In this document: positions 1 to 64,000 of the stretch, piece by piece
Position numbering within the stretch: position 1 is the first letter of the stretch
Layout of the letters: every line of letters begins with the position of its first letter
NCBI GenBank assembly: GCA_000004985.1
Contig: GG738857.1
DNA: 64,000 nt
Strand: one strand, 5' to 3'
From: Naegleria gruberi
Taxonomy: Eukaryota
Position numbers and translations under genes: made by a program
Notes under the pieces: generated by a model
What the model was told of the DNA's origin: nothing
Database searches by the model: none
Seen by the model: the letters and a program-made list of their open reading frames with translations, nothing else

Positions 1-560
1 TTCAACATTGTGAACCATTCTCTCTTAAAGAATTAGAAAAGAAATTACCAAAATTCAATTCAGCCATCAAATTCCCTCTCATCAAAGATCTTCTCACATC
101 ATTATCAGCTGACTCTAGAATTGATACAGATAAAGTTGGTTCATCGAATCAATACTGGTTGTTCCCTAGTGCAGCCTCTGAAGTAAGAAAGAGAAAAAAG
201 TCAGAATTGGAAGATCAAGTTGAAAATGAAAAACAAAAGAAGATTAAATTGGAAGAAGAAATTCAAGAAGCCTCCGAAGGAAAGGAAAATACAGAAGAGA
301 GATCAGGTTATCTAGAAGAATTACAAGAAATCAGAAAGGAAAGAGAAGGAGTGAATGCACAATTAAAAAGATTTGAAGATTTGGATCCGGAATTGATTGA
401 AAAGATTAAATCGGATGTTAGTGTCTGTAAAGATTCTGCTAATAGATGGACAGACAATATATTTTCATTGGTTGGTTATTGTAAAAAGACCTTTAATATG
501 GATAATAGTACAATTTATCAAATGTTTGAAATTCCAGAAGATTTTGATAACTTGGAATAA
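1..560 (+). CDS. mnd1: Meiotic nuclear division protein 1 (Mnd1) homologue; 5'-truncated C-terminal part, continues upstream of the window
   Basis: Open frame runs from nt 3 to TAA at 558-560 (the track start at 159 is an artefactual TTG). The translation (LKELEKKLPKF...VGSSNQYWLFPS...ANRWTDNIF...FEIPEDFDNLE) aligns with human MND1 (LKDLEKIAPKEKGI...IGTSNYYWAFPS...ANRWTDNIFAIKSW...FGIPEDFDYID). Confidence 0.8.
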   Translation, partial: QHCEPFSLKELEKKLPKFNSAIKFPLIKDLLTSLSADSRIDTDKVGSSNQYWLFPSAASEVRKRKKSELEDQVENEKQKKIKLEEEIQEASEGKENTEERSGYLEELQEIRKEREGVNAQLKRFEDLDPELIEKIKSDVSVCKDSANRWTDNIFSLVGYCKKTFNMDNSTIYQMFEIPEDFDNLE

Positions 561-942
561 ATACCTAATGTAGATGTAATTTCATCATCAATTATTATAT
601 ACTACGGGAATTTATTAATGTGGATAGTCGTGTAGGATCATCATGTGATCTTTAAAATAATAATTATCATTGGCCGATGATACAATATCTGTTTAATGTT
701 GACTTGCTGGTAGTAAGAACAAACATCACATAAAAAATTTCATCAAGGCTGTATTCATCACGGAGAGTAATTAAATTTTGATAGAAGAAGAACAAAGACT
801 ACTTTTTGTATATATTCTTCTCGAGATTGAACCACTATTAACAACTACTCTAACCAATCAATCAATAACATTTATCAACAACAAAAGCATCAAAAAGTGG
901 TGCTACACCAACAACAATTTTCTACAACAACAACAAGAACCA

Positions 943-3900
943 TGAGTACACCCACCAACCACGATTCATCAACCAACTTGACCATTCAAGTAAATGGTGA
1001 TGAAATGTCGTTTAATCCAATCCTTCTTGGATCCATGAGTAATAATAATAACAATGAAGCAACAAGCCTTCTTCAGCCTGAAACTAGTGATGATTATAAT
1101 ACTTCTACTACACAACAGTATCATGATGATAACAACAACAACAACAACATTAATAATACATCATCATCATCTTCAACACAAGTTGTTGAGGGAAGTATAA
1201 TAGTAGAAGGTAATATTATGAGTGAATCTAAACTAAGTGAACAAGATAAACAAAGTCTTGTTAAAGAATTATCAAAAGCAATACTAGGTATATATATGAA
1301 TAATGTTATTCAAACAAGTGTTAAAGACAAAATAATAGAAACTGCAACAGATAAAACTACAGCAAACATTCTAAGTTTTTATTATAAACGAAGAGAATAT
1401 TTAAAACAACAACAACAATATCAACAACAACAAGTAAAACAACAAGTAGAACAAGTAGAACAACAAGTAGAACAAGTAGACCAAGTAGAACAACAATTAA
1501 ATAGAATAATAGAAAAGGAAGAAGGCTTGATTTCATTAGATCATCCAACAAATTTAGATGATTCTATCACAAGAATTGATTTAAATGATGAATATCAACC
1601 TCCTATTACAGAAAATAATAGTAGTAGTAATAATAATATATTAAATAATATACCTTCTTCTTTACCTTCAACAATAGATATTAGTAATAATGATAATGAT
1701 ATTGTAATGATTGATCAATCTTGTAATGATGATAATAGTAATATTAATAATATTAATCATCAACAACAATCTAATCAATTAAATGAACATCAACAACTAG
1801 ATATTAATCATCAATCTAATCAATTAAATGAACAGCAACAACTAGATGATCAACAATCTAATCAATTAAATGAACAATATGATCAACAATCTAATCAATT
1901 AAATGAATCAATTATTCAATTAAATAATGAACAATTAAATGAATCACCAATTCAATTAAATAATAATCAACAATTAAATCAATTAAATAACAAGGATATT
2001 GAAACAGATGTAGAAAATGAAGAAGAAGAATTCTATAAAAAGTATATGAATGATTTTAGAAATGATGATTTAATTGTAAACAAACATGAAGAATTATATC
2101 CATGTGAAAATTCATATATAGATCATTTTAGAGAAGCAATTTTATTAGAATGGAATGAATTTAAAAAACCAATTGAATTTAAATATGAATATATACAAAC
2201 TAGAATTGAACAATTAAAAAAAGAATATAATAATATTATACATTTAATTAATACAGATACTAAATATAGTAATAATAATAATAATGAATTAAATTGTTCA
2301 AAATTATCAGGTATTTCAAATGATAATATTAAAAATAATATAATGATAAATAGATCATCTGAATTATATAATGCTTTTTATACTCCATATAAAAGAAGAT
2401 TAGATTTATTACAACATCCATTTTTTGGAAGTTTTCATGATGTTTTTAATAGAGAAATTGAACATTTAAATCAATTAAAAGAAAAACAATCAGATTTAAC
2501 TATAATTTCATCAAATTGGGTTTCTGCTACTTCAACTAATACAACAATTAATAATAATAGTATTTTAAATGATACAAATACAAATAATAATACTAATAAT
2601 ACTACTAATAATAATAATAATACAAATAATAATTTAAAAATAACATATCCATTTCCATATATAACAACATTGGATATATTAGATTCTATTGAATTATTTA
2701 AAACAGCATCAATATCATATCCACCTAATGATAGAGCAGTACCATTATCATTTTCATCAATATTAAAATATAATAATAATAATAGTAATATTAATAGAAG
2801 AAATGTTTCATCTTCAAATAGAAGAGGTAGAAGAGGTGCAAGTAGATTATCACAAGGTAAAAGAGTTGGCAATAGATCATCTACATCATCATCTACAGCA
2901 ACAGCAACAAGTGGTGGTGGTGGTGGTGGATCAACAAATAAATCCAAACTAAATGATCTTAATCAAGATGAAGATTATGAAGAGAATTTTATACTCTATG
3001 ATAGTACTAAAGATGTTAAAGCAGCAGAAATTACAGTACCTAGTTTTAGAATATTAACAAATGAACAAGTATCTGAATTAAGTGATGAATTTTCAGATGA
3101 TGAAGATATATCAGATGTTAAATATTGTTATTTACATATTGATAAGGAAATGCAAGAACGTCAAAAATATTATATTGCTTCTTTACCTTCTTCTTCTGAT
3201 AAAAAGAAAAAGAAAACTTCAGATCAAGATTCAAAGAATTTACATTATACTATACCTAATCATGATACTTTTAAATTGGCATTTGAAAAGTTTAATAGTA
3301 CTAATACAAATACTAATAATACAAATACAAATAATAATCATAGTACTACTACTACTACACATAATGATCATTCACACCGATTTAAATATAATGATGATTT
3401 ATCAACAGAATTAAAGAGTGGTAAAAATTTAATAAGCATGTCTAATAATTCTATTAATAATACTAGTATAACAACAACATTTAATGATAAATTAACATAT
3501 CTTGTACCAATAGAAGATTTACAACAATATTCATCACAACAACAACAATCAACAGGACCAATGAATGCTAAATTAGCATTTAGTAAACATCAATTTCAAT
3601 CCAAATTAGGATCACCACAAAAAAAGAAAGATTTAAAAAAGGAATTAACAAGTATACCTAGATGGAAATTAATTTCAATTGAATCCTATGTACCATATCC
3701 TATTTTAAAAAAGTGTGATGATCCACGTGGTAATTGGAATGATTTAAAACTTAAAAGTTTAGAAAGAAGATCAAATTTAACACTTGATTTAAATACTGAA
3801 CTTACAAATAATTTATTATTTAATGATTTAAATACTATTAATACTATTAATAATAATACCATTGATACTATTAATACTAATATTAATAATTCTAATTCTA

Positions 3901-4460
3901 ATTCTAATAATATAATTGGAAGTAGTAGTAATATTAGTACAAGAAAAAGAGCTAAAAGTGAAGTAGAAAATGAATTAATTACAACAGGATCATTTATTAA
4001 AAGTAATTCATCAACAACACCCTATCATCATCTTCAACAACCTAAAAAGAAATCTAAATATGATTTTGATGATATGGTAATGGCAGATGAAGATACAGAT
4101 GAAATTGAAGATACAGATGATGATGATTTTCATCAAGAAGATGATGAACAAACTGATTCAGAAGATGATATTTTAATTTCAACTCCAAAACATTCAAATA
4201 TTACTACTATTACTACTACTACTACATTTAATACAAATACTACATTTAATACTACAGCACCACCATCAAGTAGTAATAGTAATAATAATTCTACAACTTC
4301 AATTACAACAACAACACCAACAAAATCATCATCTAAAAAATCTAAAAAGAAGAAATCAACTTCATCTAAAAAGAAAAAGAAGAAGCAAATTACAACTCCT
4401 GTTCGTGTTGATAAAGTTATTAATGATGGTACAAAGATAGTATTTAAATTACAAAAATAA
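943..4460 (+). CDS. Hypothetical large N/Q/T-rich low-complexity protein (about 1170 aa), single exon
   Basis: Continuous 3.5-kb ORF. Track start 897 is GTG; the first ATG is at 943 (MSTPTNHD...). Long poly-N, poly-Q and poly-T tracts typical of dictyostelid proteins. No recognisable catalytic domain. Confidence 0.55.
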
Positions 4461-4802
4461 TACTATTTAAAATAAATTTAATTTTTTTGAAATCAACATA
4501 TTTAAACCTATTTTGAGATATTAATATTTAATATTTAGGGTAATTGAGGTAATTGGATTTTTTAAATAGTGACTTGATTTTATTTCTTTCAGTGACTGTT
4601 TTGAATAAAGTTTAAAGGCTTGGAACATTAAGGCGAACAAGAAACATACTCTGATTAAGAACAGATAAGGTTGATCATTGTTTACAAAACTCTCAAAAGA
4701 ATATTCATTTCATGCGCGGACATGAGTTCATCGTCATCTATTAATTCCGACCAGTCGGGAGAGAGGAAGAATAGCACCTAATCAATAAAAAAAATATACA
4801 CA

Positions 4803-5129
4803 ATGACTGGAAGCCAACATATCAGTAATACTTATGCAGGACTCCTCACTATCGGAGGTATTGCAGCCTACGCAAAGAAAGGTTCTACACCAAGCTTGGT
4901 TGCAGGTGTTGGTTTAGGTGCGGCTTTTGGAGCATCTAGTTATCTTATTATGCAACAAAAGCATTTTGAAGGACATGCTTTAGCTAGTGCTGCTTCTGTT
5001 GTATTATTGGGTGCTGGTGTTAGTAGATTTTTAAAGGCTTCAAATAAGACTATTCCTTCCATTCTTACCATCTTGGGTTTAATTTCTAGTTATTATCAAA
5101 TTAACAAGGCTATTGAATGGAAGCAATAA
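4803..5129 (+). CDS. TMEM14 / UPF0136 family small 4-TM membrane protein
   Basis: 108-aa ORF (MTGSQHISNTYAGLLTIGGIAAYAKKGSTPSLVAGVGLG...) resembles human TMEM14A/C (GYVKTGSVPSLAAGLLFG...). Glycine-rich TM helices. Confidence 0.7.
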   Translation: MTGSQHISNTYAGLLTIGGIAAYAKKGSTPSLVAGVGLGAAFGASSYLIMQQKHFEGHALASAASVVLLGAGVSRFLKASNKTIPSILTILGLISSYYQINKAIEWKQ

Positions 5130-5443
5130 ATAATTATATATTGGGAATATATGTTTAGTAATACTTTTAATTTATTAAATATTATTTAATTAAATATTTA
5201 ATTTTATTTATTAATTTTAATAATATTATTTCATTATTATATCTAATTGTAATATGATATCTCTCTAATTTTTATTTGAAACATTAACAGTATTTTAATT
5301 TACAAAATAGTAACTAGACTATCCAATAATAGAAATCCATAAACAGTAGTTTCAAAATAGCCTTAACGAACTTTACCGCACACAAAAATAACCATTTCAC
5401 TGTGATGGTTTAATAACAACTTGTAAAAAAGTCAGAATAAGAA

Positions 5444-8400
5444 ATGGCGAATAGAGTAAGACCAATTAATAATGTTGAGGAAAGACGAATGCAACACGAA
5501 CTTCAACAACAATTATCATCCTCAATAATACACAATTCAAATCATCATCTTCAACAACAACAACAAGAATATTATAATAATACCTCCTCTCAATATAGTA
5601 ATAATAATAATAATTCACAACAACATAAACCATCTTCAGCGAGTAAAAGTCATCATCACACTAATTATTACCTTAATACAAGTCAACAACAACAATATTT
5701 TAATAATATACAACCACCACCTCCAAGTAGTAATATAATTAATATTAATGATATTAGAAATAATCAAATAGTAGCATCACAAGCTAGTCAACAACAACAA
5801 AAGACTTCCAATTTAATTCATTCAAATTCATCATCTTACTATCATTCTCATCAACAACAACAACAACAACAATTACCACAAACGTCAGTGCAACAACAAC
5901 CCTATCAATATCAACAATATCTTGATGAACCAATTTATATAGCAGCATCATCATCTACTACTACAACTCCAACTACTAATAATAGTCAACAAAATACAGA
6001 ACAATATTCATTTACCAATTCAAGATCACACGCATCAATAATATCATCTTCAAATTCAACAAATATTACAAATTCAACTAATCAAACAAATACAAGTTCT
6101 AATACAAATATAACAAATATAACCAATTCAAGTAATCAAACTAATGAATCATATATACCTTCTACAGAAATAAATATAGATAGTAATAATGGAGATGAAG
6201 TTGGAATTAAAGTAGTAGTTAGAGTTAGACCATTTAATGAAAGAGAAATTAAATTAAAATCAAAACCAACAATTTCAACTTTAAAACAAAATCATGAAAT
6301 TACTTTAAAAAGAAAATTTAAAGAAGATAAGAAATTTTATTTTGATGATATTTTTGATGAATATTCTACTCAATCTGATGTTTATGCTTCTACTGGTAAA
6401 AGAGTTTTAGATCGTTTTGTTTTGGGTTTTAATGTTTGTTTTATTATTTTTATATTTTTATATTTAATAATATTTAATTTTTATATTTAATAATATTTAA
6501 TAATTTAATTTAATATTTAATAATTTAATATAGTGTTGTATATTTGCATATGGACAAACAGGATCAGGTAAAACAGTATGTATATAATATATTTATAATA
6601 TATTTTAAATTAAAATAGTGGACAATGCAAGGTATAAAAGGAAATGAAAGTAAAGAAGGTATAATGTCTAGATTTGTACGTGAATTATTTACCTATATAG
6701 AAAGAGAACGTAATAGAACAGATATAACATTAAAAGCATCCTATTTTGAAATATATAATGAACAAGTATATGATTTATTAAATCCTAATACAATTAATAC
6801 TCATCCTATTTTAGCCTTTGGATCAAATGTTAATTCAACTTGTTATAATCAAAATAATAATCAAAATAATTCAAATTCAAATAATAATTCAAATTCAAAT
6901 AATGATGATGATAATAATAATAATATAACAATAACAAATATAAATTCAACAACATATGAAATTAGAGAAGATAAAATTAAAGGCATTCATATAAATAATT
7001 TAATAGAAAAACCAATAATACTAGTAAAAGATTTAAATGAAATGTTAATAGAAGGAGCTAGTCGTAGAACGATAGGAGAAACTAAAATGAATCAAGAATC
7101 ATCACGTTCACATGCCTTATTACAAATATATATGGAACAAATAGATAAAGATGATATGGAAGGATATTCTAAAAGAACTAATAAAATATCCTTAATAGAT
7201 TTAGCAGGATCAGAAAGACAATCTGCAACATCAAATATAAATAGACAAAAAGAAGGATCTAAAATTAATTTATCATTATCTAATTTAGGAAATGTAATTA
7301 ATGCAATTGTTAAAAAATCTAATTTTATACCATATAGAAATTCTAAATTAACAAGATTATTAAAAGATTCAATTGGTGGTAATTCATATACTTTAATAGT
7401 TGTATGTTTATCTCCATCAGATTTAAATATGGAAGAATCTTTATCATCTTTATATTTTGCTGATAGAGCTAAACATATTAAAAATAAGTTAAAAATTATT
7501 AGAGGTGATCCTAATTTAGATAAAATTAATTTATTATTACAAAATGAAAAAATATTAAAAAATAGAATTTTAGAATTAGAAAATCAATTATTTTATTATT
7601 TAAATAATAATATTTTATTAAATAGTAATACTTTAAATTCTAACATTTTAAATAGTACTTTACATAATGGTATGATTATATCATCTTTAATACCTAATAA
7701 TAATAATAATTTAAATAATTTAAATAATTTAAATAATAATATAAATAATAATTTAAATAATAATAATAATATAAATAAAAATGAAATATCAATAATGACA
7801 GATTTATATGGATATGAAGTAGATGAAGCATTAGATTATTATAGAACTATTAATGCTATTGAATTACCACCACAATCACAATCAAAAGAAATACAAACTG
7901 ATTATAATTTAAATACTAATAATCAAAATAATTTAAATACTAGTACTTTAAATATTAGTAATCATAGTAATCATATTAAAAATGAAGAAGAAATAAATTT
8001 AAATAATCAACAACAAGAATTAATATTTGATGAAATGAAAGAAGAAATGATTGAACAAGAAAGAAGAGAACAAGAATTATTAGATCAACAAAGATTAGAA
8101 CAAGAAATTATAGATCAATTAGATATGATTGATGATCAACCTGGTGGTATTAATCATCAATATGAATCAAATGTTGGACCTTTTATTCAACATCAACAAT
8201 ATGAATTAGATGATGATCAACAACAATATTATCAACAACATTCACATCCTCATCATGATCAATATGATCAATATCAACAACATGAATTAGATGAACCTTA
8301 TTATAATAATCAACAACATCATTCAAGAAGAAATATAATTGCTGATAAAAGATCAAATGATGATACTCAATATAGAGAATATAATAATACTAAGGGAAGA

Positions 8401-8481
8401 AATCAAATTAAACAAGAAATACCTTCACAAACTGCAAGTGAATATTATAGAGATGAAAAGGAAAAATGTATTATTTTGTAA
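5444..8481 (+). CDS. Kinesin-like protein, 3 exons: join(5444..6433,6534..6575,6619..8481); introns 100 nt and 43 nt
   Basis: Motor motifs VRVRPFNERE, GFN|CCIFAYGQTGSGKT|WTMQG, SSRSHA, LIDLAGSE, HIPYRNSKLTRLLKDSIGGNS. The P-loop is split across a 42-nt middle exon. Donors are GTTTGT and GTATGT; acceptors are TAG and TAG. The ORF-track pieces 5444..6490 and 6625..8481 join in frame only with this structure. Confidence 0.85.
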
Positions 8482-10555
8482 TATTGGGTTGGTTACATTA
8501 TGATGCTTGAATCAAAATGTAGAAGCTTTGGAAAAACTGGTTGTATTTGCTGCCTGTGTTTGTGTGAGCATTTTTATTTGATGTTGTTAACGACAGTTGA
8601 CTCGTAAAATGGTTACGTGATTGATGAGCTGATTTGGGTAATTAACATGTCTATCACAACAAATAGCAGACTTTGTAAAGTTTCAATTTGTTAGAATTTT
8701 CGATTATTGGTGTTATCATATTTTATCACTGTGGATAAGATCCTAAAAAGAAAATACCACTAAATATTACATTATTTATTGGGTGGTTTAGCATGGTTCG
8801 CTGTTCTGACTTTGGTGTTTTTTATGAGTTATGTTGCTCACATTTGATATCGTAGCAAATCCAACATACCTCAAATTGGGTTGTACTTCTATGTATTTAC
8901 ACATACGTAACTATAGTATACCATACATATTGATGAGCACTTTATATTTTATTAGTAGTTTTCAAACTATGTGATTTTGCACGGATGTTAACGAGTCTCT
9001 ATAGTGCACAACAATACTGTAAGTAGGTGCTGATATAGAACAAAATGGAAACATATCCACCGTACGTAGCGTAAATTGATTTTAAATGTTGTATAAAACC
9101 ACATCAGATACAAGCAATTGGTGTGGTTTTAAATGACTACCCTATTGTCTGTTTAATTCCAAAGTTATCCCTGTATATCATTACCAGTATGGTAAATAAC
9201 AGGAGTTAATGGTCATCCAAACATTGGTAACTTAAGTACTCTCAATGAATAGTTTCCCAGTTTTCCACTTCCAAGTGTTTAAAGTTAAACCAACAGAAGA
9301 TGATTGAGAGTATATCATGTCTTGTTGAGAATAATTTGGGAATGATTGTTAAGAATAATATATCTGGACATGTCATTTTTGAAATTATTTCCCCATGAAA
9401 CATAGATAACCTCTTTTGTTTAAAACAGCCATATGGCATGTAAATCCTTCTCAAGAATAAAAATAATTGTTGAGATAAGCCAATTTCACTAAACTGTTCA
9501 CATATTCTTCCTTGGTCTTTGGCCACTAGTGAGCCAATTTCATACAATTCATTGTCAGTCACCAGTGGTATGATTTTCAATACAATTTCCTCCATTGCAG
9601 GGAATTACACTTCTTGGATTTGTCTAGGAATGAGGGGTTATAGTGAGAATTATTTTACAATCAGAGAGTGGAATTCAGAAGCAACAATCGTTGTGAGTCA
9701 CCATTGAAAATGGTTCTCACTATCACAAGTAATTATTATCAATATCACAATTCGTTTGCAAACATCAAGTTCTTTATCAATATCACCCCTCGAATATGAC
9801 CAAGAAGAAACAATAAATGAAATTTGTTAATTGACATTCAAAGTTGCCTTACTACACTGTTTGATGTGCTTTTCAAATGATAATGTAGCCTTTAATAATT
9901 TATCAGGAGGTTTTGATGTAATTGCTGTTTAAAAAATTTGGAATAGTTTTGTTTTCCAAATTTAATTGACAAAAAATGCATTTTGTATCAAATGTTGTAC
10001 ATTCTCCGTTTACTAAAAAGGTTCTGACTGAATAAAGACCTCACATAAATAAATGAAGAGTTTAGATAGATCTCAGATAATGTCTCTTAATACTTTGGAC
10101 CTATAACTGGTATAATTGATAAACCTTAATATGTTCAAACTTGGGGCGGAAACAAATTTAGTCCCTACAAAGAAAATGGTTGAAATAGCGCACCCTGATC
10201 ATTCACCAGTTCACCTCAACAAATATCTAATAGTCAATAAATTCGCTAATGTGAGAGCGATATTACAAAATCAACGAACACATTTTTCACCATAGGTTAC
10301 CACCTGGGCAATAAATTCGCGAGATTTTAAACCAGAACCCAAACTAGACTCCAATCAAAAATGGATTTAAAGTCGCTTTGTATCTATCTTGGGTCCATTT
10401 AATTTCAAAAAAAAAAGTCTCAATTATTTCATCACTCCCTAATATTAAAATAATAGAGGTAGCGTATTATTATTGTATTAATAATTTTATATTAATATTC
10501 AATGTTTATTAATCTGATGATTGATCCATTTACAATTGATCAAAAACATTATGAT

Positions 10556-10625
10556 CATTTTATGCAATTCCTCCTATTTTCCTCCAAAACTGTTATTTAT
10601 GCAATTCCTATTTTCCTCCCCTACA
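10556..10625. repeat. Tandem direct repeat of about 35 bp (TTTATGCAATTCCT(CCT)ATTTTCCTCC...CTGTTA, two copies) about 100 bp upstream of the PEPCK start
   Basis: Two near-identical adjacent copies are visible in the sequence. Position suggests a promoter-proximal element. Confidence 0.5.
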
Positions 10626-10725
10626 CTGTTAATCATAATATGATAATAATAATATGATAATAATAATAGAAAAATGTCAAATTTAGCCAAACATTTAGCA
10701 CCAACTGTTCATCAAGATAATCAAC

Positions 10726-12456
10726 ATGCAGCAGCAGATCATACCAGTATTATATGAACAAGCATTAAAACATGAAAGAGGTACAGCATTAACTTGTACA
10801 GGTGCACTTGTTGCTTTTAGTGGACAAAAGACAGGTCGTTCACCTAAAGATAAACGTATTGTTTCAGAAGAAACATCAAAAGATGATATTTGGTTTGGTC
10901 CTGTTAATATTCCATTAAGTGAAGATTCATTTATGGTTAATAGAGAACGTGCTGTTGATTATTTAAATACACGTGAACAATTATACGTTTTTGATGGTTA
11001 TGCTGGTTGGGATCCAAAATATAGAATTAAGATTAGAGTTGTTTCTACACGTGCTTATCATGCTCTATTCATGAGAAATATGTTAATTAGACCAACTCAA
11101 CAAGAATTATTAGATTTTGGTGAACCTGATTATGTTATTTATAATGCAGGTGAATTCCCTGCTAATCGTTATACTAAGGGTTTGTTTTTTTTTATTTTTA
11201 TACTATAACATACTAATATTTTATTACTTTATACTCTATCATTTATACTATCATATATACTATCATTTATACTATCATATCAATATATACATACTATTAT
11301 ATATTATAAAATAATAGGAATGACATCAAGTTGTTCAATTTCATTAAATTTTAAGAGACGTGAAATGGTAATATTAGGATCACAATATGCAGGTGAAATG
11401 AAGAAGGGAGTATTTACCATAATGCATTATTTAATGCCAAAACAAGGAGTACTTTCACTTCATAGTAGTTGTAATGAAGGTAAAGATGGTAGTGTTTCAT
11501 TATTTTTTGGATTATCAGGTACAGGTAAAACAACATTATCAGCAGATCCTAATAGATATTTAATTGGTGATGATGAACATGTATGGACAGAAAGTGGTGT
11601 TTTTAATATTGAAGGTGGTTGTTATGCTAAATGTATTGGTTTAAAGAGAGAAACTGAACCTGAAATTTATGATGCATTGAAATTTGGTTCAGTTTTAGAA
11701 AATGTAATGATGGATGAAGTTACACGTCAAGTTGAATATGAAAGTTCAGAAATTACAGAAAATACTCGTGCTTGTTATCCATTAGAATATATTCCAAATT
11801 CTAAAATACCTGCCATTACAAAACATCCAAACAATATCATTTTATTAACTTGTGATGCATTTGGTGTTTTACCACCTGTTTCTAAATTGAACATTCCACA
11901 AACAATGTATCATTTCATTAGTGGTTATACTGCTAAAGTAGCTGGTACTGAAGTTGGTGTTACTGAACCACAAGCTACATTCTCTGCCTGTTTTGGTGAA
12001 CCATTCCTTGTTTTACATCCAACTAAATATGCTGAAATGTTAGCTGAAAAATTAGAACAACACTCTGCAACTGCTTGGTTACTTAATACTGGATGGGTTG
12101 GTGGTAGTGCTGGTTCTAAATCAAAGGTACGTGGTAAGAGATGTCCATTAAAATATACACGTGCCATTATTGATGCTATTCATAATGGTGAATTGGTTCA
12201 AGCTCCAACTGTTGAAATGGAAATCTTTGGTTTGCATGTTCCAACTAAATGTACTGGTGTTCCAGATGATTTATTATTACCAAAGAATGCTTGGTCTGAT
12301 AAGGATGCCTACGATGATGAATTGAACAAGTTATGTATCTTGTTTAATAAGAACTTTGAAGCTTATGCTGATAGAGCTTCTCAACAAGTTCTTGCTGCTG
12401 GTCCAAAATCTACCTCCACTAAACATTACGATGTTAAACTCATTCGTGAAGCTTAA
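10726..12456 (+). CDS. pckA: Phosphoenolpyruvate carboxykinase (ATP), 2 exons: join(10726..11179,11318..12456); 5' start uncertain
   Basis: [11 protein letters not shown]...[27 protein letters not shown]|G|[49 protein letters not shown] are diagnostic of ATP-dependent PEPCK. A 138-nt AT-rich intron (GTTTGT...TAG) restores NRYTKGMTSS. An upstream ATG at 10674 (strong AAAATG context, coding-like codons, [23 protein letters not shown]) lies in the -1 frame relative to 10726. That is either a frameshift or sequencing indel, or 10726 is the true start. Confidence 0.85.
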
Positions 12457-12590
12457 ATAAATTTTATTATTCTTCTATTTTTGTACTATAATATTATTAA
12501 AGAAAAAGAGACAGAGTTGGGATGATCGTGCATGTTTACCTTTGAAATATTTCAATGATGAGTAACAAGTCCAGTCATATTAATTGAAAT

Positions 12591-13588
12591 TTAATGTTTT
12601 TTAACAGATAAAACAATTAAACCTCTTGGTACTAATTGAGCTTCCAATAATGTAACCTTCTTAAATTGACGAGAATCAAAATCCATGTTTGGATATTGTC
12701 TTCTGAACTGTAAATCATCAAATCTAATATCCTTTAAACCATCCGATGAAATTTTCAACAATACTTGTTGATATAAATCATTTAGAGTATTCTTTCCATA
12801 CAAGGTATTTTCAATCTTGACACAATTCCCATTTGGTAATCTTACTTGAATTGAACATGGAGTATTTATATTACATGATGAAATGGAAATTACATTGTTA
12901 CTACTTGAATTACTTGAATTGTTACTATTTGAATTACTATTACTTGAATCAAATATAGCTGATGGTGAATGTGAATTGGATGATAAATTATTTAATTTTT
13001 CTAATTTTTCTAATCTTTCTTTTTTATCTAATTCTAAATTTCTTCTAACTTGTTCCATTTCCTTCTTTTTTTTTAATTTTTCTAATTTTGCATGTTCAAT
13101 TTCCTTTTCACGTTGACGATTTCTAAATTTTTCCTTCTCTTCAATTGTATCACCTTTTAATCTGTAGGATGAACCAAAATTTTGTAAAATATATTCAACA
13201 GGTAAATAATTTAATTCATGATTAATATTTAAATCTTGAATTAAATTATTAATTGTAAATGCAAATTCACTTTCATCATTTTCAATAATTAAATTACCAT
13301 TTGGAGTTAATTCTAATTCTTTTAAATTATATAAATTCATATTTTAAATAATGGTATTTTAATTTTAATACCATTATAATCTTTTCCTTTTTCAGAATTA
13401 AATATATATTGACATATTTGTGTTAATTTATCATTTGATTCAAATTTAACTTTACTAATTGAACCATCTATAAATCTAATTTGTAAAATACATGGTTCAT
13501 TTTCTTCTAATTGACTTTCAAATATAGTTTCAGTTATTTCATTTGGTTTAGTTGGTGAATTTAATTTTAGACTATTATCTATATTCAT
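12591..13588 (-). CDS. UBX-domain protein (ASPL/TUG- or p47-like; UBL/UBX-like N-domain plus C-terminal UBX), join(12591..13318,13372..13588) with a 53-nt intron
   Basis: C-terminal UBX motif (CSIQVRLPNGNCVKIENTLYGKNTLNDLYQQV...FRRQYP...TLLEAQLVPRGLIVL) and an N-terminal UBX/UBL-like segment (PCILQIRFIDGSISKVKFESNDKLTQICQYIF). Track ORFs 13337..13588 and 12591..13340 join in frame through a GTATTA...AAG intron at 13319..13371. Confidence 0.65.
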
Positions 13589-13952
13589 TTTCAGAATTTA
13601 ATTTTTCTAAATATTTCTTTTTTTCTGTATTTGGATTTAAAATTGAAATTAAATTTGATGGAATTAATGATTCTCTTTCTTTTAATATTTCTTCATTGGA
13701 TTTTTCAATTAATTTTAATTTTTTAGTTTTTATATTATTATTATTATTAGGAGTATTTGATGATATATTATTATTAATAGTTGTCGTGTTATTTGATGAT
13801 GAAGGTGATGATGATGATATACTATTATTATTATTATTTAAATTTGATGGTGATGGAGGTGGAGTAGAAGTATTGTTGTTACCTAATAAACGATTTCTTC
13901 TCTCTGCTGCTAAACGACGATAATCAGCAAGTGGATCCGATGATGATGACAT
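13575..13952 (-). CDS. S/N/P-rich N-terminal ORF, probably the 5' part of the UBX gene; joins the downstream part only through a +1 frame break at 13575-13590
   Basis: 125-aa ORF (MSSSSDPLADYRRLAAERRNR...KKYLEKLNSENEYR*) overlaps the next ORF by 14 nt in a different frame. No GT donor exists on this strand within about 240 nt upstream of its stop, so no intron can join them. The breakpoint lies next to an A-run (GAAAATGAATATAG). Confidence 0.4.
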   Translation of the reverse strand: MSSSSDPLADYRRLAAERRNRLLGNNNTSTPPPSPSNLNNNNNSISSSSPSSSNNTTTINNNISSNTPNNNNNIKTKKLKLIEKSNEEILKERESLIPSNLISILNPNTEKKKYLEKLNSENEYR

Positions 13953-14315
13953 TTTTTTTTAATGTTCATTGTTCAAATTGATCCAATATTTACTGTTACA
14001 TTGATTCAATAGGATGAACTTGAAGTGACACTCATAATTATTTTAAAAATTACCAATGGAAAACCAACAACTTCATTTGAATAATTGTAAACTTTTCCCA
14101 TTGAAATAGCTTGTAAAACAATTTCTATGTCTGATTCTTTAAATTAAACTTGAACTTGTTTCCATTGAACAAGTTTAAATTGTTTAAGTTTACCAAACTC
14201 TTCAGCCTTAATATCAAAAAATTTTTATTGAAAGCAATATTACACTTAAAGCTACAATTAAGGTTCCTTTTTAGAACAGCTAGAAATATTATGTTGAAAG
14301 AGAATTAATGTGAAA

Positions 14316-14386
14316 TCGGGTGTGGTATAGTGGTAGCATTCCAGACTGTCACTCTGGCGACCCGGGTTCAATTCCCGGCACTCGAG
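14316..14386 (+). tRNA. tRNA-Asp (anticodon GTC)
   Basis: Hand-folded cloverleaf. Acceptor TCGGGTG/CACTCGA (one G-U pair). D-arm GTATAGTGGTAGCAT. Anticodon stem CCAGA/TCTGG with loop CTGTCAC, anticodon GTC. T-arm CCGGGTTCAATTCCCGG. Discriminator G. Confidence 0.8.
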
Positions 14387-15055
14387 ATTAATTTTTGACA
14401 TTATCTCCAAAATTTGAGTTTTAATTTTTTCATCATAAGAGGAATGATATGTAATCTAGCCAATTATCAATTTTCAAAGTTATATCTCTTAAAACCACCG
14501 AGAAAATAATCAAAGATTTTAAAGTGTCATATTCCTTAAAAATATTCCAAGATGCCCTTTTTAGTTCCATTTGTTCTTTCCTCTCATTGTTTTCCTGCAT
14601 AACTCAATGGTTGTTGATATGATGGAATTGCCTTCTTATCAAATGTCTTAATTTCAACACGAAGAGCAAGAAGAAGATATCTATTTGGGAGAAAATTCAA
14701 ATCCAAAATTGGAATATATTCTCTAACTTTAATATTTTGTAAAATATTGATTGACAAAATTGAAAAAACACACCTTCCCATTTGAGATTAGGAATTAATT
14801 TCCAAAAGTATTGAATACTTGCAATCATGATTACCTTGTTTTTGGTTTCTTCTGCATTGATGGATTGAAAATTTTTGGGTTAACATTTGTCGAGTAATGG
14901 AGCTAGACCATTGATCAGTTTGATTGTTGGCAGTTAAAGCTTTTGTGTAAAATGGAAGAAACAACTTGTTTTGGATCTAGATCATCTAATCTAGTTTCTG
15001 ATAGATTGTTGAAAGATAAGGAAATTTCCACTGCCAGTAAACGAAGATATCCAAT

Positions 15056-15067
15056 CTTATATTCATT
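15056..15067 (+). promoter_or_regulatory. Conserved TATA-like upstream element CTTATATTCA(T/A)T at -29..-18 of 5S rRNA copy 1; identical element and spacing at 17024..17035 for copy 2
   Basis: The same 12-mer sits exactly 17 nt upstream of both 5S genes, while the rest of the 5' flanks diverge. A -25/-30 TATA-like box is a known requirement for 5S Pol III transcription in several eukaryotes. Confidence 0.45.
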
Positions 15068-15084
15068 GTGTTTGGGAAATGAAT

Positions 15085-15202
15085 GGCTACGGCCATATCA
15101 CGATGAATGCACCTCATCCCGTCCGATTTGAGAAGTTAAGCATCGTCGAGCCACATCAGTACTGAGGTTGGAGACAACTTGGGAACCTGTGGTGCTGTAG
15201 TC
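15085..15202 (+). rRNA. 5S ribosomal RNA gene, copy 1 (118 nt), followed by a T5 Pol III terminator
   Basis: GGCTACGGCCATA...CATCCCGTCCGATTTGAGAAGTTAAGC...AGTACTGAGGTTGGAGACAACTTGGGAACCTGTGGTGCTGTAGTC matches the eukaryotic 5S consensus. Helix I pairs 5' GGCTAC with 3' GTAGTC. Box-A/box-C-like internal regions are present. TTTTT follows. Confidence 0.9.
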
Positions 15203-15368
15203 TTTTTATCTTTATGGAGAGTTTGTTCATTTACAAGTAAGTTTAACGATGATTAATCTGTCTTTGGAAAGAGGTTAATGAAAGGAAGAAGTTTTGTTTG
15301 ATATTAACAATATTGGAAGCTTGTTTTTATTGATTCATTACAATATTGAGTACTGCCATTTTAAACAA

Positions 15369-15905
15369 TTAGAAAGCATTAATCAACTTTTTAGCTTCAG
15401 AATCAGCAGATGGACTTTGTCTTTCATTAGCAACCTTCATAATAAGAGTCAAATTGCAATCCAAAGTGACAACCAAATCAGTACCATTAACCTTGTAAGA
15501 ATATCCAAGGAAACCAGAAGATTCCTTACTATCAGCATTGTGGACAACTCTGAAAATCAATTTTTCCAATCCCATGAAAGCATCCTAACAATCAGGATCC
15601 TTGATGAATACCTTGGCAATTTCACTCATATTACTCAATCTTGGACTTTCAGTTAAGAATTTGATGCAATTATTCAACAAGGTATCTTCAGCAAATCTAT
15701 CACCATACTTGTATTTGGTTTCAGTTGGCAATGCAGCAAGAGAAGCCCAATCCAACAAGATGATCATCTTTGAATTGACTTGTTGAAGATTCTTGGTTGC
15801 AGGAACAATACGATTGTTGAATAATTCACGAACTACCTTCTTGAATGCCAAACCACTTCCACACATGTTTTCATTGAATAATTCTTCGTGAGTTTGTTGA
15901 GTCAT
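15369..15905 (-). CDS. Conserved-looking small protein gene (about 177 codons) interrupted by one in-frame TAG at 15585..15587; possible pseudogene, readthrough or sequence error
   Basis: Two track ORFs (15585..15905 and 15369..15575) are in the same frame, separated only by TAG plus 9 nt (...FIKDPDC * DAF MGLEKLIFRVVH...). Both halves show biased, highly-expressed-type codon usage with C-ending codons. No GT-AG intron can remove the stop; the only candidate is 40 nt and gives the wrong phase. Confidence 0.5.
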
Positions 15906-17052
15906 TTTGATATAAAGTTTGTTGAGGAGTTTTCAGATACAATCCAATATTGAATATTGTTTTTTTGTGTTGTTTTTATCATAAAGAATGGTCAATTGGA
16001 ATTTATAGAAATTTTATTGTGTAAGATTACAATATTTACAATGGAGTTTAATAGAGTCAATGGTTTTCTGAGAATTGAATTGGTTGAACATTTGTGGAAC
16101 AACCTTATTGAGAAGTCAGTAAGAGGAATGGTAACACCTCAGTATCATCTAACTATCGAATAGAACTCAACACAATTGGATATGAATAAAGGGAGGATAT
16201 TAGTTTACAATATTCTCATTTAACAGTCCTGATCGAGTTGCTTAAAATAATTAGTTGGGAACTCATTGTAACTTTTGGAACCACCAAAACGAAAAAAAAC
16301 TACATGGACATGTAAACACGCTCTCATGCAACATGCATGAATGGAAGTTGTCTTATGCCTATCAAAGTTAATATGAACCCAAAAATCTTCATTTCAAACA
16401 GGAATTCGTAATAGAACAAATTACGATTATGATTCAATATTATGAGGACGAATAAGCACATTATTACAAAACCTTAATATAGTGATATTCTAAAACTGGA
16501 GAACTAGTTACTTTGGAATGATCAAGGTGAGGAGTAATGTTATTGAAACGGAACGACAATTTATTGATTAGGACGGTTGTTTTGTTGTTTTTTGTCATTT
16601 TCTTTTGTTTATTCATGATTTTCATTAAATCAAAAATGTATCAACTTGTAAATAATTAAGTTGGAGGAATGGCTATTGCAATGCCAAAGGATTTTTTTAT
16701 CATCTTAATTGAAACATTCTACATTATTGCCTAATTTTTAATTTCTAACTACTACATGTTACGCAATTTCAAAGGCAATACTAAACTTCAAAGTGTTACC
16801 TCATCTTGGATGCTTGCAAACTGATAGCAAATAATGCTCAATTGAGAGTTGGTGTTTGGAATTTGTTTTGTAAAGACTTTGGAAAAGTTCAATATTTTCA
16901 CCTCTACTCTTATTTAAATCTTCAGCAGACAAATCATAAATATTTCCCAAAGAAATTTGAGAAGGTTGTTCAAGTGTGTTTCAATTAGGAGGTGTTAATA
17001 TTAACCGGGTTGATGATGTTAGCCTTATATTCAATATATTAATGTAATTGAT

Positions 17053-17170
17053 GGCTACGGCCATATCACTATGAATGCACCTCATCCCGTCCGATTTGAG
17101 AAGTTAAGCATAGTCGAGCCACATCAGTACTGAGGTTGGAGACAACTTGGGAACCTGTGGTGCTGTAGTC
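17053..17170 (+). rRNA. 5S ribosomal RNA gene, copy 2 (118 nt), followed by a T5 terminator
   Basis: Identical to copy 1 except nt 18 G>T and nt 60 C>A. Those two positions are predicted to pair in helix II, so the G:C to U:A change is compensatory. About 100 bp of 3' flank is also conserved between copies (TTTTTATCTT...CATTTACAAGT...AAGTTTAAyGATGATTAA...GTCTTGAAAGGAAGA). Confidence 0.9.
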
Positions 17171-17284
17171 TTTTTATCTTTTGAAACATCAAACATTTAC
17201 AAGTTCAAATTAAGTTTAATGATGATTAAGGTTTAAGAGTCTGTCTTGAAAGGAAGATGATGAAGATTATTTCTCTAAGAAAAA

Positions 17285-20212
17285 TTAATCAATCAAAACA
17301 ACCTTATTGAAAACTCTTTTAACAAGAGAGGCTTGATAAGTATTACATCCCAAAAGAAGTGAAGGTAGAATTGGTGCAAAAAAGACAGCAACTTCATCTA
17401 AGGCAATTGATTCAGGATGATAATCCATCATGTAATCAGTTAATAAAATTAATGAAAAGAAAAGGGAAATATCACCTGCACCATTCGTCTGCATTTCTTC
17501 AACAACAATATCACATAAGGATGAAAAAATCTTACCAAATTGTAATCCTATTAACTCAATTGCTCTAGATTGAACAAGTAATAAACCAGAGACTAGTATC
17601 TTATCTTGATAAGTTAATAGTAGATTTCTAATCTCTTCAGTTGTGTAAAAATCATAACTTGTCAAGTATTTCACAACCATAAGATATCGATCAATATTTT
17701 GGGCAAATATAGCTTGTGATCTATTACCATCATTTCTCAGTAAATCGTTATACATTAATCTTCCAAGTGCCCAAGAGGCATGAGTGAGAGTATCTATACG
17801 TTTTGATAAATTACTTGCATCAATGATAATTTGATCAGTAAAGAAAGTTTTAGGAGGTAAAGCTTCCTCAAATATTGTTGGTAATATAAAGTCATAGACA
17901 AAGCGTTTTCCTATAATTGTTGAAATATTAATATCACATGTTGTTGTATTTGTATCATGACCATCATTATCAAAAGGACACAAATCCAATAGTCCAACAT
18001 TACTCAGAATTCCAATTAACTGATAAATAGATCCTCTGGAAGTAGTTGATGAAATCTCAGTATATTCAATATAAGATCGTATCAACTTGGTCAAGAAGGT
18101 AAAGTAATTGCTCTCATTGAAAAAATTACAAATAGATTCAAAATTAGTAATTCTAGAAATTTCCTTAATAGCAACAATGTACGCTGATACAATTTCAACG
18201 TGCTCTTGAAGAGTACCATCTCTCCATATTTCTTCAATCTTTTCCTTAATATATAAAAGTATAGTTTTGAATTCAAATCCATCCTTAATAAAATCATACG
18301 AATCGTGTAGAGTTTCAAAATAGAAAATAATATTCTTCTTGTGATTTTCTGCTTTCTGTTCATCTGAAATATTTGATTGTGTCATGTATTCCACTCCATT
18401 ATTAGATTTACAAATAATTTCAAATAGACGAGTCAATAAATTTCTAAAATCGTCTACAAATGGACTATCAGAATATTCAATCTTATCAATTAGAGCACTT
18501 AATAAGATGCTATATTGTGACATGTTTGAAATGTTGGCTTCAAATGATTTGATGACACTTTTTATCAAATCATCAGTGATTCTAGATTCATGTACTTCAC
18601 TAAAATAGATTGATAATGAAAAACATGTATTCTCCCTCAATATTTCATCTGATGAATATAAATTCCTTTTCCATATTTCTAAAATTTTCAAATTAAACTC
18701 TGAAAGGTAATTAAAAGGTATTTTGAATTTTGAATTTCTCCTAATAAGTTGTTGCAATTTGATTTCATTACCAGATAGAAATAGTCTACTGAGTGATAGG
18801 GAAGCAAGCGTAGCAATTCGTTTTAAAATAGTATTTGATGGATAGTCATCATTTTCATTCAAGGTATTGATTAGAAAATCTCCAAAAGGGAATACAAAAG
18901 CCAATGCAAATTCTAGCTTGGCAAAACTAGTACTATACTCTGCATCTGTTGGAGGAGTACACAATTCTTCTAAATTTAAGCAAATAGTATTTAAAATTTT
19001 CGTTTTTACAATCCAAACATATTTTCCACAATTTCTAGAATTTACATTATTGATAATTGAAGAGTTGGACAAATCCTTCACTTCCTCATAGTCCTTATCT
19101 ATGAGGGATTTGATAAATTGTGCACTCAATGGTTTGGAGCCAGAAATATAAACCAATACTGAATTGGCAACATCTGAAGTTTCATCCTTCACTTTTTGAT
19201 TCCCTAATAATTGCTTTAATTCTGTATTTGGAAGTTCTGAAAAGTCATAAATACATTCTGCCAATATTGGTAAGTAAAATACAAATATTATACAATAGAA
19301 CCCCTTTAAAGTACTAATAGCTTGTGAATCCATATTGTGAGGAAGTTTTCTCTTTGGAATTACATCTTCCGAATCATCTTCCGAATCATCATCATCTGAA
19401 ATGTCATCATCTTCAACTGAACGTCTATCCATAAACTCTTGAAAAATAGACCAAAACAATAAAATTTGACGTAATAGTGCAGAATCTTGTTCTCGCAGTC
19501 GCCACTCTTGTCCACTAGTATTATCCTTGTAGAATTTTTCCTTCTTTTCTGAAAAGTATTTCAATAAAGCCAACATTGTGAAACATGATAATGAAGAACA
19601 TCCCTTCTCTCCAAATTCATAAATTGATTGTTTGCCCCAAGTTGTGAAGTCAACCTGCAACAATGTATAAAAGTGCATAATTATGTGTTGCCAATCTTGC
19701 ATATCATCCATAATATTCATTTGAAATGAATTGACAGTTTCTTTTAATATTGCTTTTGCAGCAATTTCCTTTGCACACTTTACAATACCAGGTGCAACAC
19801 TTTCTTCAATATAACTAAAGAATTGTAATATAGGTTCACTATCTAACTCTTCAACCATTTTAGTATACAATCCAGCATAAAGAAATATTACAATCATAAT
19901 TCTAATAGAAATCTTCTTTCCATCATCTTCTTTTGCAAAAGATTCAGTCAACCAAAACTTTTCACTCTCGGAAATTAAATCCTCATAACCGTATAGTTTT
20001 AAAACTTGATTAATCGTTTCTATTGTTTCCTGTTTGATTTTTGCTAAAACTTCTCTCTTCTGATCAAGTGTTTCAAGATGATGAATTTTATCTCGGATAA
20101 AAAGACAAGCCTTTTCAAAAAATTGTTTTAAACTATTATCTGATAGAGTACATGGATGAGAGGTGGAAACAAATTGTTTGGGTGTGAGTGGAAAGGATGG
20201 CATTGATGTCAT
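17285..20212 (-). CDS. Hypothetical large protein (975 aa), single continuous exon
   Basis: Uninterrupted 2.9-kb ORF starting ATGACATCAATGCC... Coding-type composition with no low-complexity tracts. Acidic DDDISDDDDSEDDSED stretch. No domain recognised by eye. Confidence 0.6.
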   Translation of the reverse strand: MTSMPSFPLTPKQFVSTSHPCTLSDNSLKQFFEKACLFIRDKIHHLETLDQKREVLAKIKQETIETINQVLKLYGYEDLISESEKFWLTESFAKEDDGKKISIRIMIVIFLYAGLYTKMVEELDSEPILQFFSYIEESVAPGIVKCAKEIAAKAILKETVNSFQMNIMDDMQDWQHIIMHFYTLLQVDFTTWGKQSIYEFGEKGCSSLSCFTMLALLKYFSEKKEKFYKDNTSGQEWRLREQDSALLRQILLFWSIFQEFMDRRSVEDDDISDDDDSEDDSEDVIPKRKLPHNMDSQAISTLKGFYCIIFVFYLPILAECIYDFSELPNTELKQLLGNQKVKDETSDVANSVLVYISGSKPLSAQFIKSLIDKDYEEVKDLSNSSIINNVNSRNCGKYVWIVKTKILNTICLNLEELCTPPTDAEYSTSFAKLEFALAFVFPFGDFLINTLNENDDYPSNTILKRIATLASLSLSRLFLSGNEIKLQQLIRRNSKFKIPFNYLSEFNLKILEIWKRNLYSSDEILRENTCFSLSIYFSEVHESRITDDLIKSVIKSFEANISNMSQYSILLSALIDKIEYSDSPFVDDFRNLLTRLFEIICKSNNGVEYMTQSNISDEQKAENHKKNIIFYFETLHDSYDFIKDGFEFKTILLYIKEKIEEIWRDGTLQEHVEIVSAYIVAIKEISRITNFESICNFFNESNYFTFLTKLIRSYIEYTEISSTTSRGSIYQLIGILSNVGLLDLCPFDNDGHDTNTTTCDINISTIIGKRFVYDFILPTIFEEALPPKTFFTDQIIIDASNLSKRIDTLTHASWALGRLMYNDLLRNDGNRSQAIFAQNIDRYLMVVKYLTSYDFYTTEEIRNLLLTYQDKILVSGLLLVQSRAIELIGLQFGKIFSSLCDIVVEEMQTNGAGDISLFFSLILLTDYMMDYHPESIALDEVAVFFAPILPSLLLGCNTYQASLVKRVFNKVVLID

Positions 20213-20256
20213 TTTTTTAATAATTAAATTAAATATTTTAAATATTTTTTTATTGG

Positions 20257-22879
20257 TTAATCAGTATTATTTAAAGATGATTGATATAAAATACAATCAT
20301 TAAAAAATTGTTGAACTTGTTTTTCTTTTTGTTTAAATAAATCTGAAGCATGTTGAAGTGATAAATAGGCCAATGAATCTAAATTTTGAGTTAAACAAAA
20401 TCTATATAAATGTTCAAATAAATAAGAATCATTTAAATGAGAAGCAATTTGAAAACATTTTTCATAAAATCCCTTTCTCAATGTATATAAAAAGTATTTT
20501 CTATATATAGTATGAAAATATGAATCTGATTCTAAATGTTTATGTAGGGATGCATATTTTTCTAATAACATGTCTAAAAATTCCTCAGATAATGGATCTA
20601 CATGTATTCTACTTAATAAAAATGTTAAAAATTCTTTCAAACATAATTGAAATTCTTTTGGATTTGTTAAATTTCTAATAATTGAATATCCCTCTTTTAA
20701 TTTGTGATGAATATTCAAGTGAATAGATAGAAAATGTGCATTAGATGCTGGTTCAATATTATTATCAATGAATGCACTTAATAATCCAAAATCAATTTTA
20801 AATATACAAATAGGTCCCTTCTCAAAACAAATTAACAATCTTTCATAGGGTAACATTGTACCTTTCATTAATTGTTGTTGTTGAACTGCTGCTAATTCCA
20901 TTGAATTGTTACGACTTCTTTTGAAAAATCCATTTCCACCACCACTACCACTACCACTACCACCACCACCTGAATAATTATTGGAATTATTGGATAATGA
21001 TTGATTATTACCTAATAAAATAGATGTTTGATTAGAGGAGGAGGAGGATGAATTAAATCTAGGTGATTGATTGGTAGCTGATGAGGATGATGAGGATGAT
21101 CTGGGTGTATTAGGTGCATGTGTACCTGAATCTGTGTGTAATGATGTTGAATCTAATGTTGAATCACCACTTGTCATGAATTGTACTGAACTAAATATTA
21201 AATTATTATTAGTTGTTGATGTTGAATTATTAATATTATTATTGGTAGTAGCATTGTTATTATTTGAATTTGAATTTGAATTAATTAAATTACTTGGTGT
21301 AATACATTTAATAATTGAATTTCTTAATGGAATTTGAAAATCAATAAAATTTAAACCACAATCGAATAAACAAATTTCATTAGGTGAAGAAACTAATAAC
21401 ATTGAACCTGATGGATGCCATTCAACATGTGTAGGTCTAAATCTACCAGGTAATGATTGTACTGTTATACATTTAAATTTAGATGTTTTACTATTTATAT
21501 TATCATTACCATATAAAGATAATTTAAATGATGAAAATAATTTAACTTCACCATTTGCACAACAAATACAAACATGTTTTTCACTTGGTCCAATTGCACA
21601 ACATGTTATTTCACTTTCTGTTTCAATAGTTTTATATTTACTTTTTTTAACTTGTTTTCCAATAATTTCATAAACACACCAAACAACTGACATGTTGTCA
21701 CTTGACAATTCTAATGTATGAAATGTATTACTTCTATAATTACTAAATGTATAAAATACTATTATACGACTAGCTTGTACTGTTCCAATCACTTGTATCA
21801 TTTCTCTATTTTTTAATATTTTTAATAAAATTAATTTAAATATAATTTATATAAATTAAATTAAAATATTAATTAAAAATTAAATTAAATTTTTAAAATA
21901 TTAATTAAATTAAAAACATACTTATCATCTTGTCCTCTTAAACTAATTTGTGCAATTAATAAAGAATTTCTAGTAGCTTGTCCACATAAATAAGTTTTTG
22001 GTAAATTCATTTTCATTGATTTTAATAAAGTTTCTTCATGTATTTTATCCATCATTAATTTTACATTTTTACTATTTTTAGATAAAATTTCTAAAAATAT
22101 ATTATTATAATTTTGAAATAATGGATTTTCTATAAATATTAATTCAGCATTCATTGATTGTACAATAATAAATTCATTACAAATTGAACCAGTTGATAAT
22201 AATTTAGATTCCATCATTTCATAAAATAATCTATCAATTTGTACTATTTGAATATCAGATGTTTTAGGATGTAATTTCCAATGAATTAAATGTCCACTTT
22301 CTAATATGGTTTGTAATATACATGTTTGGGAATCATAATATATGGAAATTACTTTAAATGAATTTAATTCTTCTGCACTTTCTTTAAATATTTTATTTTG
22401 TTTATCAGAAAATTCACATGAATGTCCTCTTTCTATATTTATATTATTATATTATTATATTATTAAAATTAATTAAAATTATAATATTTTAAAAAATTAA
22501 TTTAATATTTTAATTAAAAATAAAACATACTTTTTAAATAATCTTTTAATAATTTTTGTTTATCAAAATTATAAGAATAACCATTAAATAAAATATTAAA
22601 AGTATTAGAAAGTGATGTATTTGTATTAGTATTTGAATTATTAGATCTACCACTATATACTATTATATTATTACCAATACCATTATTATTATTATTTAAA
22701 GAAGATGATCGTTGATGTGGATTAAATATACTCCTCCGATTAAATGATGATGATTCGGATGATGATTGTTGTTGATTATTATTGTTGTTGGAGGAGAGAG
22801 TGGAGAGTGGTGATGTTTGTTGTTGTGAATATTGTTGTGTTAGAGTGGGTGATAATATTAATACATTCGCTTGAAACAT
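20257..22879 (-). CDS. Hypothetical conserved protein (802 aa), 3 exons: join(20257..21805,21921..22431,22531..22879); introns 115 and 99 nt; possibly a WD40/beta-propeller trafficking protein
   Basis: Track ORFs 22514..22879, 21885..22217 and 20257..21801 join in frame using GTATGT donors at 22530 and 21920 and TAG acceptors at 22432 and 21806. The phases (1 then 2) are consistent, and the intervening segments are more than 90% AT. Confidence 0.7.
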
Positions 22880-23152
22880 TTTTTTTAATATTTTAATATT
22901 TAATTTAATTGAAATATGTGATGATTGACACTTGATGAGTTTTGGTTTATTTAATAAATTATATCATCAATTAATTGATGAAGATTATAGTATAATAGCT
23001 GTGAATGGTTAGTAAAAGTACTATGAGTTTATTTGTAAAAGGAATGACATACGAATAAAAGATAGTGATCGGAGGAAGATGGATAATATCATGATAATAA
23101 TAATAATTATAATAAACATTGATGAAAATACGTCACTAATCTTTATTAAAAA

Positions 23153-25120
23153 ATGGTTACACTGTTACCCACACATTCTAATAATATTTCATCCACTAGT
23201 AGTAGTAGTATTGGTATTGGCAGTGGATCATCTTCCACTTTTACCAATAGAACATTTTCTAAATTATATTTCAATATTAGAAAATTAACATTTAAACAAC
23301 AATTTATTATTATCATTTCATTATTATTGGTATTTTACTTGATTTATACTTTATTATTTGTTGGTTCAATGTCATCATCTACTGCTATTATTGATGGTCA
23401 ACAACAACAACAACAACAATTAAAATCAGATCCAAATATTGAAAGTTTATTAATTAAACAACCAGTCATTACCACTCCACAAACACCAGACATTGTACAA
23501 TTTAAGAAACAACAAGAACAACAACAAGAATTAAAACCACTCACAAATAATAATAATAATAATTTAAAGAAGAATGATAAACAACAACAACAACAACGAG
23601 AACAACAACAACAACAAATTGAAAAGAAACAAAATAATGAACATTTGAATGAAAAGAAGAATAAGAAAAAGAAGAAAAAGGTTCCAAAGGAATATAATCC
23701 ATTTGATTATCCTGATGATGATTTTACACATAATCCACTTCATCATGCAAAGGAGAATGATAAATCTTCAACAACACAATCTACTATTACTACCACTACT
23801 CCATCAAATACTAAATCTACAACAACACAACCAACTACTACTGCCACAAATAACAAACAAAGTAAACAAACAACTACAACAACAACAACAACTGAAGGTG
23901 GTAATGATAGTAAGTTAGCAACAACAACTACAACAACAACTGCAGATAAGAATAAGAAGGAAGAAATATTGAAACAACAACCAATTGATTTTGATGAATT
24001 GGATGAATTAGATGATAAGAAGAGTAATGTACAAGATACTAATAGTATAGTTGGTGCACCAGATAAAAAAGAAGAGAAAACACAAGTACAACAACACAAA
24101 GATATTACTGATGATGATACCTATCATGATGATAATTTAAATCACGATGAAGAATTGTTCAATGAAAAGAAAAAGAAAGTTGAAAAATTATTAAACAAGG
24201 AAATTAAACAAGATAATGATAAGAATACTCCGACTACTCCTGCTACTCCTAAAACTGCAGAAGTCAATAATAAGCTAGAGAAAGATTCAACTCTTCAAAA
24301 TACTAAAACTAATTCAGCATCCGAAAAGAATTCAAAGAAATCTGAAAAGAATGAAGATAATGTTATTGTAAAGAAATCTGAAAAGATTGAAGAAAAGAAA
24401 ATTGATCCAATGATTGATGATGATGACGATGTTATTATTGTAAAGAATTATCAACAAATTGAAGATGAGAAACCATCCAATACTGGAGAAACTAAACCTC
24501 TCATTACTGAAAAGAAAGATAATCAAGAACCTGTGAAAAAGAAGGAAAACGAAATTGCTGAAAAGAAGGACAAGACAAAAGAAGACAAGAATGAAAAGAA
24601 AAATATTGAAACCAATGAAAAGAAACCAGATATTACCGATAACAAGTCTTTAAATAAGAAGGATGAAAAGAAGGATTCAATTATTGTTGAAAACAAATCA
24701 AATGATAAGAAGAAACCAGAAGAAAAACCAGCAACCGAAGTCAAGAAGATTGAAAAGAAACCAGAAGAAAAGGAAGATAAATCAATTAATAATCAAAAGA
24801 CCACCACAACTGCCAATGCAGATAAAAAGCAAGAGGCCTTGGTTGACAACAAATCCTCTAATACCAAGTCAAATGAAAAGAAAGATACTGCTACAGCTCC
24901 AAAGGATTTAACTGATAAGAAAGTTAAGGAAGCACCAAAACAATCAAAGAAGAATTCCAAGAAGGATTTGAGATCACCTAGAAAACCAATTGATACCAAG
25001 AAACAAAAAGCAATTGATGACCAAACTAAAGTAATAACAAAGAAATTAGAAGATGGTGTAAAGAAATTGAAAGAATCAAGAGTTTTGGATGAATTTCTCG
25101 AGGATGAAGAACCTTTATAA
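23153..25120 (+). CDS. Hypothetical type-II membrane protein with a K/E/T-rich low-complexity ectodomain (655 aa)
   Basis: ATG at 23153. One hydrophobic segment (FIIIISLLLVFYLIYTLLFVG) is followed by a long charged repetitive region (KKxEEK repeats). Confidence 0.55.
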   Translation: MVTLLPTHSNNISSTSSSSIGIGSGSSSTFTNRTFSKLYFNIRKLTFKQQFIIIISLLLVFYLIYTLLFVGSMSSSTAIIDGQQQQQQQLKSDPNIESLLIKQPVITTPQTPDIVQFKKQQEQQQELKPLTNNNNNNLKKNDKQQQQQREQQQQQIEKKQNNEHLNEKKNKKKKKKVPKEYNPFDYPDDDFTHNPLHHAKENDKSSTTQSTITTTTPSNTKSTTTQPTTTATNNKQSKQTTTTTTTTEGGNDSKLATTTTTTTADKNKKEEILKQQPIDFDELDELDDKKSNVQDTNSIVGAPDKKEEKTQVQQHKDITDDDTYHDDNLNHDEELFNEKKKKVEKLLNKEIKQDNDKNTPTTPATPKTAEVNNKLEKDSTLQNTKTNSASEKNSKKSEKNEDNVIVKKSEKIEEKKIDPMIDDDDDVIIVKNYQQIEDEKPSNTGETKPLITEKKDNQEPVKKKENEIAEKKDKTKEDKNEKKNIETNEKKPDITDNKSLNKKDEKKDSIIVENKSNDKKKPEEKPATEVKKIEKKPEEKEDKSINNQKTTTTANADKKQEALVDNKSSNTKSNEKKDTATAPKDLTDKKVKEAPKQSKKNSKKDLRSPRKPIDTKKQKAIDDQTKVITKKLEDGVKKLKESRVLDEFLEDEEPL

Positions 25121-25126
25121 ATATAA

Positions 25127-26645
25127 TTATTGAGTATTATTATTATTTCTAGTTTGTCTAATTATCGTTTTAAGTTCAGACACTAATTGTTTGAGATCTT
25201 TAATTTCTTGCGTCTGAGCTAATTGTTTCTTCCACATTAAAACAACTAAATCTTCCAAAGTTGCATTCCCAGAATTATTTCTCATAAATTCTGATGGATT
25301 TTCTGCTAAATCATTAACATTTGTAATTTCATTTGTTGAAGAAAATAATTCTAATTGATCTGCAAGTTCTACATCTTGAATTTTCTTTTCAATTTGAGAT
25401 TTTAATATTGAAGCATCTTGTGTTATAATATCAACAACATCTTCTTGTGTATCTTTTGAAATATTAGTATTAGTATTGGTATTGGTATTTGTTAAATTAT
25501 TATTTGAGGAAGGAGATGGATGGGAAGGATATTCAGGAAAATTCGTAATGACTGGTGAATGAGTTTCTGATAGAAAATCTAAAGGAGAAGAAGGAGGTAA
25601 AAAAGGTGAGAGAACATTTCCACTTGATAATATACTTGTGGAAATAGTATTATTATTACTACCTGTAGCTGTTGATGAAGATGTACTTGTCGATGATGAT
25701 GATGATTGATTGGTAATACTATTACTTAATTTCCCTTCATTTGAAAATGCAGAAAGAGAAGATTGTAATCCTGTCGGTGTTGAATTACTAGGTTTTGAAA
25801 GAATTGGAGGTGGAATAGTTGGTGGATAATTTAAATGTAACATTGAGGATGGATCATGATTTTTAAACCCATGATTCATTGGGAAGAAGGTTGGTTGAAA
25901 TGGAATCATCATGACATTACTTTGGGTTGGTGGTTGTGATTTAATGGAATTGGTAGAGGATGAAGATGGAGCATTAATTGGAATAGTTGGAACAGTTGCA
26001 GTAGTTAGCATTGGTATCATTAACATTTGATTTCCTATTAATGCTGTATTTGGTGGTGTCATTAAATTATTTTCCATTGGATTGTAGAATGGAAATTGTG
26101 GATTTGATGGTTGAGTTTCATTTGGTTTTTGTTTCTTTCTCTTTTCTTCATTAGAAGAATCATTCTTTGATTTCTTTCTAACTGCATCAACACATTTATC
26201 TCCCATACCTAGTGATACACATCGTTTACATGGTCTTTCGGAATCACAAGCTGCATGAGATTGTTTACCTAATTAATTAATATTTAATTGATAATATTGA
26301 AGTGAATTATGGATATTATTTGGTGGTTTGACAATTCAAAGAATATGATGGTTAAATGCCTTTTTTAAAATACTACTACTTACAATTTACACATGCTCTT
26401 TTTACATACTTTTTCCTAGTTTTAGTTTTTGATGGTGATTTTGAAGGTGATGAAGTTTTACTATCGGATCGTATTGATGAAATGTCACTGTTAGAAGTTT
26501 GTGGTGATTCAGTGATTGGAGAAGATGAAGAAGATGAAGAGGAGGATGGTGTTTTATTGTTAGTTAATGGTGATGAAGAATCTAACAGAGGAGGTGGAGA
26601 TTCTGTGAATATTAATTCACCATCACAAGTTGATGAAGGCAACAT
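25127..26645 (-). CDS. Zn(II)2Cys6 binuclear-cluster (fungal-type) transcription factor, 2 exons: join(25127..26268,26384..26645); intron 115 nt
   Basis: Splicing a GTAAGT donor at 26383 to a TAG acceptor at 26269 assembles ACVNC|KQSHAACDSERPCKRCVSLGMGDKC, i.e. CX2CX6CX5CX2CX8C, from the two track ORFs. The true start is the ATG at 26645 (MLPSSTCDG...), not the TTG at 26663. Confidence 0.75.
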
Positions 26646-27113
26646 TTTTTTAATTCTTCTCAAAATTCTTGATGCTTTTAATCCACAACAGACAAAGGCT
26701 TGTTCTTTCTGGTGGTTATCAAAGCTTGGTGGAGAGGTTATTGTTAGAGGAGATCAAGAAGAAATGATATTATTGAAGATTGGTTGGCTTCCGAGACTAG
26801 GAACTTGATGATGGTGTATATAGGAGGCTACAATCACACCATCGTTTTGAAGTTTTTTATTTTGATTGAGAAATTTTCCTTTGGCGCATTCCTTAGCATT
26901 TCATGCTCTCATGTTATTATATTTGGATGAAATTTTAAAGGTGGTCAACACTAATTGCTTAACAAATCAATTATTCTTGCTTCCAAAACTCCTTAGCAAA
27001 TAGCTTGTATGCATCAATGTTTCCACATACATCATAAGGCTTGTTGTTGTATGAAATATTAATACAAGCAGGAAAGAAGAAATATTTTTAGAATTTAAAA
27101 CACAATCAAAAAA

Positions 27114-28332
27114 ATGAGTCATACATCTTACCTGAAGCAATTTGCATCAAATCATGCTTCTGTAGCCTCCTTGATCGAGGATATTAGACTTGACCATGAA
27201 AATAAGTATGTAAATTAGATGAAAATGTTTAATTAGAATAACATGATTAATAATAACCTTGTACGGAAATTAAATTAGGATGTGGCACAATATTTCTGAG
27301 AAATTAATGCAATTAGTTAAGAGTGATCTTTCCGGATCTGACTTGTTAGATTTTTATACAAACTTTATTTCATCATTCGAATTAAAGATTAATCACTTAA
27401 AATTAGGAAAAATAGTTGTAGAAATATCAAAGAGACTTCCTCTCAACAGCTCTGAAGGTTATCCTTTTGTTGAAAAAGTTTTTAATGCTCTCTCCAAGCA
27501 AGATAGAGAGGCTTCTTGTATTTTAAAAATTGAAATGGCAATGTGGAAGTTGAAGGAATCTGATCTTACTGCTTGTAAAAGATTGTTGGGTGAAGCTAAG
27601 GAAACTATCTCTACTTTAGGATTTGTTGATAATGTTGTAAATGCTGCTTACTATAAGACATATTCTAATTATTTGAAGCATATTGATGATCCAAATGAAT
27701 TCTATAAGAATGAACTTCTCTATCTTGCATATACACCAATTGAAGAAATACCTTTCATTGAACAACAATCTATTGCTTTTGATTTGGGTATTGCTTCACT
27801 TCTCGGTGATTCAATTTACAACTTTGGAGAATTTTTACAACATCCAGTTGTTGAATCATTAAATGGTTCCAAGGCTGAATGGCTCTACAAGTTCTTGATG
27901 GCCTTCAACAAGGGTGACATTAGAGGATATGAACAATTATTGGTTCATTTCGCTAGTGAAATTGAATCTAGACCTGCATTGAACGAAAAGAGAGATTTCT
28001 TGTATGAAAAGGTTCAATTGATGTGCTTGATGGAATTAGTTTTCAGTAAGCCAGCCGATGATAGAAATATTTCCTTCGAAGAAGTTTCAGCAATTACTGG
28101 AAAGTCATTGGATGAAGTTGAACCACTTCTCTTGAAGGCTTTGGCTTATAATTTGATTCGTGGTGTTATTGATGGTGTTAAGAATTCTATTCACGTCAGT
28201 TGGGCTCAACCAAGAGTTCTTGATAGAGAGCAAATTTCAGTCTTGAGTAACAAATTGAGCGTTTGGTTAGGTAAGGTTGATGAAACCTTGTCTTTCTTGG
28301 AAAAGCACGGTTCTGAAGAAATTGTCAAATAA
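27114..28332 (+). CDS. psmD13: 26S proteasome non-ATPase regulatory subunit 13 (Rpn9/PSMD13, PCI domain), 2 exons: join(27114..27205,27279..28332); intron 73 nt
   Basis: Alignment with human PSMD13: LYKFLMAFNKGDIRGYEQL..LCLMELVFSKPADDRNISFEEV..EVEPLLLKALAYNLIRGVIDGVKNSIHVSWAQPRVLD versus [78 protein letters not shown]. An upstream 92-nt exon (MSHTSYLKQFASNHASVASLIEDIRLDHENK) is joined by GTATGT...TAG. Confidence 0.85.
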
Positions 28333-28355
28333 ATTGTAAACATATAATTAATTTA

Positions 28356-31325
28356 TTACTCAATTGTGTGACCTGATTCCATCATTCTGAAAGAGCTTGA
28401 AATTGATAACAAATTGAATGAAGTCTCAACATGAATATCAAAGCAATCCAATTGGGTGAATGATTTCTCTGCAGCTGAGGCAATAAGAGTATTCTTAAGA
28501 ATTTGATATTGTTCACTTGAGGATGAAAAGTTTGATAACTTTGTCAAGTGCTTGTTAATCTTTTGATAAATTGATTTAGTTCTAGATGTTTCAAAACTTT
28601 GTAAAGCTCTTCTAATAAATGAAATATCAATATCTAATTGGAAAGCAGCATTTTCACAAACATCTTCAATAGTCTTGGAAAAATGAAGGAAAGTTTCACC
28701 AAGTCTCTCAGTCAATAAGGAGAATATCCTACTTGTGAATGCACGATTAACACTCAAATTTTGATTGGTAAAGTTATTATTCTGTGCGTTTCCATTAGTT
28801 GATAAATTAACATTATTAAAAGTAACACTAGTCATCTTTTCAGTCTTTGAATGAACCATTGATAATTCCAATAATAAATCTAAAATATAAGATCTAATAG
28901 ATGAAGGTGCAGGTGATGATTTCCAATCATATCCACTTAATAATAGACCCTTCTCAATACGTTTGTAAAATGTTAGAGATTTCCTTTTAACAAAATCATT
29001 AATCAATAAATCAATTAATGTATCATAGACAACATAAACATGTTGAACTGATTCTGTTTTCATAAAATCATTAGTTTGATTTTGTAAATGTTTGCTTGTC
29101 ATGTGAAAACTCAATTCCATTTGAGCAATTGCTTTCTGTGCACCAGTTGCGACAGTTTTCATATTATTTGATTCTTCATTATCTGATTTATCCGAATATT
29201 CATCCTCATCATCATCAATGAATGTATTTTGATCATCATCAAGTAGATCATTCTTTCCATCTTGAAGTGTAGTCTGATCATTAGAATGACTTTTAAAACC
29301 AGCCACAAATGCAGACAATATATTAAATACAATTACATTCTTAGTGTGTGAACAATTGGAGAGAGTTAATAAGAGACGACTATCCTTCTCTTCAATCTTA
29401 TTAAAATTATAAAGTGAAAATCTATATTTTCCACTATTATTAGAATTAGCACTATTCATTATTGAATTATTATTGGATGATAATTGTCTAAATGATAATT
29501 CATGGAAACAATCAGCAAATACTTGAATACATTCTAATAAATATTTTTCAACTTCTGAAACTAATTCACTATTATGAATTGAACCCTTTGACATGAATGG
29601 TCGAAGTAAACTCAAAGTTTTAATGACAAATTCTTGAAATTTTAAAGGTAATTCAGTGATGGTTAAAGTTTCAGAAATTGTTTTCCAATTTTCTAATTTA
29701 TGAAATCTTGAAATTTCCATAATAGTTCTATTCCAAATTTCATTTACAATATATCTTGTCATTAAATTTGTATATTCACCAAAATTGGAAATAAACTTTT
29801 TTGGTATTTTTAATTTTTCCAATTGTTCATTACATTTAATAATTTCACAAATACATTGACAAAGAGATTTTTGATGTGCAGTATTATTATCAATAGTTTC
29901 AATAGCAGTATTTACAATATCTGAATATTTAACTGTTAAATCTTTCATTAAATTTGAAATTTGAATTTCCAAATTTGAATCTAAATTCTTCTTCTTATTT
30001 TTCTTTTTTTTATATTTTCCAATTATAATATTTTGTGAAAGTTGCCAAAAATCTGGAATTGTTTTTAGTAAAACATTTGTTAAATCTGAAACTAATTCAA
30101 CAGTTTTCTTTTCTAATAATTGTCTAAAAAAGGAAGTATTACTATAATTAGTATCTTCATGATTAAATAATTCTTCTTGTTCAATTAATTCTGAAATATC
30201 TTTTGTATTTTTTTCATAATTATTTAAACATTTTTGTAATAAATCTTTAATAAATTGATGCATTTTTTCTAAATAATGCCAACCAGGATCAATTTTACAA
30301 TCTAAATTATTTAAATATCCAATTATACGTTCTTGATTTTCTGTTAATAATTTAATATTTCCATTTTTAGTAGTATTTATAGATTTTGTAAAATGATTTA
30401 ACATATTTTCAACATCTGAATTTGAAAAACTTAATTTTTTCAATAAAGTTTCAATTAATTGTGCAATATCTTGTTCTATTGTTGTAAAAACACTTTCGAA
30501 TAATTGAAAATGTCCAAATTTTTGTTTAAAATATTTGTAACGTGAAAAATCATGAACAATTTTCTTATATTCTTCTTTTTTAATATTTTCTTTAATATAA
30601 CTTGGTAAATATAATACAAATTTAGTTTTTTTAAATAATGTTAATACTTGAATCATTTCCTCACATTCTATTTTTGTTAATATTAAATATTATTGTAAAG
30701 TATTTAAAAGTATTTAAAAATATTTAAAAATATTTAAAAACAATAAATATTATTAATCAAAAATATATATAAAATGAAACATACCCTCTTTTCTCTGAAT
30801 TAAAGGATCAAATAATTTTTCAGCATCTTGAATTGAATTTTCCAAGGCTTGATCCAATCTCTCAACACTTCCATCTCTAAATTTAGCATCCTTATTAGAA
30901 CACAACAGATCAACAATATTTTTTGCTTCTGCAAATTTATGAATATTCCGTTCACTGAGTAAAATCATTTTCATATTCAAATCTTCCATTGTAGTTTGTA
31001 AATTCTTTTTGGCGCGATTAAATTCTTGATATTTGATTGGATGATGTTTTGTAGCTAAAAATAAATGAGGATTAAATTTATCAGATTCAATATCAACATT
31101 TCCATTTTGAGATAAAGAGGCTGTAATATTATATTTTTGTACTTCCTTCTCGGGATATGTTTGTACTAATTTTAATGGATCATCATCTGATTGATCGGAG
31201 ACTGATGTTTTTTTAGCTGCTTTTTGAAGAGATAATTTATAATATTTTTGATTAATTTCTTCACATTCATCCCAAGTTGTTGGTGCTCGTAAGACGATAC
31301 CACTTCCGTAGACATCACTGGTCAT
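28356..31325 (-). CDS. exoc2: Exocyst complex component Sec5/EXOC2, 2 exons: join(28356..30667,30785..31325); intron 117 nt
   Basis: IQVLTLFKKTKFVLYLPSYIKENIKKEEYKKIVHDFSRYKYFK aligns with the human EXOC2 region [41 protein letters not shown]. The upstream exon (FNPHLFLATKHHPIKYQEFNRAKKNLQ) aligns with [36 protein letters not shown] donor and TAG acceptor keep the frame. Confidence 0.75.
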
Positions 31326-31468
31326 ATTTTTTTTTAAAGAATTTTTTAATAGATGACAGTTGACATTTTTTGGAAAATTTAAAATTATTTTTTTTTAATT
31401 GATTGTTTTTTAGGAAGTAGATCAAAATTGAATTTATTTTGTAATGTAATATTAGTTTACATTACATT

Positions 31469-32146
31469 TTAATTAAATAAATCTGAAAGTGGTAATGAAG
31501 TTCTTTTTGGAGCTTTTTGATTTGTTGTTTGTAAATTTGTTGGCATTTCACAAACTTTAATTGTAATTCTTTCTGATTGACTTGATTGACTGTTTAAACT
31601 TTGATTTGAACTTGAATTCGAATAACTATTCGAATGTGTTGATCTTTCATCTGTTGGTTGACTAGATGTTGAATTCATTTTCTGCTGTTTCTTTAAAGTG
31701 AATTCGAATGTGTTTTGTTTCATTGATTCGTATGGAATCTTTTGTATTCTTCCTCTTCTTCTAAAAAGGAAAGTTTGTGCATAGTTTCGTACTTCATCTT
31801 GTTGATTCAAATTATTATTGGAAGCGAACACATATTGTGGTGATGTTGTGTTATTCGAATTTACACTAATTGAACTTGTGGTTGTGGACATTTTAGTTTG
31901 CTTTCGAATACCTTTACATGTTGGTGAAGAGCTTAAATTGTTCATTAAATTAGACTGTTTAATAGATGAATTAGTAGTAGACATGTTAGGTGAGGATGAA
32001 ACATTCATAGTACATGTTGATTTTTCTTTCTTATTTGTGGTTGACATGAATGTTGGTGAAGATGTGATGATTGTGGAATAATGTTGTTGATTCTTTGAAC
32101 TAATTGAATTGTTTTGATAGTAATAATAATTGTTAACCATGGTCAT
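31469..32146 (-). CDS. Hypothetical S/T/N-rich protein (225 aa)
   Basis: ORF with ATG start. It ends 140 nt upstream of the Sec5 ATG on the same strand, and no intron can join the two. Confidence 0.4.
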   Translation of the reverse strand: MTMVNNYYYYQNNSISSKNQQHYSTIITSSPTFMSTTNKKEKSTCTMNVSSSPNMSTTNSSIKQSNLMNNLSSSPTCKGIRKQTKMSTTTSSISVNSNNTTSPQYVFASNNNLNQQDEVRNYAQTFLFRRRGRIQKIPYESMKQNTFEFTLKKQQKMNSTSSQPTDERSTHSNSYSNSSSNQSLNSQSSQSERITIKVCEMPTNLQTTNQKAPKRTSLPLSDLFN

Positions 32147-33009
32147 TTCTTAGAAAAAGGATAGTGGTGGTAGAAGTTATTAGAAAGTGTTGAGAGTGTT
32201 GATTCTTTTTTTAATGTATTCGAAACGTTTAAATGAGATGATGAACATTATAGACTGAAAATATGAAGGCTTGAGAATATGAAACAGTTGATGTATTCAA
32301 TTATTCAAATAAGAACGTTCTCCTCCAAAGCGATCGAACATTTTCCATTCATTTCCATTTAAAATATTTAAATTCTTCACATTAGCCTTAAATTTTGTAT
32401 ATTTTGTAGAGGAATTCAAGCACCGTTGCTTTTCAAGTAAAATTAAACGAAATACAAACTTGTCAATTTAGTAAAAAGGAAAATTCGGATTGGGGTTTTT
32501 AGTGGTGGACTTTTGGCTGTTGTGTCAATGTCATGTGAGAATTCTTCTAAAACTAGATGAATTAATCTAATATCAACTCGTTTAATATGAATACTGAAAT
32601 AGATTTTATGATGTTGATGTTTTGGCATTCATTTGTAAATTACCATTAATATTGGATTGGGAATTATTTGGAGTTTGCTTTAAATGATTGGTGAAGAGAA
32701 GTTTTTGTAAATATTTCATATGATGTTCTTAAAAGTTATATTGAAATAATAATTTATACTTTGTATTTCATTGTTAGTTCATTCATTTGAAGTAAACGTG
32801 TTGTATTATTTCAAAATGTTTAGAAACCATGTTGTTGAAAAGGGTATACTAATAGTCATAATGTTAATAACTTTGACAAGAGAGTTCTTTCTAATTGTGT
32901 AGAGATGGATGCTGTGCTATGGACCAAATTAATAACATATTAATTGCACGATATAATGAGAATCTATAGTAATAATTAGTCCCATAAATGGAAGGAACCA
33001 CAAACACTG

Positions 33010-34035
33010 TTATTGATTCGAATGGTTTCTAAAATAAAAATCAATGTAATGCATTCGTAAATCTGTGGTGGGATGTTTCTTCTTGAATTGCTTGGCAAAT
33101 GATATTGCTTCACTCTCTGAATAATAGCAACAATAAAGTTCCAAATATTCTAAATTTTTGAGGTATGGACAATTGAGAATGCAATCTAACCCATTACCTT
33201 TCAATCCATTTCCACTCAGTTTTAATTGTTTCAAATTTCGAATATTTGTATTGGACATTGGCTTGGTCAAATCACTAATGACATTTTCACACATATCCAA
33301 ATCAGTAATATTTGAAAAGTGTGTGGAATTAACCATTGAATCAAAACCATTACTCCAAATAAAGTTACGTTTAAGATATAGAGTATCAAGTTTACAATAT
33401 TTCGAGTTCAATACTTGTTCTATTCCTATTTTAATAGTATTTAAAGAAGCATCTAAATATCTTAATTTTGTTAAATATTGACTATCTAAATAAGAAATAT
33501 TTCCAATATAATTATGTGAAATTGTTAACTCTTGCAAATTAGACATGTATTCACTCTTTCCTAATTGTTCCACAAACTCTGATTGTAAATAATTCCATCC
33601 CAATTTTAATACTTGCAAATAACTCATCAATTCACTCTTTACAATAATAATTGCTCCTCTATTTCCAATTTTCTGTCCATTCAAATTCAAACATGTAATA
33701 AATTTAAAACTCTGACATTTAACCAATAATTTACATCCTCTTCTTCTAATTGGTTTTTCATAATTATGCACATCTAATAAACTAATATTTAAATGTTGAT
33801 CTTTAAATAATAAATCACTTTTACCCCAAGTTTTTAGAAAATCAATTTTCAATGCATGTAAAGAAACTGCTTTATAAAAGCCTTTGGAAATTAATCGACA
33901 ATTTTGAACAATACTTCGATCGGGAAGAAATTGTAATATTATCATACAAATATCAAAATACCAATGATGATGATTATTTGATGATGAGGATTTCCTTTCG
34001 GAGGATGTTTCAGTAACTAATTGACTATTCATCAT
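33010..34035 (-). CDS. F-box/LRR-repeat protein
   Basis: N-terminal F-box (WYFDICMIILQFLPDRSIVQNCRLISKGFYKAV) followed by RNI-type leucine-rich repeats (LNLNGQKIGNRGAIII...LKLSGNGLKGNGL). Confidence 0.7.
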   Translation of the reverse strand: MMNSQLVTETSSERKSSSSNNHHHWYFDICMIILQFLPDRSIVQNCRLISKGFYKAVSLHALKIDFLKTWGKSDLLFKDQHLNISLLDVHNYEKPIRRRGCKLLVKCQSFKFITCLNLNGQKIGNRGAIIIVKSELMSYLQVLKLGWNYLQSEFVEQLGKSEYMSNLQELTISHNYIGNISYLDSQYLTKLRYLDASLNTIKIGIEQVLNSKYCKLDTLYLKRNFIWSNGFDSMVNSTHFSNITDLDMCENVISDLTKPMSNTNIRNLKQLKLSGNGLKGNGLDCILNCPYLKNLEYLELYCCYYSESEAISFAKQFKKKHPTTDLRMHYIDFYFRNHSNQ

Positions 34036-34311
34036 GTTGTGTATTTTATTTATTTTAATGAAAAATTAAAGTTAAAAATTAAATACTTTGCAATAATCAG
34101 AATAAGTATTTAAATCATTGAAATAATTGAAAAACAAATTGCATCTTATCATCCTTTATCATTCAACAATGGTTCAATTCCAAAGACTTCGCACCTCAAA
34201 TTGAATCCTTTGGAAACTACAAGTCAAAGTCGGACATGTCCTACGACGATTCTCTTCCAACATAATTAAAAACATGCAACAAGTATTATTATCTTAAACC
34301 AAAAATACAAA

Positions 34312-36156
34312 ATGCAACAACAACAACTCAACAGTTACTCATTCCTTGAAGAGGAAGAAGAAGAGGAGAGAATGCAATCCATGCCATCTCTACCAGTATC
34401 ATCTTCATCAGATATCATACTCACTTCGTCAACAATAATTGACAATGAAAATAGTGATGATAATGAAATGATTGATAATGATGATAGAAAGCAAGCAAAG
34501 ATTGGATGGAAAGATTGGATTCTTAATGGTTTTAAAGGTAAACAAGTACAGAATAATGAACAGCAACCAAAATTATATAAGATGAGATGGGTCATGCTGA
34601 TGATATTTACTCTTTCAATGTTTAGTTCAGTTTTGGCTCAATCAACATTTTCATCAGTTGGGTAAGTTGAGAATATTATCAATTCTTTTGAATTCTAATG
34701 CCATTCAATTACATTTATAAATGAAATGCATTCATTTTCATTGTATATTATTTAATAATAATATTTATTACAAAAAAATAGAACAATAATGATGAAATAT
34801 TATAATGTTCCAAATGAGAATTGGAAAATCAACATGATGGGTATGATATTTCTCATTGTATCCCTTCCTTCATCATGGACAGTTAGTTTTGTCATGAAGA
34901 AATATGGTTTAAGATCATGTGTATTAATATTTGGAATTTTGACATGCATTGGAATGTGGATTCGTTGTTTAGGTTATGGAAAGGGAAATGAAACTAATTT
35001 ATGGATTGCATTCATTGGACAGTTTTTAATTGCCTTTGCTCAACATTTTGTGAGTAGTGTTTCAAGTTTGTTGAGTGTGAATTGGTTTGGAGATCGAGAG
35101 AGAACTCTTGTTTTGGTTTCAACTTTATTGATGGGTGTTATTGGAGGTGGAGTTTCATTTGCTATTGGACCTACTTTGATTACAATGGGTAAATCTGAAA
35201 TGGATGGATCTGAAATGGGAATGTTAATTTATTTAATTGGTCAATCGGTGATTGCATCTATTTGTTTAGTGTTAATTGTATTGTTTGTTAAGGATAAACC
35301 ACCAACACCTCCAGTAATTATGAAGAAGAAGGAAAGTGAAGAAGAAATGAATCAAGAAAATTTAGAAATTGAAGAGAAATCAAACGAAACAAATGAAACA
35401 AATGAAATGCAAGAAGAATCAAATATTAACAATGATATTGAGAATGGTAATTCACCAACACATTCTAATAATGAAGAAGAAATACAAGAAGAATCCAATA
35501 AGAAAGATATTTATCCAAAACAAACATTTATTGAAGGAATGAAAAAGTTAGTGACCTCTCCACATTTCATCATGTTAACCGTTGCATCATCCTGTCTCAC
35601 TTCTGTATTACAAACTCTTCAAATTTTAGATCAAATCATAACTCCAAAAGGTTATTCCACATTTGATGGCGCCAATTTTAGCATGGTCAACTTGGTTTTT
35701 GTATTAATTGGTTGTTTCGCATTAAGTATATTATTTGACAAGACAAAAAAGTTTAAATTGATAACATGCATTAGTAGTTTCATGTCTGTCATTGGATTTG
35801 GAATGTTTGCAATTATCATGCAATGGGAAAAGTCAGATTTCACATTAATATTTATTTACCTTTCATTTATCATTATTGGATGTTCTGCAATTCCAAGTTT
35901 GCCTTTAATCTCTCAAATGGTAGTTTATTCAACTTATCCTATTCATCCAGCAACTAGTTTAGTAATTTCAAGCGTATTTGGAACTGTGTGGAGTGTTGTC
36001 TTTTTATTTGTAATTAATATTTTACAAAGTCAATTAAGAGAAAAGGCATCTAGTATTATTTTATGGATGGATTTGGTATTATTAATTGTTGGTTTCTTAA
36101 TGATTTTACTTTTTAGAGGAAATTTCAATAATATTTTGGTCAACCAGAAAAAATAA
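34312..36156 (+). CDS. Major-facilitator-superfamily transporter (FLVCR/MFSD7 heme/choline-transporter-like), 2 exons: join(34312..34661,34782..36156); intron 120 nt
   Basis: Twelve hydrophobic helices. The acidic N-terminal tail and first TM lie in exon 1. A GTAAGT donor and ATAG acceptor join ...STFSSVG|TIMMKYYNVPNENW in frame. Confidence 0.7.
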
Positions 36157-36184
36157 AAATATGGTTTCTGTAAGGAAAATTATC

Positions 36185-36257
36185 TGCTGACGGACGGGAT
36201 CGAACCGGCGACCAATGGCTTATTAGACCAACGCTCTACCGACTGAGCTACGCCAGC
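36185..36257 (-). tRNA. tRNA-Ile (anticodon AAT)
   Basis: Reverse complement GCTGGCGTAGCTCAGTCGGTAGAGCGTTGGTCTAATAAGCCATTGGTCGCCGGTTCGATCCCGTCCGTCAGC(A). Anticodon loop CTAATAA gives AAT. D-arm and T-loop (TTCGATC) are canonical. There is one mismatch in the anticodon stem (27:43 T-T) and one in the T-stem. Confidence 0.75.
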
Positions 36258-36721
36258 TTCATATTCACTTGCTTTGTGTTCTTTGTGTATTCATAAATCC
36301 ATATTTTCAAGGTATTTCTCTATCTAATTAAACTGTTTAAGGATGTTCAGGATGTGGTTAACATGTTTCAAATCTGTAATGATTGTAAAATTTTGGGCAA
36401 CTAGAAAAATATATTATGAACCTATCTACATTAGAAGAGTAAGGATTTTGAAGATGGTCGGGGTAGAAATTTGATTCGGATATTGAGCACAATAAAATAA
36501 TGTTAATGGTCATTACCACCCATCATCAATCAAAACACACATCAAAAAATTAACCACACAAATAACACTACAATATTAATACCCTATTATTAAAAACAAA
36601 CATTCAAACATTTCTATTAGAAAATATCTTTCCATTACATAAATATTTTACCATCATCAAATATTTATTCAAACATTTCAATTAAATATTATTACACCAA
36701 CATTCACCAACATTCAACAAA

Positions 36722-39199
36722 ATGAAAATAATTCCTCACCATCATCATTATAAGAAGAATATAATAACACATCTATTCAGTGTAACAAAAATATTCATCA
36801 TATTCATAATATTCACACAAATGTTATTATTAAATCATCTTTTAGTTCATTGTAAAGTAACACTTCAATCATCTGGATCAACATTTTCATCAATGGCTCA
36901 ATTAAATATTAAATCAATGTATACACTTGATATTTCACATTCAAATTCATTAGATTACACAGAGGAAGATTCCATAAGTGGAATTCGTAGAATGTTACTC
37001 ATTGAAGAACAACATCAAAATGATCTAGTTCATGTTGATTTTAATAGTGTTAAAACATTTCCATTCAATCAATTGAAAAGTATTCAAGAAGATTCAGTTT
37101 TTAAAGAGAAATCATATAATAATACAATGTGTATTGATAGTATGTTTGGAGTTTTGGTGTTTGCTATGAATGGTAATTTTGAAAATAACAAAATTTCTCA
37201 ATTATCTCTATCTTTGGAAAGTATTATTGATATTTATTTGGGAAATATTAAATATTGGGATGATTCTAGAATTGTAAATGAAAATCCAAACATAATTTTA
37301 CCATCAAATCAATTAATTTCTGTACTTTCAAGATCTTCAACAAGTGGAACAAGTTTAAATTTGTTAAATTATTTGGCAACACTTTCATCAGATTTTAATC
37401 AAAAGTTTAATTTTCTACTTTCAAATCCAACTTCCAAAATTAGAAATCTCAATTTAACTTCATTAACAACCAATTCAAATTTACTCATTCCAACAAATAA
37501 GGACATGTTAGAATACTTGAAAAATATGAAAGGTTCATTTGGATATACAAGTTTAAATGTTTATTCAAGTTTAACAAGTGAACAAAAAAGTAATGTCATT
37601 CTCATTAATTTAATTATTAATGGAAAGTCAATTGTACCATCTTTGGATAATGCAAAGAATACTATTTCTAAATTTGCTTCTTCTACTTTTAAATCAAGTG
37701 ATATTTATTCACAATCATTGTCAATTTCAAAATCTAATGAAAATCACTATCCACTCATTACATGTATATTTTGGTGTTTTAGACAATATCAATCATTGAG
37801 TGAAGATGGTGTTGCATTACTTCAATTCTTTACAAATTCATACAAGTATTTACAGAGCTCCACTCCAGTTACTACTACTACTACTACTACTTTAGAAACA
37901 ACCAGTACTGCTACGACAACTGATATGATCATGACAACTAGTTCATCAGTTAAGAATGCACTCAGAATGTATTTCAAGAGACAACAATCAACTTCAGAGG
38001 GAAGTTTGAGTGGTGTTATTGCACTTCCATCATGGCTCTCATCCAACAATTTGAAAATTATTGAACAAACTTTAATGTGTGAAAAAAAGTTGTGTTCCAC
38101 CATTCCAAAACCAACCAATGAGTATGTTACTCTATTCCTCCAAATTGCTCTCCCACTCTTAATTGTAATGGGATGTTGTGTTATGATTTTATTGATTGGT
38201 ATTGCAATTTATTGTATTAGAAAGAGAAGATTTAAATCACCTTCTCAACTCAATCAACAATTACTTCAAGATCAAGAAATTGAATATATGGAAGATAGTA
38301 CAACAGTTGCATCTACCTATACATTTACACCAAAACTCTTTGAAAAGGAACAATTGAAGAGTACAATTAGAACTGAAGAATTATCGCTTGATGAACAAAT
38401 TGGAAGTGGTTCATTCTCTGAAGTTTATAGAGGAAGATGGTTAGGAGCAACAGTTGCTGTCAAACGTTTCCTTGTCAATCATATTGAAAGTGATGAAATA
38501 GTTCAAGATTTTATTAAGGAATCTAAACTAATGTCTAAATTAAGACATCCAAATGTTGTTCAATTTATGGGAGTTTGTATTCAAATGCCACATTTATATA
38601 TGGTAACTGAATATTGTGAGAGAGGAAATTTACAACACATTCTCAAAGATAAGAAGATTAAAATTTCACTCAGAAAAACAATTTCAATGGCATTGGATGC
38701 TGCACGTGGAATGTACTATCTTCATACATGTGAAACTCCAATTATTCATAGAGATTTTAAGAGTGCCAATTTACTTGTTGATAAAAATTGGAGTGTTAAA
38801 GTTGGAGATTTTGGAATGTCAAGAATGATTGATTCTCAACAACAAATGACAGTTTGTGGAACAGCTGAAACATGTGCACCTGAAGTTTTAAAAAGAAGTA
38901 TGTATACAGAAAAGGCAGATGTCTATTCATTTGGTATTGTACTTTGGGAAATGTTTACAAGAAGTCAATTATATCCAGGAATGAATTTTTATGAGCTAAG
39001 TTCAAGAGTTGTAAATGAAGGTTTAAGACCAGATACAACAAGTACAAGATTTACTGAAGATCACATTCCAAAAACTATTCAAAATTTAATGACTGATTGT
39101 TGGGATGATGATCCAGATCATAGACCTGATTTTTCAATCATTGTTAAAAAATTAGAAAAGGAATTGGAAATTGAAAATCAAAAGAAGAATAAGGATTAA
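36722..39199 (+). CDS. Receptor-like tyrosine-kinase-like (TKL) serine/threonine protein kinase, DRK-type: signal peptide, extracellular domain, TM, kinase domain
   Basis: Kinase motifs IGSGSFSEVYRGRW..VAVKRF, HRDFKSANLLV, VGDFGMSRM, CGTAETCAPE. A TM helix (LLIVMGCCVMILLIGIAIYCI) precedes the kinase. N-terminal hydrophobic signal. Single 825-aa ORF. Confidence 0.8.
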   Translation: MKIIPHHHHYKKNIITHLFSVTKIFIIFIIFTQMLLLNHLLVHCKVTLQSSGSTFSSMAQLNIKSMYTLDISHSNSLDYTEEDSISGIRRMLLIEEQHQNDLVHVDFNSVKTFPFNQLKSIQEDSVFKEKSYNNTMCIDSMFGVLVFAMNGNFENNKISQLSLSLESIIDIYLGNIKYWDDSRIVNENPNIILPSNQLISVLSRSSTSGTSLNLLNYLATLSSDFNQKFNFLLSNPTSKIRNLNLTSLTTNSNLLIPTNKDMLEYLKNMKGSFGYTSLNVYSSLTSEQKSNVILINLIINGKSIVPSLDNAKNTISKFASSTFKSSDIYSQSLSISKSNENHYPLITCIFWCFRQYQSLSEDGVALLQFFTNSYKYLQSSTPVTTTTTTTLETTSTATTTDMIMTTSSSVKNALRMYFKRQQSTSEGSLSGVIALPSWLSSNNLKIIEQTLMCEKKLCSTIPKPTNEYVTLFLQIALPLLIVMGCCVMILLIGIAIYCIRKRRFKSPSQLNQQLLQDQEIEYMEDSTTVASTYTFTPKLFEKEQLKSTIRTEELSLDEQIGSGSFSEVYRGRWLGATVAVKRFLVNHIESDEIVQDFIKESKLMSKLRHPNVVQFMGVCIQMPHLYMVTEYCERGNLQHILKDKKIKISLRKTISMALDAARGMYYLHTCETPIIHRDFKSANLLVDKNWSVKVGDFGMSRMIDSQQQMTVCGTAETCAPEVLKRSMYTEKADVYSFGIVLWEMFTRSQLYPGMNFYELSSRVVNEGLRPDTTSTRFTEDHIPKTIQNLMTDCWDDDPDHRPDFSIIVKKLEKELEIENQKKNKD

Positions 39200-39273
39200 A
39201 ATAATATTCAATATTAATTTAACAATTCTCAATTTTTTAATGAATATTAAGATTTTTAATAAATTTAAAAAAA

Positions 39274-40491
39274 ATGAAAAGAAAGGAAAGACCTGAAAAT
39301 GAAGTGGTGGAAATAATTTCAAGTGATGATGACGATGATGAACAAGATGATGAACAAGATGATGATGGTAATGATAGTGATGAATCTATTGAAGTGATTG
39401 ATTCAAAGAAATCAAAGAAGAATAATTTATCACCATCATCGGAATCAACAAGTGAAAGAACATTATCATCCCAACAGAGAGAATGTATTCATCAGGCAGT
39501 TAAATATTGTTCGGAACAATTTAATTTATTTAAAAAGGATGATTTTTCAGCATCATATGGTTTATTTCTTAATTCGTTATTGGAGGAAATTGTAAAGACT
39601 AGAGAATATAGAATGGTTCGTCCAGTTGATGGATTTTCTCATCGATTGTCTAAATTAATTGGTGGTGAACGTTTTACCTTACTACCAACAAATGTTATTA
39701 CTAGAATATTTGCATTCCTTCATCCTATTGATATTCTTACTAAGAGACCTGACACTGTTTGTGCAATTTGGTATAACGAAATGAATACTTTTATTTGGAA
39801 GAGGATTACAAAATTCTTGGCCCCTGCTATTGCAGTTGATAAATATGACACAGAGACTCTTAAAGAATATTGTCTAGCAAAGGGAAGAGCATTCTACGGC
39901 CAAAAGAAGGCAACTCTCTCCTATATTCATCTTGAATTGCAGAAGGAAGAATATCCACCAAGTTATGAATATGATCCAATTACAACATGTGAAAATATTT
40001 CATTTTCAGAAAACAGTGAGTGGAAAGGAACAACCTATTTATTGAGTGGATCAGGTAGATATTATGATTCATTCCGTTCGTGTGAACCGTTGACATATAC
40101 TTTAGTGGAATTTCAAGATGTAAATGGTTATTATTTCAATTATCATGCACCTTATTATATTTACTTTACATATGATTGTAAATATGAAGATGAAGAGGAA
40201 CAGTCTACTTCATTCACTTGTGTTTTGAATGTTTTTGCTAATGATGACGATGAGGATGATGACGACTTTATTTCACCAATTGAAGGTAATGAAATTGACT
40301 TTAAACAAGTTCTACGTATTTGTGAACAGCTTGGCATGAAGAAAGAAATTAAGAATTGGAACTTTGATGATCTGAGCAGTTGGTTCTTTGATTTTATTGA
40401 GGAGATTTTCAAACCTTTTTCTGAGACTGAAATTGAGACTGATTGGAATGATTTATTAATTTCTAAAACCCTAAAAACCAAAAAGCATTAA
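39274..40491 (+). CDS. Hypothetical acidic protein with a poly-D/E N-terminus and an F-box-like motif
   Basis: 405-aa ORF with ATG start. Contains DDDDDEQDDEQDDDGNDSDE, then LLPTNVITRIFAFLHPIDIL (F-box-like). Confidence 0.55.
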   Translation: MKRKERPENEVVEIISSDDDDDEQDDEQDDDGNDSDESIEVIDSKKSKKNNLSPSSESTSERTLSSQQRECIHQAVKYCSEQFNLFKKDDFSASYGLFLNSLLEEIVKTREYRMVRPVDGFSHRLSKLIGGERFTLLPTNVITRIFAFLHPIDILTKRPDTVCAIWYNEMNTFIWKRITKFLAPAIAVDKYDTETLKEYCLAKGRAFYGQKKATLSYIHLELQKEEYPPSYEYDPITTCENISFSENSEWKGTTYLLSGSGRYYDSFRSCEPLTYTLVEFQDVNGYYFNYHAPYYIYFTYDCKYEDEEEQSTSFTCVLNVFANDDDEDDDDFISPIEGNEIDFKQVLRICEQLGMKKEIKNWNFDDLSSWFFDFIEEIFKPFSETEIETDWNDLLISKTLKTKKH

Positions 40492-40764
40492 TCAGCAAAG
40501 AGACATGTGTTGAAATAGGATTCAATGTACCACTACTATCATTTGTCAAATATATTCAGAGCATTTCGTAAGGATTAACTCAATTCTTGAATTAAGATAA
40601 AGACTGTTTTAATGAAAAAGCTCAAGGCTAAAAAAATAAGCAAATGCTTTACGAATATCTTTATTATATAATATTATAAATTATCAAGTAAACAATGAAT
40701 ACAAATGAAGTAAATCAAAGACAAGTTCATTAAAGATTCTCAAAACTATGAACTACTTTAAAAA

Positions 40765-41776
40765 ATGGAACCACAACAAGATGTTGCACCAACTTTTCAA
40801 AGCCTTCCAACAGAATTATTGATGGAAGTATTTTGCTATTGTTCATTTGATGATATCTATTCAATTTCTAGGGTATCTAGGAATTTTAGCTCAATTGTTG
40901 GCACAGAAAGATTCCGAACTTGATCCGAATGCAGAAATCTTCTCTTCAAAATATTATTTAGAAACGAGGAAGAGAATGGAAAAGTTACTTTCACCTGAAG
41001 TGATCTATGATGACGATTCGGAAGAGGTTATTCATTCCAAAATTTATTCATTATTGTTTGATTGGGTCGATTTAGTTGTAGGCTCAATGGAAAAACATTC
41101 CTTTTTGCAGGGATTTGAAGAATTGAGAAAGGATTTAAGATTCATATCAAGGGATGAATTAGATTGGAATTATTTTGAAGAGTTGACTGAGAAATTCAAT
41201 TGTATTAATATTTGTGGAGAAAAGACATGGTTTGGGTTTACTCTTTTAGATAAAAGAGGAGAAAGAATTCCAATATTCTGTAGATTGAGTAGGCAGTATG
41301 AAAGTGCAAGTAGAGAAATGAGTGTCATCATTCTTGGGTTCTTTGATTCCAATGACAATTTGACAGGAAATCTTCAGGAAGCAATCAGAATTCAAGAAGC
41401 ACAATTTTACTTTGAATATGCAGGATTTGATAGTATGTCCAGTTTCACTGGATTTGATTGGATCAATGACAACTTTTCCAGATATATCAAAGCAAAGGAT
41501 GAATTGGCTCTTTTTGGATCTGCTTTGGAATTTTATATTACAATGCTAAAGCAAAGAAAATTCTCAAAAACAAAATGTTTTCCTCGTATTAAGGAGGATC
41601 GAACAGAATATTACTTTAACAGTACTATTGGAATGATGCTTTGTTTCAATTCACTTCACAGAGGAGTGAGCGAATGGTATTCACCATCAAGATTTGATAC
41701 CCACCTTCCAGGGTTAATTTATCACGTTCAATCGTTCTATTCGAAACATAAGAAATTATTAGAGAGCAATAAATAA
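40765..41776 (+). CDS. F-box-like protein gene with an apparent frame break: F-box in one frame (40765..about 40917, stops at TGA), body in the +1 frame (track ORF 40847..41776)
   Basis: ATG at 40765 encodes MEPQQDVAPTFQSLPTELLMEVFCYCSFDDIYSISRVSRNF..., a classic F-box (LPxELLxxVF). That frame hits TGA at about 40915. The long ORF continues in another frame. The region is not AT-rich enough to hide an intron. Confidence 0.45.
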
Positions 41777-41910
41777 TTGCTCTTCAACATTAGCCGGCAG
41801 ATATTCATATTTTCACAGCAATAGAACAACATGAACACCTCTTCTCAACTAGAAATAAGTCCTGATTTATTAGATGGGTTGACCAAATCATCAATCATCA
41901 CTCAAAAAAA

Positions 41911-42689
41911 ATGTCAACACAACCACCACCAACACAAACAAAGGTAAAGGAAGAAACCATTGAAGTCAAAGGTACTCCAACAGGAGGAGCAGACAACAAA
42001 TCATCATCAGCCAATAAGAAAGTCACAAAATACAAACCACCAGAAAGTGTTAACAAGGCACTTTCTAAAGGTTTACAATTTGCTCCGTATGCTCGTAATA
42101 TGGTCAATGGTGATATTTATATATTATTCATATTTGGAATTGTTGCTATTGCAATGGCTCAAGATCGTACAACAAGTTTACCTTGGGCAACTGTGCCAGG
42201 AATTTATTGTGTTGTTCTTTCTATATTTTTATATATTTGGCACTTTATTAGTGAATTTACAAAAACAGATAAGAGTGTTGATTCTGTTTTAGCTCCAAAA
42301 GGTTGGCCAAAGATTATTTGTATGATTTTATCGGCTTTTAATTATAATCCTGTTCAATGTGTTTTCTGTGCAATGTATGTTCTAATATTTAATTGTTATT
42401 TGGTTCTATTATTTACTATAATATTTAATTGTTATTTAATTGTTATTGTTATATTATTTAATTATTTAATTATTTAATTATTATCACAAAATATTATTAT
42501 TTGAATATATTATGTGATGATTTTAAATGTTGGAAAATTTGTATTGTTGTGGAAATTAGTGCCTCTGTCTATTGTTTCTTTTGTGTTCAGACTGCAATTT
42601 GTGGAGTTCCACTTGTTATGGCCTCAATTTTATATTTGATTGCTTCAATTAGACGTGAAGCATCAGCTAAAATCACTGGTTTAATTTAA
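41911..42689 (+). CDS. Small multi-pass membrane protein (197 aa), 2 exons: join(41911..42374,42560..42689); intron 185 nt
   Basis: GTATGT donor at 42375 and TTAG acceptor at 42559 join ...NPVQCVFCA|I|ASVYCFFCVQTAICGVPLVMASILYLIASIRREASAKITGLI* in frame (phase 2). Four predicted TM helices. Family not recognised. Confidence 0.6.
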
Positions 42690-42783
42690 AATCCATTTAA
42701 CTATATTGCATTGTAAAATATTTCTAAAAAAGAACAACAAATAATAAAAAAATTTAATTATTTTAATATTTAATTTTACAAAT

Positions 42784-43574
42784 TTAGAAACCATTTGGAG
42801 TGACATGAGCAGAAGTAGTACCAGAAATACCAACATTAGATGCAGATGGATATTGAACAGCATCCAATTGTTGTTTCTTCACTTGAACTAACTGAAGAAC
42901 TTTCAAATACATATGCCCAACAATTGATCCAATAATTCCAACTGGAATATCGATCATGTAAAATAAAAGTGAAATAATTCCATCGTAATATAATTGAGAG
43001 GAAGCAGAACCTGCAAAGAAACTTGGTAAGGAAAAGATAAAGAATGTGAAAAAGACAAAAATTGATCCAAATGTAACTCCAAATGCATGAAATTTAGCAG
43101 CAGTTTCGTTTTGTTTAAAAACTCCAATAATTCCACAAACTCCAATTAAGAGAATACAAATATCCATTGGAATTAAGAATAAATTAGATGTACCAAATAA
43201 TGGTACTTGTTTAGCATACCAAACAATCATGGCAATAAAGTGATGAACAGACAACAATCCACCTAATTTAGTTTAATTTCCAATAAATATTAACATGTTA
43301 AAAACATACCCATTACTGTAATGATAATAGAAGTAATACCACATGCAAGTTTCCAATTCTTGAAATTTGTAACACTTGGGTTGAAAGGAGTTGAATTAGT
43401 TTGTTGAGGATTAGGATAATGGTTTGGAGGAGGAAGTGAATTAAATGATGAATGATTTCCTGCATTATTTGAATAATAAACAGGTTGTGGTTGAAAAACA
43501 GAGGCAGATGATGGTCGGACAGTTGGTTCATCACCAAGTTGGTCGCTGTGAATAAGATATTCAGTGTTCGACAT
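42784..43574 (-). CDS. Membrane protein with a Pro/Asn-rich N-terminus and 4 TM helices, 2 exons: join(42784..43262,43310..43574); intron 47 nt
   Basis: GTATGT donor and TTAG acceptor join ...SIIITVM|G|GLLSVHHFIAMIVWYAK... in phase 1. The intron is only 47 nt. Confidence 0.6.
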
Positions 43575-43786
43575 TTTTTTTTAAATGTGAAGGGAAATTG
43601 ATTCGAATAATTATAATAATCAGTAATTGATGGTTGACTTTTTCACATTGTCCATCAATAGAAGAGGAATTCAAAGTGGAAACATGTCGTTCTTCTAAAA
43701 TATATTGTAAAGATTTTAGGTGAATGTTTGGAATTCCAGTTATTTAATGAACAATCTACTCAAACATTTATATTACAATGACAAGT

Positions 43787-44860
43787 TTATTTCAAATGAA
43801 TAGTGACATAAATATTTCCCTTTCTATGTTTAACAGTATTTTTCTTTCCCTTATTCTTTCTCTTTCCAATAACACTTCTTGCCTTTCTCTTAATAGTTTC
43901 CATTGTTGCAGGTTTAACACCAACTCTTTCGTCTCTTTCTTCTTCTCTTTTCAATCTATTTTCCTCACGAGCCAATCTGTGCTTTTCTCTTCTCAATTGA
44001 CTTGGAGTAATTTCTTCCTTAGAACCCTTCTTTCTTCTCAATTGTCTATCGAATCTTTTAATTAATCTGACCTTTCTTCTTTCGTCTCTCAATAGTCCAA
44101 TTTCTTCTTGAGGAGAATTGAGAACATTACCTGGCTCTGAAGCATCTGAAGTTGCAGATGGGACAATTCCTGGCTCAGTTCCTCTTCCTTCTCTACGTTC
44201 AGCTCTGACAGCCATTCTCATTGCACCTCTGATTTTAATTGCTGCTTGTCTTTTAGCTTTGGTATTATTTGGAGCCGATGATTCACTACCTGTTGCTGAT
44301 CCACCTTGTTCAGATTGACTAGCAGAAGAGGAAGGTGAAGAAGAACTTCTACCAATTTTTTGAGGTCCTTGTTGTTGAATCATTTCACTTGGACGATTTC
44401 CTGCATTGGAATTAGCATTACCTCCAGATTGTCTTGAACTACTTCCACTGCTACTTCCAGAACTACTACTACTACTACTAGAAGAACTTGAAGTAGATGA
44501 AGGAGCAGATCCTTGATCATCCTCCTCATTACTATTGGCACGACTTGAACCTCTTTGATTTGATTTACCACCACCAGCACTTTTAGCTGATGCACTTTTT
44601 GGTCTTTGTTTCTTAGTTGATTCAGATTCTTGTTGAGGTGGAAGACCAATAGCTTCCTTGGCTACTCTTGGAACAACATTTCTTGAACTTCCATTAGCAC
44701 TACCATTACCATTTCCAGAATTTGAGGAACTAGAAGCACCAGCAGAAGAAGGACGACGACCAGCAGTTGCTTTTTGGTTGGAAGCAGTTGGACGACCAGC
44801 TGAGGCCATTGAAATGACCAATGCTAATACAAAGAGTGTTAGAATGAGATTTCTAAACAT
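43787..44860 (-). CDS. Secreted serine-rich, highly basic protein (357 aa) with a signal peptide
   Basis: MFRNLILTLFVLALVISMASAG signal peptide. Long S/G/N tracts. The K/R-rich C-terminus (RRKKGSKEE..KRKNKGKKNTVKHRKG) is the basis for calling it highly basic. Codon usage is relatively GC-rich for this genome. Confidence 0.55.
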   Translation of the reverse strand: MFRNLILTLFVLALVISMASAGRPTASNQKATAGRRPSSAGASSSSNSGNGNGSANGSSRNVVPRVAKEAIGLPPQQESESTKKQRPKSASAKSAGGGKSNQRGSSRANSNEEDDQGSAPSSTSSSSSSSSSSSGSSSGSSSRQSGGNANSNAGNRPSEMIQQQGPQKIGRSSSSPSSSASQSEQGGSATGSESSAPNNTKAKRQAAIKIRGAMRMAVRAERREGRGTEPGIVPSATSDASEPGNVLNSPQEEIGLLRDERRKVRLIKRFDRQLRRKKGSKEEITPSQLRREKHRLAREENRLKREEERDERVGVKPATMETIKRKARSVIGKRKNKGKKNTVKHRKGNIYVTIHLK

Positions 44861-45297
44861 TTTTTTTAAGAGTGATATCTTTTGAAAGAATGTATTGTAG
44901 TTTAGTTTTATGATTGACCTTCAGTTTAGTTCAGTATGAAGTGTAGGAAACATACAAAATATATGCAAAATATTCATGTCTCATGGAGCGCGTGGAATTT
45001 GAAATACAAAGAAAGATTAAGAAGTTTAGTTTGGGATGATTGCTGACATTTGATCCACATCACCCATTGGCCTTAGAGAATTTATTGCATAATGTGTAAT
45101 TTATTATTTACTATTCGAAAGCATAAATATGTGATGGGAATTGAAAGTTAGAAATAAAAATAAGAAAACTAAATTAAAATCAATCTTTTATTTTAATTGC
45201 ATTCATTGTAAGCTTAATTTCAAACAGTCAACTTGATAGGATTGTAATATTCTACTAATAATTGACCAAATTTGAACAAATTTCAAAACAAAAAAAA

Positions 45298-45861
45298 ATG
45301 CAATCATCATCAACTGACAGTTTTCAATCATTTCCAATCGAAGGAGAAGCAAAAATTAATTTTGCCGAATGGCTTGTTGAAAATCAAAGTAAATTAACAC
45401 CACCAGTTTCGAATAAAATGTTATTTAACAAGGGACAATTAAAAATTATGATTGTCGGAGGACCAAATGAAAGAACAGATTATCACGTTAATCAAACAGA
45501 AGAATTTTTCTATCAAATGAAGGGTGACATGATATTAAAAATTGTTGACAAGAATGAACACAAAGATGTTCACATCAAGGAAGGTGAAATGTTTGTTTTA
45601 CCTGGAAATGTACCACACAGTCCTCAACGTTTTAAAGATACAATTGGAATGGTTATTGAATTAGAAAGACCACAAGGAAGTTTAGATTATTTGAGATGGT
45701 ACTGTGAAAAATGTGATGAAATTGTTTATCAAGATTCTTTTTATTGTTATGATTTGGGAGTTCAATTAGTTCCAGTTATTGAAAAGTATAATAGTGATGA
45801 AAGTGTTAGAACTTGTAAGGCATGTGGTCATGTTAATTGTAAATCAAATAAGAAACCTTAA
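45298..45861 (+). CDS. haao: 3-hydroxyanthranilate 3,4-dioxygenase (kynurenine pathway)
   Basis: [33 protein letters not shown]...[21 protein letters not shown]...RWYCEKCDE aligns with human HAAO ([32 protein letters not shown]...[20 protein letters not shown]). True ATG at 45298; the track TTG at 45262 is an artefact. Confidence 0.85.
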   Translation: [187 protein letters not shown]

Positions 45862-46034
45862 ATATATTGACTGTAAATAATTATGGAAGTATTACTTTAG
45901 ATCAATGAGGTGATGACCTATTTTCAATCAAATTCTTCATTATCAAATTACTTATATTTATCTTCATAGTACTGACCTTGCATTTTGATAAATTTTCTCT
46001 ATTTTTGATTTGATCGCAAAATCAAAATTGAAAA

Positions 46035-47018
46035 ATGCAAAGAAAAATAACAAAACAAATTCACAAAGGATTTACATCACAATTATTCAATCATCACCAT
46101 CATAAGAATCTAAGAAACATGTCATTGACAACCAATTCGCAACAGGAAAATGTTACAAAATTATTTACTGGATCAAGTCATACAGAAATGTATGCCAAAT
46201 ACAGACCAACCTATCCCGATGAATTATTTGAACAAATTGTTGCATTAAATTGTTCAAAAGATCAAAAGAAGTTAAATATCTTGGATGTTGGCTGTGGTTC
46301 TGGACAAGCCTCGTTTTCTCTGGCCAAATATGCTAAATTACTTGTCGGAGTTGATCCAAGTGAAAATCAAATCAAACAAGCAAAACAAAAAGAATCTCAA
46401 TCCAATATTCAAGGATGCAAGTTTGATTTTATTGTTGGAACTGATGTGAATTTGTTAGAATGTGTAAATCAATTAGAATCATTCCATCAATCCACTACTT
46501 GTGAAAATCAATTTGATTTAATTGTTGTTGCTCAAAGTCTTCATTGGTTTAATTTTGAAACATTCTTCAATAATGTTTCTAAAATGTTGGCTCCAAATGG
46601 TGTTTTTGCTGCTTGGACCTACACTTTGAATTCATTTGAGGGAGAACATGGTGAAACTGCCACTAACACTCTTAATAATTTCTACAATGAAGAAATGTGG
46701 AAACCTGGATATTGGGCAAAGGAGAGAAAATATGTCGATGATGAATATAGATCTATTGAGCAATATATGCCTTATCCTTCCAATCATAAGAGATTAGTTT
46801 TAGATTATAGAAAATCAATGCCTCTTGCTGCCTATATTTCTTACATTTCTACTTGGTCTTCTATTGAATCATTCGGAAAGAAGAATGGAGAAGAAAAGAA
46901 GAAGCAACTCCTCGAGAAATTGAAAACTGACTTGATGAATGATTTAAAGTTAGAATCCGACTCTGATGAAGTTCAAGTTTTGTGGAAAATTCATACCATC
47001 ACAACCACAAGAAAATAA
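46035..47018 (+). CDS. SAM-dependent methyltransferase (class I, type-11-like)
   Basis: Motif I ILDVGCGSGQASFSLA and post-I LLVGVDPSENQIKQAK. 327-aa single ORF. Confidence 0.65.
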   Translation: MQRKITKQIHKGFTSQLFNHHHHKNLRNMSLTTNSQQENVTKLFTGSSHTEMYAKYRPTYPDELFEQIVALNCSKDQKKLNILDVGCGSGQASFSLAKYAKLLVGVDPSENQIKQAKQKESQSNIQGCKFDFIVGTDVNLLECVNQLESFHQSTTCENQFDLIVVAQSLHWFNFETFFNNVSKMLAPNGVFAAWTYTLNSFEGEHGETATNTLNNFYNEEMWKPGYWAKERKYVDDEYRSIEQYMPYPSNHKRLVLDYRKSMPLAAYISYISTWSSIESFGKKNGEEKKKQLLEKLKTDLMNDLKLESDSDEVQVLWKIHTITTTRK

Positions 47019-47063
47019 ATTTTTCAATTCTTTTCATCACAAAATTAAATAATTTGTAAATAA

Positions 47064-47396
47064 TTATTCGGACGGTTTTTGTTGCTGTTGTTGTAGTTGA
47101 ATCATCTTTTTAGCTTGTTGTTCAAGGAAAGGAGCATTCATAATTGGAATATTTGGCTGAGCAAATCTATAGGGAGTAACAATCTTTGCAATTTCTACTC
47201 GTTCCTTCATTAATTGTTCTTCTTCGGAAAACATTGATGAAAGTTTATAATAAACATTCCTGCCACCAACAAAAATTACAAATCCAACAAAGGTAGCTGA
47301 TAATCCAAGAACCATACTTCCGTACACTGTAGGTGAGCCCGAACTGTACAAGCCACCAAGTCCATTGAGTACATGGCGAAAATAAGTGAATGGCAT
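47064..47396 (-). CDS. Small single-TM protein (110 aa), possibly mitochondrial inner-membrane
   Basis: ATG at 47396 (MPFTYFRHVLNGLGGLYSSGSPTVYGSMVLGLSATFVGFVIFVGG...); the track start is an upstream TTG. Glycine-zipper TM. Family uncertain. Confidence 0.45.
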   Translation of the reverse strand: MPFTYFRHVLNGLGGLYSSGSPTVYGSMVLGLSATFVGFVIFVGGRNVYYKLSSMFSEEEQLMKERVEIAKIVTPYRFAQPNIPIMNAPFLEQQAKKMIQLQQQQQKPSE

Positions 47397-48187
47397 TTTT
47401 TTCAATTAATTTTTAATAAGGAAGGCAATCAATTTTAAAATTCCGCCTAAATTTTGTAAGCCGAATATTCATTCCGCATCGATGCGGTAAGGATGACCCA
47501 CTCACCTCACCAAACTTTGCTACAGCCTTAATTGTTCTTTACGAGACCACATAAAGACTTGACCTCACTACCAAATAAATTTTCATGAACTCTCAGTAAG
47601 TAAGAAAATTGTAAAGTAATTTTGTATTCTGCTAGAGAATAAAGGATATTGAAATGAAAATCTTTGAAGGTAGTACATAAGGTGATGGGTAATGATGTCG
47701 TTGATAACATGTACTGACCTCAATAACAAAGATCTTCAAGTGTTTGATTTGACAACTTGACTATTTGTAAGAATTTTCTTTAATTAATCATTTGATCAAA
47801 ATATCCAAATTTCAACCAGATCAATGACGAGTAGAGATGAGTGTTTAGGTTGGTACTAAGATGATGATCAAAGTACCAGCCACATTCGAATTGAATAAAA
47901 CAAGTTGCGGCTTTCATGTTGGTAGGTACCGAAGCTATTTTTTCTTGCAAGACACACCAGTTGGTGCCACCAGCAGACTATTGAAGAAGGTGGTAATGCA
48001 ATGAGTTTTTAGGGGCAATTAAAAAAAATACCAACGAACCTCACCAATTTTTTGCAACCAACTGTCTTGACAAAGTACTCACCTCCTTTTTGAATTTTGT
48101 CTTGTTGCAGTGTTGGTGCGCATTTAAAGAGAAGAACGTTAGAACATATCAATTTGACCCCAATATACATATTAATTCATCATCATC

Positions 48188-50800
48188 ATGAAACGTAGTT
48201 TTGAACATTTTTCTTCAGACTCTCTGACTAGTACTTCAAGTGGTCATTCCCAAGCCTCTGCCGTTGTTCCTTCATCAGCAACAACTTCAGTTGTTAGTAA
48301 TGGTACCAATAGTAGTAGTACAAGTTCTTTTGAGAGTATTGTTGTTGGAGAACATTCTCCCACATCCATTTCCTCTAAAAATCCATCCAATGGTCTCTTT
48401 TTGATTCCTCCAACAATATCCACGTCGTCGAGTCTCTCAAGCCAAAGCTCAAGTACTGCTTCCGCCTCCTCTTCTCCACTCAGCCCACCCAAACTAACCC
48501 AACAATTGTTTAGTAATGCTATTTGTCAATTACAATCTGTCATTGCCAATAGTACCACTCCAAGTCTGTTCTATCAAAATGCAATTAGACAAATCCTTGC
48601 CTCAACCTTCCCTCAAGTGTACTCTAGTAATAATAATATTAGTCGTTTGCCTCCAACTACTGTTCCTTATCACCACCAAGTGACTGTATCCGTAATACCC
48701 TCTACAAATACCACTACGACCAACAATGGTAGTAGTAATACTAATAACCTTGTAAGAAAAGACACAAACAACTCATCCAATTTTGGAGTTTCTCCAACAC
48801 CTTCTAGACTTTCCCTCTCATCCCAAAACAGAAAATCCTTTCAACAATCATCATCCCATTCCCATAATACAGAAGTTCAACCAGCCAAGAGGGTAAAACT
48901 GACAACTCTAACACATCATATTAGACCTTTACCTTACTGTATAAAACTTCTTATATTGAGTTATATTGAATTACCAATCTTACAATATGTAGAGTTTAGA
49001 GAACTGCCTCACCCATTCAACATTTCCCAAATGGATCATACTATCAAATTAAGAAGGCAAATGACCAAACTAATCTATGGCTATTTTAGTACAGATGTAA
49101 CAAGGAGCATCCACTTACTGTTTTCATGCATCGACTATACAACACATTGCCAAGATTCAACTCACAACCACCACAATTTGAATGATGCACTTTCTGAAGG
49201 TAGTACTAACAGTGGTAATTCCAACAGTATACGGTCTCCACCTCAATCAAGCTTTTCACATTGTCCTCTAGAGACGATCAAACTTTCAGACAAACTTGAT
49301 ATGATAATGTTTAGAAGTAAAAAGTTTGTATCGTTGAGGTTTTCAGATTGTAACCTCAGAGGTGAAGAGATGAAATGTTTGTCCAAGCAAGGTGATTGCA
49401 CAAGAATAACCCATCTCAAGACTATTGATCTGAGTAAGAACCACAACTTTTCCACAAACTCCTTTAAACATTTCCTCTCTTTCCCAGATAATAACGATAT
49501 TCCAGCCACTTATCCTAATCTAACTTATTTAAATTTACTAGAAACATCTACAGACGCTTCCTGTATTTCATTGGCTTGTAAAGCTTTCCCAAAGCTTCAA
49601 ATTCTTAAACACTCTTTCTCAAGTGAACATGTTGTAGAATACAATAGTTGTGTGAAAGCACTGGCTTCTCTCACCCACCTACAACAACTCCACTTGGAAT
49701 GTACCTCTGGCTATTATGAAATGAATATGAAAGAGTTGTTACAAAGCAAGTCTTTAAAGAAGATTGCCCTCTTTGGTTTCCAATTCTCTGATAACAATGT
49801 TAATATTAATGCCTTCAGATACAATGAGTCACTAAAGAAGCTTTCCTTGACCAATTGTTTCATTGCCACCAATAGAGAAAAAGTTGCAGAGTCTATCTCA
49901 AGCAGTACCTCCATTAGAGAATTGATCTTCTCTGAGATTAATCTTGAGAACTCTGATATTCAACTCTTCTCTGAGAGAATGGACAAACTCCAAACACTTA
50001 TCATTGGTGGTTCTGATGCTTTCCACATGAATACAACTGGATTCACAAACTTCCATATGTTGAAAGGGTTGCAAAAGTTCGTCATTGATGGCTTTAGTGA
50101 CTATTGTACACTTAACTTTGAGACTTGTAAGGCATTCTGCCTTTCCAATCTCACTTTCCTTGAATTAGATGGATTCCAAGAGGCTGATGACTCATACCTT
50201 GCTCTCATGCTTAGACAAGGTGTCAACTTGAAGGCTTTAAAGGTCAAGCAAACAAAGATTAATTGTAGAGACAATGCTCTGGCTGACGCTCTCAGAAACC
50301 ACAAATGTTTAAGACATTTGAAGCTTGATGAAAATGAAGCTATTGGTGATGCTGGTGTCTTATTTTTGAATAATAATCTTCCATCTTCACTGGTCAAACT
50401 TGGTTTAACAATGTGTAATATTAGTGATATTGGAGCTAAAGCTCTCCTTGCTAACAAGCAAATTAGAAAATTGAAAGTCAAAATGAATAATATCACTGAT
50501 GAATCTCTCAAGTTGTTAAAGTTTAACACAAGTTTGATTTACATTAGTATTGATGCCCTAAGAAGTGAAGAAATGGTTAGAATTATTGGAGAAGACAACA
50601 AGACACTGAAGCAACTCAGTGTTATCAGCATTCCAGTAACTGAGACAACAATTGAAAGCCTTACAAAGAACACCTCTTTACACTATTTAAAGATTAAGAA
50701 CTGTGACCACTTGAACAGAGATTTGAAACAAAGATTGATTGATCGTGCCTCTTTTGGAGTAATCTTTAGAGGTATATTCTCAGAAGAAGCATTCCTATAG
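48188..50800 (+). CDS. Leucine-rich-repeat (RNI-like) protein with an S/T-rich N-terminus (870 aa)
   Basis: Single ORF. The C-terminal half is RNI-type LRRs (LKHLKLDENEAIGDAGVLFL, LGLTMCNISDIGAKALLAN, LKVKMNNITDESLKLL). Confidence 0.65.
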   Translation: MKRSFEHFSSDSLTSTSSGHSQASAVVPSSATTSVVSNGTNSSSTSSFESIVVGEHSPTSISSKNPSNGLFLIPPTISTSSSLSSQSSSTASASSSPLSPPKLTQQLFSNAICQLQSVIANSTTPSLFYQNAIRQILASTFPQVYSSNNNISRLPPTTVPYHHQVTVSVIPSTNTTTTNNGSSNTNNLVRKDTNNSSNFGVSPTPSRLSLSSQNRKSFQQSSSHSHNTEVQPAKRVKLTTLTHHIRPLPYCIKLLILSYIELPILQYVEFRELPHPFNISQMDHTIKLRRQMTKLIYGYFSTDVTRSIHLLFSCIDYTTHCQDSTHNHHNLNDALSEGSTNSGNSNSIRSPPQSSFSHCPLETIKLSDKLDMIMFRSKKFVSLRFSDCNLRGEEMKCLSKQGDCTRITHLKTIDLSKNHNFSTNSFKHFLSFPDNNDIPATYPNLTYLNLLETSTDASCISLACKAFPKLQILKHSFSSEHVVEYNSCVKALASLTHLQQLHLECTSGYYEMNMKELLQSKSLKKIALFGFQFSDNNVNINAFRYNESLKKLSLTNCFIATNREKVAESISSSTSIRELIFSEINLENSDIQLFSERMDKLQTLIIGGSDAFHMNTTGFTNFHMLKGLQKFVIDGFSDYCTLNFETCKAFCLSNLTFLELDGFQEADDSYLALMLRQGVNLKALKVKQTKINCRDNALADALRNHKCLRHLKLDENEAIGDAGVLFLNNNLPSSLVKLGLTMCNISDIGAKALLANKQIRKLKVKMNNITDESLKLLKFNTSLIYISIDALRSEEMVRIIGEDNKTLKQLSVISIPVTETTIESLTKNTSLHYLKIKNCDHLNRDLKQRLIDRASFGVIFRGIFSEEAFL

Positions 50801-50874
50801 ATTATCCCCCACAATAAACATAAAAAAACAACACGCGATGGTACAAAACACCATTGAGAAAAACACAATTGAGT

Positions 50875-51330
50875 TTAATCTTCTTCCTTATCAAATAGCA
50901 TTTCGTTAACAATTTCTAATGGTAAATCTCTTACGATTGGTACAACTGGATCAGTTTTTTTGGGATTCTTGTTTTCCCACGAACCCAGTACAATATTCTC
51001 TCGTTTCAGATATTTGGTTCTATTGTCTTCTATGCATCTCAAATCATCTAAAGGATAGGAATTGTAATGATAATAAAAGTAATTCCACAAGAAGAATGTA
51101 ATCCACACTACACATAAAAAACAAGGAATAGCCATGGCCCAATATTTGTCAGGGTAATACGTCACTCCAATAATATGAAGCCATTCATCGGGAATATATG
51201 CATAGGAAAGATATAAAAACAGAATTACAAATGTTACAATCCAACCAACAAATCCATATATTTCCACATTACTTGAACTTTTAATGACAGGCAAGTCTCT
51301 TTTTTCCTTTAATTGTTGATGATCATTCAT
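50875..51330 (-). CDS. pigP: Phosphatidylinositol N-acetylglucosaminyltransferase subunit P (PIG-P, GPI-anchor biosynthesis)
   Basis: IYGFVGWIVTFVILFLYLSYAYIPDEWLHIIGVTYYPDKYWAMAIPCFL matches human PIG-P ([50 protein letters not shown]). Confidence 0.8.
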   Translation of the reverse strand: MNDHQQLKEKRDLPVIKSSSNVEIYGFVGWIVTFVILFLYLSYAYIPDEWLHIIGVTYYPDKYWAMAIPCFLCVVWITFFLWNYFYYHYNSYPLDDLRCIEDNRTKYLKRENIVLGSWENKNPKKTDPVVPIVRDLPLEIVNEMLFDKEED

Positions 51331-51700
51331 TCCGATAGAATTTTACTATCATCTGCTTTTTGATATTTTTTTAAAATTAATTTTTAATTGATTTAATTTT
51401 GTTTTGTAAATCAACTAATAAAGAAAACAGATAGAATAAGGTAAAACCAATCGTTTGGATTTTATAAGCAATATTTGATCCTTCAGTCCAAGAATTGAGT
51501 TTTCATTTAATTTTTTAATAAAAATTTTGAAATTTAATTTAATTAATTTTGTATGGCGATTTGATCAAAACTATATCGATTAATGATAATTATTATTAAT
51601 AAGCAATATGTTATAATAGCAATGAATCCTTTGAAAAGAAATACTCTTTACAATTAAAAGCACTTTTTGTATTTTTAGAAAAAAAATAAAATTAAAAAAA

Positions 51701-52641
51701 ATGCAACAATTGCCATCATCAATGCACTCTTTTGGAATGGGAGGCTTTCCTCCTCAAACACAAATGGGATCATCAGAGACTGAACTATTACAAATGATAT
51801 TGGATTTATTAAATCATAATACAAGAGAAAGCGCTTTAATGGATCTTTCGAAAAGAAGAGATTCTTTCCCCAATTTAGCTACAGTTTTGTGGTTTTCTAC
51901 AGGGGTAATGTCTGTTTTATTGCAGGAAATTGTGTCGGTGTATGATCTTCTTGATCCTCCACACTTGACATCAGCAGCATCAAATAGAGTTTGTAACGCT
52001 TTGGCTTTACTTCAATGTGTTGCTTCTCATCCAGAAACCCGTCCACATTTCCTCAATGGTATGTGTTTCCGAAAATTATAATTTTAACATCATCATCATC
52101 AGCCCACATTCCTTTGTTTATGTATCCTTTCCTAAATACCGTTACTAAGAGTAAATCATTTGAATATTTAAGATTAACATCATTAGGTGTTATTGGAGCT
52201 TTAGTGAAATCAGACGAGGATGAAGTTATTAATTTTTTACTTCCTACAGAAATAATTCCATTATGTTTACGTATTATGGAGAGTGGAACAGAACTTTCAC
52301 AGACAGTGGCTACATTTATAATACAAAAGATTTTAACTTTCGACAAGGGATTACATTACATTTGTGCCACACCTGATCGTTTTTATGCTGTTTGCTCAGT
52401 TTTTGGAACAATGGTAAATGATAATCCTTCTTTCAGACTTTTAAAACACATTATAAGATGTTATTTACGTTTATCTGAACATGCTAAAGCTAGAGATGCT
52501 CTCAGTCAATGTTTACCACCATCTTTGAGAGACAAGACTTTCCAAAAGTTTTATGATAGTGATACTAATTTAAAACAAGTCATTTTGAATTTACTAACAA
52601 GAATTGGTGACTTGGAAGCTTATCAAAGACTGTGTAATTAG
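51701..52641 (+). CDS. cnot9: CCR4-NOT complex subunit 9 (CNOT9/Rcd1), 2 exons: join(51701..52058,52103..52641); intron 44 nt
   Basis: [25 protein letters not shown]|A|[77 protein letters not shown] is near-identical to human CNOT9. A 44-nt GTATGT...CAG intron must be removed to keep the frame. Confidence 0.9.
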
Positions 52642-52979
52642 GAAATGTGTACAAATATTGTTTTACTAAACAAAGTAGAACAGAGAAATTAATTTTTAAA
52701 TTACTAAATTTTAATCTAAATCTAAATTTCAATCTAAATTTCTTTTAAATATTTTTCTAATATTATTATCAGTGGTTTAAACAGATATCCAATCTTATCC
52801 ATCATTCAGTTGGAATTAAAATTTGATTAATAATAATTTTATTATTAATATTTTTATTTTAATCATCTGCTTTGTCATAGCTGTGTTGGCAAATCATCAG
52901 AAAAAAATATTGTTGTTTTTGTGGAGAAGAACAATTATTGCCGGCACAACACTTCATCATCAATTAAAATACACAAAGA

Positions 52980-54727
52980 ATGGTCATTATTTCTGTCAGT
53001 GTTATTTCAAAGGCTGGCAAGCCTCTCATCGCTAGACAATTCCGTGATATTAGCAGAGTTAGATTGGAGGGTTTGTTGAGTGCTTTCCCAAAATTGATGG
53101 ATCCAAAGTCCCAACACACCTTTGTTGAAACAGACTCTGTTAGATATGTATATCAATCATTGGATCAATTATTCCTCGTTTTGATCACTACAAAAACTAG
53201 TAATATTGTTGAAGATTTGGAAACTTTACAATTATTCTCTAGAATTGTATGTAAGATATTATTTATACAACAAACAACAACAACATTGATTAACTTTCAA
53301 TTTATTTGCGGAATTAGATTAAAGATATTTGTTTCTCCAATCAAAGAAACTCTGGAACAGGTATTGGTGAAGAAATTATTAGTGAAAATGCTTTCGATTT
53401 AATGTTTGCTTTTGATGAAATTGTATCATTAGGTTATAGAGAATCTGTATCATTGGGTCAAGTTAAAGATATTCTTAAAATGGATTCACAAGAAGAAAAT
53501 CTCCAAGAAGCTATCAAACAAAGACAAATCGAAAATGCCCAATCACATGCTACAATGAAGGCAACAGAAATTGCTATGCAAATTGCAAATAATGGAGGAA
53601 TTCGTACTGGTGGTATTTCAAGTGCAGATAGAGGTATCGGTTCAAGTGGAGGTTCAAGACCAACAGATGTTTATGTTCCACCATCAAATCAAGGAAAGTA
53701 TTCTGGTATTGGATCAGGATCTCGTGAAACATCCTCTAATGTTACTTCATCTTCGTCATCATCATCAGGAGGCTTACCAGCACAAAATACATCCGATAGA
53801 AAACTTAAGGAACAATCTAAACCAAGCAGTCTTAAACAAATGATTTTGAACAGACCAAATAGTAAGAAAGGTTCTCATTCTTTATTGAATGATCTTGTTT
53901 CTAAGGGAGATATTACTCCAACTATTGCTGAAAATACATCAGTACCAGTTTCAACAAAGATTGAATCTGTTGCTGAACAACAAAAGAAAGTTAAGGTTGA
54001 AGATATTCACTTACAAGTTAAGGAAACTTTACAAGTTGAAACAAATAGAGAAGGTGGATTAAATAGTTTGGATGTTAAGGGTGAAATGCACTTGGCAATT
54101 AACGAAACTGGAAACGGTTTTATCAAAGTTAGACTTGTAAATGATTTGAAGGATGGTTTTGTTTCTAAAATACATCCAAATATTGATAAGAAGGAATTTA
54201 GTGATCAACGTACTCTTGCTTTGAAGAGAACTGATAAACCATTCCCAACAGGTAATCCTCTCAAGATTTTAACATGGCGTTCACAAGGAAACTTTGATGA
54301 ATCTGTTTTACCTTTTACTGTAAATTGTTGGCCAAACCCTTCTGGTGGTGAAACTACAGTCAGTATCGAATATAATTTGCAAGACACCAGTGCAGAACTC
54401 CAAAATGTAACAATTTCTGTACCAATTCCAACAAAGGAAGTATCAGTTGAAAGTGCTGATGTTGGTACTTATAGAGTTGATCAAAAGAATGGAAAGTTCA
54501 TTTGGTCATTCGATTTAATTGATTCTTCATGTGCTAGTGGTAGCATTGAATTTGTAATTAATGAGAGAGCTGATGAATCAAGCTTCTTCCCTGTTGATGT
54601 TTCATTCACCTCTGAATACTCAATGTCAGGAACTGAAATTAGAGATGTTTTATCTGTAACTGATTCTTCTGAACAACGATATTCTGTAGAGAAATCTTTG
54701 ACTGTTGCTGAATATAAGATTGTTTAA
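52980..54727 (+). CDS. copd: Coatomer subunit delta (ARCN1/delta-COP), 2 exons: join(52980..53246,53318..54727); intron 71 nt
   Basis: [85 protein letters not shown]|IKDIC...[18 protein letters not shown] aligns with human ARCN1 (MVLLAAAVCTKAGKAIVSRQF...LFSRVIPEYC...CFDLIFAFDEIVALGYRE). Confidence 0.9.
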
Positions 54728-54844
54728 ATGTTATGAAATTTTGAATAAATTAATGTAATCTCTGTAAAAATCTATTTCGCAGTTTTATCAATTCTCCTTT
54801 TTTATGCTCAACAATCACTCCTCAATACTCAAACAAGATAAAAA

Positions 54845-55318
54845 ATGACTCAAAACGATCATCTAGCAGCAACTTCACTCCAATCATTCAATGAAATTAT
54901 CGGAAATGATCAATTAGTAGTTGTGGACTATAAAGCAGTGTGGTGCCCTCCTTGTCAGGCTTCAAAACCACTCTTCCATAAACTTGCAGCTTCTAAACAA
55001 TATGAAAATGTAAAATTCCTAGTTGTGGATGTTGATGAACAAGGCGAAATAGCTCATCAAGAAGGAATTAGTGCCATGCCAACATTCAAAATATATAGAA
55101 ATGGTAAATTATTAGATACAATGGTTGGAGCCAATTTATATGGAGTAGAATCTTTAATAATCAAACATTTGGGACTTCCTCAAAACGTTGAAAGAGTTCT
55201 CACTGATGAAGATTTCAAACAAATGAGAGGATCTCCACTCAAAAATCCAATTGTTATTGTCATATTATTCATTGCTTGTTTTTACCTGATTAAATTCCTT
55301 GTTAGTAAATTACAATAA
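54845..55318 (+). CDS. Thioredoxin-fold protein with a WCPPC active site and a C-terminal TM anchor
   Basis: VVDYKAVWCPPCQASKP...FLVVDVDEQ...AMPTFKIY is a thioredoxin fold. The C-terminal 25 aa are hydrophobic (PIVIVILFIACFYLIKFLV). Confidence 0.7.
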   Translation: MTQNDHLAATSLQSFNEIIGNDQLVVVDYKAVWCPPCQASKPLFHKLAASKQYENVKFLVVDVDEQGEIAHQEGISAMPTFKIYRNGKLLDTMVGANLYGVESLIIKHLGLPQNVERVLTDEDFKQMRGSPLKNPIVIVILFIACFYLIKFLVSKLQ

Positions 55319-55440
55319 AACAATTTTAAATATTGTTCATCATCATATTAAAAAATAGCTAATAGGAAGAAACAAAATCACGGATTGGTGAACATTGTGT
55401 ACATAATTATAAATAAGAATAGTTTAAGAGAGAAAGTAAA

Positions 55441-56250
55441 ATGTTCATAAAAAAAGGCTTTGTTAATCATAAGAGAATTAGCAAGTTTGGTGGCCAAACC
55501 AGAACATTGAACGGAAATATTAAAACAATAATAGGAATGTTAGGAAATAATAATCCATCATCAATTAATTATTTGGAAAATAATTTATCAGCAACAAGAC
55601 AATTTTCGAAAAGTAATAATTTAAAATCTACTACTTCTCCTTCCAGTGATGCTGCTGATGATTCATATTTCAATATTTCAGTTCAAATTAATCAGGATGG
55701 TATTCTGTTTAAGGAATATCCATTTGCACTGAGTAGTGTAGGAAGAGGAAATTCAATTGTTCCATTTCAAGCAATTCGTGAATTTATTCTTGATGATTCA
55801 AATCATGCAGAGATTAGAACACATAATAATGAAATTCTCTTTATGAGATGTGATTTTAATATTGAGGATTTGAAAAAAACAAACATTCCAATATATACAA
55901 GGCAGTCTATTGATCTGTGGTCAGATATTACTGAACCGTTCTTGGATTCGAGCGTTCCTCAGGTTGAAGAGAAAGTGGAACAATTAATTTCTAGATATTC
56001 AATTTCTAGAGAGGAATGTGAAAAATTATATTCAATTATTTCAGAGCCAGTGTTTGCCTACAATTTTGAAACCATGCTATGGGAATATGTTTCTTTGGAT
56101 TTGGTTGATGTATTGTCATCTTTGGATAAAAATTGTCCTCTCTCTCAAAAACCATTATCAGAAGAGAAATTTAAAGAGTTTTACAATTATGCCAATAATT
56201 TTACACTGAAATACGAAAATAGAAATGATTTTACAAAGTATACGGAATAA
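55441..56250 (+). CDS. Hypothetical protein (269 aa); its last 110 bp plus 3' UTR are duplicated at 57417..57580
   Basis: ORF with ATG start. No domain recognised. Confidence 0.5.
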   Translation: MFIKKGFVNHKRISKFGGQTRTLNGNIKTIIGMLGNNNPSSINYLENNLSATRQFSKSNNLKSTTSPSSDAADDSYFNISVQINQDGILFKEYPFALSSVGRGNSIVPFQAIREFILDDSNHAEIRTHNNEILFMRCDFNIEDLKKTNIPIYTRQSIDLWSDITEPFLDSSVPQVEEKVEQLISRYSISREECEKLYSIISEPVFAYNFETMLWEYVSLDLVDVLSSLDKNCPLSQKPLSEEKFKEFYNYANNFTLKYENRNDFTKYTE

Positions 56251-56308
56251 TTTTGGATCAATGATAAAGGAATTTATGACCGAATTAGATGCTTATTTGT
56301 TTTTATTA
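56139..56308 (+). repeat. Direct repeat copy A (about 170 bp: 3' end of gene 55441..56250 plus downstream); copy B at 57417..57580 (about 92% identity, 7-bp deletion)
   Basis: TCTCTCAAAAACCATTATCAGAAGAGAAATTTAAAGAGTTTTACAATTATGCCAATAATTTTAC...GTATACGGAATAATTTTGGAT.AATGATAAAGGAATTTATGA occurs twice, flanking the F-box/LRR ORF 56401..57364. Confidence 0.85.
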
Positions 56309-56400
56309 TTATTTAATATATAAGTGAATGGAACCAATTAACAAATCTTAATATTAGTGGTAATTGGATTTGTATTATTTATGGTGAGGTTGGGTGTGTC

Positions 56401-57364
56401 TTGATAAGGGTCGTAATTATGACAATCTTCCCTCAGGAATGTCATAACACCACCCAGTTCAGTTTTGAACCCAGTAAAGAACAGTGTAAAAAAATGGAAC
56501 AACATAATTCATCAATTATTTTGTCTGATGATATTGTTAATGAAATTCTATCTTTCTTTGATGATTTTAAATTTCTAATCATGAATTGTTCATTAATTTC
56601 TAAACAGTGGTATAATATTATATTATCAACATGTTATCATCTTTCGTGTAAATGTAATAACAAACTTGAATTGAATGGAGAATTTTTACAAAATATTTCA
56701 TCATTAGAAATTGTTAAAGTTACATTGTTTGGTGATTTAAAATTAATTTGTCAATTGAAACAATTAATAAGACTCAATATTTCTAATAATAACATTGATA
56801 GTGAAGACGCTAAATATCAGTGGTCAATTAAAACAATTAACTAGTCTTGATATTTCTAGCAATGCTATTGGTAATGAAGGTGCCCAATATATAAGTGAAT
56901 TGAAACAATTAACATATCTTAATATTAATTGTGCATGGATTGATATTGAAGGAGTTAAATATATTAGTAGTCAATTAAAACAATTAAACCATCTTGATAT
57001 CAGTTATAATAATATTGGTATTGAAGGAGCTAAATATATTAGTGAATTGAAACAATTAACAAATCTTAATATTTCTGATAATAGTATTGGTATTGATGGT
57101 GCTCAATACATTGGAGAATTGAAACAATTAACATATCTTAATATTGGTTCTAATAATATTAGTGATGAGGGTGTTAAATATTTTAAAGAATTAAAACAAT
57201 TAACTCATCTTAATATTTCTGACAATAATATTAGTGATGAGGGAGTAAAACATTTTAAGGAATTAAAACAATTGACACATCTTGATATTCGAAAAAATAA
57301 TATTGGTGATGAAGGCATTGAATATTTGTTTCAATTAAAACAATTGACCAAACTTGAAATTTAA
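56401..57364 (+). pseudogene. F-box/LRR (RNI-type repeat) gene carrying a -2 frameshift at about 56817; likely recently duplicated or inserted and disrupted
   Basis: F-box-like N-terminus (LSDDIVNEILSFFDDFKFLIMNCSLISKQWYNII), then 24-aa repeats LKQLTxLxISxNxIGxEGAKYISE. The repeat phase breaks (...NNIDSEDAKY | (at)C AGT GGT = ISGQLKQLTSLDISSN), giving two overlapping track ORFs (56401..56844 and 56795..57364). The gene is flanked by the 170-bp direct repeats. Confidence 0.6.
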
Positions 57365-57416
57365 TAAAATCTATTTTGAGAGTTTTGTAAGATCATTTTC
57401 ATTCTTGCAACACCAA

Positions 57417-57580
57417 TGTTCTCTCAAAAACCATTATCAGAAGAGAAATTTAAAGAGTTTTACAATTATGCCAATAATTTTACCCTGAAATATGAAATGA
57501 TTTTATAAAGTATACGGAATAATTTTGGATTAATGATAAAGGAATTTATGAAATCTAATTAGATACTTATTTGTTTTATT
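57417..57580 (+). repeat. Direct repeat copy B (duplicate of 56139..56308)
   Basis: See copy A. Its internal 7-bp deletion frameshifts the duplicated coding fragment. Confidence 0.85.
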
Positions 57581-57586
57581 AGAAAT

Positions 57587-58546
57587 CTATGGACTTGATC
57601 CAATAATTTGCATTGTCCAAGATTCGTTTGTTCCAATTGAGCTTGCAAATGAAACATTTCCAGAAGCATCAGCAGAAAGATACTGACCTGTCCATGATTT
57701 GAAAGCATAACCACCAACAGCAGGAACAGCTTCAAACTTTTCCCAAGGACCAATTGCAGTTCTATTATCAGCAATGGTATTATTCTGTTCGCAACACAAA
57801 TAAGTATTCCAATAGGTTTTAAAGGCACGAAGGAAACCATTTCCCCAATCGCTGTTATTGTAAAATGTGAAAGTTTCCCAAATACTTGCAACTGGACGAT
57901 TGGCAACAACTTTACCATTCTCAGAACACAAGTACATTCCATTCGATGCCTTCAAGTAGATGATTAACCAGACTTCAATACCACGTGGAACTCTTTGGAA
58001 AGCATTTTGAGTGATGAATGAGGAAGTGACCTTTGCAGATCTTTGATTATTAAAGAGAGTGTTAAAGTCAACTGTGATTAACTTGGATTGAATGTTGTGT
58101 AAATGATCTCTCTTGTCAACACCAGTTGTAATTGGACCTTGATAATCGATGTGAACATGATTCAAACCACCACTCTTGATAAAGAGATAAGCATTGACGT
58201 AGTTTTTAATACTGACAACCTTGAGACGTTCTTGGTCAACTAAGATTAACATATGCCTAAGATTTTGATTATTATAACAATATATGTGAAAACTTACTTT
58301 GCTTCGTACTTGTTAATACCCAATCTCTTCATTGCCTTCTTGAATTCTCTTCTTCTCAAGAACCCATTACGATCCAAGTCAACTTGATAATAGGCATTCT
58401 CTGCTTCTTGTGTTAATTGTTGAACTTGATTCATCATTTCAGATGGCTTTAATAATTAGAAAGCGAGACAACAACGGCTAATAACTTACAATTTGGAAAC
58501 CTTCAGGTAACCACTTTGGTTGAGCGTCTTGAACCCAGAATTGCAT
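57587..58546 (-). CDS. EF-hand plus C-terminal fascin-like (beta-trefoil) domain protein, 3 exons: join(57587..58256,58298..58446,58490..58546); introns 41 and 43 nt; start could alternatively be the ATG in exon 2
   Basis: Exon 2 encodes an EF-hand loop (YYQVDLDRNGFLRRREFKKAMKRLG). GTAAGT donors at 58489 and 58297 and AAG/TAG acceptors join it in frame to the track ORF 57587..58252, whose C-terminus (GYAFKSWTGQYLSADASGNVSFASSIGTNESWTMQI) looks fascin/beta-trefoil-like. Confidence 0.55.
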
Positions 58547-59359
58547 GTTTAGTTTTGTTTGTTTTTTTATTGTGTGAGAAAGTGCACCGATTTATTTTGT
58601 CAGCTCGAAACATTACAACAAGGAAAATGTGACTCTTGGAGGGTTTCTCTCATCAATTTCCATTTCTTGTTGAGGAAAAGAAACGAAAGGTTCGTGAAAT
58701 TGGCAGTTTTCTGTTTTTGATTGTTGCCATAAAATTATTTTTCTCACAATTTTAGAATTTAATGAGACTTTACAGTAAATGACAAGCATTAGACAAGTAA
58801 ACGAACTGTTTGGCTTACTCAATCAAAAATCTCACTACTACGAATTTATCAGTACTTCTCTGAATTGTTTGCATGATCATCTTCCTCACATCATCGCTCA
58901 GAATTGTGAATGTTTCAAATTGTGATGATCTGAAGAAAAACCAGGAATAAAGTCAGTGTCAAGATATTTCCATGATTGAGATTTGAACGGATAAGCCATA
59001 CTACGAGACATGTCATCCTCTGGTAAGGAAACCTTAATATTGAGTTTTTTCAAACTGGAAAAGAGTTGATTCTTGCACAATTTGAATGCCGTAAAAATTG
59101 TCATTCCACAAGTTTCTTCCAAATGTTTTTTCACTATTCAAAAAAACAAATTAACTCTTAATGATAACCTGTAGAAAGAATTGAACAAGGATCAACTAAT
59201 CATGGTCAATGAAACCAATAATCAGTATGCAGTTAAATTATATGATGAAACTGATCAATTTATGATTTGATATCTAAAGAAGAGAAATCATTACATTTGA
59301 GTTTCGAACCATTATTCGAAACCGATTCTTGATTCGAATAGAAAACATCATTAAAAAAA

Positions 59360-61279
59360 ATGGATTCACCCAACCATCCACTCAACAGAAGAGAAACCAT
59401 CCTTCAAAAATTAAATCAATCTTTCCATCGTCAATCCAACGACAATAACTCTCAAGTCATTACACTAAATGTTGGAGGTTTCTTATATACAACATTTAAG
59501 GAAACACTATCAAGGAAAATCAATGGAAAAGATCACTTGTTATCCATCATGTTTTCCGAAACTTGTTTAAATTTTGATTTTTCCAAAGATGAACGTGGAA
59601 ATATTTTCATTGATCGGAATGGAAAAGTATTTTCATATGTTTTGGATTATTTGAGAGCAGAGGGAAATATTGACAAATTTTCACTTCCTTTTAATGATGT
59701 TTGTTTGATGGAACAATTGGAGATGGAAGTTGAGTATTTTAGTTTAATTGATTTGTCAATCTTGTTGAGAGGAAGAAGAAAGTGTTTTAAAATTGAGAAG
59801 AAAAAGTATACGAAAAGTAAAACACCCACCAATGCTACTATTACTCCTTTTGATAATATTATCGGAGGAGGAAGTAGTAGTAGTGGTGTTGGAAGTGGTG
59901 GTGTTGGAGCTATCGGAAGTGTTATTGATAATGATAATGATGATGATGATAAGGAATTGGATGAAGATGATGCCGATGAATACTCATCAAGTGTTTTATT
60001 GGATGATGAAAGTGAAATTGATTTGGATTTTGAATCAAATAATGAAACAGTTGGTAGCACTATTATAACGACAAGATTTATTGAAAGAGGATTATCAGTT
60101 ATTGATCATTCAAGTGATGACGATGATGAATTTGAGAGGAAGAGAGCTCCACATAGTGCCACTACTCCAATTATAGGCAATGATGGGAATGATTGTGATG
60201 ATGAAGAAAATGATGAAGTGAATGAGGATGAAGATTCAGTTTCAACATTTGATGCTGCTATTAAAAGTGTTAATACTCAGGCAATTCCAACATTGGTCAT
60301 TAATCAAACATTGAAACCTCCTTCTCCTTCAATTGCTAAACAAAAAAGTCATAAGAGAACTAAGTCAACCTCACTTTTTCATTCCTATCATAATATCAAA
60401 CATAGAATTTGTAATGAGAAGGGAGAACCTGTGATTGGTTATTCAGAAGATGCTAGTGTTTGTTATATTTTCCCTAATTTATCTAGATATTATTATCCAA
60501 TTATTTGTAAACAACCTATTCAATTGAGAGGAATTGATAGAAGATTTGCTAAGAGTCATAATTATTTTGAGATTACAATTAGAAGTGATTTGGAAGACAG
60601 AATTGACTATGTTAATTATAATATTCCAGGTATTGTTGTTGCAATAATGACAAATAATCAAATCAAGACAATTAAGCAGCACCACAAAAAGGATTTACCA
60701 ATAGATCTTAAAAAAGAAACAGTGGTATGTAATTTTTGGAATCATTTCAATTGAAATTTACCTTAATTTAGACTAATTTCAATCTAAAGAATGGAAGTTA
60801 TTATAGCAATGAAGATGGAAAACAAATAATTGGTAAGTATTATAATCATTTAATGATGTTTATAATTTTTTAAAGCTATTCGAAGATATCTAGTAAGTAA
60901 ATGATATTGAAGTTAATATTAATTTTGACAATAATAGTGTGGAGATAGAGTTGGAGTTCACGTTGATACCACTACCAAGCTCATTACGTTTTATTACAAT
61001 GATAATGTCCTTTTCACATCTCAATTTCAATATGATGATCTAGTGTTGAGTGGTTCTAGGTTATATTTTGTGGTATTGGTCAAATCCATGTATGGAGTTG
61101 TGCCATCTTTCATTCATTTAAGAAGTCATGCTCAACATCCATTCAAATACACTTCACAACTCGAAGACAATGATTCAAAAAAGTTCAAATTACTGACGAA
61201 ACGTTTAGGAGACATTCTCTCAGTCATGAATCCAGAAACTGAACCAGCAGTCACAGCAAGCACAAGGAAAATCAAATAA
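59360..61279 (+). CDS. BTB/POZ (KCTD-T1 type) plus SPRY-domain protein, 4 exons: join(59360..60724,60790..60832,60876..60892,60938..61279), including a 17-nt micro-exon
   Basis: T1-type BTB (VITLNVGGFLYTTFKETLSR..HLLSIMFS..DERGNIFIDRNGKVFSYVLDYLR). SPRY C-terminus (GDRVGVHVD..KLITFYYNDNVLF..SRLYFVVLV) lies in the last exon, which contains track ORF 61043..61279 (its upstream TTG start is a track artefact). Phases 0/1/0 are satisfied only if the 17-nt exon 60876..60892 is included. Introns are 65, 43 and 45 nt with GTATGT/GTAAGT donors. Confidence 0.6.
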
Positions 61280-61424
61280 AAAAGTTAATTCCAACTAGTC
61301 CATTTAAATAAATTACTTTACAATCATGAAACTCTTGTAAAATTTAGATTTACATTTCCAAGTTCTTTACTGCTGGTGAACCTTTAAGAAAAAGGAAAAG
61401 TTCATCTTTAAAAAAAAGAAAAAA

Positions 61425-63981
61425 ATGGGCAACAAGCAAACAGCAGGAAGTAATTCGCTTTCTGGTTCGATCGGAAGTAGTAGAATAGCTGTTGATGTTG
61501 ATCAACATCATTTGGAAGAATCAATAACATCATTTGTTGCTGATAATTACGATCCGAATGCTGAGGAAGAATATGGCATGGAGGATGTACAAGTCGAAGA
61601 GATGAGATTGGCTGTAGAGGGGAAGATTGCAACAGCTCCATTTGAAATTGGGCAATGGGTTAAAGAAGTTTTAGAATATTCATCACAATATTCGCCAAGT
61701 TGGACTGCTACCAATATTATTGGTGAGTCTAATTCTTTTCCAAAAGTAAGTATTTGCTAGAAGCTAGGGAGATCAACACAAATAGTATGGAGATATGACC
61801 ACGTGTTGGGCTCCACAATCTGCAAGTGGTTCTCATGAACATTTAATTGTTGAATTTGATAATTATGCTCTGATTGGAGGTTTACATATTTATGAAACAT
61901 ATAATTGTGGTGCTATTGTTAAGATTTCATGTCTTCCAGCAGGTAAATCGTATAGTATTGAAGAAGTTGACTCTGGTCAGGTTGATAATGATGGAAATTC
62001 TATTAGAAAGAATCAAGTAACTTCCAAACCTGAAGATTGGATTGTATTATATCAAGGTAATCCACAACAGTCAAGTCTTGCTAAGGAATCAAGAATTTTC
62101 GTTCCTCCAATTAAGAAATATTGTTGTGTTACAAAGATTATCAAAATTGAAATGGACACAACTGACAGTGAATCTTGGAGTGAAATTGATGCTATTAGAA
62201 TGTTTGGTATCATTTGTGATTCGGAAGTTGTTGATGCTATGGCACCAGTTTCAACAGCAGTTCATCATCAAAGTAAGGAATATGTTGAGGATTTAAAGAC
62301 ACTATTTATTAATGAACCATCAACTGATTGTGTCTCACTCAAGCTCCCAATCAAAAAGAAGATGCTTGCATCAACTCCAGAAAACCCATTGTATATTGTA
62401 TCACCAAAATTGTATTATGTTCATGAATTTTTATTGAGATATAGATTCCACAATTCTAGCATACTCGATAAGTACATTGTAAAGAGTGAGGATGAAATTA
62501 CGGACATGTCACCAAGTTCAAATTCATTCTCCATCACAGAGTCAGCAGCAAATAGCATTATTAATTATCTCTATTCTGGATCACTATTCCTTTCTCCATC
62601 CATGTTTAAAGAAAGTGAAGAAAATGATTATACTTCCTCTGAAGATTTCGTTAGAGAAATATTACAAATTTCAAATGCATTTGGAATTGAAACTTTGAAG
62701 GAAGCTTGTACTCAAACTATTGAAATTTCATCATTGATTGATGAAAAATTCAGACAACATGTAACAATATCCATTTTCAACCAACTTGCTTCCACCCTCT
62801 CTGTCAATGATTTATATGAGGATATGAGAGCTGTATTTGAAGAGGCTTGCACAAAAGGTGAAAATTATGATAGAAGAGCTGCTCCTGATATCAAGATCGT
62901 ATTTTCATTGTCAGGTGAGGATGATCCTTTGACTCCATCGAGTAGACCATGTATTTATACTCACTCTTCCATTCTTAAGGCAAGGTGTGCTTATTTTAAG
63001 GTAAGTTTTTGAAAATATGAAGATTAACAAATGTAAAAGACAATGTTCAATTGGGGAAATGTTACTGAGAACCCTTTCAGATTCTCTTCTGATAACATCA
63101 ATGAAATCGATATTCCAGATGTGAAATATGAAATTTTCTTAAAGATGATCAAGTTTATCTATTGTGGAATCCTTGAAAAGGGAGAAATTACACCAGAAGA
63201 AGCCATTCCACTCTACGTTGCACAAAATCAATATTTACTTGATTCTTCTGTGAGTGCATCAGTCATCAAGGAGAATTTATCTGAAACTAATGTAATGGAA
63301 ATCCTAGGATTGGCCGTTCAATTCTCATATCAAGAAATTTCTGAATTCTGTACCAACTATTTAATGAAGAATATTGAACGTGTTTATGTGGATGTTAGAA
63401 ACAGATTCAGAGAGGAGAGAGATAATGGAACATTGAATGATGATCCAATCTATCAACATTTGAAAGAAACTAGTTACATCTGGGATTTGATAATTAATAA
63501 TGATAATTTGCACTATACATCCCAGTGGGCTTATAGATTAATTGGTTTCTCATCAGAATATAACGGTTGGCCAGCAACTAATGTTATCGGCCCTTCGAAC
63601 ACCTACCCAGATTATGGCGATATTAAAACAGCTTGGGCTCCAAAACCATCAAAGAACTCTAAGGAATTTTTGGAATTGGAATTCTATAACCCAACATTCA
63701 TTACTGAAATTCGTGTTTATGAGACATATAACCCAGGTGCTCTTGTTATGGTAACTGCTGTCACAGAATCTCAAAAGGAACAAGATGTAATCTTTGAACA
63801 TGAACCAGTTGCTCACCTCCTTCCTGCACAATCAAGAATCAATGTCATTCCAATATCTGATCCAAAGAATGTCATGCAAAGAAAGTACAAATACTTACGT
63901 CTCGATATAGATACATCGAAGAATTATAGTTGGTATGAAATTGATGCCGTTTTGTTGTGTGGATTCATAGAAAAGAAATAA
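61425..63981 (+). CDS. BTB/POZ-domain protein with two copies of an FBXL4-N-terminal-like beta-sandwich domain and an N-terminal MGxxxT myristoylation-type motif, 3 exons: join(61425..61745,61786..63000,63040..63981); introns 40 and 39 nt
   Basis: Repeated domain (EIGQWVKEVLEYSSQYSPSWTATNIIGESNSFPK|YGDMTTCWAP...EHLIVEFDNYALIGGLHIYETYNCGA and YTSQWAYRLIGFSSEYNGWPATNVIGPSNTYPDYGDIKTAWAP...EFLELEFYNPTFITEIRVYETYNPGA) resembles the FBXL4 N-terminal domain. BTB motif RPCIYTHSSILKARCAYFK|TMFNWG...EIFLKMIKFIYCG. GTAAGT donors; all phases 0. Confidence 0.65.
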
Positions 63982-64000
63982 CGATAAACACTAAATTTAT

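What the first reader, a model, noticed from the sequence alone, without database searches (positions are those of the whole stretch)
15056..17280. Two tandem chromosomal 5S rRNA genes among Pol II genes, differing by a compensatory base-pair substitution
Both 118-nt 5S copies are directly oriented, about 2 kb apart, each ending in T5. They differ at only two positions (nt 18 G>T and nt 60 C>A). Those two positions are predicted to pair in helix II, so G:C becomes U:A. This covariation argues that both copies are under structural selection rather than one being a decaying duplicate. In D. discoideum the 5S genes sit on the extrachromosomal rDNA palindrome, so dispersed, Pol II-gene-linked 5S copies point to a different dictyostelid or a different 5S organisation.
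Basis: partly seen in the sequence, partly recalled or inferred. Interest (0 to 1): 0.6.

Follow-up and report, generated by a model that had tools for sequence, protein, structure and literature searches.

The report
Two known Naegleria 5S rRNA genes
These are two intact members of the roughly 280-copy dispersed chromosomal 5S rRNA gene family of the amoeboflagellate Naegleria gruberi (not a dictyostelid); both are already listed in a 2012 catalogue, and their only two differences form a genuine compensatory base-pair swap, which is what a functional rRNA gene family is expected to show.

Summary
Rfam RF00001 finds two full-length 5S rRNA genes at 15085-15203 and 17053-17171 (+ strand, 105.4 and 104.8 bits). 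They differ only at nt 18 (G>U) and nt 60 (C>A). These two positions are partners in helix II, so G:C becomes U:A. Both alleles give the same fold, and the single-mutant intermediates are destabilised. In related environmental 5S genes the same pair occurs as G:C, A:U and U:A.

The taxonomic interpretation is wrong. A window ORF is identical to Naegleria gruberi NEG-M XP_002679566.1, and PEPCK is 90% identical to N. fowleri against about 70% for dictyostelids. In Naegleria the 18S/5.8S/28S genes sit on a circular plasmid (CERE). Feng et al. 2012 (PMC3369914) already reported 279 chromosomal 5S genes unlinked to rDNA. Their Table S1 lists scaffold_13:175088 and 177056, which have the same 1968-bp spacing as this pair.

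The pair is an old local duplication of about 250 bp. The flanks have diverged strongly while the genes stayed 98.3% identical. This points to purifying selection, gene conversion or both. Pairs about 2 kb apart are common in that catalogue. Verdict: real, ordinary and already known; low interest.

The parts
15085..15203 (+). 5S rRNA gene, copy 1 (allele G18:C60)
   Evidence: RF00001 105.4 bits, model 1-120. Corresponds to Feng et al. Table S1 R33851, scaffold_13:175088-175204.
17053..17171 (+). 5S rRNA gene, copy 2 (allele U18:A60)
   Evidence: RF00001 104.8 bits, model 1-120. Two differences from copy 1, at paired positions. Corresponds to Table S1 R33850, scaffold_13:177056-177172.
15056..15065 (+). 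Upstream TATA-like block CTTATATTCA at -29..-20 of copy 1 (putative Pol III upstream promoter element)
   Evidence: Identical block at the same distance from copy 2. Feng et al. report a TATA box upstream of N. gruberi 5S genes. Function is inferred.
17024..17033 (+). Upstream TATA-like block CTTATATTCA at -29..-20 of copy 2
15203..15207 (+). T5 run: putative Pol III terminator of copy 1
   Evidence: Sequence TTTTTATCT. Role inferred from general Pol III biology.
17171..17175 (+). T5 run: putative Pol III terminator of copy 2
   Evidence: Sequence TTTTTATCT
15208..15300 (+). Downstream flank of copy 1 with blocks shared only with copy 2 (CATTTACAAG, TAAGTTTAAYGATGATTAA, TCTGTCTT, GAAAGGAAGA): a remnant of the duplication
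   Evidence: (D16). The blocks are absent from the near-identical environmental gene L010 and from all other sequence held.
17176..17262 (+). Downstream flank of copy 2 with the same shared blocks
15369..15905 (-). Context: member of an N. gruberi-specific orphan multi-copy protein family between the two 5S genes. It has an in-frame TAG at 15585-15587 where paralogs have Lys.
   Evidence: tblastn with P0127 gives 93% identity over 178 aa. Family P0127-P0134. No Pfam domain.
14316..14386 (+). Context: tRNA-Asp(GTC), a third Pol III gene in the same orientation, 699 bp upstream of copy 1
17285..20212 (-). Context: 975-aa ORF convergent with copy 2; its stop codon lies 114 bp from the 5S 3' end

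Best explanation
The two features are functional members of the dispersed, multi-copy nuclear 5S rRNA gene family of Naegleria gruberi. Each is an independent RNA polymerase III unit. Each has an A/T-rich TATA-like element at about -29 to -20, an internal control region (box A AGTTAAGC at +50, a box C-like element at +80) and a T5 terminator. The pair arose by a local duplication of a short segment of about 250 bp (about -30 to +100). That segment's flanks have since diverged heavily, while the 119-nt genes stayed 98.3% identical through purifying selection, gene conversion with other family members, or both. The only two differences convert the helix II pair G18:C60 into U18:A60, which keeps the 5S fold. 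Shown: gene identity, pairing, covariation, organism and prior cataloguing. Inferred: transcription, promoter and terminator function, and the duplication and selection history.
For: Both copies are full-length RF00001 matches. There are two differences only. They fall at CM-paired positions, both alleles give the same MFE fold (-41.5 and -40.1 kcal/mol) and the single mutants break the pair (-35.5 and -37.8). On 13 related 5S genes, 98.8% of cells are paired, 13 pairs show double changes against 1-3 in slid controls, and pair 18:60 reads GC:6, AU:2, UA:2. The organism is N. gruberi NEG-M by exact protein match and PEPCK similarity. Feng et al. 2012 report 279 5S genes, not linked to rDNA, with a TATA box and ICR, and their Table S1 lists scaffold_13 175088 and 177056, which is the same 1968-bp spacing. 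Flank identity is 69% upstream (hand count on the alignment) and about 56% of columns downstream with indels, against 98.3% in the gene. The flank blocks are pair-specific. There is no SSU or LSU rRNA in the window. The CERE plasmid carries only 18S/5.8S/28S.
Against: Expression of either copy was not tested. Box C matches the metazoan consensus only with 2 mismatches, and TFIIIA was not found in N. gruberi by Feng et al., so the internal promoter logic is uncertain. I could not retrieve the other ~277 N. gruberi copies. It is therefore unknown whether U18:A60 arose in this pair or was imported by gene conversion, and whether it is rare or common.
Confidence: 0.9

Rival explanations
1. One of the two copies (most likely the U18:A60 copy 2) is a silent or decaying duplicate, and the compensatory look of the two substitutions is coincidental.
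For: Only two copies are compared. With about 279 family members, some are surely pseudogenes; Table S1 contains truncated, low-similarity entries.
Against: Copy 2 is full length, scores within 0.6 bits of copy 1 and retains the upstream block and T5 run. The chance of a random canonical partner double hit is about 0.2%. The flanks are far more diverged than the gene. U:A at this pair also occurs in an independent environmental 5S gene, L013.
Confidence: 0.05
2. The U18:A60 allele did not arise in this pair. It is an older family variant, present in several of the ~279 copies and copied into copy 2 (or removed from copy 1) by gene conversion. The two differences would then be one conversion event, not two selected substitutions.
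For: Gene identity (98.3%) is much higher than flank identity, as expected under concerted evolution. Similarity values in Table S1 fall into a few discrete classes, which suggests shared variants. An environmental group of dispersed 5S genes shows the same few helix II alleles recurring in different flanks.
Against: None directly. This refines the main explanation rather than contradicting it, and it still implies that both alleles are structurally sound. The other N. gruberi copies could not be retrieved.
Confidence: 0.4
3. The copies are a misassembled or collapsed fragment of an rDNA element.
For: Naegleria does have a high-copy extrachromosomal rDNA element.
Against: The window contains no 18S, 5.8S or 28S match. 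The CERE encodes only 18S/5.8S/28S. The copies are embedded in unique sequence with protein-coding genes that are syntenic with N. fowleri and N. lovaniensis on the PEPCK/UBX side. The flanks of the two copies differ.
Confidence: 0.01

Closest known systems
Naegleria gruberi nuclear 5S rRNA gene family (Feng et al. 2012, PLoS One 7:e36878, PMC3369914; Table S1 entries R33851 and R33850)
   Same: Same organism, same scaffold spacing (1968 bp), same gene, an upstream TATA-like element, an internal box A, and no linkage to the 18S-5.8S-28S unit.
   Different: Nothing structural; these are the same loci. The compensatory G18:C60 / U18:A60 difference, the pair-specific flank remnants and the excess of ~2-kb pairs are not mentioned in the parts of that paper I read (main-text passages, Table 1, Table S1).
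Dispersed 5S rRNA genes of other microbial eukaryotes (e.g. Neurospora, Schizosaccharomyces pombe, Acanthamoeba; from general knowledge, not tested here)
   Same: Individual Pol III units scattered among protein-coding genes, with unique flanks, upstream TATA-like elements and conserved gene bodies.
   Different: Different lineage (Heterolobosea). Here about a fifth of the copies have a neighbour within 5 kb.
Dictyostelium discoideum 5S genes on the extrachromosomal rDNA palindrome
   Same: Both organisms keep their large rRNA genes on an extrachromosomal element.
   Different: The window is not dictyostelid. In Naegleria the element is a circular plasmid without 5S, and the 5S genes are chromosomal and dispersed.

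Membership tests
5S rRNA (Rfam RF00001) | Covariance-model score above the gathering threshold over the full model | tested here: met
   105.4 and 104.8 bits against a threshold of 38; model 1-120 matched with no truncation
5S rRNA (Rfam RF00001) | Three-way-junction secondary structure (helices I-V) supported by base pairing and covariation | tested here: met
   All 34 model pairs are canonical in both copies. On 13 related sequences, 98.8% of cells are paired and 13 pairs show compensatory changes, against 1-3 in slid controls.
5S rRNA (Rfam RF00001) | Variable positions 18 and 60 are base-pairing partners (helix II) | tested here: met
   CM consensus structure, pair table, and pair 18:60 = GC 6, AU 2, UA 2 among distinct sequences
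Eukaryotic Pol III type 1 gene | Run of at least 4 T immediately after the gene (terminator) | tested here: met
   TTTTT at 15203-15207 and 17171-17175; sequence level only
Eukaryotic Pol III type 1 gene | Internal control region: box A, intermediate element, box C | tested here: inconclusive
   Box A consensus matches at +50 in both copies. Box C matches at +80 only with 2 mismatches. The IE pattern is too degenerate to be informative. Feng et al. call the ICR present but found no TFIIIA.
Eukaryotic Pol III type 1 gene | Transcription of both copies into stable 5S rRNA | not testable with these tools
   No expression data are available here
N. gruberi dispersed 5S family (Feng et al. 2012) | Located on N. 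gruberi nuclear scaffolds at catalogued coordinates | tested here: met
   Exact protein match to N. gruberi NEG-M on a 573,072-bp contig. Table S1 scaffold_13 175088 and 177056 are 1968 bp apart, as in the window, and the other scaffold_13 entries (103441, 280866) fall outside a window starting at 160001, consistent with only two Rfam hits.
N. gruberi dispersed 5S family (Feng et al. 2012) | Not linked to 18S-5.8S-28S rDNA | tested here: met
   No SSU, LSU or 5.8S match in 64 kb
Dictyostelid genome / rDNA-palindrome-type 5S | Host is a dictyostelid | tested here: not met
   PEPCK is 90% identical to N. fowleri against about 70% for dictyostelids, and there is an exact N. gruberi protein match

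The most novel reading that the evidence does not exclude
The excess of 5S gene pairs spaced 1.5-3 kb apart in N. gruberi (19 observed against about 3 expected) may be meaningful. Taken with this pair's short (~250 bp) duplicated unit separated by unrelated sequence, it could reflect a specific short-range copy-and-paste mechanism for Pol III genes, for example local reinsertion of a small 5S-containing DNA fragment. The U18:A60 allele could also mark a distinct expressed 5S variant class rather than neutral structural drift.
Probability: 0.1. Interest if true: 0.4.

Novelty: already known. Interest (0 to 1): 0.12.

Why it matters
It matters little beyond correct annotation. The window is Naegleria gruberi, whose 5S genes are already known to be numerous, chromosomal, dispersed and separate from the rDNA plasmid. 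The compensatory G:C/U:A difference is a clean small example of structural constraint in a multi-copy RNA gene family, and it confirms that both loci should be annotated as 5S rRNA genes. One point deserves care when citing the literature. The statement that Naegleria has 'no rRNA genes in the nuclear DNA' (PMC5805870) holds for 18S/5.8S/28S only.

Tried and rejected
(1) Alternative genetic code. An in-frame TAG in the ORF between the copies suggested a ciliate-type code. ORF statistics favour the standard code, and paralogs have Lys at that codon, so it is a nonsense change or a sequencing error.

(2) Retrieving other N. gruberi 5S loci. Exact-protein look-ups for N. gruberi proteins all returned nothing, so a census of alleles at positions 18 and 60 in the genome could not be made.

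(3) Conservation of the pair in sister species. The syntenic SIR2-PEPCK-UBX loci of N. fowleri and N. lovaniensis, and the Willaertia PEPCK locus, contain no 5S gene within 10 kb.

(4) Shared flank blocks as general 5S control elements. Rejected: they are absent from the near-identical environmental gene L010 and from all other loci. Only an A/T-rich TATA-like stretch near -25 recurs.

(5) A relic 5S at 16667 (16-nt match, D6). Rejected by the sensitive Rfam scan.

(6) A tandem duplication of the whole 1968-bp unit. No similarity was found beyond about -32 and +100.

(7) The orphan protein family as a constant companion of 5S genes. The one retrievable paralog contig (L019) has no 5S. That is n=1, so the test is weak.

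(8) Taxon label for the VFQM/VFQO environmental 5S group. The exact look-up found nothing, and the homology search gave at most 40% identity to anything named, so the group remains unassigned.

(9) Clark & Cross 1987 could not be read.

Full report
**Observation.** An Rfam gathering-threshold scan of the whole 64-kb window finds exactly two 5S rRNA genes. They lie at 15085-15203 and 17053-17171, both on the + strand, and score 105.4 and 104.8 bits against a threshold of 38. Both match the model from position 1 to 120. The scan also finds tRNA-Asp(GTC) at 14316-14386 (+) and tRNA-Ile(AAT) at 36185-36257 (-). It finds no 18S, 5.8S or 28S sequence. The two 5S genes are 119 nt each and differ at exactly two positions: nt 18 G>T and nt 60 C>A. 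Each gene ends in a T5 run, TTTTTATCT. The '118 nt' figure only depends on whether the first T of the run is counted.

**Do the two positions pair?** Yes.
- In the covariance-model alignment there are no indels before nt 18 and there is one deletion at model position 41. So nt 18 is model 18 and nt 60 is model 61.
- The consensus structure pairs model 17-21 with 62-58, which makes 18 and 60 partners in helix II (pair table).
- All 34 model pairs are canonical in both copies.
- Both alleles give the same minimum-free-energy fold with 18:60 paired, at -41.5 and -40.1 kcal/mol. The hypothetical single mutants U18/C60 and G18/A60 lose the pair and fold at -35.5 and -37.8.
- G:C to U:A is a double transversion, so it has no wobble intermediate.
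- If two differences fell at random on 119 nt, the chance that they hit partner positions and stayed canonical is about 0.2%.

**Independent support from related genes.** One metagenome scan with a 27-nt 5S core that excludes both variable sites returned 13 contigs, each with one 5S gene.
- L010 differs from copy 1 by a single base (T24A) and carries G18:C60.
- A second group (VFQM/VFQO contigs) differs from copy 1 at 26-30 positions, and each gene sits in a unique flank. This group shows G:C, A:U and U:A at the same pair. It also shows compensatory alternatives at the neighbouring pairs 17:61 and 19:59.
- I counted 13 sequences (10 distinct) against the Rfam structure. 98.8% of cells are canonical pairs. 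Thirteen pairs have changes on both sides, against 1-3 when partners are slid by 1-3 columns. In helix II, 6 of 7 pairs covary. Pair 18:60 reads GC 6, AU 2, UA 2.
- The taxon of the second group could not be established.

**Organism.** The window uses the standard genetic code and is 29% G+C. Its proteins are rich in N/Q/S/T runs, which explains the dictyostelid guess. That guess is wrong.
- The PEPCK exon at 11320-12456 is 90% identical to Naegleria fowleri, 85% to Willaertia magna and 72% to Acrasis kona. It is only about 70% identical to dictyostelids.
- The ORF at 12591-13340(-) is an exact match to N. gruberi NEG-M XP_002679566.1, on a 573,072-bp contig.

**What is known about 5S in this organism.**
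- Naegleria carries its 18S, 5.8S and 28S genes on a roughly 14-kb circular extrachromosomal element present in thousands of copies (PMC5805870).
- Feng et al. 2012 (PMC3369914) searched the N. gruberi genome and reported 279 putative 5S genes. They recorded them as not located with rDNA units, and as having an internal control region and a TATA box.
- Their Table S1 lists scaffold_13:175088-175204 and scaffold_13:177056-177172. These are 1968 bp apart, exactly the spacing of the two window copies.
- With the window starting at scaffold_13:160001, their start base (the T at gene position 4) matches. The two other scaffold_13 entries (103441, 280866) fall outside the window, which is consistent with Rfam finding only two copies.
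- Both genes are therefore already catalogued.

**Anatomy and history of the pair.**
- The similarity between the two loci extends from -29 (CTTATATTCA at 15056 and 17024, the same distance from both genes) to about +100. The downstream blocks are CATTTACAAG, TAAGTTTAAYGATGATTAA, TCTGTCTT and GAAAGGAAGA.
- Beyond these limits there is no detectable similarity.
- Within the shared region, the 29 upstream bases are 69% identical (hand count on the alignment). The downstream ~100 nt are identical in about 56% of alignment columns, with several indels. The genes are 98.3% identical.
- The flank blocks are absent from the near-identical environmental gene L010 and from every other locus held. They are therefore remnants of a pair-specific duplication, not general control elements. 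Only an A/T-rich TATA-like stretch near -25 recurs across genes.
- There is no relic 5S copy between the genes.
- From this I infer an old short-segment duplication. The gene bodies were then preserved by purifying selection, homogenised by gene conversion with other family members, or both.
- Box A (AGTTAAGC) sits at +50, and position 60 lies in its unspecified tail. A box C-like element sits at +80 with two mismatches to the metazoan consensus.

**Context.**
- The syntenic SIR2-PEPCK-UBX loci of N. fowleri and N. lovaniensis have no 5S gene within 10 kb. The pair is therefore not an ancient syntenic feature of the genus.
- Parsing Table S1 shows that 62 of 279 entries have a neighbour within 5 kb. 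Nineteen adjacent gaps fall in the 1.5-3 kb range, against about 3 expected for random placement in a ~41-Mb genome. Such pairs are therefore a recurrent feature of this genome.
- Between the two copies lies a member of an N. gruberi-specific orphan protein family. This copy has TAG where paralogs have Lys. The public gene model skips the stop with a 27-nt 'intron'.

**Verdict.** The observation and its structural reading are right. The taxonomic and organisational inference is wrong. The feature is an ordinary part of a gene family described in 2012. The limits of this analysis are that expression was not tested, and that the other N. gruberi copies could not be retrieved with these tools. 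The frequency and origin of the U18:A60 allele therefore remain open.

Noticed in passing
window 15369-15905 (-), stop at 15585-15587: The ORF between the two 5S genes belongs to a Naegleria gruberi-specific orphan multi-copy family (P0127-P0134, no Pfam domain). This copy has an in-frame TAG where paralogs read Lys (KDPDC*DAF against KDPDCKDAF). The public model P0128 (169 aa) removes it with a 27-nt 'intron', which looks like an annotation workaround for a pseudogene or a sequencing error.
   Followed up: partly
N. gruberi genome-wide (Table S1 of PMC3369914); window pair 15085/17053: The catalogue of 279 5S entries shows a strong excess of adjacent pairs 1.5-3 kb apart (19 against about 3 expected), and 62 entries have a neighbour within 5 kb. 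In the pair studied here only about 250 bp is duplicated, so this is not simple tandem duplication of the whole interval.
   Followed up: partly
window 14316-17171: Three Pol III genes (tRNA-Asp(GTC), 5S, 5S) lie in the same orientation within 2.9 kb. Both 5S genes are convergent with a minus-strand ORF whose stop codon lies 114-165 bp beyond the 5S 3' end.
   Followed up: no
L006-L009, L011-L017 (VFQM/VFQO metagenome contigs), e.g. L013:2227-2345: An unidentified eukaryote (33-38% G+C) has dispersed 5S genes whose positions 26-57 are identical to N. gruberi. These genes carry several helix II alleles (17:61 C:G/U:A; 18:60 G:C/A:U/U:A; 19:59 U:G/G:C) in different unique flanks. A neighbouring FGGY kinase on L013 has no relative above 40% identity, so the organism appears unsequenced.
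   Followed up: partly
L001, L004 against window 10700-17200: The SIR2-PEPCK-UBX gene order is shared with N. fowleri and N. lovaniensis. The segment beyond UBX differs: those species have no tRNA-Asp, no 5S pair and no orphan-family gene there, so the Pol III cluster was inserted in, or is retained only in, the N. gruberi lineage.
   Followed up: partly
literature (PMC5805870): [quoted passage not shown] This holds for 18S/5.8S/28S but not for 5S, which is chromosomal in hundreds of copies.
   Followed up: yes
window 54709-54718 (-): A third exact occurrence of the upstream block CTTATATTCA, with no RNA gene next to it in the Rfam scan. This is compatible with chance (2 of 100 shuffles reach 3 matches).
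   Followed up: partly

What the first reader, a model, noticed from the sequence alone, without database searches (positions are those of the whole stretch)
15369..15905. Highly expressed-type gene between the 5S copies is interrupted by a single in-frame TAG
The two halves (107 and 68 codons) are in the same frame, separated by TAG plus three codons. Both halves have strongly biased codon usage with C-ending codons, typical of highly expressed dictyostelid genes. No GT-AG intron can excise the stop. The possibilities are a very recent pseudogene, an assembly or base-calling error (a single C>T at 15587), or a stop-codon readthrough/recoding candidate.
Basis: seen in the sequence. Interest (0 to 1): 0.6.

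Follow-up and report, generated by a model that had tools for sequence, protein, structure and literature searches.

The report
Nonsense-mutated copy of a Naegleria gene
One copy of a multi-copy, Naegleria-specific gene of unknown function carries a single Lys-to-stop change (AAG to TAG), most likely a very young pseudogene or null allele, which the public annotation hid behind an implausible 27-base intron; this is an ordinary finding.

Summary
The in-frame TAG is real in the sequence. It lies on the minus strand at + strand 15585-15587 and splits one 178-codon gene (15905..15369) into 106 and 71 codons. The organism is Naegleria gruberi, not a dictyostelid. The gene belongs to a family found only in Naegleria, Willaertia and a few environmental contigs, with at least 12 gene models in N. 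gruberi and no Pfam, PDB or fold match. Every family member that covers the position has Lys there, and the two close DNA relatives use AAG. The change is therefore A>T on the coding strand, not C>T from Gln. The stop is the only residue private to this copy when compared with five intact 178-aa paralogues. An AlphaFold model (pLDDT 87) shows one domain whose sheet draws strands from both halves, so a 106-aa product should be non-functional. I found no readthrough signal: the context is UAG-G, there is no downstream structure, and the window otherwise fits the standard code. A 27-nt in-frame GT..AG does span the stop, and GenBank model NAEGRDRAFT_65199 uses it, but it removes conserved codons and does not resemble real introns in the window. 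Several other family members also carry lesions. Best reading: a recent nonsense mutation (about 0.7). A base-call error (about 0.18) cannot be excluded without reads.

The parts
15369..15905 (-). Whole interrupted coding sequence: 106 codons, TAG, 71 codons, TAA. It is a member of a 178-aa family restricted to Naegleria and Willaertia, and corresponds to GenBank model NAEGRDRAFT_65199 (P0002).
   Evidence: tblastn of the Lys-restored protein covers 15905..15372 in one piece at 99.4% identity.
15585..15587 (-). In-frame TAG at codon 107, replacing a Lys that is conserved across the family (AAG in the two close DNA relatives).
   Evidence: Alignments A1, A4 and A5 show K in every member that covers the column. 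DNA alignment A2 shows AAG in L001 and L002 against TAG here. It is the only residue private to this copy versus five intact paralogues.
15588..15905 (-). N-terminal 106 codons, the only part translated if TAG terminates. In the model they hold helices and one short strand (48-51).
15372..15584 (-). C-terminal 71 codons, untranslated if TAG terminates. They hold three of the four sheet strands (115-122, 136-140, 143-150) and the C-terminal helices.
   Evidence: This part is conserved in all relatives. dN/dS for this part against L001 is 0.19.
15369..15371 (-). True stop codon TAA, at the same position as in all full-length relatives (...LINAF*).
15585..15611 (-). 27-nt in-frame GTATTC...TGTTAG segment that the public gene model treats as an intron, deleting VFIKDPDC plus the stop. 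Judged an annotation workaround rather than a real intron.
   Evidence: P0002 equals the window protein minus exactly these 9 codons. The segment is 37% GC and encodes conserved residues. Real introns in the window are 43 nt (5% GC) and 138 nt (14% GC).
16062..16137 (-). Conserved non-coding block 157-232 nt upstream of the ATG. It is shared with the two close DNA relatives and may be a promoter or 5' element of this subfamily.
   Evidence: Alignment A2. Unique in the window. Absent upstream of the distant members L003 and L005. No Pfam match for its translation.

Best explanation
This is one paralogue of a Naegleria-specific multi-copy gene that acquired a single A>T transversion, turning the conserved Lys-107 codon AAG into TAG. 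With the standard code that this genome uses, translation stops after 106 residues. The product lacks three of the four strands of the single-domain fold and the C-terminal helices, so it should be non-functional, and the mRNA is probably a target of nonsense-mediated decay. Several intact paralogues that are nearly or fully identical elsewhere should cover the function. The locus is therefore a very young pseudogene or, in a heterozygous diploid, a null allele. The public annotation concealed the lesion by inventing a 27-nt intron.

Shown here: the stop, its position in a conserved column, the absence of any other private change, the single-domain model, and lesions in other family members. 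Inferred: that the base is real rather than a sequencing error, loss of function, NMD, and compensation by paralogues.
For: The fused product aligns over all 178 residues with N. gruberi proteins at 93-100% identity. K107 is present in every Naegleria, Willaertia and environmental member that covers it. The codon is AAG in L001 and L002. The stop is the only position where this copy differs from all five intact 178-aa paralogues, so the lesion is recent.

The AF2 model (pLDDT 87.2, pTM 0.85) is one domain with strands at 48-51, 115-122, 136-140 and 143-150.

The family is prone to decay. L001 has an in-frame TAA at codon 150 and L002 an in-frame TGA at Trp-53. N. gruberi models P0003, P0006, P0007, P0008 and P0014 are truncated, skip conserved blocks, are chimeric or carry many radical substitutions, against five intact models.

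The standard code holds in the window: ORFs reach 1,209 codons, and treating TAG as sense barely lengthens them. Of 22 other long ORFs, 19 end in TAA.
Against: No reads, transcripts or second independent sequence of this locus could be obtained. Paralogue DNA from N. gruberi was not retrievable, and exact look-ups of the 106-aa, 68-aa and Lys-restored products found nothing. A single-base error would look identical. No relaxation of constraint is visible (dN/dS 0.19-0.33 downstream of the stop), although a very recent lesion would not be expected to show any. The gene keeps strong codon bias and its conserved upstream block, which fits either a young pseudogene or an intact gene with a sequencing error.
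Confidence: 0.72

Rival explanations
1. Sequencing or assembly error. The true base gives AAG (Lys), and the gene is an intact, expressed 178-aa paralogue.
For: Apart from codon 107, the copy matches at every residue at least one of the five intact paralogues, and it differs from P0010 at only two other residues. Codon bias and the upstream conserved block are fully preserved. Near-identical paralogues and small unplaced contigs (3.0, 2.7 and 10.5 kb) show this is a repeat-like region where assembly is harder.
Against: One specific error creating a stop in a given gene is rare a priori in a finished consensus. Independent DNA from two other samples also shows single in-frame stops in close relatives, and about half of the N. 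gruberi models are defective, so real lesions are common in this family. The public model P0002 skips exactly the nine codons ending at the stop, so the deposited reference sequence has the same base. That may be the same data as the window.
Confidence: 0.18
2. Stop-codon readthrough or recoding. The UAG is decoded at a useful rate, for example by near-cognate tRNA-Lys, Gln or Tyr, yielding the full 178-aa protein.
For: The downstream frame stays open, is conserved, and ends at the family's normal TAA. All three close DNA copies examined carry one in-frame stop each, TAG, TAA and TGA, in otherwise clean ORFs. From established knowledge, Lys is one of the residues near-cognate decoding can insert at UAG, which would restore the wild-type protein.
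Against: The stop is not conserved: all relatives have Lys, and the three stops sit at three different codons. The context is UGU-UAG-GAU, with no CARYYA-type motif and G at +4. The 120 nt downstream fold no better than shuffles (z = +0.88). No suppressor tRNA is in the window. Nothing in the window suggests TAG is sense. No report of programmed readthrough in Naegleria turned up among the papers found. Any one-step nonsense mutation is trivially near-cognate to its parent codon.
Confidence: 0.04
3. A genuine 27-nt spliceosomal intron (15585-15611) removes the stop, as in GenBank model NAEGRDRAFT_65199, giving a 169-aa protein.
For: The segment starts with GT, ends with AG and is a multiple of three. 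The public annotation uses it. Short introns do exist in this window: 43 nt in the kinesin gene.
Against: The nine codons are conserved coding sequence (VFIKDPDCK) in all paralogues and in Willaertia, and fall where the model is most confident (residue blocks 91-120 average pLDDT 94-96). GC is 37%, against 5% and 14% in the two verified introns. The donor GTATTC differs from GTATGT and GTTTGT. At 27 nt it is well below the shortest intron seen here. Paralogue model P0003 shows the same kind of in-frame skip (54 nt) elsewhere, which points to a pipeline habit of splicing around lesions.
Confidence: 0.03

Closest known systems
Young duplicated pseudogene or null allele created by a single nonsense mutation in a multigene family
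   Same: One disabling point mutation relative to intact paralogues, with an otherwise intact ORF, codon bias and upstream region. Other family members show independent lesions.
   Different: The family has no known function. Whether the lesion is fixed or heterozygous, and whether the copy is still transcribed, is unknown.
Automated gene models that hide in-frame stops behind invented micro-introns
   Same: GenBank model EFC46824 / XP_002679568 (NAEGRDRAFT_65199) equals the window protein minus exactly the nine codons ending at the TAG. Sister model NAEGRDRAFT_69174 has a similar 54-nt in-frame skip.
   Different: Nothing unusual. This appears to be a routine artefact.
Programmed UAG readthrough (tobamovirus UAG-CAA-UUA type, MLV gag-pol UAG plus pseudoknot, eukaryotic readthrough genes)
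   Same: An in-frame UAG followed by a conserved, open downstream frame.
   Different: The stop is not conserved among homologues, there is no stimulatory hexanucleotide, +4 is G, and there is no downstream structure.
Stop-codon reassignment (ciliate code UAR=Gln; Blastocrithidia)
   Same: An AT-rich protist genome with an in-frame UAG in a conserved gene.
   Different: Other genes in the window have long ORFs under the standard code and mostly end in TAA. Treating TAG as sense does not extend ORFs. The aligned residue is Lys, not Gln or Glu.

Membership tests
Naegleria/Willaertia 178-aa orphan family (NAEGRDRAFT_63263-like) | Full-length collinear alignment with intact members | tested here: met
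   93% identity over 178 residues to P0001. Only two other differences from P0010.
Naegleria/Willaertia 178-aa orphan family (NAEGRDRAFT_63263-like) | Conserved columns (L50, D52, W53, P60, K64, E73, H122, G131, G141, L144; near-invariant K107) | tested here: met
   All are present in the window copy except K107, which is the TAG.
Pseudogene (nonsense-disabled paralogue) | Disabling lesion at a position that is sense in functional relatives | tested here: met
   TAG against K/AAG in all relatives. The truncation removes most of the sheet in the model.
Pseudogene (nonsense-disabled paralogue) | Relaxed selective constraint after the lesion | tested here: inconclusive
   There are no private substitutions, and dN/dS downstream of the stop is 0.19-0.33. 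A very recent lesion leaves no signal.
Pseudogene (nonsense-disabled paralogue) | The base is real in the organism, and no full-length protein is made | not testable with these tools
   No reads, RNA or proteomics are available. Exact look-ups found nothing.
Programmed stop-codon readthrough | The stop codon is conserved at the same position in orthologues or paralogues | tested here: not met
   All relatives have Lys. The stops in L001 and L002 are at other codons.
Programmed stop-codon readthrough | Stimulatory 3' context (CARYYA-type, or C at +4) | tested here: not met
   The sequence is UAG GAU GCU UUC.
Programmed stop-codon readthrough | Stable downstream RNA structure | tested here: not met
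   MFE -21.2 kcal/mol against a shuffle mean of -24.1, z = +0.88.
Spliceosomal intron | GT...AG boundaries | tested here: met
   GTATTC...TGTTAG, 27 nt.
Spliceosomal intron | Non-coding character and intron-like composition and length for this genome | tested here: not met
   It encodes the conserved VFIKDPDC(K). GC is 37%, against 5% and 14% in verified window introns of 43 and 138 nt.
Variant nuclear genetic code with UAG as sense | In-frame UAG common in conserved genes, and ORFs extend when UAG is read as sense | tested here: not met
   Standard-code ORFs reach 1,209 codons, and ORF lengths change little with TAG as sense. No suppressor tRNA was found.

The most novel reading that the evidence does not exclude
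In this codon-optimised, multi-copy Naegleria family, in-frame stops are tolerated because they are read through at a useful rate. All three close relatives for which DNA could be read carry exactly one stop each (TAG at Lys-107, TAA at codon 150, TGA at Trp-53) in otherwise clean, constrained ORFs. That could in principle reflect leaky termination on abundant mRNAs rather than gene death.
Probability: 0.04. Interest if true: 0.6.

Novelty: new member of a known kind. Interest (0 to 1): 0.15.

Why it matters
The main value is for annotation. The public N. gruberi model for this locus (NAEGRDRAFT_65199) and several sister models (69174, 70922, 64222, 76539, 46359) look like artefacts built around lesions, and they should be re-annotated as pseudogenes or checked against reads. 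The finding also flags an uncharacterised, probably abundant, Heterolobosea-restricted protein family whose confidently predicted fold has no clear match among solved structures. The in-frame TAG itself adds nothing new to what is known about translation or recoding.

Tried and rejected
1. Function by sequence. Pfam, and PDB by sequence and by profile, gave nothing.

3. Paralogue DNA. The look-up of encoding contigs had no record for the N. gruberi models P0001, P0002, P0003 or P0008, so the duplicates could not be dated from synonymous differences, and the 10.5-kb contig copy could not be checked for TAG versus AAG.

4. Independent confirmation of the TAG. Exact look-ups of the 106-aa, 68-aa and Lys-restored 178-aa products found nothing.

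5. More relatives. A JGI metagenome protein-pattern scan and an 18-nt DNA pattern scan gave only chance matches.

6. Variant genetic code (my first suspicion for an AT-rich protist). Rejected by ORF statistics.

7. The conserved upstream block as a Tc1/mariner transposase relic (its + strand peptide GFLRIELVEHLWNNLIEKS looked reminiscent from memory). There was no Pfam match, and the block is absent from distant members, so the idea was dropped.

8. Linkage of the family to 5S genes. There is no 5S in L001 or L002, and only the roughly 205-nt 5S units are repeated in the window.

9. Literature. No paper mentions these locus tags or accessions, and no report of programmed readthrough in Naegleria turned up among the papers found. 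The N. gruberi genome paper was not held.

Full report
**What is in the sequence.**
The feature is on the minus strand. An ORF begins at ATG 15905-15903 and runs 106 sense codons. It then meets TAG (+ strand 'cta' at 15585-15587), continues in the same frame for 71 sense codons and ends at TAA 15371-15369. The first half has 106 codons, not 107. Two 5S rRNA genes flank the gene at 15085-15203 and 17053-17171, both on the + strand. A tRNA-Asp lies at 14316-14386. Only the roughly 205-nt 5S units are repeated in the window (86% identity), and the protein-coding gene occurs once.

**Organism and genetic code.**
The window is 29.4% GC. Under the standard code it holds ORFs of up to 1,209 codons. 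Reading TAG as sense hardly lengthens any of them. Of 22 other long ORFs, 19 end in TAA, one in TAG and two in TGA. Protein searches place the gene in Naegleria gruberi. Model P0002 (NAEGRDRAFT_65199, on a 573-kb scaffold) is identical to the window product except for one nine-residue gap. The neighbouring genes are ordinary eukaryotic ones, including kinesin, PEPCK, a UBX protein, a proteasome lid subunit and an AP mu subunit. So this is a heterolobosean with the standard code, not a dictyostelid or an organism with a variant code.

**The two halves are one gene.**
The fused product aligns over all 178 residues with five intact 178-aa N. gruberi proteins: NAEGRDRAFT_63263, 52426, 54911, 54296 and 74215. 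More distant members occur only in N. gruberi, Willaertia magna and a few environmental contigs. An exhaustive profile search of 1.84 billion representatives found just eight proteins. Every member that covers the TAG column has Lys (alignments A4 and A5). The two close relatives for which DNA was available have AAG there. The change is therefore AAG>TAG, which is A>T on the coding strand and T>A at + strand 15587. The stop is the only position where this copy differs from all five intact paralogues. It differs from P0010 at just two other residues.

**Consequence for the protein.**

**Readthrough or recoding.**
The context is UGU-UAG-GAU-GCU, with G at +4 and no CARYYA-like hexamer. The 120 nt downstream fold worse than shuffled controls (z = +0.88). 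The window holds no suppressor tRNA. The stop is not conserved in any relative. No report of programmed readthrough in Naegleria turned up among the papers found. None of the defining features of programmed readthrough is met.

**The 'no GT-AG intron' claim.**
An in-frame 27-nt GTATTCATCAAGGATCCTGATTGTTAG (+ strand 15585-15611) begins with GT and ends with the AG of the TAG itself. P0002 is exactly the window protein minus these nine codons. I do not believe it is an intron, for three reasons:
- It encodes VFIKDPDC(K), which is conserved through to Willaertia, and residue blocks 91-120 of the model average pLDDT 94-96.
- It is 37% GC with donor GTATTC.
- The two introns I could verify in the window look quite different: kinesin P-loop exon junction 6576-6618 (43 nt, GTATGT...TAG, 5% GC) and PEPCK 11180-11317 (138 nt, GTTTGT...TAG, 14% GC).

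The sister model P0003 (NAEGRDRAFT_69174) has a comparable in-frame 54-nt skip. It probably hides another lesion; this is an inference.

**The family decays often.**
Both environmental contigs with close relatives carry one in-frame stop in an otherwise clean ORF. L001 has TAA at codon 150, where relatives have Asp or Glu. L002 has TGA at Trp-53. L002 comes from sample ERZ929261. That sample also holds a contig encoding an N. gruberi protein exactly (P0017), so it contains N. gruberi-like DNA. Among the 12 N. gruberi models, five are intact and the rest are defective in some way:
- P0006 carries many radical substitutions and a changed C-terminus.
- P0007 is N-terminally short and skips 14 codons.
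- P0008 is a chimera that leaves the ORF at residue 67 and splices across the 5S gene onto spurious ORFs matching window 14433-14781.
- P0014 is a fusion.
- P0011 is N-terminally truncated.

Pairwise dN/dS is 0.20 (window against L001) and 0.43 (window against L002), with no visible relaxation downstream of the stops. With so few changes, this test has little power.

**Verdict.**
The most likely explanation is a recent real nonsense mutation in one of several near-identical paralogues, making a young pseudogene or null allele, which the public annotation masked (confidence about 0.72). A single-base sequencing error is the main rival (about 0.18) and can only be settled with reads. Readthrough (about 0.04) and a genuine 27-nt intron (about 0.03) are unlikely. 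The codon-bias claim is confirmed numerically: the gene has the highest GC3 and the strongest AAG, TTC and TTG preference in the window, in both halves. 'Highly expressed' remains an inference. The finding is ordinary. Its practical value is in correcting annotation and in pointing to an uncharacterised lineage-specific family.

Noticed in passing
L001 962-964 and L002 679-681: Both environmental close relatives of the gene carry a single in-frame stop in an otherwise intact ORF. L001 has TAA where relatives have Asp or Glu (codon 150). L002 has TGA at the invariant Trp-53, and its database protein P0005 was called with TGA read as Trp.
   Followed up: partly
window 16062-16137 (-): A 76-nt block 157-232 nt upstream of the ATG (core GTTCCACAAATGTTCAAC) is conserved with L001 and L002 while the flanking non-coding DNA has diverged. 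It is absent upstream of the distant family members L003 and L005. It may be a promoter or 5' element. Its translation has no Pfam match.
   Followed up: partly
window 14433-14781 (-) and 15705-15905 (-): GenBank model NAEGRDRAFT_76539 (P0008, on a 10.5-kb contig) joins the first 67 codons of a near-identical gene copy to spurious ORFs that match window 14433-14781, splicing across a 5S rRNA gene. This implies that a second, near-identical copy or haplotig of this region exists in the assembly.
   Followed up: no
window 14316-14386, 15085-15203, 17053-17171 (all +): A small cluster of Pol III genes: tRNA-Asp(GTC) and two 5S rRNA genes 1,968 nt apart in the same orientation. The 5S genes are only 86% identical over about 205 nt including short flanks.
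   Followed up: partly
window 897-8481 (+): Three long ORFs here have extremely low GC3 (0.04-0.07), against 0.10-0.34 elsewhere in the window. They are a 1,187-aa protein with a weak PEHE hit and a kinesin split by short introns. This is a marked heterogeneity of codon usage within 64 kb.
   Followed up: no
window 6576-6618 (+) and 11180-11317 (+): Two verified spliceosomal introns. One is 43 nt, directly after the kinesin P-loop codons GQTGSGKT. The other is 138 nt, in PEPCK. Both are very AT-rich, with GTATGT or GTTTGT donors and TAG acceptors.
   Followed up: yes
[not shown]
   Followed up: partly

Follow-up and report, generated by a model that had tools for sequence, protein, structure and literature searches.

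The short GT...AG segments within genes of a 64,000-nucleotide stretch of Naegleria gruberi DNA (the whole of which is here called the window) are very probably ordinary spliceosomal introns of the U2 type in a compact protist genome, that of N. gruberi NEG-M, and comparison with two related lineages supports the use of a 17-nt micro-exon in a BTB/SPRY-like gene. All junctions described below rest on annotation, homology, and reading frame.

Source of the Window

The window is nuclear DNA of N. gruberi NEG-M (Heterolobosea, Discoba) and not of a dictyostelid. Eight gene models from the window (seven spliced and one single-exon) are residue-identical to RefSeq/GenBank proteins of N. gruberi NEG-M, and all of the identical proteins are encoded on the same 573,072-bp N. 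gruberi contig. Identical matches are distributed over the window, with genes at about 4.8, 11, 13, 35, 42, 43, 52, 53, and 58 kb, and the source is therefore established by exact protein identities on one contig in both halves of the window. Spliced models were tested by exact protein look-up rather than by deposited exon coordinates, and this look-up gave the following identities.

PEPCK, 530 aa, spliced: XP_002679452.1
MFS transporter, 574 aa, spliced: XP_002679455.1
Membrane protein (41911..42689), 197 aa, spliced: XP_002679458.1
Membrane protein (42784..43574), 247 aa, spliced: XP_002679574.1
delta-COP, 558 aa, spliced: XP_002679463.1
Fascin-domain/EF-hand protein, 291 aa, spliced: XP_002679577.1
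TMEM14-like protein: XP_002679450.1

The original prediction had argued from intron length and AT content that the organism is not Dictyostelium discoideum. The organism does differ, as the identity to N. gruberi proteins demonstrates, but the reason given was wrong, and the implied placement in another dictyostelid was mistaken. D. discoideum resembles the organism of the window in its AT-rich genome, N/Q-rich proteins, GTAAGT-type donors, and small number of introns per gene, but it belongs to a different eukaryotic supergroup from Naegleria. A dictyostelid other than D. discoideum, with unusually short introns, might be suspected by eye from the AT-richness of the window (about 19–37% GC) and from the N/Q-rich low-complexity runs carried by proteins of its left half, both of which look Dictyostelium-like. 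We give this origin no credence, because it is contradicted by RefSeq identity to N. gruberi in the left and right halves alike, by N. lovaniensis, N. fowleri, and Willaertia being the closest other taxa for the window proteins, and by the synteny of the window with contig PYSW02000007.1 of N. lovaniensis.

The window also contains two 5S rRNA genes (15085..15203 and 17053..17171) and two tRNA genes.

Intron Census and Splice Sites

The window was scanned for every GTAWGT site and every pair of adjacent ORFs, and a check of each candidate brought the supported introns to 20. Ten are short (39, 40, 41, 43, 43, 43, 44, 45, 47, and 47 nt) and ten are longer (71, 73, 98, 100, 115, 116, 117, 120, 138, and 185 nt); the overall median is 59 nt, the mean is 78 nt, and the mode of the short class is 43 nt. 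Ultra-short introns had been described as the norm in this window, which holds for 10 of the 20 (39–47 nt) but not for the other 10 (71–185 nt). The two groups are also placed differently: all but one of the ten short introns are located beyond 43 kb, and all but one of the ten long introns before it, where the window is richer in AT. AT-rich tandem repeats are present in 7 of the 10 long introns. N. gruberi introns may form two classes, one of about 43 nt near the lower limit and one that is lengthened by AT microsatellites and tracks local composition. The density of about 0.55 introns per gene in the window agrees with the N. gruberi annotation, which has 10,688 annotated introns in 15,709 genes (PMC6142364). 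The annotated mean intron length of 203 bp (PMC8296547) is far above the window mean of 78 nt.

The donors are GTAAGT or GTATGT in 18 introns and GTTTGT in two, and all 20 acceptors are AG. The GTAWGT hexamer occurs 41 times in the window, against 55 ± 7 expected by chance, and 18 of these 41 sites are real donors. The donor hexamer is not enriched, and the introns are supported by frame restoration, protein identity, junction homology, and conserved positions rather than by motif counts. Retention of any of the 20 introns would lead to an in-frame stop within 1–51 codons, and all 20 must therefore be removed for the conserved proteins to be made. Nine of them, including 5 of the 10 short ones, lie within annotated proteins identical to the spliced models, and junction-spanning homology is found for every intron except the first of the Fritz-like gene. 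Intron position and phase are shared with N. lovaniensis in CNOT9, delta-COP, and the first two introns of the BTB/SPRY-like gene. With the addition of a fifth orthologous pair in which the position is offset by 4 nt, the N. lovaniensis introns are all longer (108, 138, 105, 156, and 64 nt, against 44, 71, 47, 43, and 40 nt in N. gruberi). Of the 20 introns, 12 carry a branch-point-like yTrAy motif at a distance of 4–30 nt from the 3′ end, but such motifs are frequent by chance at the 3–38% GC concerned, and this one did not stand out above chance.

Short Introns in CNOT9 and Other Genes

The CNOT9 gene contains a single short intron.

52059..52102, plus strand: CNOT9 intron, 44 nt, GTATGT..CAG, phase 1, reading GTATGTGTTTCCGAAAATTATAATTTTAACATCATCATCATCAG

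Joining 51701..52058 to 52103..52641 yields a 298-aa CNOT9/Rcd1 protein. In a search of about 5.8 billion proteins, this product showed 100% identity to an N. gruberi protein over the full 277 aa of the latter, and the next relatives were those of N. lovaniensis (83%) and Willaertia magna (73%). Human CNOT9 (4ct6_B) aligns gap-free over the junction, at FLNAHIPLF, and the N. lovaniensis intron interrupts the same codon in the same phase. The coordinates originally proposed for this intron are correct, as indicated by the identity to the deposited protein and by the gap-free human alignment.

The short introns of the kinesin, membrane protein, fascin/EF-hand, and BTB/FBXL4-N-like genes are as follows.

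6534..6575, plus strand: kinesin mini-exon, 42 nt, encoding 14 residues of the P-loop
6576..6618, plus strand: kinesin intron 2, 43 nt, GTATGT..TAG
43263..43309, minus strand: intron of the membrane protein gene at 42784..43574, 47 nt, GTATGT..TAG; exact match to XP_002679574.1
58447..58489, minus strand: fascin/EF-hand intron 1, 43 nt, GTAAGT..AAG; exact match to XP_002679577.1
58257..58297, minus strand: fascin/EF-hand intron 2, 41 nt, GTAAGT..TAG; exact match to XP_002679577.1
61746..61785, plus strand: BTB/FBXL4-N-like intron 1, 40 nt, GTAAGT..TAG, phase 0
63001..63039, plus strand: BTB/FBXL4-N-like intron 2, 39 nt, GTAAGT..AAG, phase 0

Removal of kinesin introns 1 and 2 creates a 22-residue stretch that matches the P-loop of solved kinesins without a gap, and retention of intron 2 would lead to a stop 3 codons on. 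In the BTB/FBXL4-N-like gene, the first junction (FPK/YGDMTTCWAP, the slash marking the intron site) matches N. lovaniensis FPKYG/DMTSAWAP, in which the 64-nt intron is located 4 nt downstream of the N. gruberi site, and it also matches the C-terminal repeat of the same protein, YPDYGDIKTAWAP. Removal of the second intron restores the BTB motif ...ILKARCAYFK/TMFNWG, and the Pfam BTB match (residues 497–564) runs as a single stretch over the junction at aa 512; a PDB search with this BTB region gave no match.

On this sequence evidence, the 43-nt kinesin, 47-nt membrane protein, 41- and 43-nt fascin, 40- and 39-nt BTB/FBXL4-N, and 43- and 45-nt BTB/SPRY introns of the original prediction hold (the last pair is described below). 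In all, 10 of 11 counted introns stand, and the exception is a 53-nt segment in a UBX gene. The same exception limits two more general statements. Each intron had been held necessary to keep conserved protein motifs in frame, which is the case for 10 of 11, but in the UBX gene removal would delete conserved motifs; and all donors had been given as GTAAGT or GTATGT, which is true of the introns that stand but not of the UBX segment, with its GTATTA.

Longer Introns

Ten longer introns, which had not been listed previously, are present in nine genes.

6434..6533, plus strand: kinesin intron 1, 100 nt, GTTTGT..TAG, 3% GC, rich in tandem repeats
11180..11317, plus strand: PEPCK intron, 138 nt, GTTTGT..TAG; exact match to XP_002679452.1
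21806..21921, minus strand: Fritz/WDPCP-like intron 2, 116 nt, GTATGT..TAG
22433..22530, minus strand: Fritz/WDPCP-like intron 1, 98 nt, GTATGT..TAG; frame evidence only
26269..26383, minus strand: intron of the Zn2Cys6 gene, 115 nt, GTAAGT..TAG; removal restores ACVNCKQSHAACDSERPCKRC
27206..27278, plus strand: PSMD13/Rpn9 intron, 73 nt, GTATGT..TAG
30668..30784, minus strand: Sec5 intron, 117 nt, GTATGT..TAG
34662..34781, plus strand: MFS transporter intron, 120 nt, GTAAGT..TAG; exact match to XP_002679455.1
42375..42559, plus strand: intron of the membrane protein gene at 41911..42689, 185 nt, GTATGT..TAG; exact match to XP_002679458.1
53247..53317, plus strand: delta-COP intron, 71 nt, GTATGT..TAG; exact match to XP_002679463.1

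Domain matches run across several of these junctions: the Pfam Fritz match (261–445) spans the junction of Fritz-like intron 2 at aa 286, the Zn_clus match crosses the Zn2Cys6 junction, and the Sec5 match (49–574) is one stretch over the junction at aa 180. The spliced 381-aa PSMD13 protein aligns with PDB 8amz_O from residue 2 and without a gap at the junction. The delta-COP intron occupies the same site as the 138-nt N. lovaniensis intron, and an independent genomic contig retains it, its sole difference from the window being a 3-nt (CAA)n indel inside the intron. The PEPCK intron is absent from N. lovaniensis, in which the coding sequence is continuous at that site. For the kinesin (with or without the 42-nt exon), BTB/FBXL4-N (five variants), Sec5 (three variants), Fritz-like (three variants), Zn2Cys6, PSMD13, and 975-aa ORF models, no equal protein was found among those deposited. 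The 44 nt that separate the Fritz-like gene from the ORF after it (20213..20256) are devoid of GT and were classed as an intergenic spacer rather than an intron.

UBX Gene and Frameshifts

The rejected segment is located in the UBX gene.

13320..13372, minus strand: proposed UBX intron, 53 nt, donor GTATTA; read here as coding sequence beside a frameshift

No other GT...AG segment of 53 nt restores the UBX frame, and this one had been taken for an intron. The orthologue in N. lovaniensis is a single 566-codon ORF that aligns to three N. gruberi frames abutting with shifts of 1–2 nt, and the alignment enters the proposed intron from both ends (GIKIKIPLFKI aligned with SIRIRIPSSRI, and NMNLYNLKE with NMSLYTLEQ). 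The segment encodes GIKIKIP and NMNLYNLK, which are conserved in three orthologues (N. lovaniensis, P0141, and P0142); the two beyond N. lovaniensis came from a full HMMER scan and read DYKNIRIRIP...NMSLYTLEQL and DYKLGIKLKIP...NTMAKYDLAEV. The deposited model, XP_002679566.1, is a plain 249-aa ORF (12591..13340) without the intron. Taken with the GTATTA donor, these comparisons identify the segment as coding sequence beside an assembly frameshift. A canonical intron is also excluded at the first frame break of the gene (about 13575–13590), where the roughly 200 nt upstream, i.e., the end of ORF1, contain no GT; at this break the orthologues have a conserved block of about 33 aa that is missing here. 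The UBX gene is frameshifted in the assembly and may be a pseudogene, a split gene, or the product of a sequence error. An LRR gene has another frameshift, near 56815, that leaves no space for an intron.

The reading that applies to the UBX segment could in principle be extended to some or all of the short segments, which would then be assembly indels or lesions of decaying genes with GT...AG ends by coincidence. It is true for UBX itself, given the abutting frames and the conserved residues inside the proposed intron, and the LRR frameshift illustrates that the region has frame breaks that an invented intron could repair. As an account of the other 10 short segments, however, it is extremely unlikely: these measure 39–47 nt, have GTAAGT or GTATGT and AG ends, and contain in-frame stops; homology on either side ends exactly at their proposed junctions; five of the 10 lie within annotated proteins identical to the spliced models; and for three of them N. 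lovaniensis has an intron at the corresponding position, with one for a fourth 4 nt away.

BTB/SPRY-Like Gene and the 17-nt Micro-Exon

The 3′ end of the BTB/SPRY-like gene contains three short introns, the first of which was missing from the original prediction, and a micro-exon between the second and third.

60725..60771, plus strand: BTB/SPRY-like intron 1, 47 nt, GTATGT..TAG
60833..60875, plus strand: BTB/SPRY-like intron 2, 43 nt, GTAAGT..AAG
60876..60892, plus strand: micro-exon, 17 nt, CTATTCGAAGATATCTA, encoding (A)IRRYL
60893..60937, plus strand: BTB/SPRY-like intron 3, 45 nt, GTAAGT..TAG

The introns and the micro-exon of this gene are placed entirely by cross-species comparison, with N. 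lovaniensis and with a metagenome contig, L003, that represents a third Naegleria-like lineage. Intron 1 has a 105-nt counterpart at the same site and in the same phase in N. lovaniensis and is absent from L003. Intron 2 has counterparts at the same site and in the same phase in both (156 nt in N. lovaniensis and 45 nt in L003). Intron 3 is present only in N. gruberi among the three taxa. The length of the N. lovaniensis gene range minus its coding length is 261 nt, which equals the sum of the 105- and 156-nt introns.

The micro-exon is bounded by ...TTTAAAG upstream and GTAAGT downstream. Its orthologous sequence is continuous with the next exon in N. lovaniensis (CCATTCGAAGATTTTTA, running into TGTGGAGATCGAGTT...) and in L003 (CCATAAGAAGGTATCTC), and the encoded AIRRYL corresponds without a gap to AIRRFL in the former and AIRRYL in the latter. 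The annotated N. lovaniensis protein (P0134) aligns gap-free with the spliced model through ...KKETVT/NFNLKNGSYYSNEDGKQII/AIRRYL/CGDRVGV.... As read from the sequence, skipping of the micro-exon would shift the frame and lead to a stop after 3 codons (G/TG TGG AGA TAG), and retention of either flanking intron would also lead to a stop, in the case of intron 3 after 3 codons. A weak match to SPRY (PF00622; 15.4 bits, E = 0.02, below the cut-off of 26.3) extends as one stretch over all three junctions, and the region that holds the micro-exon has no PDB sequence match. The claim that the 17-nt exon is needed to maintain phase is thus borne out by the early stop on skipping and by residues conserved in two other taxa, and use of the micro-exon in N. 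gruberi is supported by these comparisons. The micro-exon exists because the extra N. gruberi intron sits 17 nt downstream of an older, conserved intron.

A protein search with this gene returned no N. gruberi protein, and the deposited annotation therefore appears to lack the gene, probably owing to a 3′ end that, with three tiny introns and a 17-nt exon, is awkward for gene finders. The same result, which means that annotators had not modelled the gene, can be held against the micro-exon, as can the lack of the 45-nt intron in both other taxa: the micro-exon might be unused, with 60833..60937 removed as one 105-nt intron or a different acceptor spliced, or the gene might be a pseudogene with a 45-nt insertion. 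We consider this very unlikely, because skipping would remove a C-terminal portion of 113 residues for which conservation with N. lovaniensis is good, AIRRYL matches the sequences of both other taxa, the 594-codon frame is otherwise intact, and the insertion has a perfect GTAAGT...TAG structure and a length typical of the short class in this genome.

With the micro-exon taken as used, the origin of intron 3 is a separate matter. The intron has no similarity to its flanks, to the other introns, or to the rest of the window (z ≤ 1.6), and on this ground tandem duplication and derivation from a repeated element were rejected as its source. N. gruberi, N. lovaniensis, and L003 are roughly equidistant, so that gain in N. 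gruberi is not separable from loss elsewhere. It is a tentative and rather doubtful proposal that the 45-nt intron is a recent gain of the N. gruberi lineage in an SPRY-like domain, that the two-class reading applies broadly, and that the 203-bp mean is artefactual.

Relation to Known Short-Intron Systems

Short introns occur in other unicellular eukaryotes, including S. pombe and Paramecium (with introns of about 25 nt in Paramecium). The minimum of 39 nt in the window is well above the ciliate and nucleomorph extremes. Among relatives of Naegleria, introns of 9–95 bp are reported for Acrasis kona (PMC11589745), and RNA-seq mapping in N. fowleri used a minimum intron length of 30 bp (PMC8296547); taken together, these values indicate that short introns are to be expected in the group. 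The window resembles short-intron protists such as A. kona in its narrow, near-minimum length class, strong 5′ consensus, AT-rich introns, and expected tolerance of very short exons, but it differs from them in that its lengths are bimodal, with the long class located in the AT-richer part and rich in tandem repeats.

Short introns with a strong, near-invariant GTAAGT/GTATGT 5′ site suggest that pairing of splice sites probably takes place across the intron (intron definition), a mode in which the efficiency of splicing varies with the length of the intron but not with that of the exon (PMC3488318). Under intron definition, exon length would place no constraint on splicing, and the 17-nt exon between the 43- and 45-nt introns, like the 42-nt kinesin P-loop exon, could be used without special machinery. 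The tolerance of both exons would be explained in this way.

The micro-exon shares with animal and plant micro-exons (up to about 30 nt) its character as a 17-nt internal coding exon with canonical flanking introns and conserved residues, as well as its location inside a folded domain, insofar as the weak SPRY match, below its cut-off, indicates one. Unlike those micro-exons, that of N. gruberi is fused to the next exon in two relatives. It appears to be a by-product of the extra intron, and nothing points to a regulated cassette.

Implications

The NEG-M genome was reportedly described with annotated spliceosomal introns by Fritz-Laylin et al. in 2010 (GenBank ACER00000000). The tiny introns of this window are already known biology, mostly annotated since 2010, and the additions made here are minor: a micro-exon gene that is apparently unannotated, and one intron seen only in N. 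gruberi. Two points bear on the analysis of such genomes. Assignment of the organism by intron length and AT content was misleading in this case, and introns can be invented when a broken frame is mended with a small GT...AG segment, which is what happened in the UBX gene. If the two-class reading is true, the published mean of 203 bp would be a gene-prediction artefact. For N. gruberi itself, the reference annotation seems to lack a conserved BTB/SPRY-like gene, and the micro-exon of this gene would offer a clean, small case in which an extra intron beside an old one produces a micro-exon.

Intron Positions in the BTB Genes

The plus-strand BTB/SPRY-like gene encodes a protein of 594 amino acids, whose top match in a collection of 5.8 billion proteins is from Naegleria lovaniensis (55%); a search of this collection gave no N. 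gruberi protein, and the deposited N. gruberi annotation seems to lack the gene.

59360..61279, plus strand, BTB/SPRY-like gene with three introns and a micro-exon

In the orthologue from a third Naegleria-like lineage (metagenome contig L003, 1860..1990), introns 1 and 3 are both absent, and intron 2 is kept at the identical site with a length of 45 nt.

Intron 1 of the BTB/FBXL4-N-like gene is offset by 4 nt between species (window 61746 versus 20926 in the N. lovaniensis segment L004): it lies in phase 0 at FPK|YG in N. gruberi and in phase 1 at FPKYG|D in N. lovaniensis. This offset arose either by sliding of one intron or through two separate events. The same domain has two more introns in N. 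lovaniensis that are absent from N. gruberi.

Gene Order and Neighboring Genes

Synteny with N. lovaniensis contig PYSW02000007.1 (L001, L004, and L005) is kept, with rearrangements. The relative orientation of the PEPCK–UBX and CNOT9 blocks is inverted, three additional N. lovaniensis genes separate the leucine-rich-repeat (LRR) gene from PIG-P, an extra EGF-like gene follows delta-COP, and in N. lovaniensis the BTB/SPRY gene is separated from the BTB/FBXL4-N gene by three others. The N. lovaniensis PEPCK gene lacks the N. gruberi PEPCK intron and has a 5′ extension containing 526 nt of introns.

The Fritz/WDPCP-like gene is followed on the same strand by an ORF of 975 codons, with a spacer of only 44 nt (20213..20256) between the stop codon of the first and the ATG of the second. 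This spacer has no GT and was therefore rejected as an intron; the two ORFs may form one functional unit.

Two 5S rRNA genes, spaced 1968 nt apart, each lie within a copy of a 158-nt repeat (93% identity), and two tRNA genes are present.

15056..15213, plus strand, 158-nt repeat with 5S rRNA gene
17024..17181, plus strand, 158-nt repeat with 5S rRNA gene
14316..14386, plus strand, tRNA-Asp(GTC)
36185..36257, minus strand, tRNA-Ile(AAT)

Frame Breaks

Two genes are interrupted by changes of frame.

12591..13952, minus strand, UBX gene; three abutting reading frames (13952..13575, 13588..about 13340, 13340..12591)
about 56250..57364, plus strand, LRR gene; frame change at about 56815..56820

In the UBX gene, A-runs mark the positions of the breaks, a block of about 33 amino acids conserved in three orthologues is missing, and the annotation XP_002679566.1 covers only the last ORF (13340..12591). 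The breaks may mean that this is a pseudogene or a split gene, or they may stem from an assembly error. In the LRR gene, site of the second frame break of the window, the frame shifts within a repeat unit (expected ...AKYISGQLKQL...); judged from the sequence, 2 nt appear to be missing at about 56815..56820. An intron at this break was ruled out because there is too little space.

Donor Motifs and Long Introns

GTAAGT/GTATGT is rarer than expected across the whole window (41 observed versus 55 ± 7 expected), which hints that cryptic 5′ splice sites are avoided. Real donors account for 18 of the 41 sites, and 23 lie elsewhere. Extra GTAAGT/GTATGT...AG segments of 32–40 nt occur immediately upstream of start codons and may be 5′-UTR introns.

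47596..47635, plus strand, candidate 5′-UTR intron
26992..27030, minus strand, candidate 5′-UTR intron
23021..23052, minus strand, candidate 5′-UTR intron
near 44955, minus strand, candidate 5′-UTR intron

The long introns are concentrated toward the left of the window, where the sequence is richer in AT. AT-rich tandem repeats (periods of 5–31 nt) make up most of seven of the ten, and these seven have 3–21% GC.

Repeat-rich long introns
6434..6533
11180..11317
21806..21921
22433..22530
27206..27278
30668..30784
42375..42559

Among the short introns, only kinesin intron 2 has a tandem repeat. The long introns look like short introns that have been extended via repeat growth. Over 700 nt, an independent N. 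gruberi genomic contig (L006, Logan ERR1078381) differs from the window by a single repeat unit, an additional ACA/CAA in the delta-COP intron (53247..53317), which is 74 nt long there versus 71 nt in the window.

What the first reader, a model, noticed from the sequence alone, without database searches (positions are those of the whole stretch)
56139..57580. Frameshifted F-box/LRR gene flanked by ~170-bp direct repeats that copy the 3' end of the upstream gene
The last 110 bp of CDS 55441..56250 plus about 60 bp of its 3' UTR reappear about 1.28 kb downstream (about 92% identity, 7-bp deletion). The two copies exactly bracket an F-box/LRR ORF that itself carries a 2-bp deletion breaking its 24-aa repeat phase. 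This is the footprint of a recent segmental (tandem) duplication followed by decay, or of an insertion event that generated long flanking duplications. Either way it is a snapshot of birth and death in the rapidly expanding dictyostelid F-box/LRR family.
Basis: seen in the sequence. Interest (0 to 1): 0.55.

Follow-up and report, generated by a model that had tools for sequence, protein, structure and literature searches.

The report
Duplication-flanked F-box/LRR gene insertion in Naegleria
In the amoeba Naegleria gruberi (not a dictyostelid), a 1.1-kb piece of DNA carrying an F-box/leucine-rich-repeat gene with one 2-bp frameshift sits between two copies of the last ~165 bp of the neighbouring gene; this is a real but ordinary footprint of a small insertion or duplication event.

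Summary
R1 (56141-56308: the last 110 bp of CDS 55441-56250 plus 58 bp after its stop) recurs at R2 (57420-57581). The alignment has 154 matches, 6 substitutions and indels of 7, 2 and 1 bp. It is the only dispersed repeat over 100 nt in the window apart from two 5S rRNA genes. Between the copies lie an LRR relic, an F-box/LRR ORF (ATG 56494, stop 57364) and a 55-nt spacer. The ORF has Pfam F-box and LRR_6 hits and is broken once, by a 2-bp deletion after 56817.

The organism is Naegleria gruberi: the upstream protein is 100% identical to an NCBI N. gruberi protein. R2 next to the convergent FRG1-like gene, with the same 7-bp deletion, is also present in an independent contig from a ~98.4%-identical strain, so it is not a NEG-M assembly artefact.

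No close parental copy was found (best paralogs 39-56% aa identity), and the 1,279-bp unit is not tandemly duplicated.

Best reading (about 0.5): a 1.1-kb F-box/LRR cassette was inserted between two tail-to-tail genes, and a ~168-bp flanking duplication kept both 3' ends intact; the frameshift is recent. Main rival: R2 is a copied patch placed beside a resident LRR gene.

Ordinary genome evolution; low interest.

The parts
55441..56250 (+). Upstream gene ('geneA'), 269-aa ORF of unknown function and no Pfam family. Its C-terminal 36 codons lie in R1.
   Evidence: ORF. It is 100% identical to NCBI N. gruberi 'predicted protein' P0088 over all 237 aa of that model, and 46-48% identical to N. fowleri FDP41_001099 (P0089), with the C-terminus conserved up to '...YEN'. 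No Pfam hit.
56141..56308 (+). R1: the functional copy of the repeat (110 bp of coding 3' end of geneA plus 58 bp of 3' flank).
56309..57419 (+). The 1,111-bp segment between the repeats (the putative insert): LRR relic, 5' flank, F-box/LRR gene, 55-nt 3' spacer.
   Evidence: No similarity to geneA or to anything else in the window except its own LRR units. No terminal inverted repeats. No poly(A) (sequence). No Rfam family. GC is 21-27% against 30-39% in the neighbouring genes.
56315..56376 (+). Isolated LRR-unit relic ('YISEWNQLTNLNISGNWI'), starting about 6 nt after R1. It has no start codon of its own and is in frame with the downstream F-box ORF.
   Evidence: 84-85% identical to the units at 56886 and 57033. 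Translation.
56494..56817 (+). F-box/LRR gene, part 1: ATG, F-box, linker and first LRR unit, up to the frameshift. As it stands, this frame ends at the stop at 56842-56844.
   Evidence: PF00646 F-box at 24.7 bits, above the cut-off. The N-terminal motif is shared with N. gruberi paralogs.
56817..56819 (+). Site of the 2-bp deletion: 'AAATAT^CAGTGG' where the other units have 'AAATATATTAGT'.
   Evidence: Unit spacing of 73 instead of 72 nt. The repair restores the 24-aa register and the alignment to paralogs. No GTAAGT...AG intron like those of the neighbouring gene can bridge it.
56819..57364 (+). F-box/LRR gene, part 2: about 7.5 LRR units of 24-25 aa and the stop codon (TAA TAA).
   Evidence: PF13516 LRR_6 at 129.7 bits. 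Best solved relative is GALA protein 9j7j_A, E = 2.7e-36.
57420..57581 (+). R2: the decayed copy of the repeat. A 7-bp deletion destroys the geneA reading frame. It ends 5 nt from the stop codon of the convergent gene, so it is the sequence immediately downstream of that stop (its presumed 3' UTR).
   Evidence: Present with the same 7-bp deletion in the independent ENA contig L001 (3 substitutions in 162 nt), which ends exactly at 57420.
57587..58546 (-). Convergent downstream gene: EF-hand plus FRG1/fascin-like beta-trefoil protein in three exons (58546-58490, 58446-58298, 58256-57587), with introns of 43 and 41 nt.
   Evidence: Pfam FRG1/Fascin and EF-hand hits. Exon structure was read from the sequence and matches N. 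gruberi paralogs P0091 and P0094. The last-exon ORF (221 aa, 57587-58252) is encoded identically in ENA contig L001.

Best explanation
In an ancestor of N. gruberi NEG-M, geneA (+) and the EF-hand/FRG1-like gene (-) lay tail to tail, with about 63 bp between their stop codons. A 1.1-kb DNA fragment was then inserted at this site. The fragment came from an F-box/LRR family locus: a broken LRR unit, about 120 bp of 5' flank, a complete F-box/LRR gene and 55 bp of 3' flank. The event duplicated about 168 bp of the target, namely the last 110 bp of geneA plus the inter-stop spacer. Two mechanisms could do this: fill-in of breaks staggered 168 nt apart with capture of the fragment by end joining, or replication template switching (copy R, jump to the donor, jump back to the start of R). 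The duplication let both flanking genes keep their native 3' ends, which is why such an event could survive in this compact genome. R1 stayed under selection as the C-terminus of geneA. R2 lost its coding function (7-bp deletion; a stop in NEG-M). The inserted gene stayed open and has only recently acquired a 2-bp slippage deletion in a TA run, which truncates it after the first LRR.

Shown: the anatomy; the reality of R2 in a second strain; the family assignment; the single lesion.

Inferred: the empty-site ancestor, the direction of the event, the repair mechanism and the timing.
For: - Repeat anatomy and significance.
- R2 ends 5 nt from the stop of the convergent gene, and R1's unique right flank becomes LRR-derived within about 6 nt. 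So R equals 'geneA tail plus whole inter-stop spacer', and everything between the copies is LRR-locus DNA. No coincidence is needed.
- Tail-to-tail packing is normal here: in N. fowleri, geneA and the thioredoxin gene are called 15 bp apart.
- N. fowleri has neither the LRR gene nor R2 at the syntenic locus.
- R1's coding part is conserved in N. fowleri, so R1 is the functional copy.
- R2 with the same 7-bp deletion is found in an independent strain that is about 98.4% identical. The duplication therefore predates the strain split and is not an artefact of the NEG-M assembly.
- The ORF is open over 290 codons apart from one 2-bp deletion.
- The two strains differ in non-coding DNA by 18 substitutions and 4 indels per 922 bp, and the R pair has 6 substitutions and 3-4 indels in 168 bp. 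My rough inference from those rates is about 4-6 indels and 1-1.5 stop codons in a neutral 873-bp ORF of that age. That points to selection until recently.
Against: - No empty site, meaning a strain or close species with geneA directly abutting the FRG1-like gene, was found.
- No donor was found: the best paralogs are 39-56% identical at the protein level. The rest of the N. gruberi genome could not be searched as DNA.
- There is no microhomology at either junction to support template switching.
- A 168-bp target duplication is far longer than transposase-type TSDs.
- In N. fowleri geneA is inverted relative to all its neighbours. The locus has therefore been rearranged in other ways, and the tail-to-tail ancestor is not directly attested.
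- The ORF-maintenance argument is statistically weak (roughly p = 0.005-0.04 under crude assumptions).
Confidence: 0.5

Rival explanations
1. The F-box/LRR gene is an old resident between geneA and the FRG1-like gene. R2 is a 162-bp 'templated patch' copied from 1.28 kb upstream and inserted during repair of a double-strand break just downstream of the LRR gene.
For: No close parental copy of the LRR gene exists among the annotated proteins, which fits an old resident gene. The R copies are much more alike (96% over ungapped columns) than the gene is to any paralog. Short templated insertions copied from nearby DNA are a known product of break repair (established knowledge).
Against: This needs two coincidences. 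The donor tract must end about 6 nt before the LRR-derived DNA starts. The patch must land 5 nt from the FRG1-like stop codon, displacing that gene's original 3' flank. N. fowleri has no LRR gene at the syntenic position. No junction microhomology is visible.
Confidence: 0.25
2. The repeat is the remnant of a larger tandem duplication (of geneA, or of a geneA-tail plus LRR unit). Most of the second copy was later deleted or overwritten, leaving only R2.
For: Direct repeats 1,279 bp apart are what the first 168 bp of a tandem repeat would look like. The stray LRR relic after R1 shows that LRR DNA has been rearranged here.
Against: Nothing beyond 168 bp recurs. There is no trace of the geneA body or of a second LRR gene. 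The secondary deletion would have to end exactly at R's edges and 5 nt from the neighbour's stop codon. geneA has no paralog in the databases.
Confidence: 0.12
3. Artefact: the second repeat copy comes from a mis-assembly or merged haplotypes, and/or the 2-bp deletion is a sequencing error in the Sanger assembly, so the gene is intact.
For: The junction between the 55-nt spacer and R2 is attested only by this assembly. The ENA contig L001 stops exactly at that junction, and L002 stops 20 nt before R1. No reads or RNA-seq could be examined. A single 2-bp lesion in an otherwise perfect ORF is what an error, or one null allele, would look like.
Against: R2 with its private 7-bp deletion sits next to the FRG1-like gene in an independent assembly of another strain. 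R1 is confirmed by the NCBI protein and the N. fowleri ortholog. The two copies differ at about 10 positions, so Sanger reads would not collapse or confuse them. Two-base errors are uncommon in finished Sanger consensus (general knowledge).
Confidence: 0.08

Closest known systems
F-box/LRR (FBXL-type) substrate receptors of SCF ubiquitin ligases, here the lineage-expanded N. gruberi F-box/LRR paralog family (P0001-P0004, P0009 and others); the LRR type is closest to the 24-residue GALA/CC-LRR (PDB 9j7j)
   Same: An N-terminal F-box followed by 24-aa LRR_6 units. It shares the family motifs 'DDI..EILSF..DF.F....C.LISKQW.N' and 'GQFLQNI'.
   Different: Only 39-56% identical to any known member. 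The reading frame is broken after the first LRR. Apparently not annotated: no near-identical protein exists in any database searched.
Insertions flanked by long target duplications, produced by repair of staggered double-strand breaks or by replication template switching (FoSTeS/MMBIR-type insertional duplications)
   Same: Direct repeats derived from the single-copy target abut a foreign segment. There are no transposon hallmarks.
   Different: No empty site or donor has been observed. No junction microhomology is seen. The mechanism is inferred only.
Transposon or retrotransposon insertions with target-site duplications (DNA transposons, Pack-MULE-like gene carriers, LINE-mediated retrocopies)
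   Same: A gene-carrying segment bracketed by direct repeats of target origin.
   Different: The repeat is 168 bp rather than 2-20 bp. There are no terminal inverted repeats, no poly(A) tail, and no transposase or reverse-transcriptase ORF.
Tandem segmental duplication
   Same: Direct repeats about 1.3 kb apart.
   Different: Only 13% of the unit is present twice.

Membership tests
F-box/LRR (FBXL-type) proteins | F-box domain at the N-terminus | tested here: met
   PF00646 at 24.7 bits (cut-off 20.5), residues 10-46 of the ORF starting at 56494.
F-box/LRR (FBXL-type) proteins | C-terminal array of leucine-rich repeats | tested here: met
   PF13516 LRR_6 at 129.7 bits and LRR_4/LRR_8 hits. Eight to nine units with a 72/75-nt period.
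F-box/LRR (FBXL-type) proteins | Continuous open reading frame joining the F-box to the LRR array | tested here: not met
   The 2-bp deletion after 56817 puts a stop at 56842-56844. No plausible intron bridges it.
F-box/LRR (FBXL-type) proteins | Binding to Skp1 / assembly into an SCF ligase | not testable with these tools
   This is biochemical.
N. gruberi F-box/LRR paralog family | Shared N-terminal motif and LRR consensus 'GAKYISEMKQLTSLNIS.N.IGDEG' | tested here: met
   Alignment A5 with P0001-P0004, P0008 and P0009 at 45-50% identity, with invariant S-K-Q and Q-L..L.I..N columns. The top database hits are N. gruberi proteins.
   geneA is 100% identical to an NCBI N. gruberi protein, and its only other homolog is from N. 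fowleri. The locus is syntenic with N. fowleri.
Transposable element with target-site duplication | Terminal inverted repeats or poly(A) tail, an element-encoded enzyme, and a short TSD | tested here: not met
   No inverted repeat at the ends 56309/57419. No poly(A). The only ORFs are F-box/LRR. The repeat is 168 bp.
Tandem segmental duplication | Two adjacent copies of the whole duplicated unit | tested here: not met
   Only 56141-56308 recurs. The rest of the 1,279-bp unit does not.
Duplication-flanked insertion (staggered break or template switch) | Flanking direct repeats that are a single-copy target sequence in the uninserted state | not testable with these tools
   No empty site was available. 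N. fowleri is rearranged at this point. JGI metagenome scans found nothing. The N. gruberi genome is not in the contig index.

The most novel reading that the evidence does not exclude
F-box/LRR genes of Naegleria might spread as self-contained ~1-kb cassettes. The mechanism would insert them between genes and create target duplications of more than 100 bp, making it an undescribed mobility or repair pathway behind the family's expansion. This locus would be its first caught example.
Probability: 0.05. Interest if true: 0.6.

Novelty: new member of a known kind. Interest (0 to 1): 0.22.

Why it matters
It is a cleanly resolved example of how a lineage-expanded F-box/LRR family gains a new locus in a very compact protist genome. 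It also shows how duplicating a shared 3' region can let an insertion between convergent genes survive. In addition, it flags two probably unannotated N. gruberi genes. It does not change any general picture: duplication-flanked insertions and young pseudogenes in expanding families are expected.

Tried and rejected
- Intron bridging the frameshift: rejected. The neighbouring gene shows that real introns here are 41-43 nt with GTAAGT...AG. The only frame-restoring candidate near 56817 (GTGGTC...TAG, 40 nt) has a poor donor site and would delete half an LRR unit. The 2-bp repair, by contrast, restores the register and the alignment to paralogs.
- Transposon or retrocopy: no terminal inverted repeats, no poly(A), no enzyme ORF.
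- Structured RNA or tRNA in the insert or its G+C-richer patch at 56383-56470: no Rfam hit at E <= 1, no tRNA, fold z-score -1.1.
- The bacterial promoter/terminator scan is not applicable to a eukaryote.
- Exact-protein look-ups for geneA, P0088, P0023 and the two LRR ORFs found nothing. The N. gruberi assembly is therefore not readable here, and the middle of the locus could not be recovered from the second strain.
- Two scans of JGI metagenome contigs with degenerate patterns for the geneA C-terminus and for the FRG1-like protein found nothing.
- R2 arriving together with a paralog of the FRG1-like gene: unlikely. The nearest paralog is 72% identical at the protein level while R1/R2 are 96% at the DNA level, and geneA has no paralog.
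- Do other LRR genes carry flanking repeats? The two other LRR-containing ORFs in the window do not. Of three homolog loci fetched, only L007 does (115 nt, 83%), and that contig is bacterial with an intergenic repeat, so it is not comparable.
- Literature searches found nothing specific on Naegleria F-box/LRR expansion or on project PRJEB11402.

Full report
**1. Observation**

The repeat is present as described. The repeat finder reports three collinear blocks: 56141-56218 with 57420-57497 (97%), 56215-56279 with 57487-57551 (92%), and 56283-56303 with 57557-57577 (95%). BLASTN within the window joins them into 56141-56308 against 57420-57581, E = 6e-62, with no third copy.

A global alignment has 154 matches, 6 substitutions and indels of 7, 2 and 1 bp. 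That is 96% identity over ungapped columns and 90.6% over all columns. The first 64 nt are identical, and all differences lie in the remaining ~100 nt.

R1 is the last 110 bp of ORF 55441-56250 plus 58 bp after its stop. A self-comparison of the whole window shows only one other dispersed repeat over 100 nt. That one is a pair of 5S rRNA genes. The repeat is therefore far beyond chance and unusual for this stretch of genome.

**2. What lies between the copies**

The 1,111 bp from 56309 to 57419 contain four elements.
- An isolated LRR-unit relic at 56315-56376 ('YISEWNQLTNLNISGNWI'). It is 84-85% identical to the units at 56886 and 57033.
- About 117 bp of unique sequence.
- An ORF starting at ATG 56494, with a Pfam F-box (24.7 bits, cut-off 20.5) followed by LRR_6 repeats (129.7 bits).
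- A 55-nt spacer after the TAA TAA stop at 57364.

LRR units start every 72 or 75 nt, except for one step of 73 nt. At that point the sequence reads AAATAT^CAGTGG, where sister units read AAATATATTAGT. Restoring two bases after 56817 gives a 290-aa protein in perfect 24-aa register. This protein aligns through the lesion with N. gruberi paralogs.

Real introns in the neighbouring gene are 41-43 nt with GTAAGT...AG. No such intron can bridge the lesion. A 2-bp deletion in a short TA run is the parsimonious reading.

The segment has no terminal inverted repeats, no poly(A) tail, no other ORF with a family hit, no Rfam or tRNA match and no notable fold.

**3. Organism and family**

The upstream protein is 100% identical over all 237 residues to an NCBI 'predicted protein [Naegleria gruberi]' (P0088). 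Its only other homolog is N. fowleri FDP41_001099 (P0089, 46-48%). The window is therefore N. gruberi, not a dictyostelid.

The repaired F-box/LRR protein finds N. gruberi predicted proteins first (39-56% identity; at least 11 of them at E <= 1e-23). N. lovaniensis and N. fowleri proteins rank lower. It shares the family's N-terminal motif and LRR consensus. The closest solved structure is a GALA-type LRR protein (9j7j_A, E = 2.7e-36).

No protein more than 56% identical exists in the 5.8-billion-protein database. So neither this gene nor a recent parent is annotated anywhere.

**4. Independent support for the repeat**

Two contigs of an ENA metagenome assembly (ERZ929261) come from a strain about 98.4% identical to the window.
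- L001 covers 58975 down to 57420 and contains R2 next to the FRG1-like gene. It has the same 7-bp deletion and the other R2-specific changes, and differs from NEG-M R2 by 3 substitutions in 162 nt.
- L001 ends exactly at R2's left edge, which suggests an assembly-graph branch there.
- L002 covers 54455-56121 and stops 20 nt before R1.

R2 is therefore real and older than the split of the two strains. What lies to the left of R2 in the second strain could not be recovered.

**5. Surroundings and comparative context**

R2 ends 5 nt from the stop codon of a convergent three-exon gene (57587-58546, minus strand). That gene encodes an EF-hand plus an FRG1/fascin-like domain. R2 is thus the sequence immediately downstream of that stop, which I take to be its 3' UTR.

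The N. fowleri locus is collinear: PIG-P, Rcd1, AP mu subunit, thioredoxin, geneA, then a BTB gene. It differs in four ways.
- It has no F-box/LRR gene at this position.
- It has no FRG1-like gene at this position.
- It has an unrelated 203-aa gene there instead.
- geneA is inverted relative to all its neighbours, with its gene call ending 15 bp from the thioredoxin gene call.

The C-terminal residues encoded by R1 are conserved in N. fowleri up to '...EN'. R1 is therefore the functional copy and R2 the decayed one.

**6. Mechanism**

*Best model (confidence about 0.5).* geneA and the FRG1-like gene were once tail to tail, about 63 bp apart. A 1.1-kb fragment of an F-box/LRR locus was inserted there, and the last 168 bp of the target were duplicated. 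The cause was either fill-in of staggered breaks or replication template switching.

This model explains three things without coincidence.
- R equals the geneA tail plus the entire inter-stop spacer.
- LRR-derived DNA begins within about 6 nt of R1's end.
- Both flanking genes kept their native 3' ends.

*Main rival (about 0.25).* The LRR gene is an old resident, and R2 is a 162-bp patch copied from 1.28 kb upstream during break repair. This fits the absence of a close paralog. It needs two positional coincidences and displaces the neighbour's 3' flank.

*Other rivals.* A larger tandem duplication followed by precise loss (about 0.12) is disfavoured, because nothing beyond R recurs. An assembly artefact (about 0.08, including the separate chance that only the 2-bp lesion is an error) is disfavoured by the second strain.

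**7. Age and 'decay'**

Between the strains, non-coding DNA differs by 18 substitutions and 4 indels in 922 bp. Coding DNA differs by 14 substitutions in 2,301 bp. The R pair has 6 substitutions and 3-4 indels in 168 bp, and most of these are shared by both strains' R2. The duplication is therefore roughly two to three times older than the strain split (inference).

At those rates, a neutral 873-bp ORF of that age would be expected to carry about 4-6 indels and 1-1.5 stop codons (my rough estimate). It carries one 2-bp deletion and no stop. So the gene was probably maintained by selection until recently. The lesion is young, allelic or an error.

'Birth' is supported. 'Death' is at most just beginning.

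**8. Comparison with known things, and verdict**

The gene is a new, apparently unannotated and currently frameshifted member of the N. gruberi F-box/LRR family. The structural event resembles known duplication-flanked insertions from break repair or template switching. It fails the tests for a transposon and for a simple tandem duplication.

Nothing here is surprising to a specialist. The interest lies in a tidy example and in a possible genome-wide survey.

The most novel reading not excluded is that F-box/LRR cassettes spread by a dedicated mechanism that makes long target duplications. It has no support beyond this one locus.

Noticed in passing
window 15085-15203 and 17053-17171 (+): Two 5S rRNA genes (Rfam RF00001, 105 bits each) lie about 2 kb apart, close to tRNA-Asp at 14316-14386. 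They account for the only other long direct repeat in the window (15056-15256 against 17024-17229, 86%).
   Followed up: yes
window 55441-56250 versus L003 8001-8801: geneA is inverted relative to all its syntenic neighbours between N. gruberi and N. fowleri. Gene order is otherwise collinear (PIG-P, Rcd1, AP mu, thioredoxin, geneA, BTB). N. fowleri also has an extra EGF-repeat gene between the AP mu and thioredoxin genes, and a different gene (203 aa, no Pfam hit) where N. gruberi has the LRR and FRG1-like genes. Which state is ancestral is unknown.
   Followed up: partly
window 57587-58546 (-): The EF-hand/FRG1-like gene has two very short introns (43 and 41 nt, GTAAGT...AG). No 100%-identical NCBI N. 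gruberi protein was returned; the nearest are paralogs at 72% (P0091) and 53% (P0094). The gene is probably missing from the published gene models, as the F-box/LRR gene appears to be.
   Followed up: partly
window 56141-56204 and 57420-57483: The first 64 nt of the repeat are identical in R1, in R2 and in the second strain's R2. All ~10 differences fall in the other ~100 nt (roughly p = 0.01-0.04 under uniform rates). Possible causes are gene conversion, constraint on R2 if it serves as the 3' UTR of the convergent gene, or chance.
   Followed up: partly
L001 (end at window 57420) and L002 (end at window 56121): The ENA metagenome contigs of the second strain break exactly at R2's left edge and 20 nt before R1. 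This suggests an assembly-graph branch at the repeat. It leaves open whether the insert is present, absent or polymorphic in that sample.
   Followed up: partly
window 57415-57504 (+): An ATG created exactly at the spacer/R2 junction (ccaATGttctct) opens a 29-codon mini-ORF in the old geneA frame (MFSQKPLSEEKFKEFYNYANNFTLKYEMIL*). This is probably meaningless.
   Followed up: no
window 33010-34035 (-) and 48188-50800 (+): Two further LRR-containing ORFs lie in the window, only distantly related to the F-box/LRR gene (25-32% identity). Neither is flanked by direct repeats.
   Followed up: partly
L007 3832-3946 and 5005-5118: In a bacterial-looking metagenome contig (neighbours TsaD and HemY_N), a secreted LRR protein gene (P0019) is bracketed by 115-nt direct repeats (83% identical) that are intergenic. 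The geometry is superficially similar, but the context is unrelated.
   Followed up: partly
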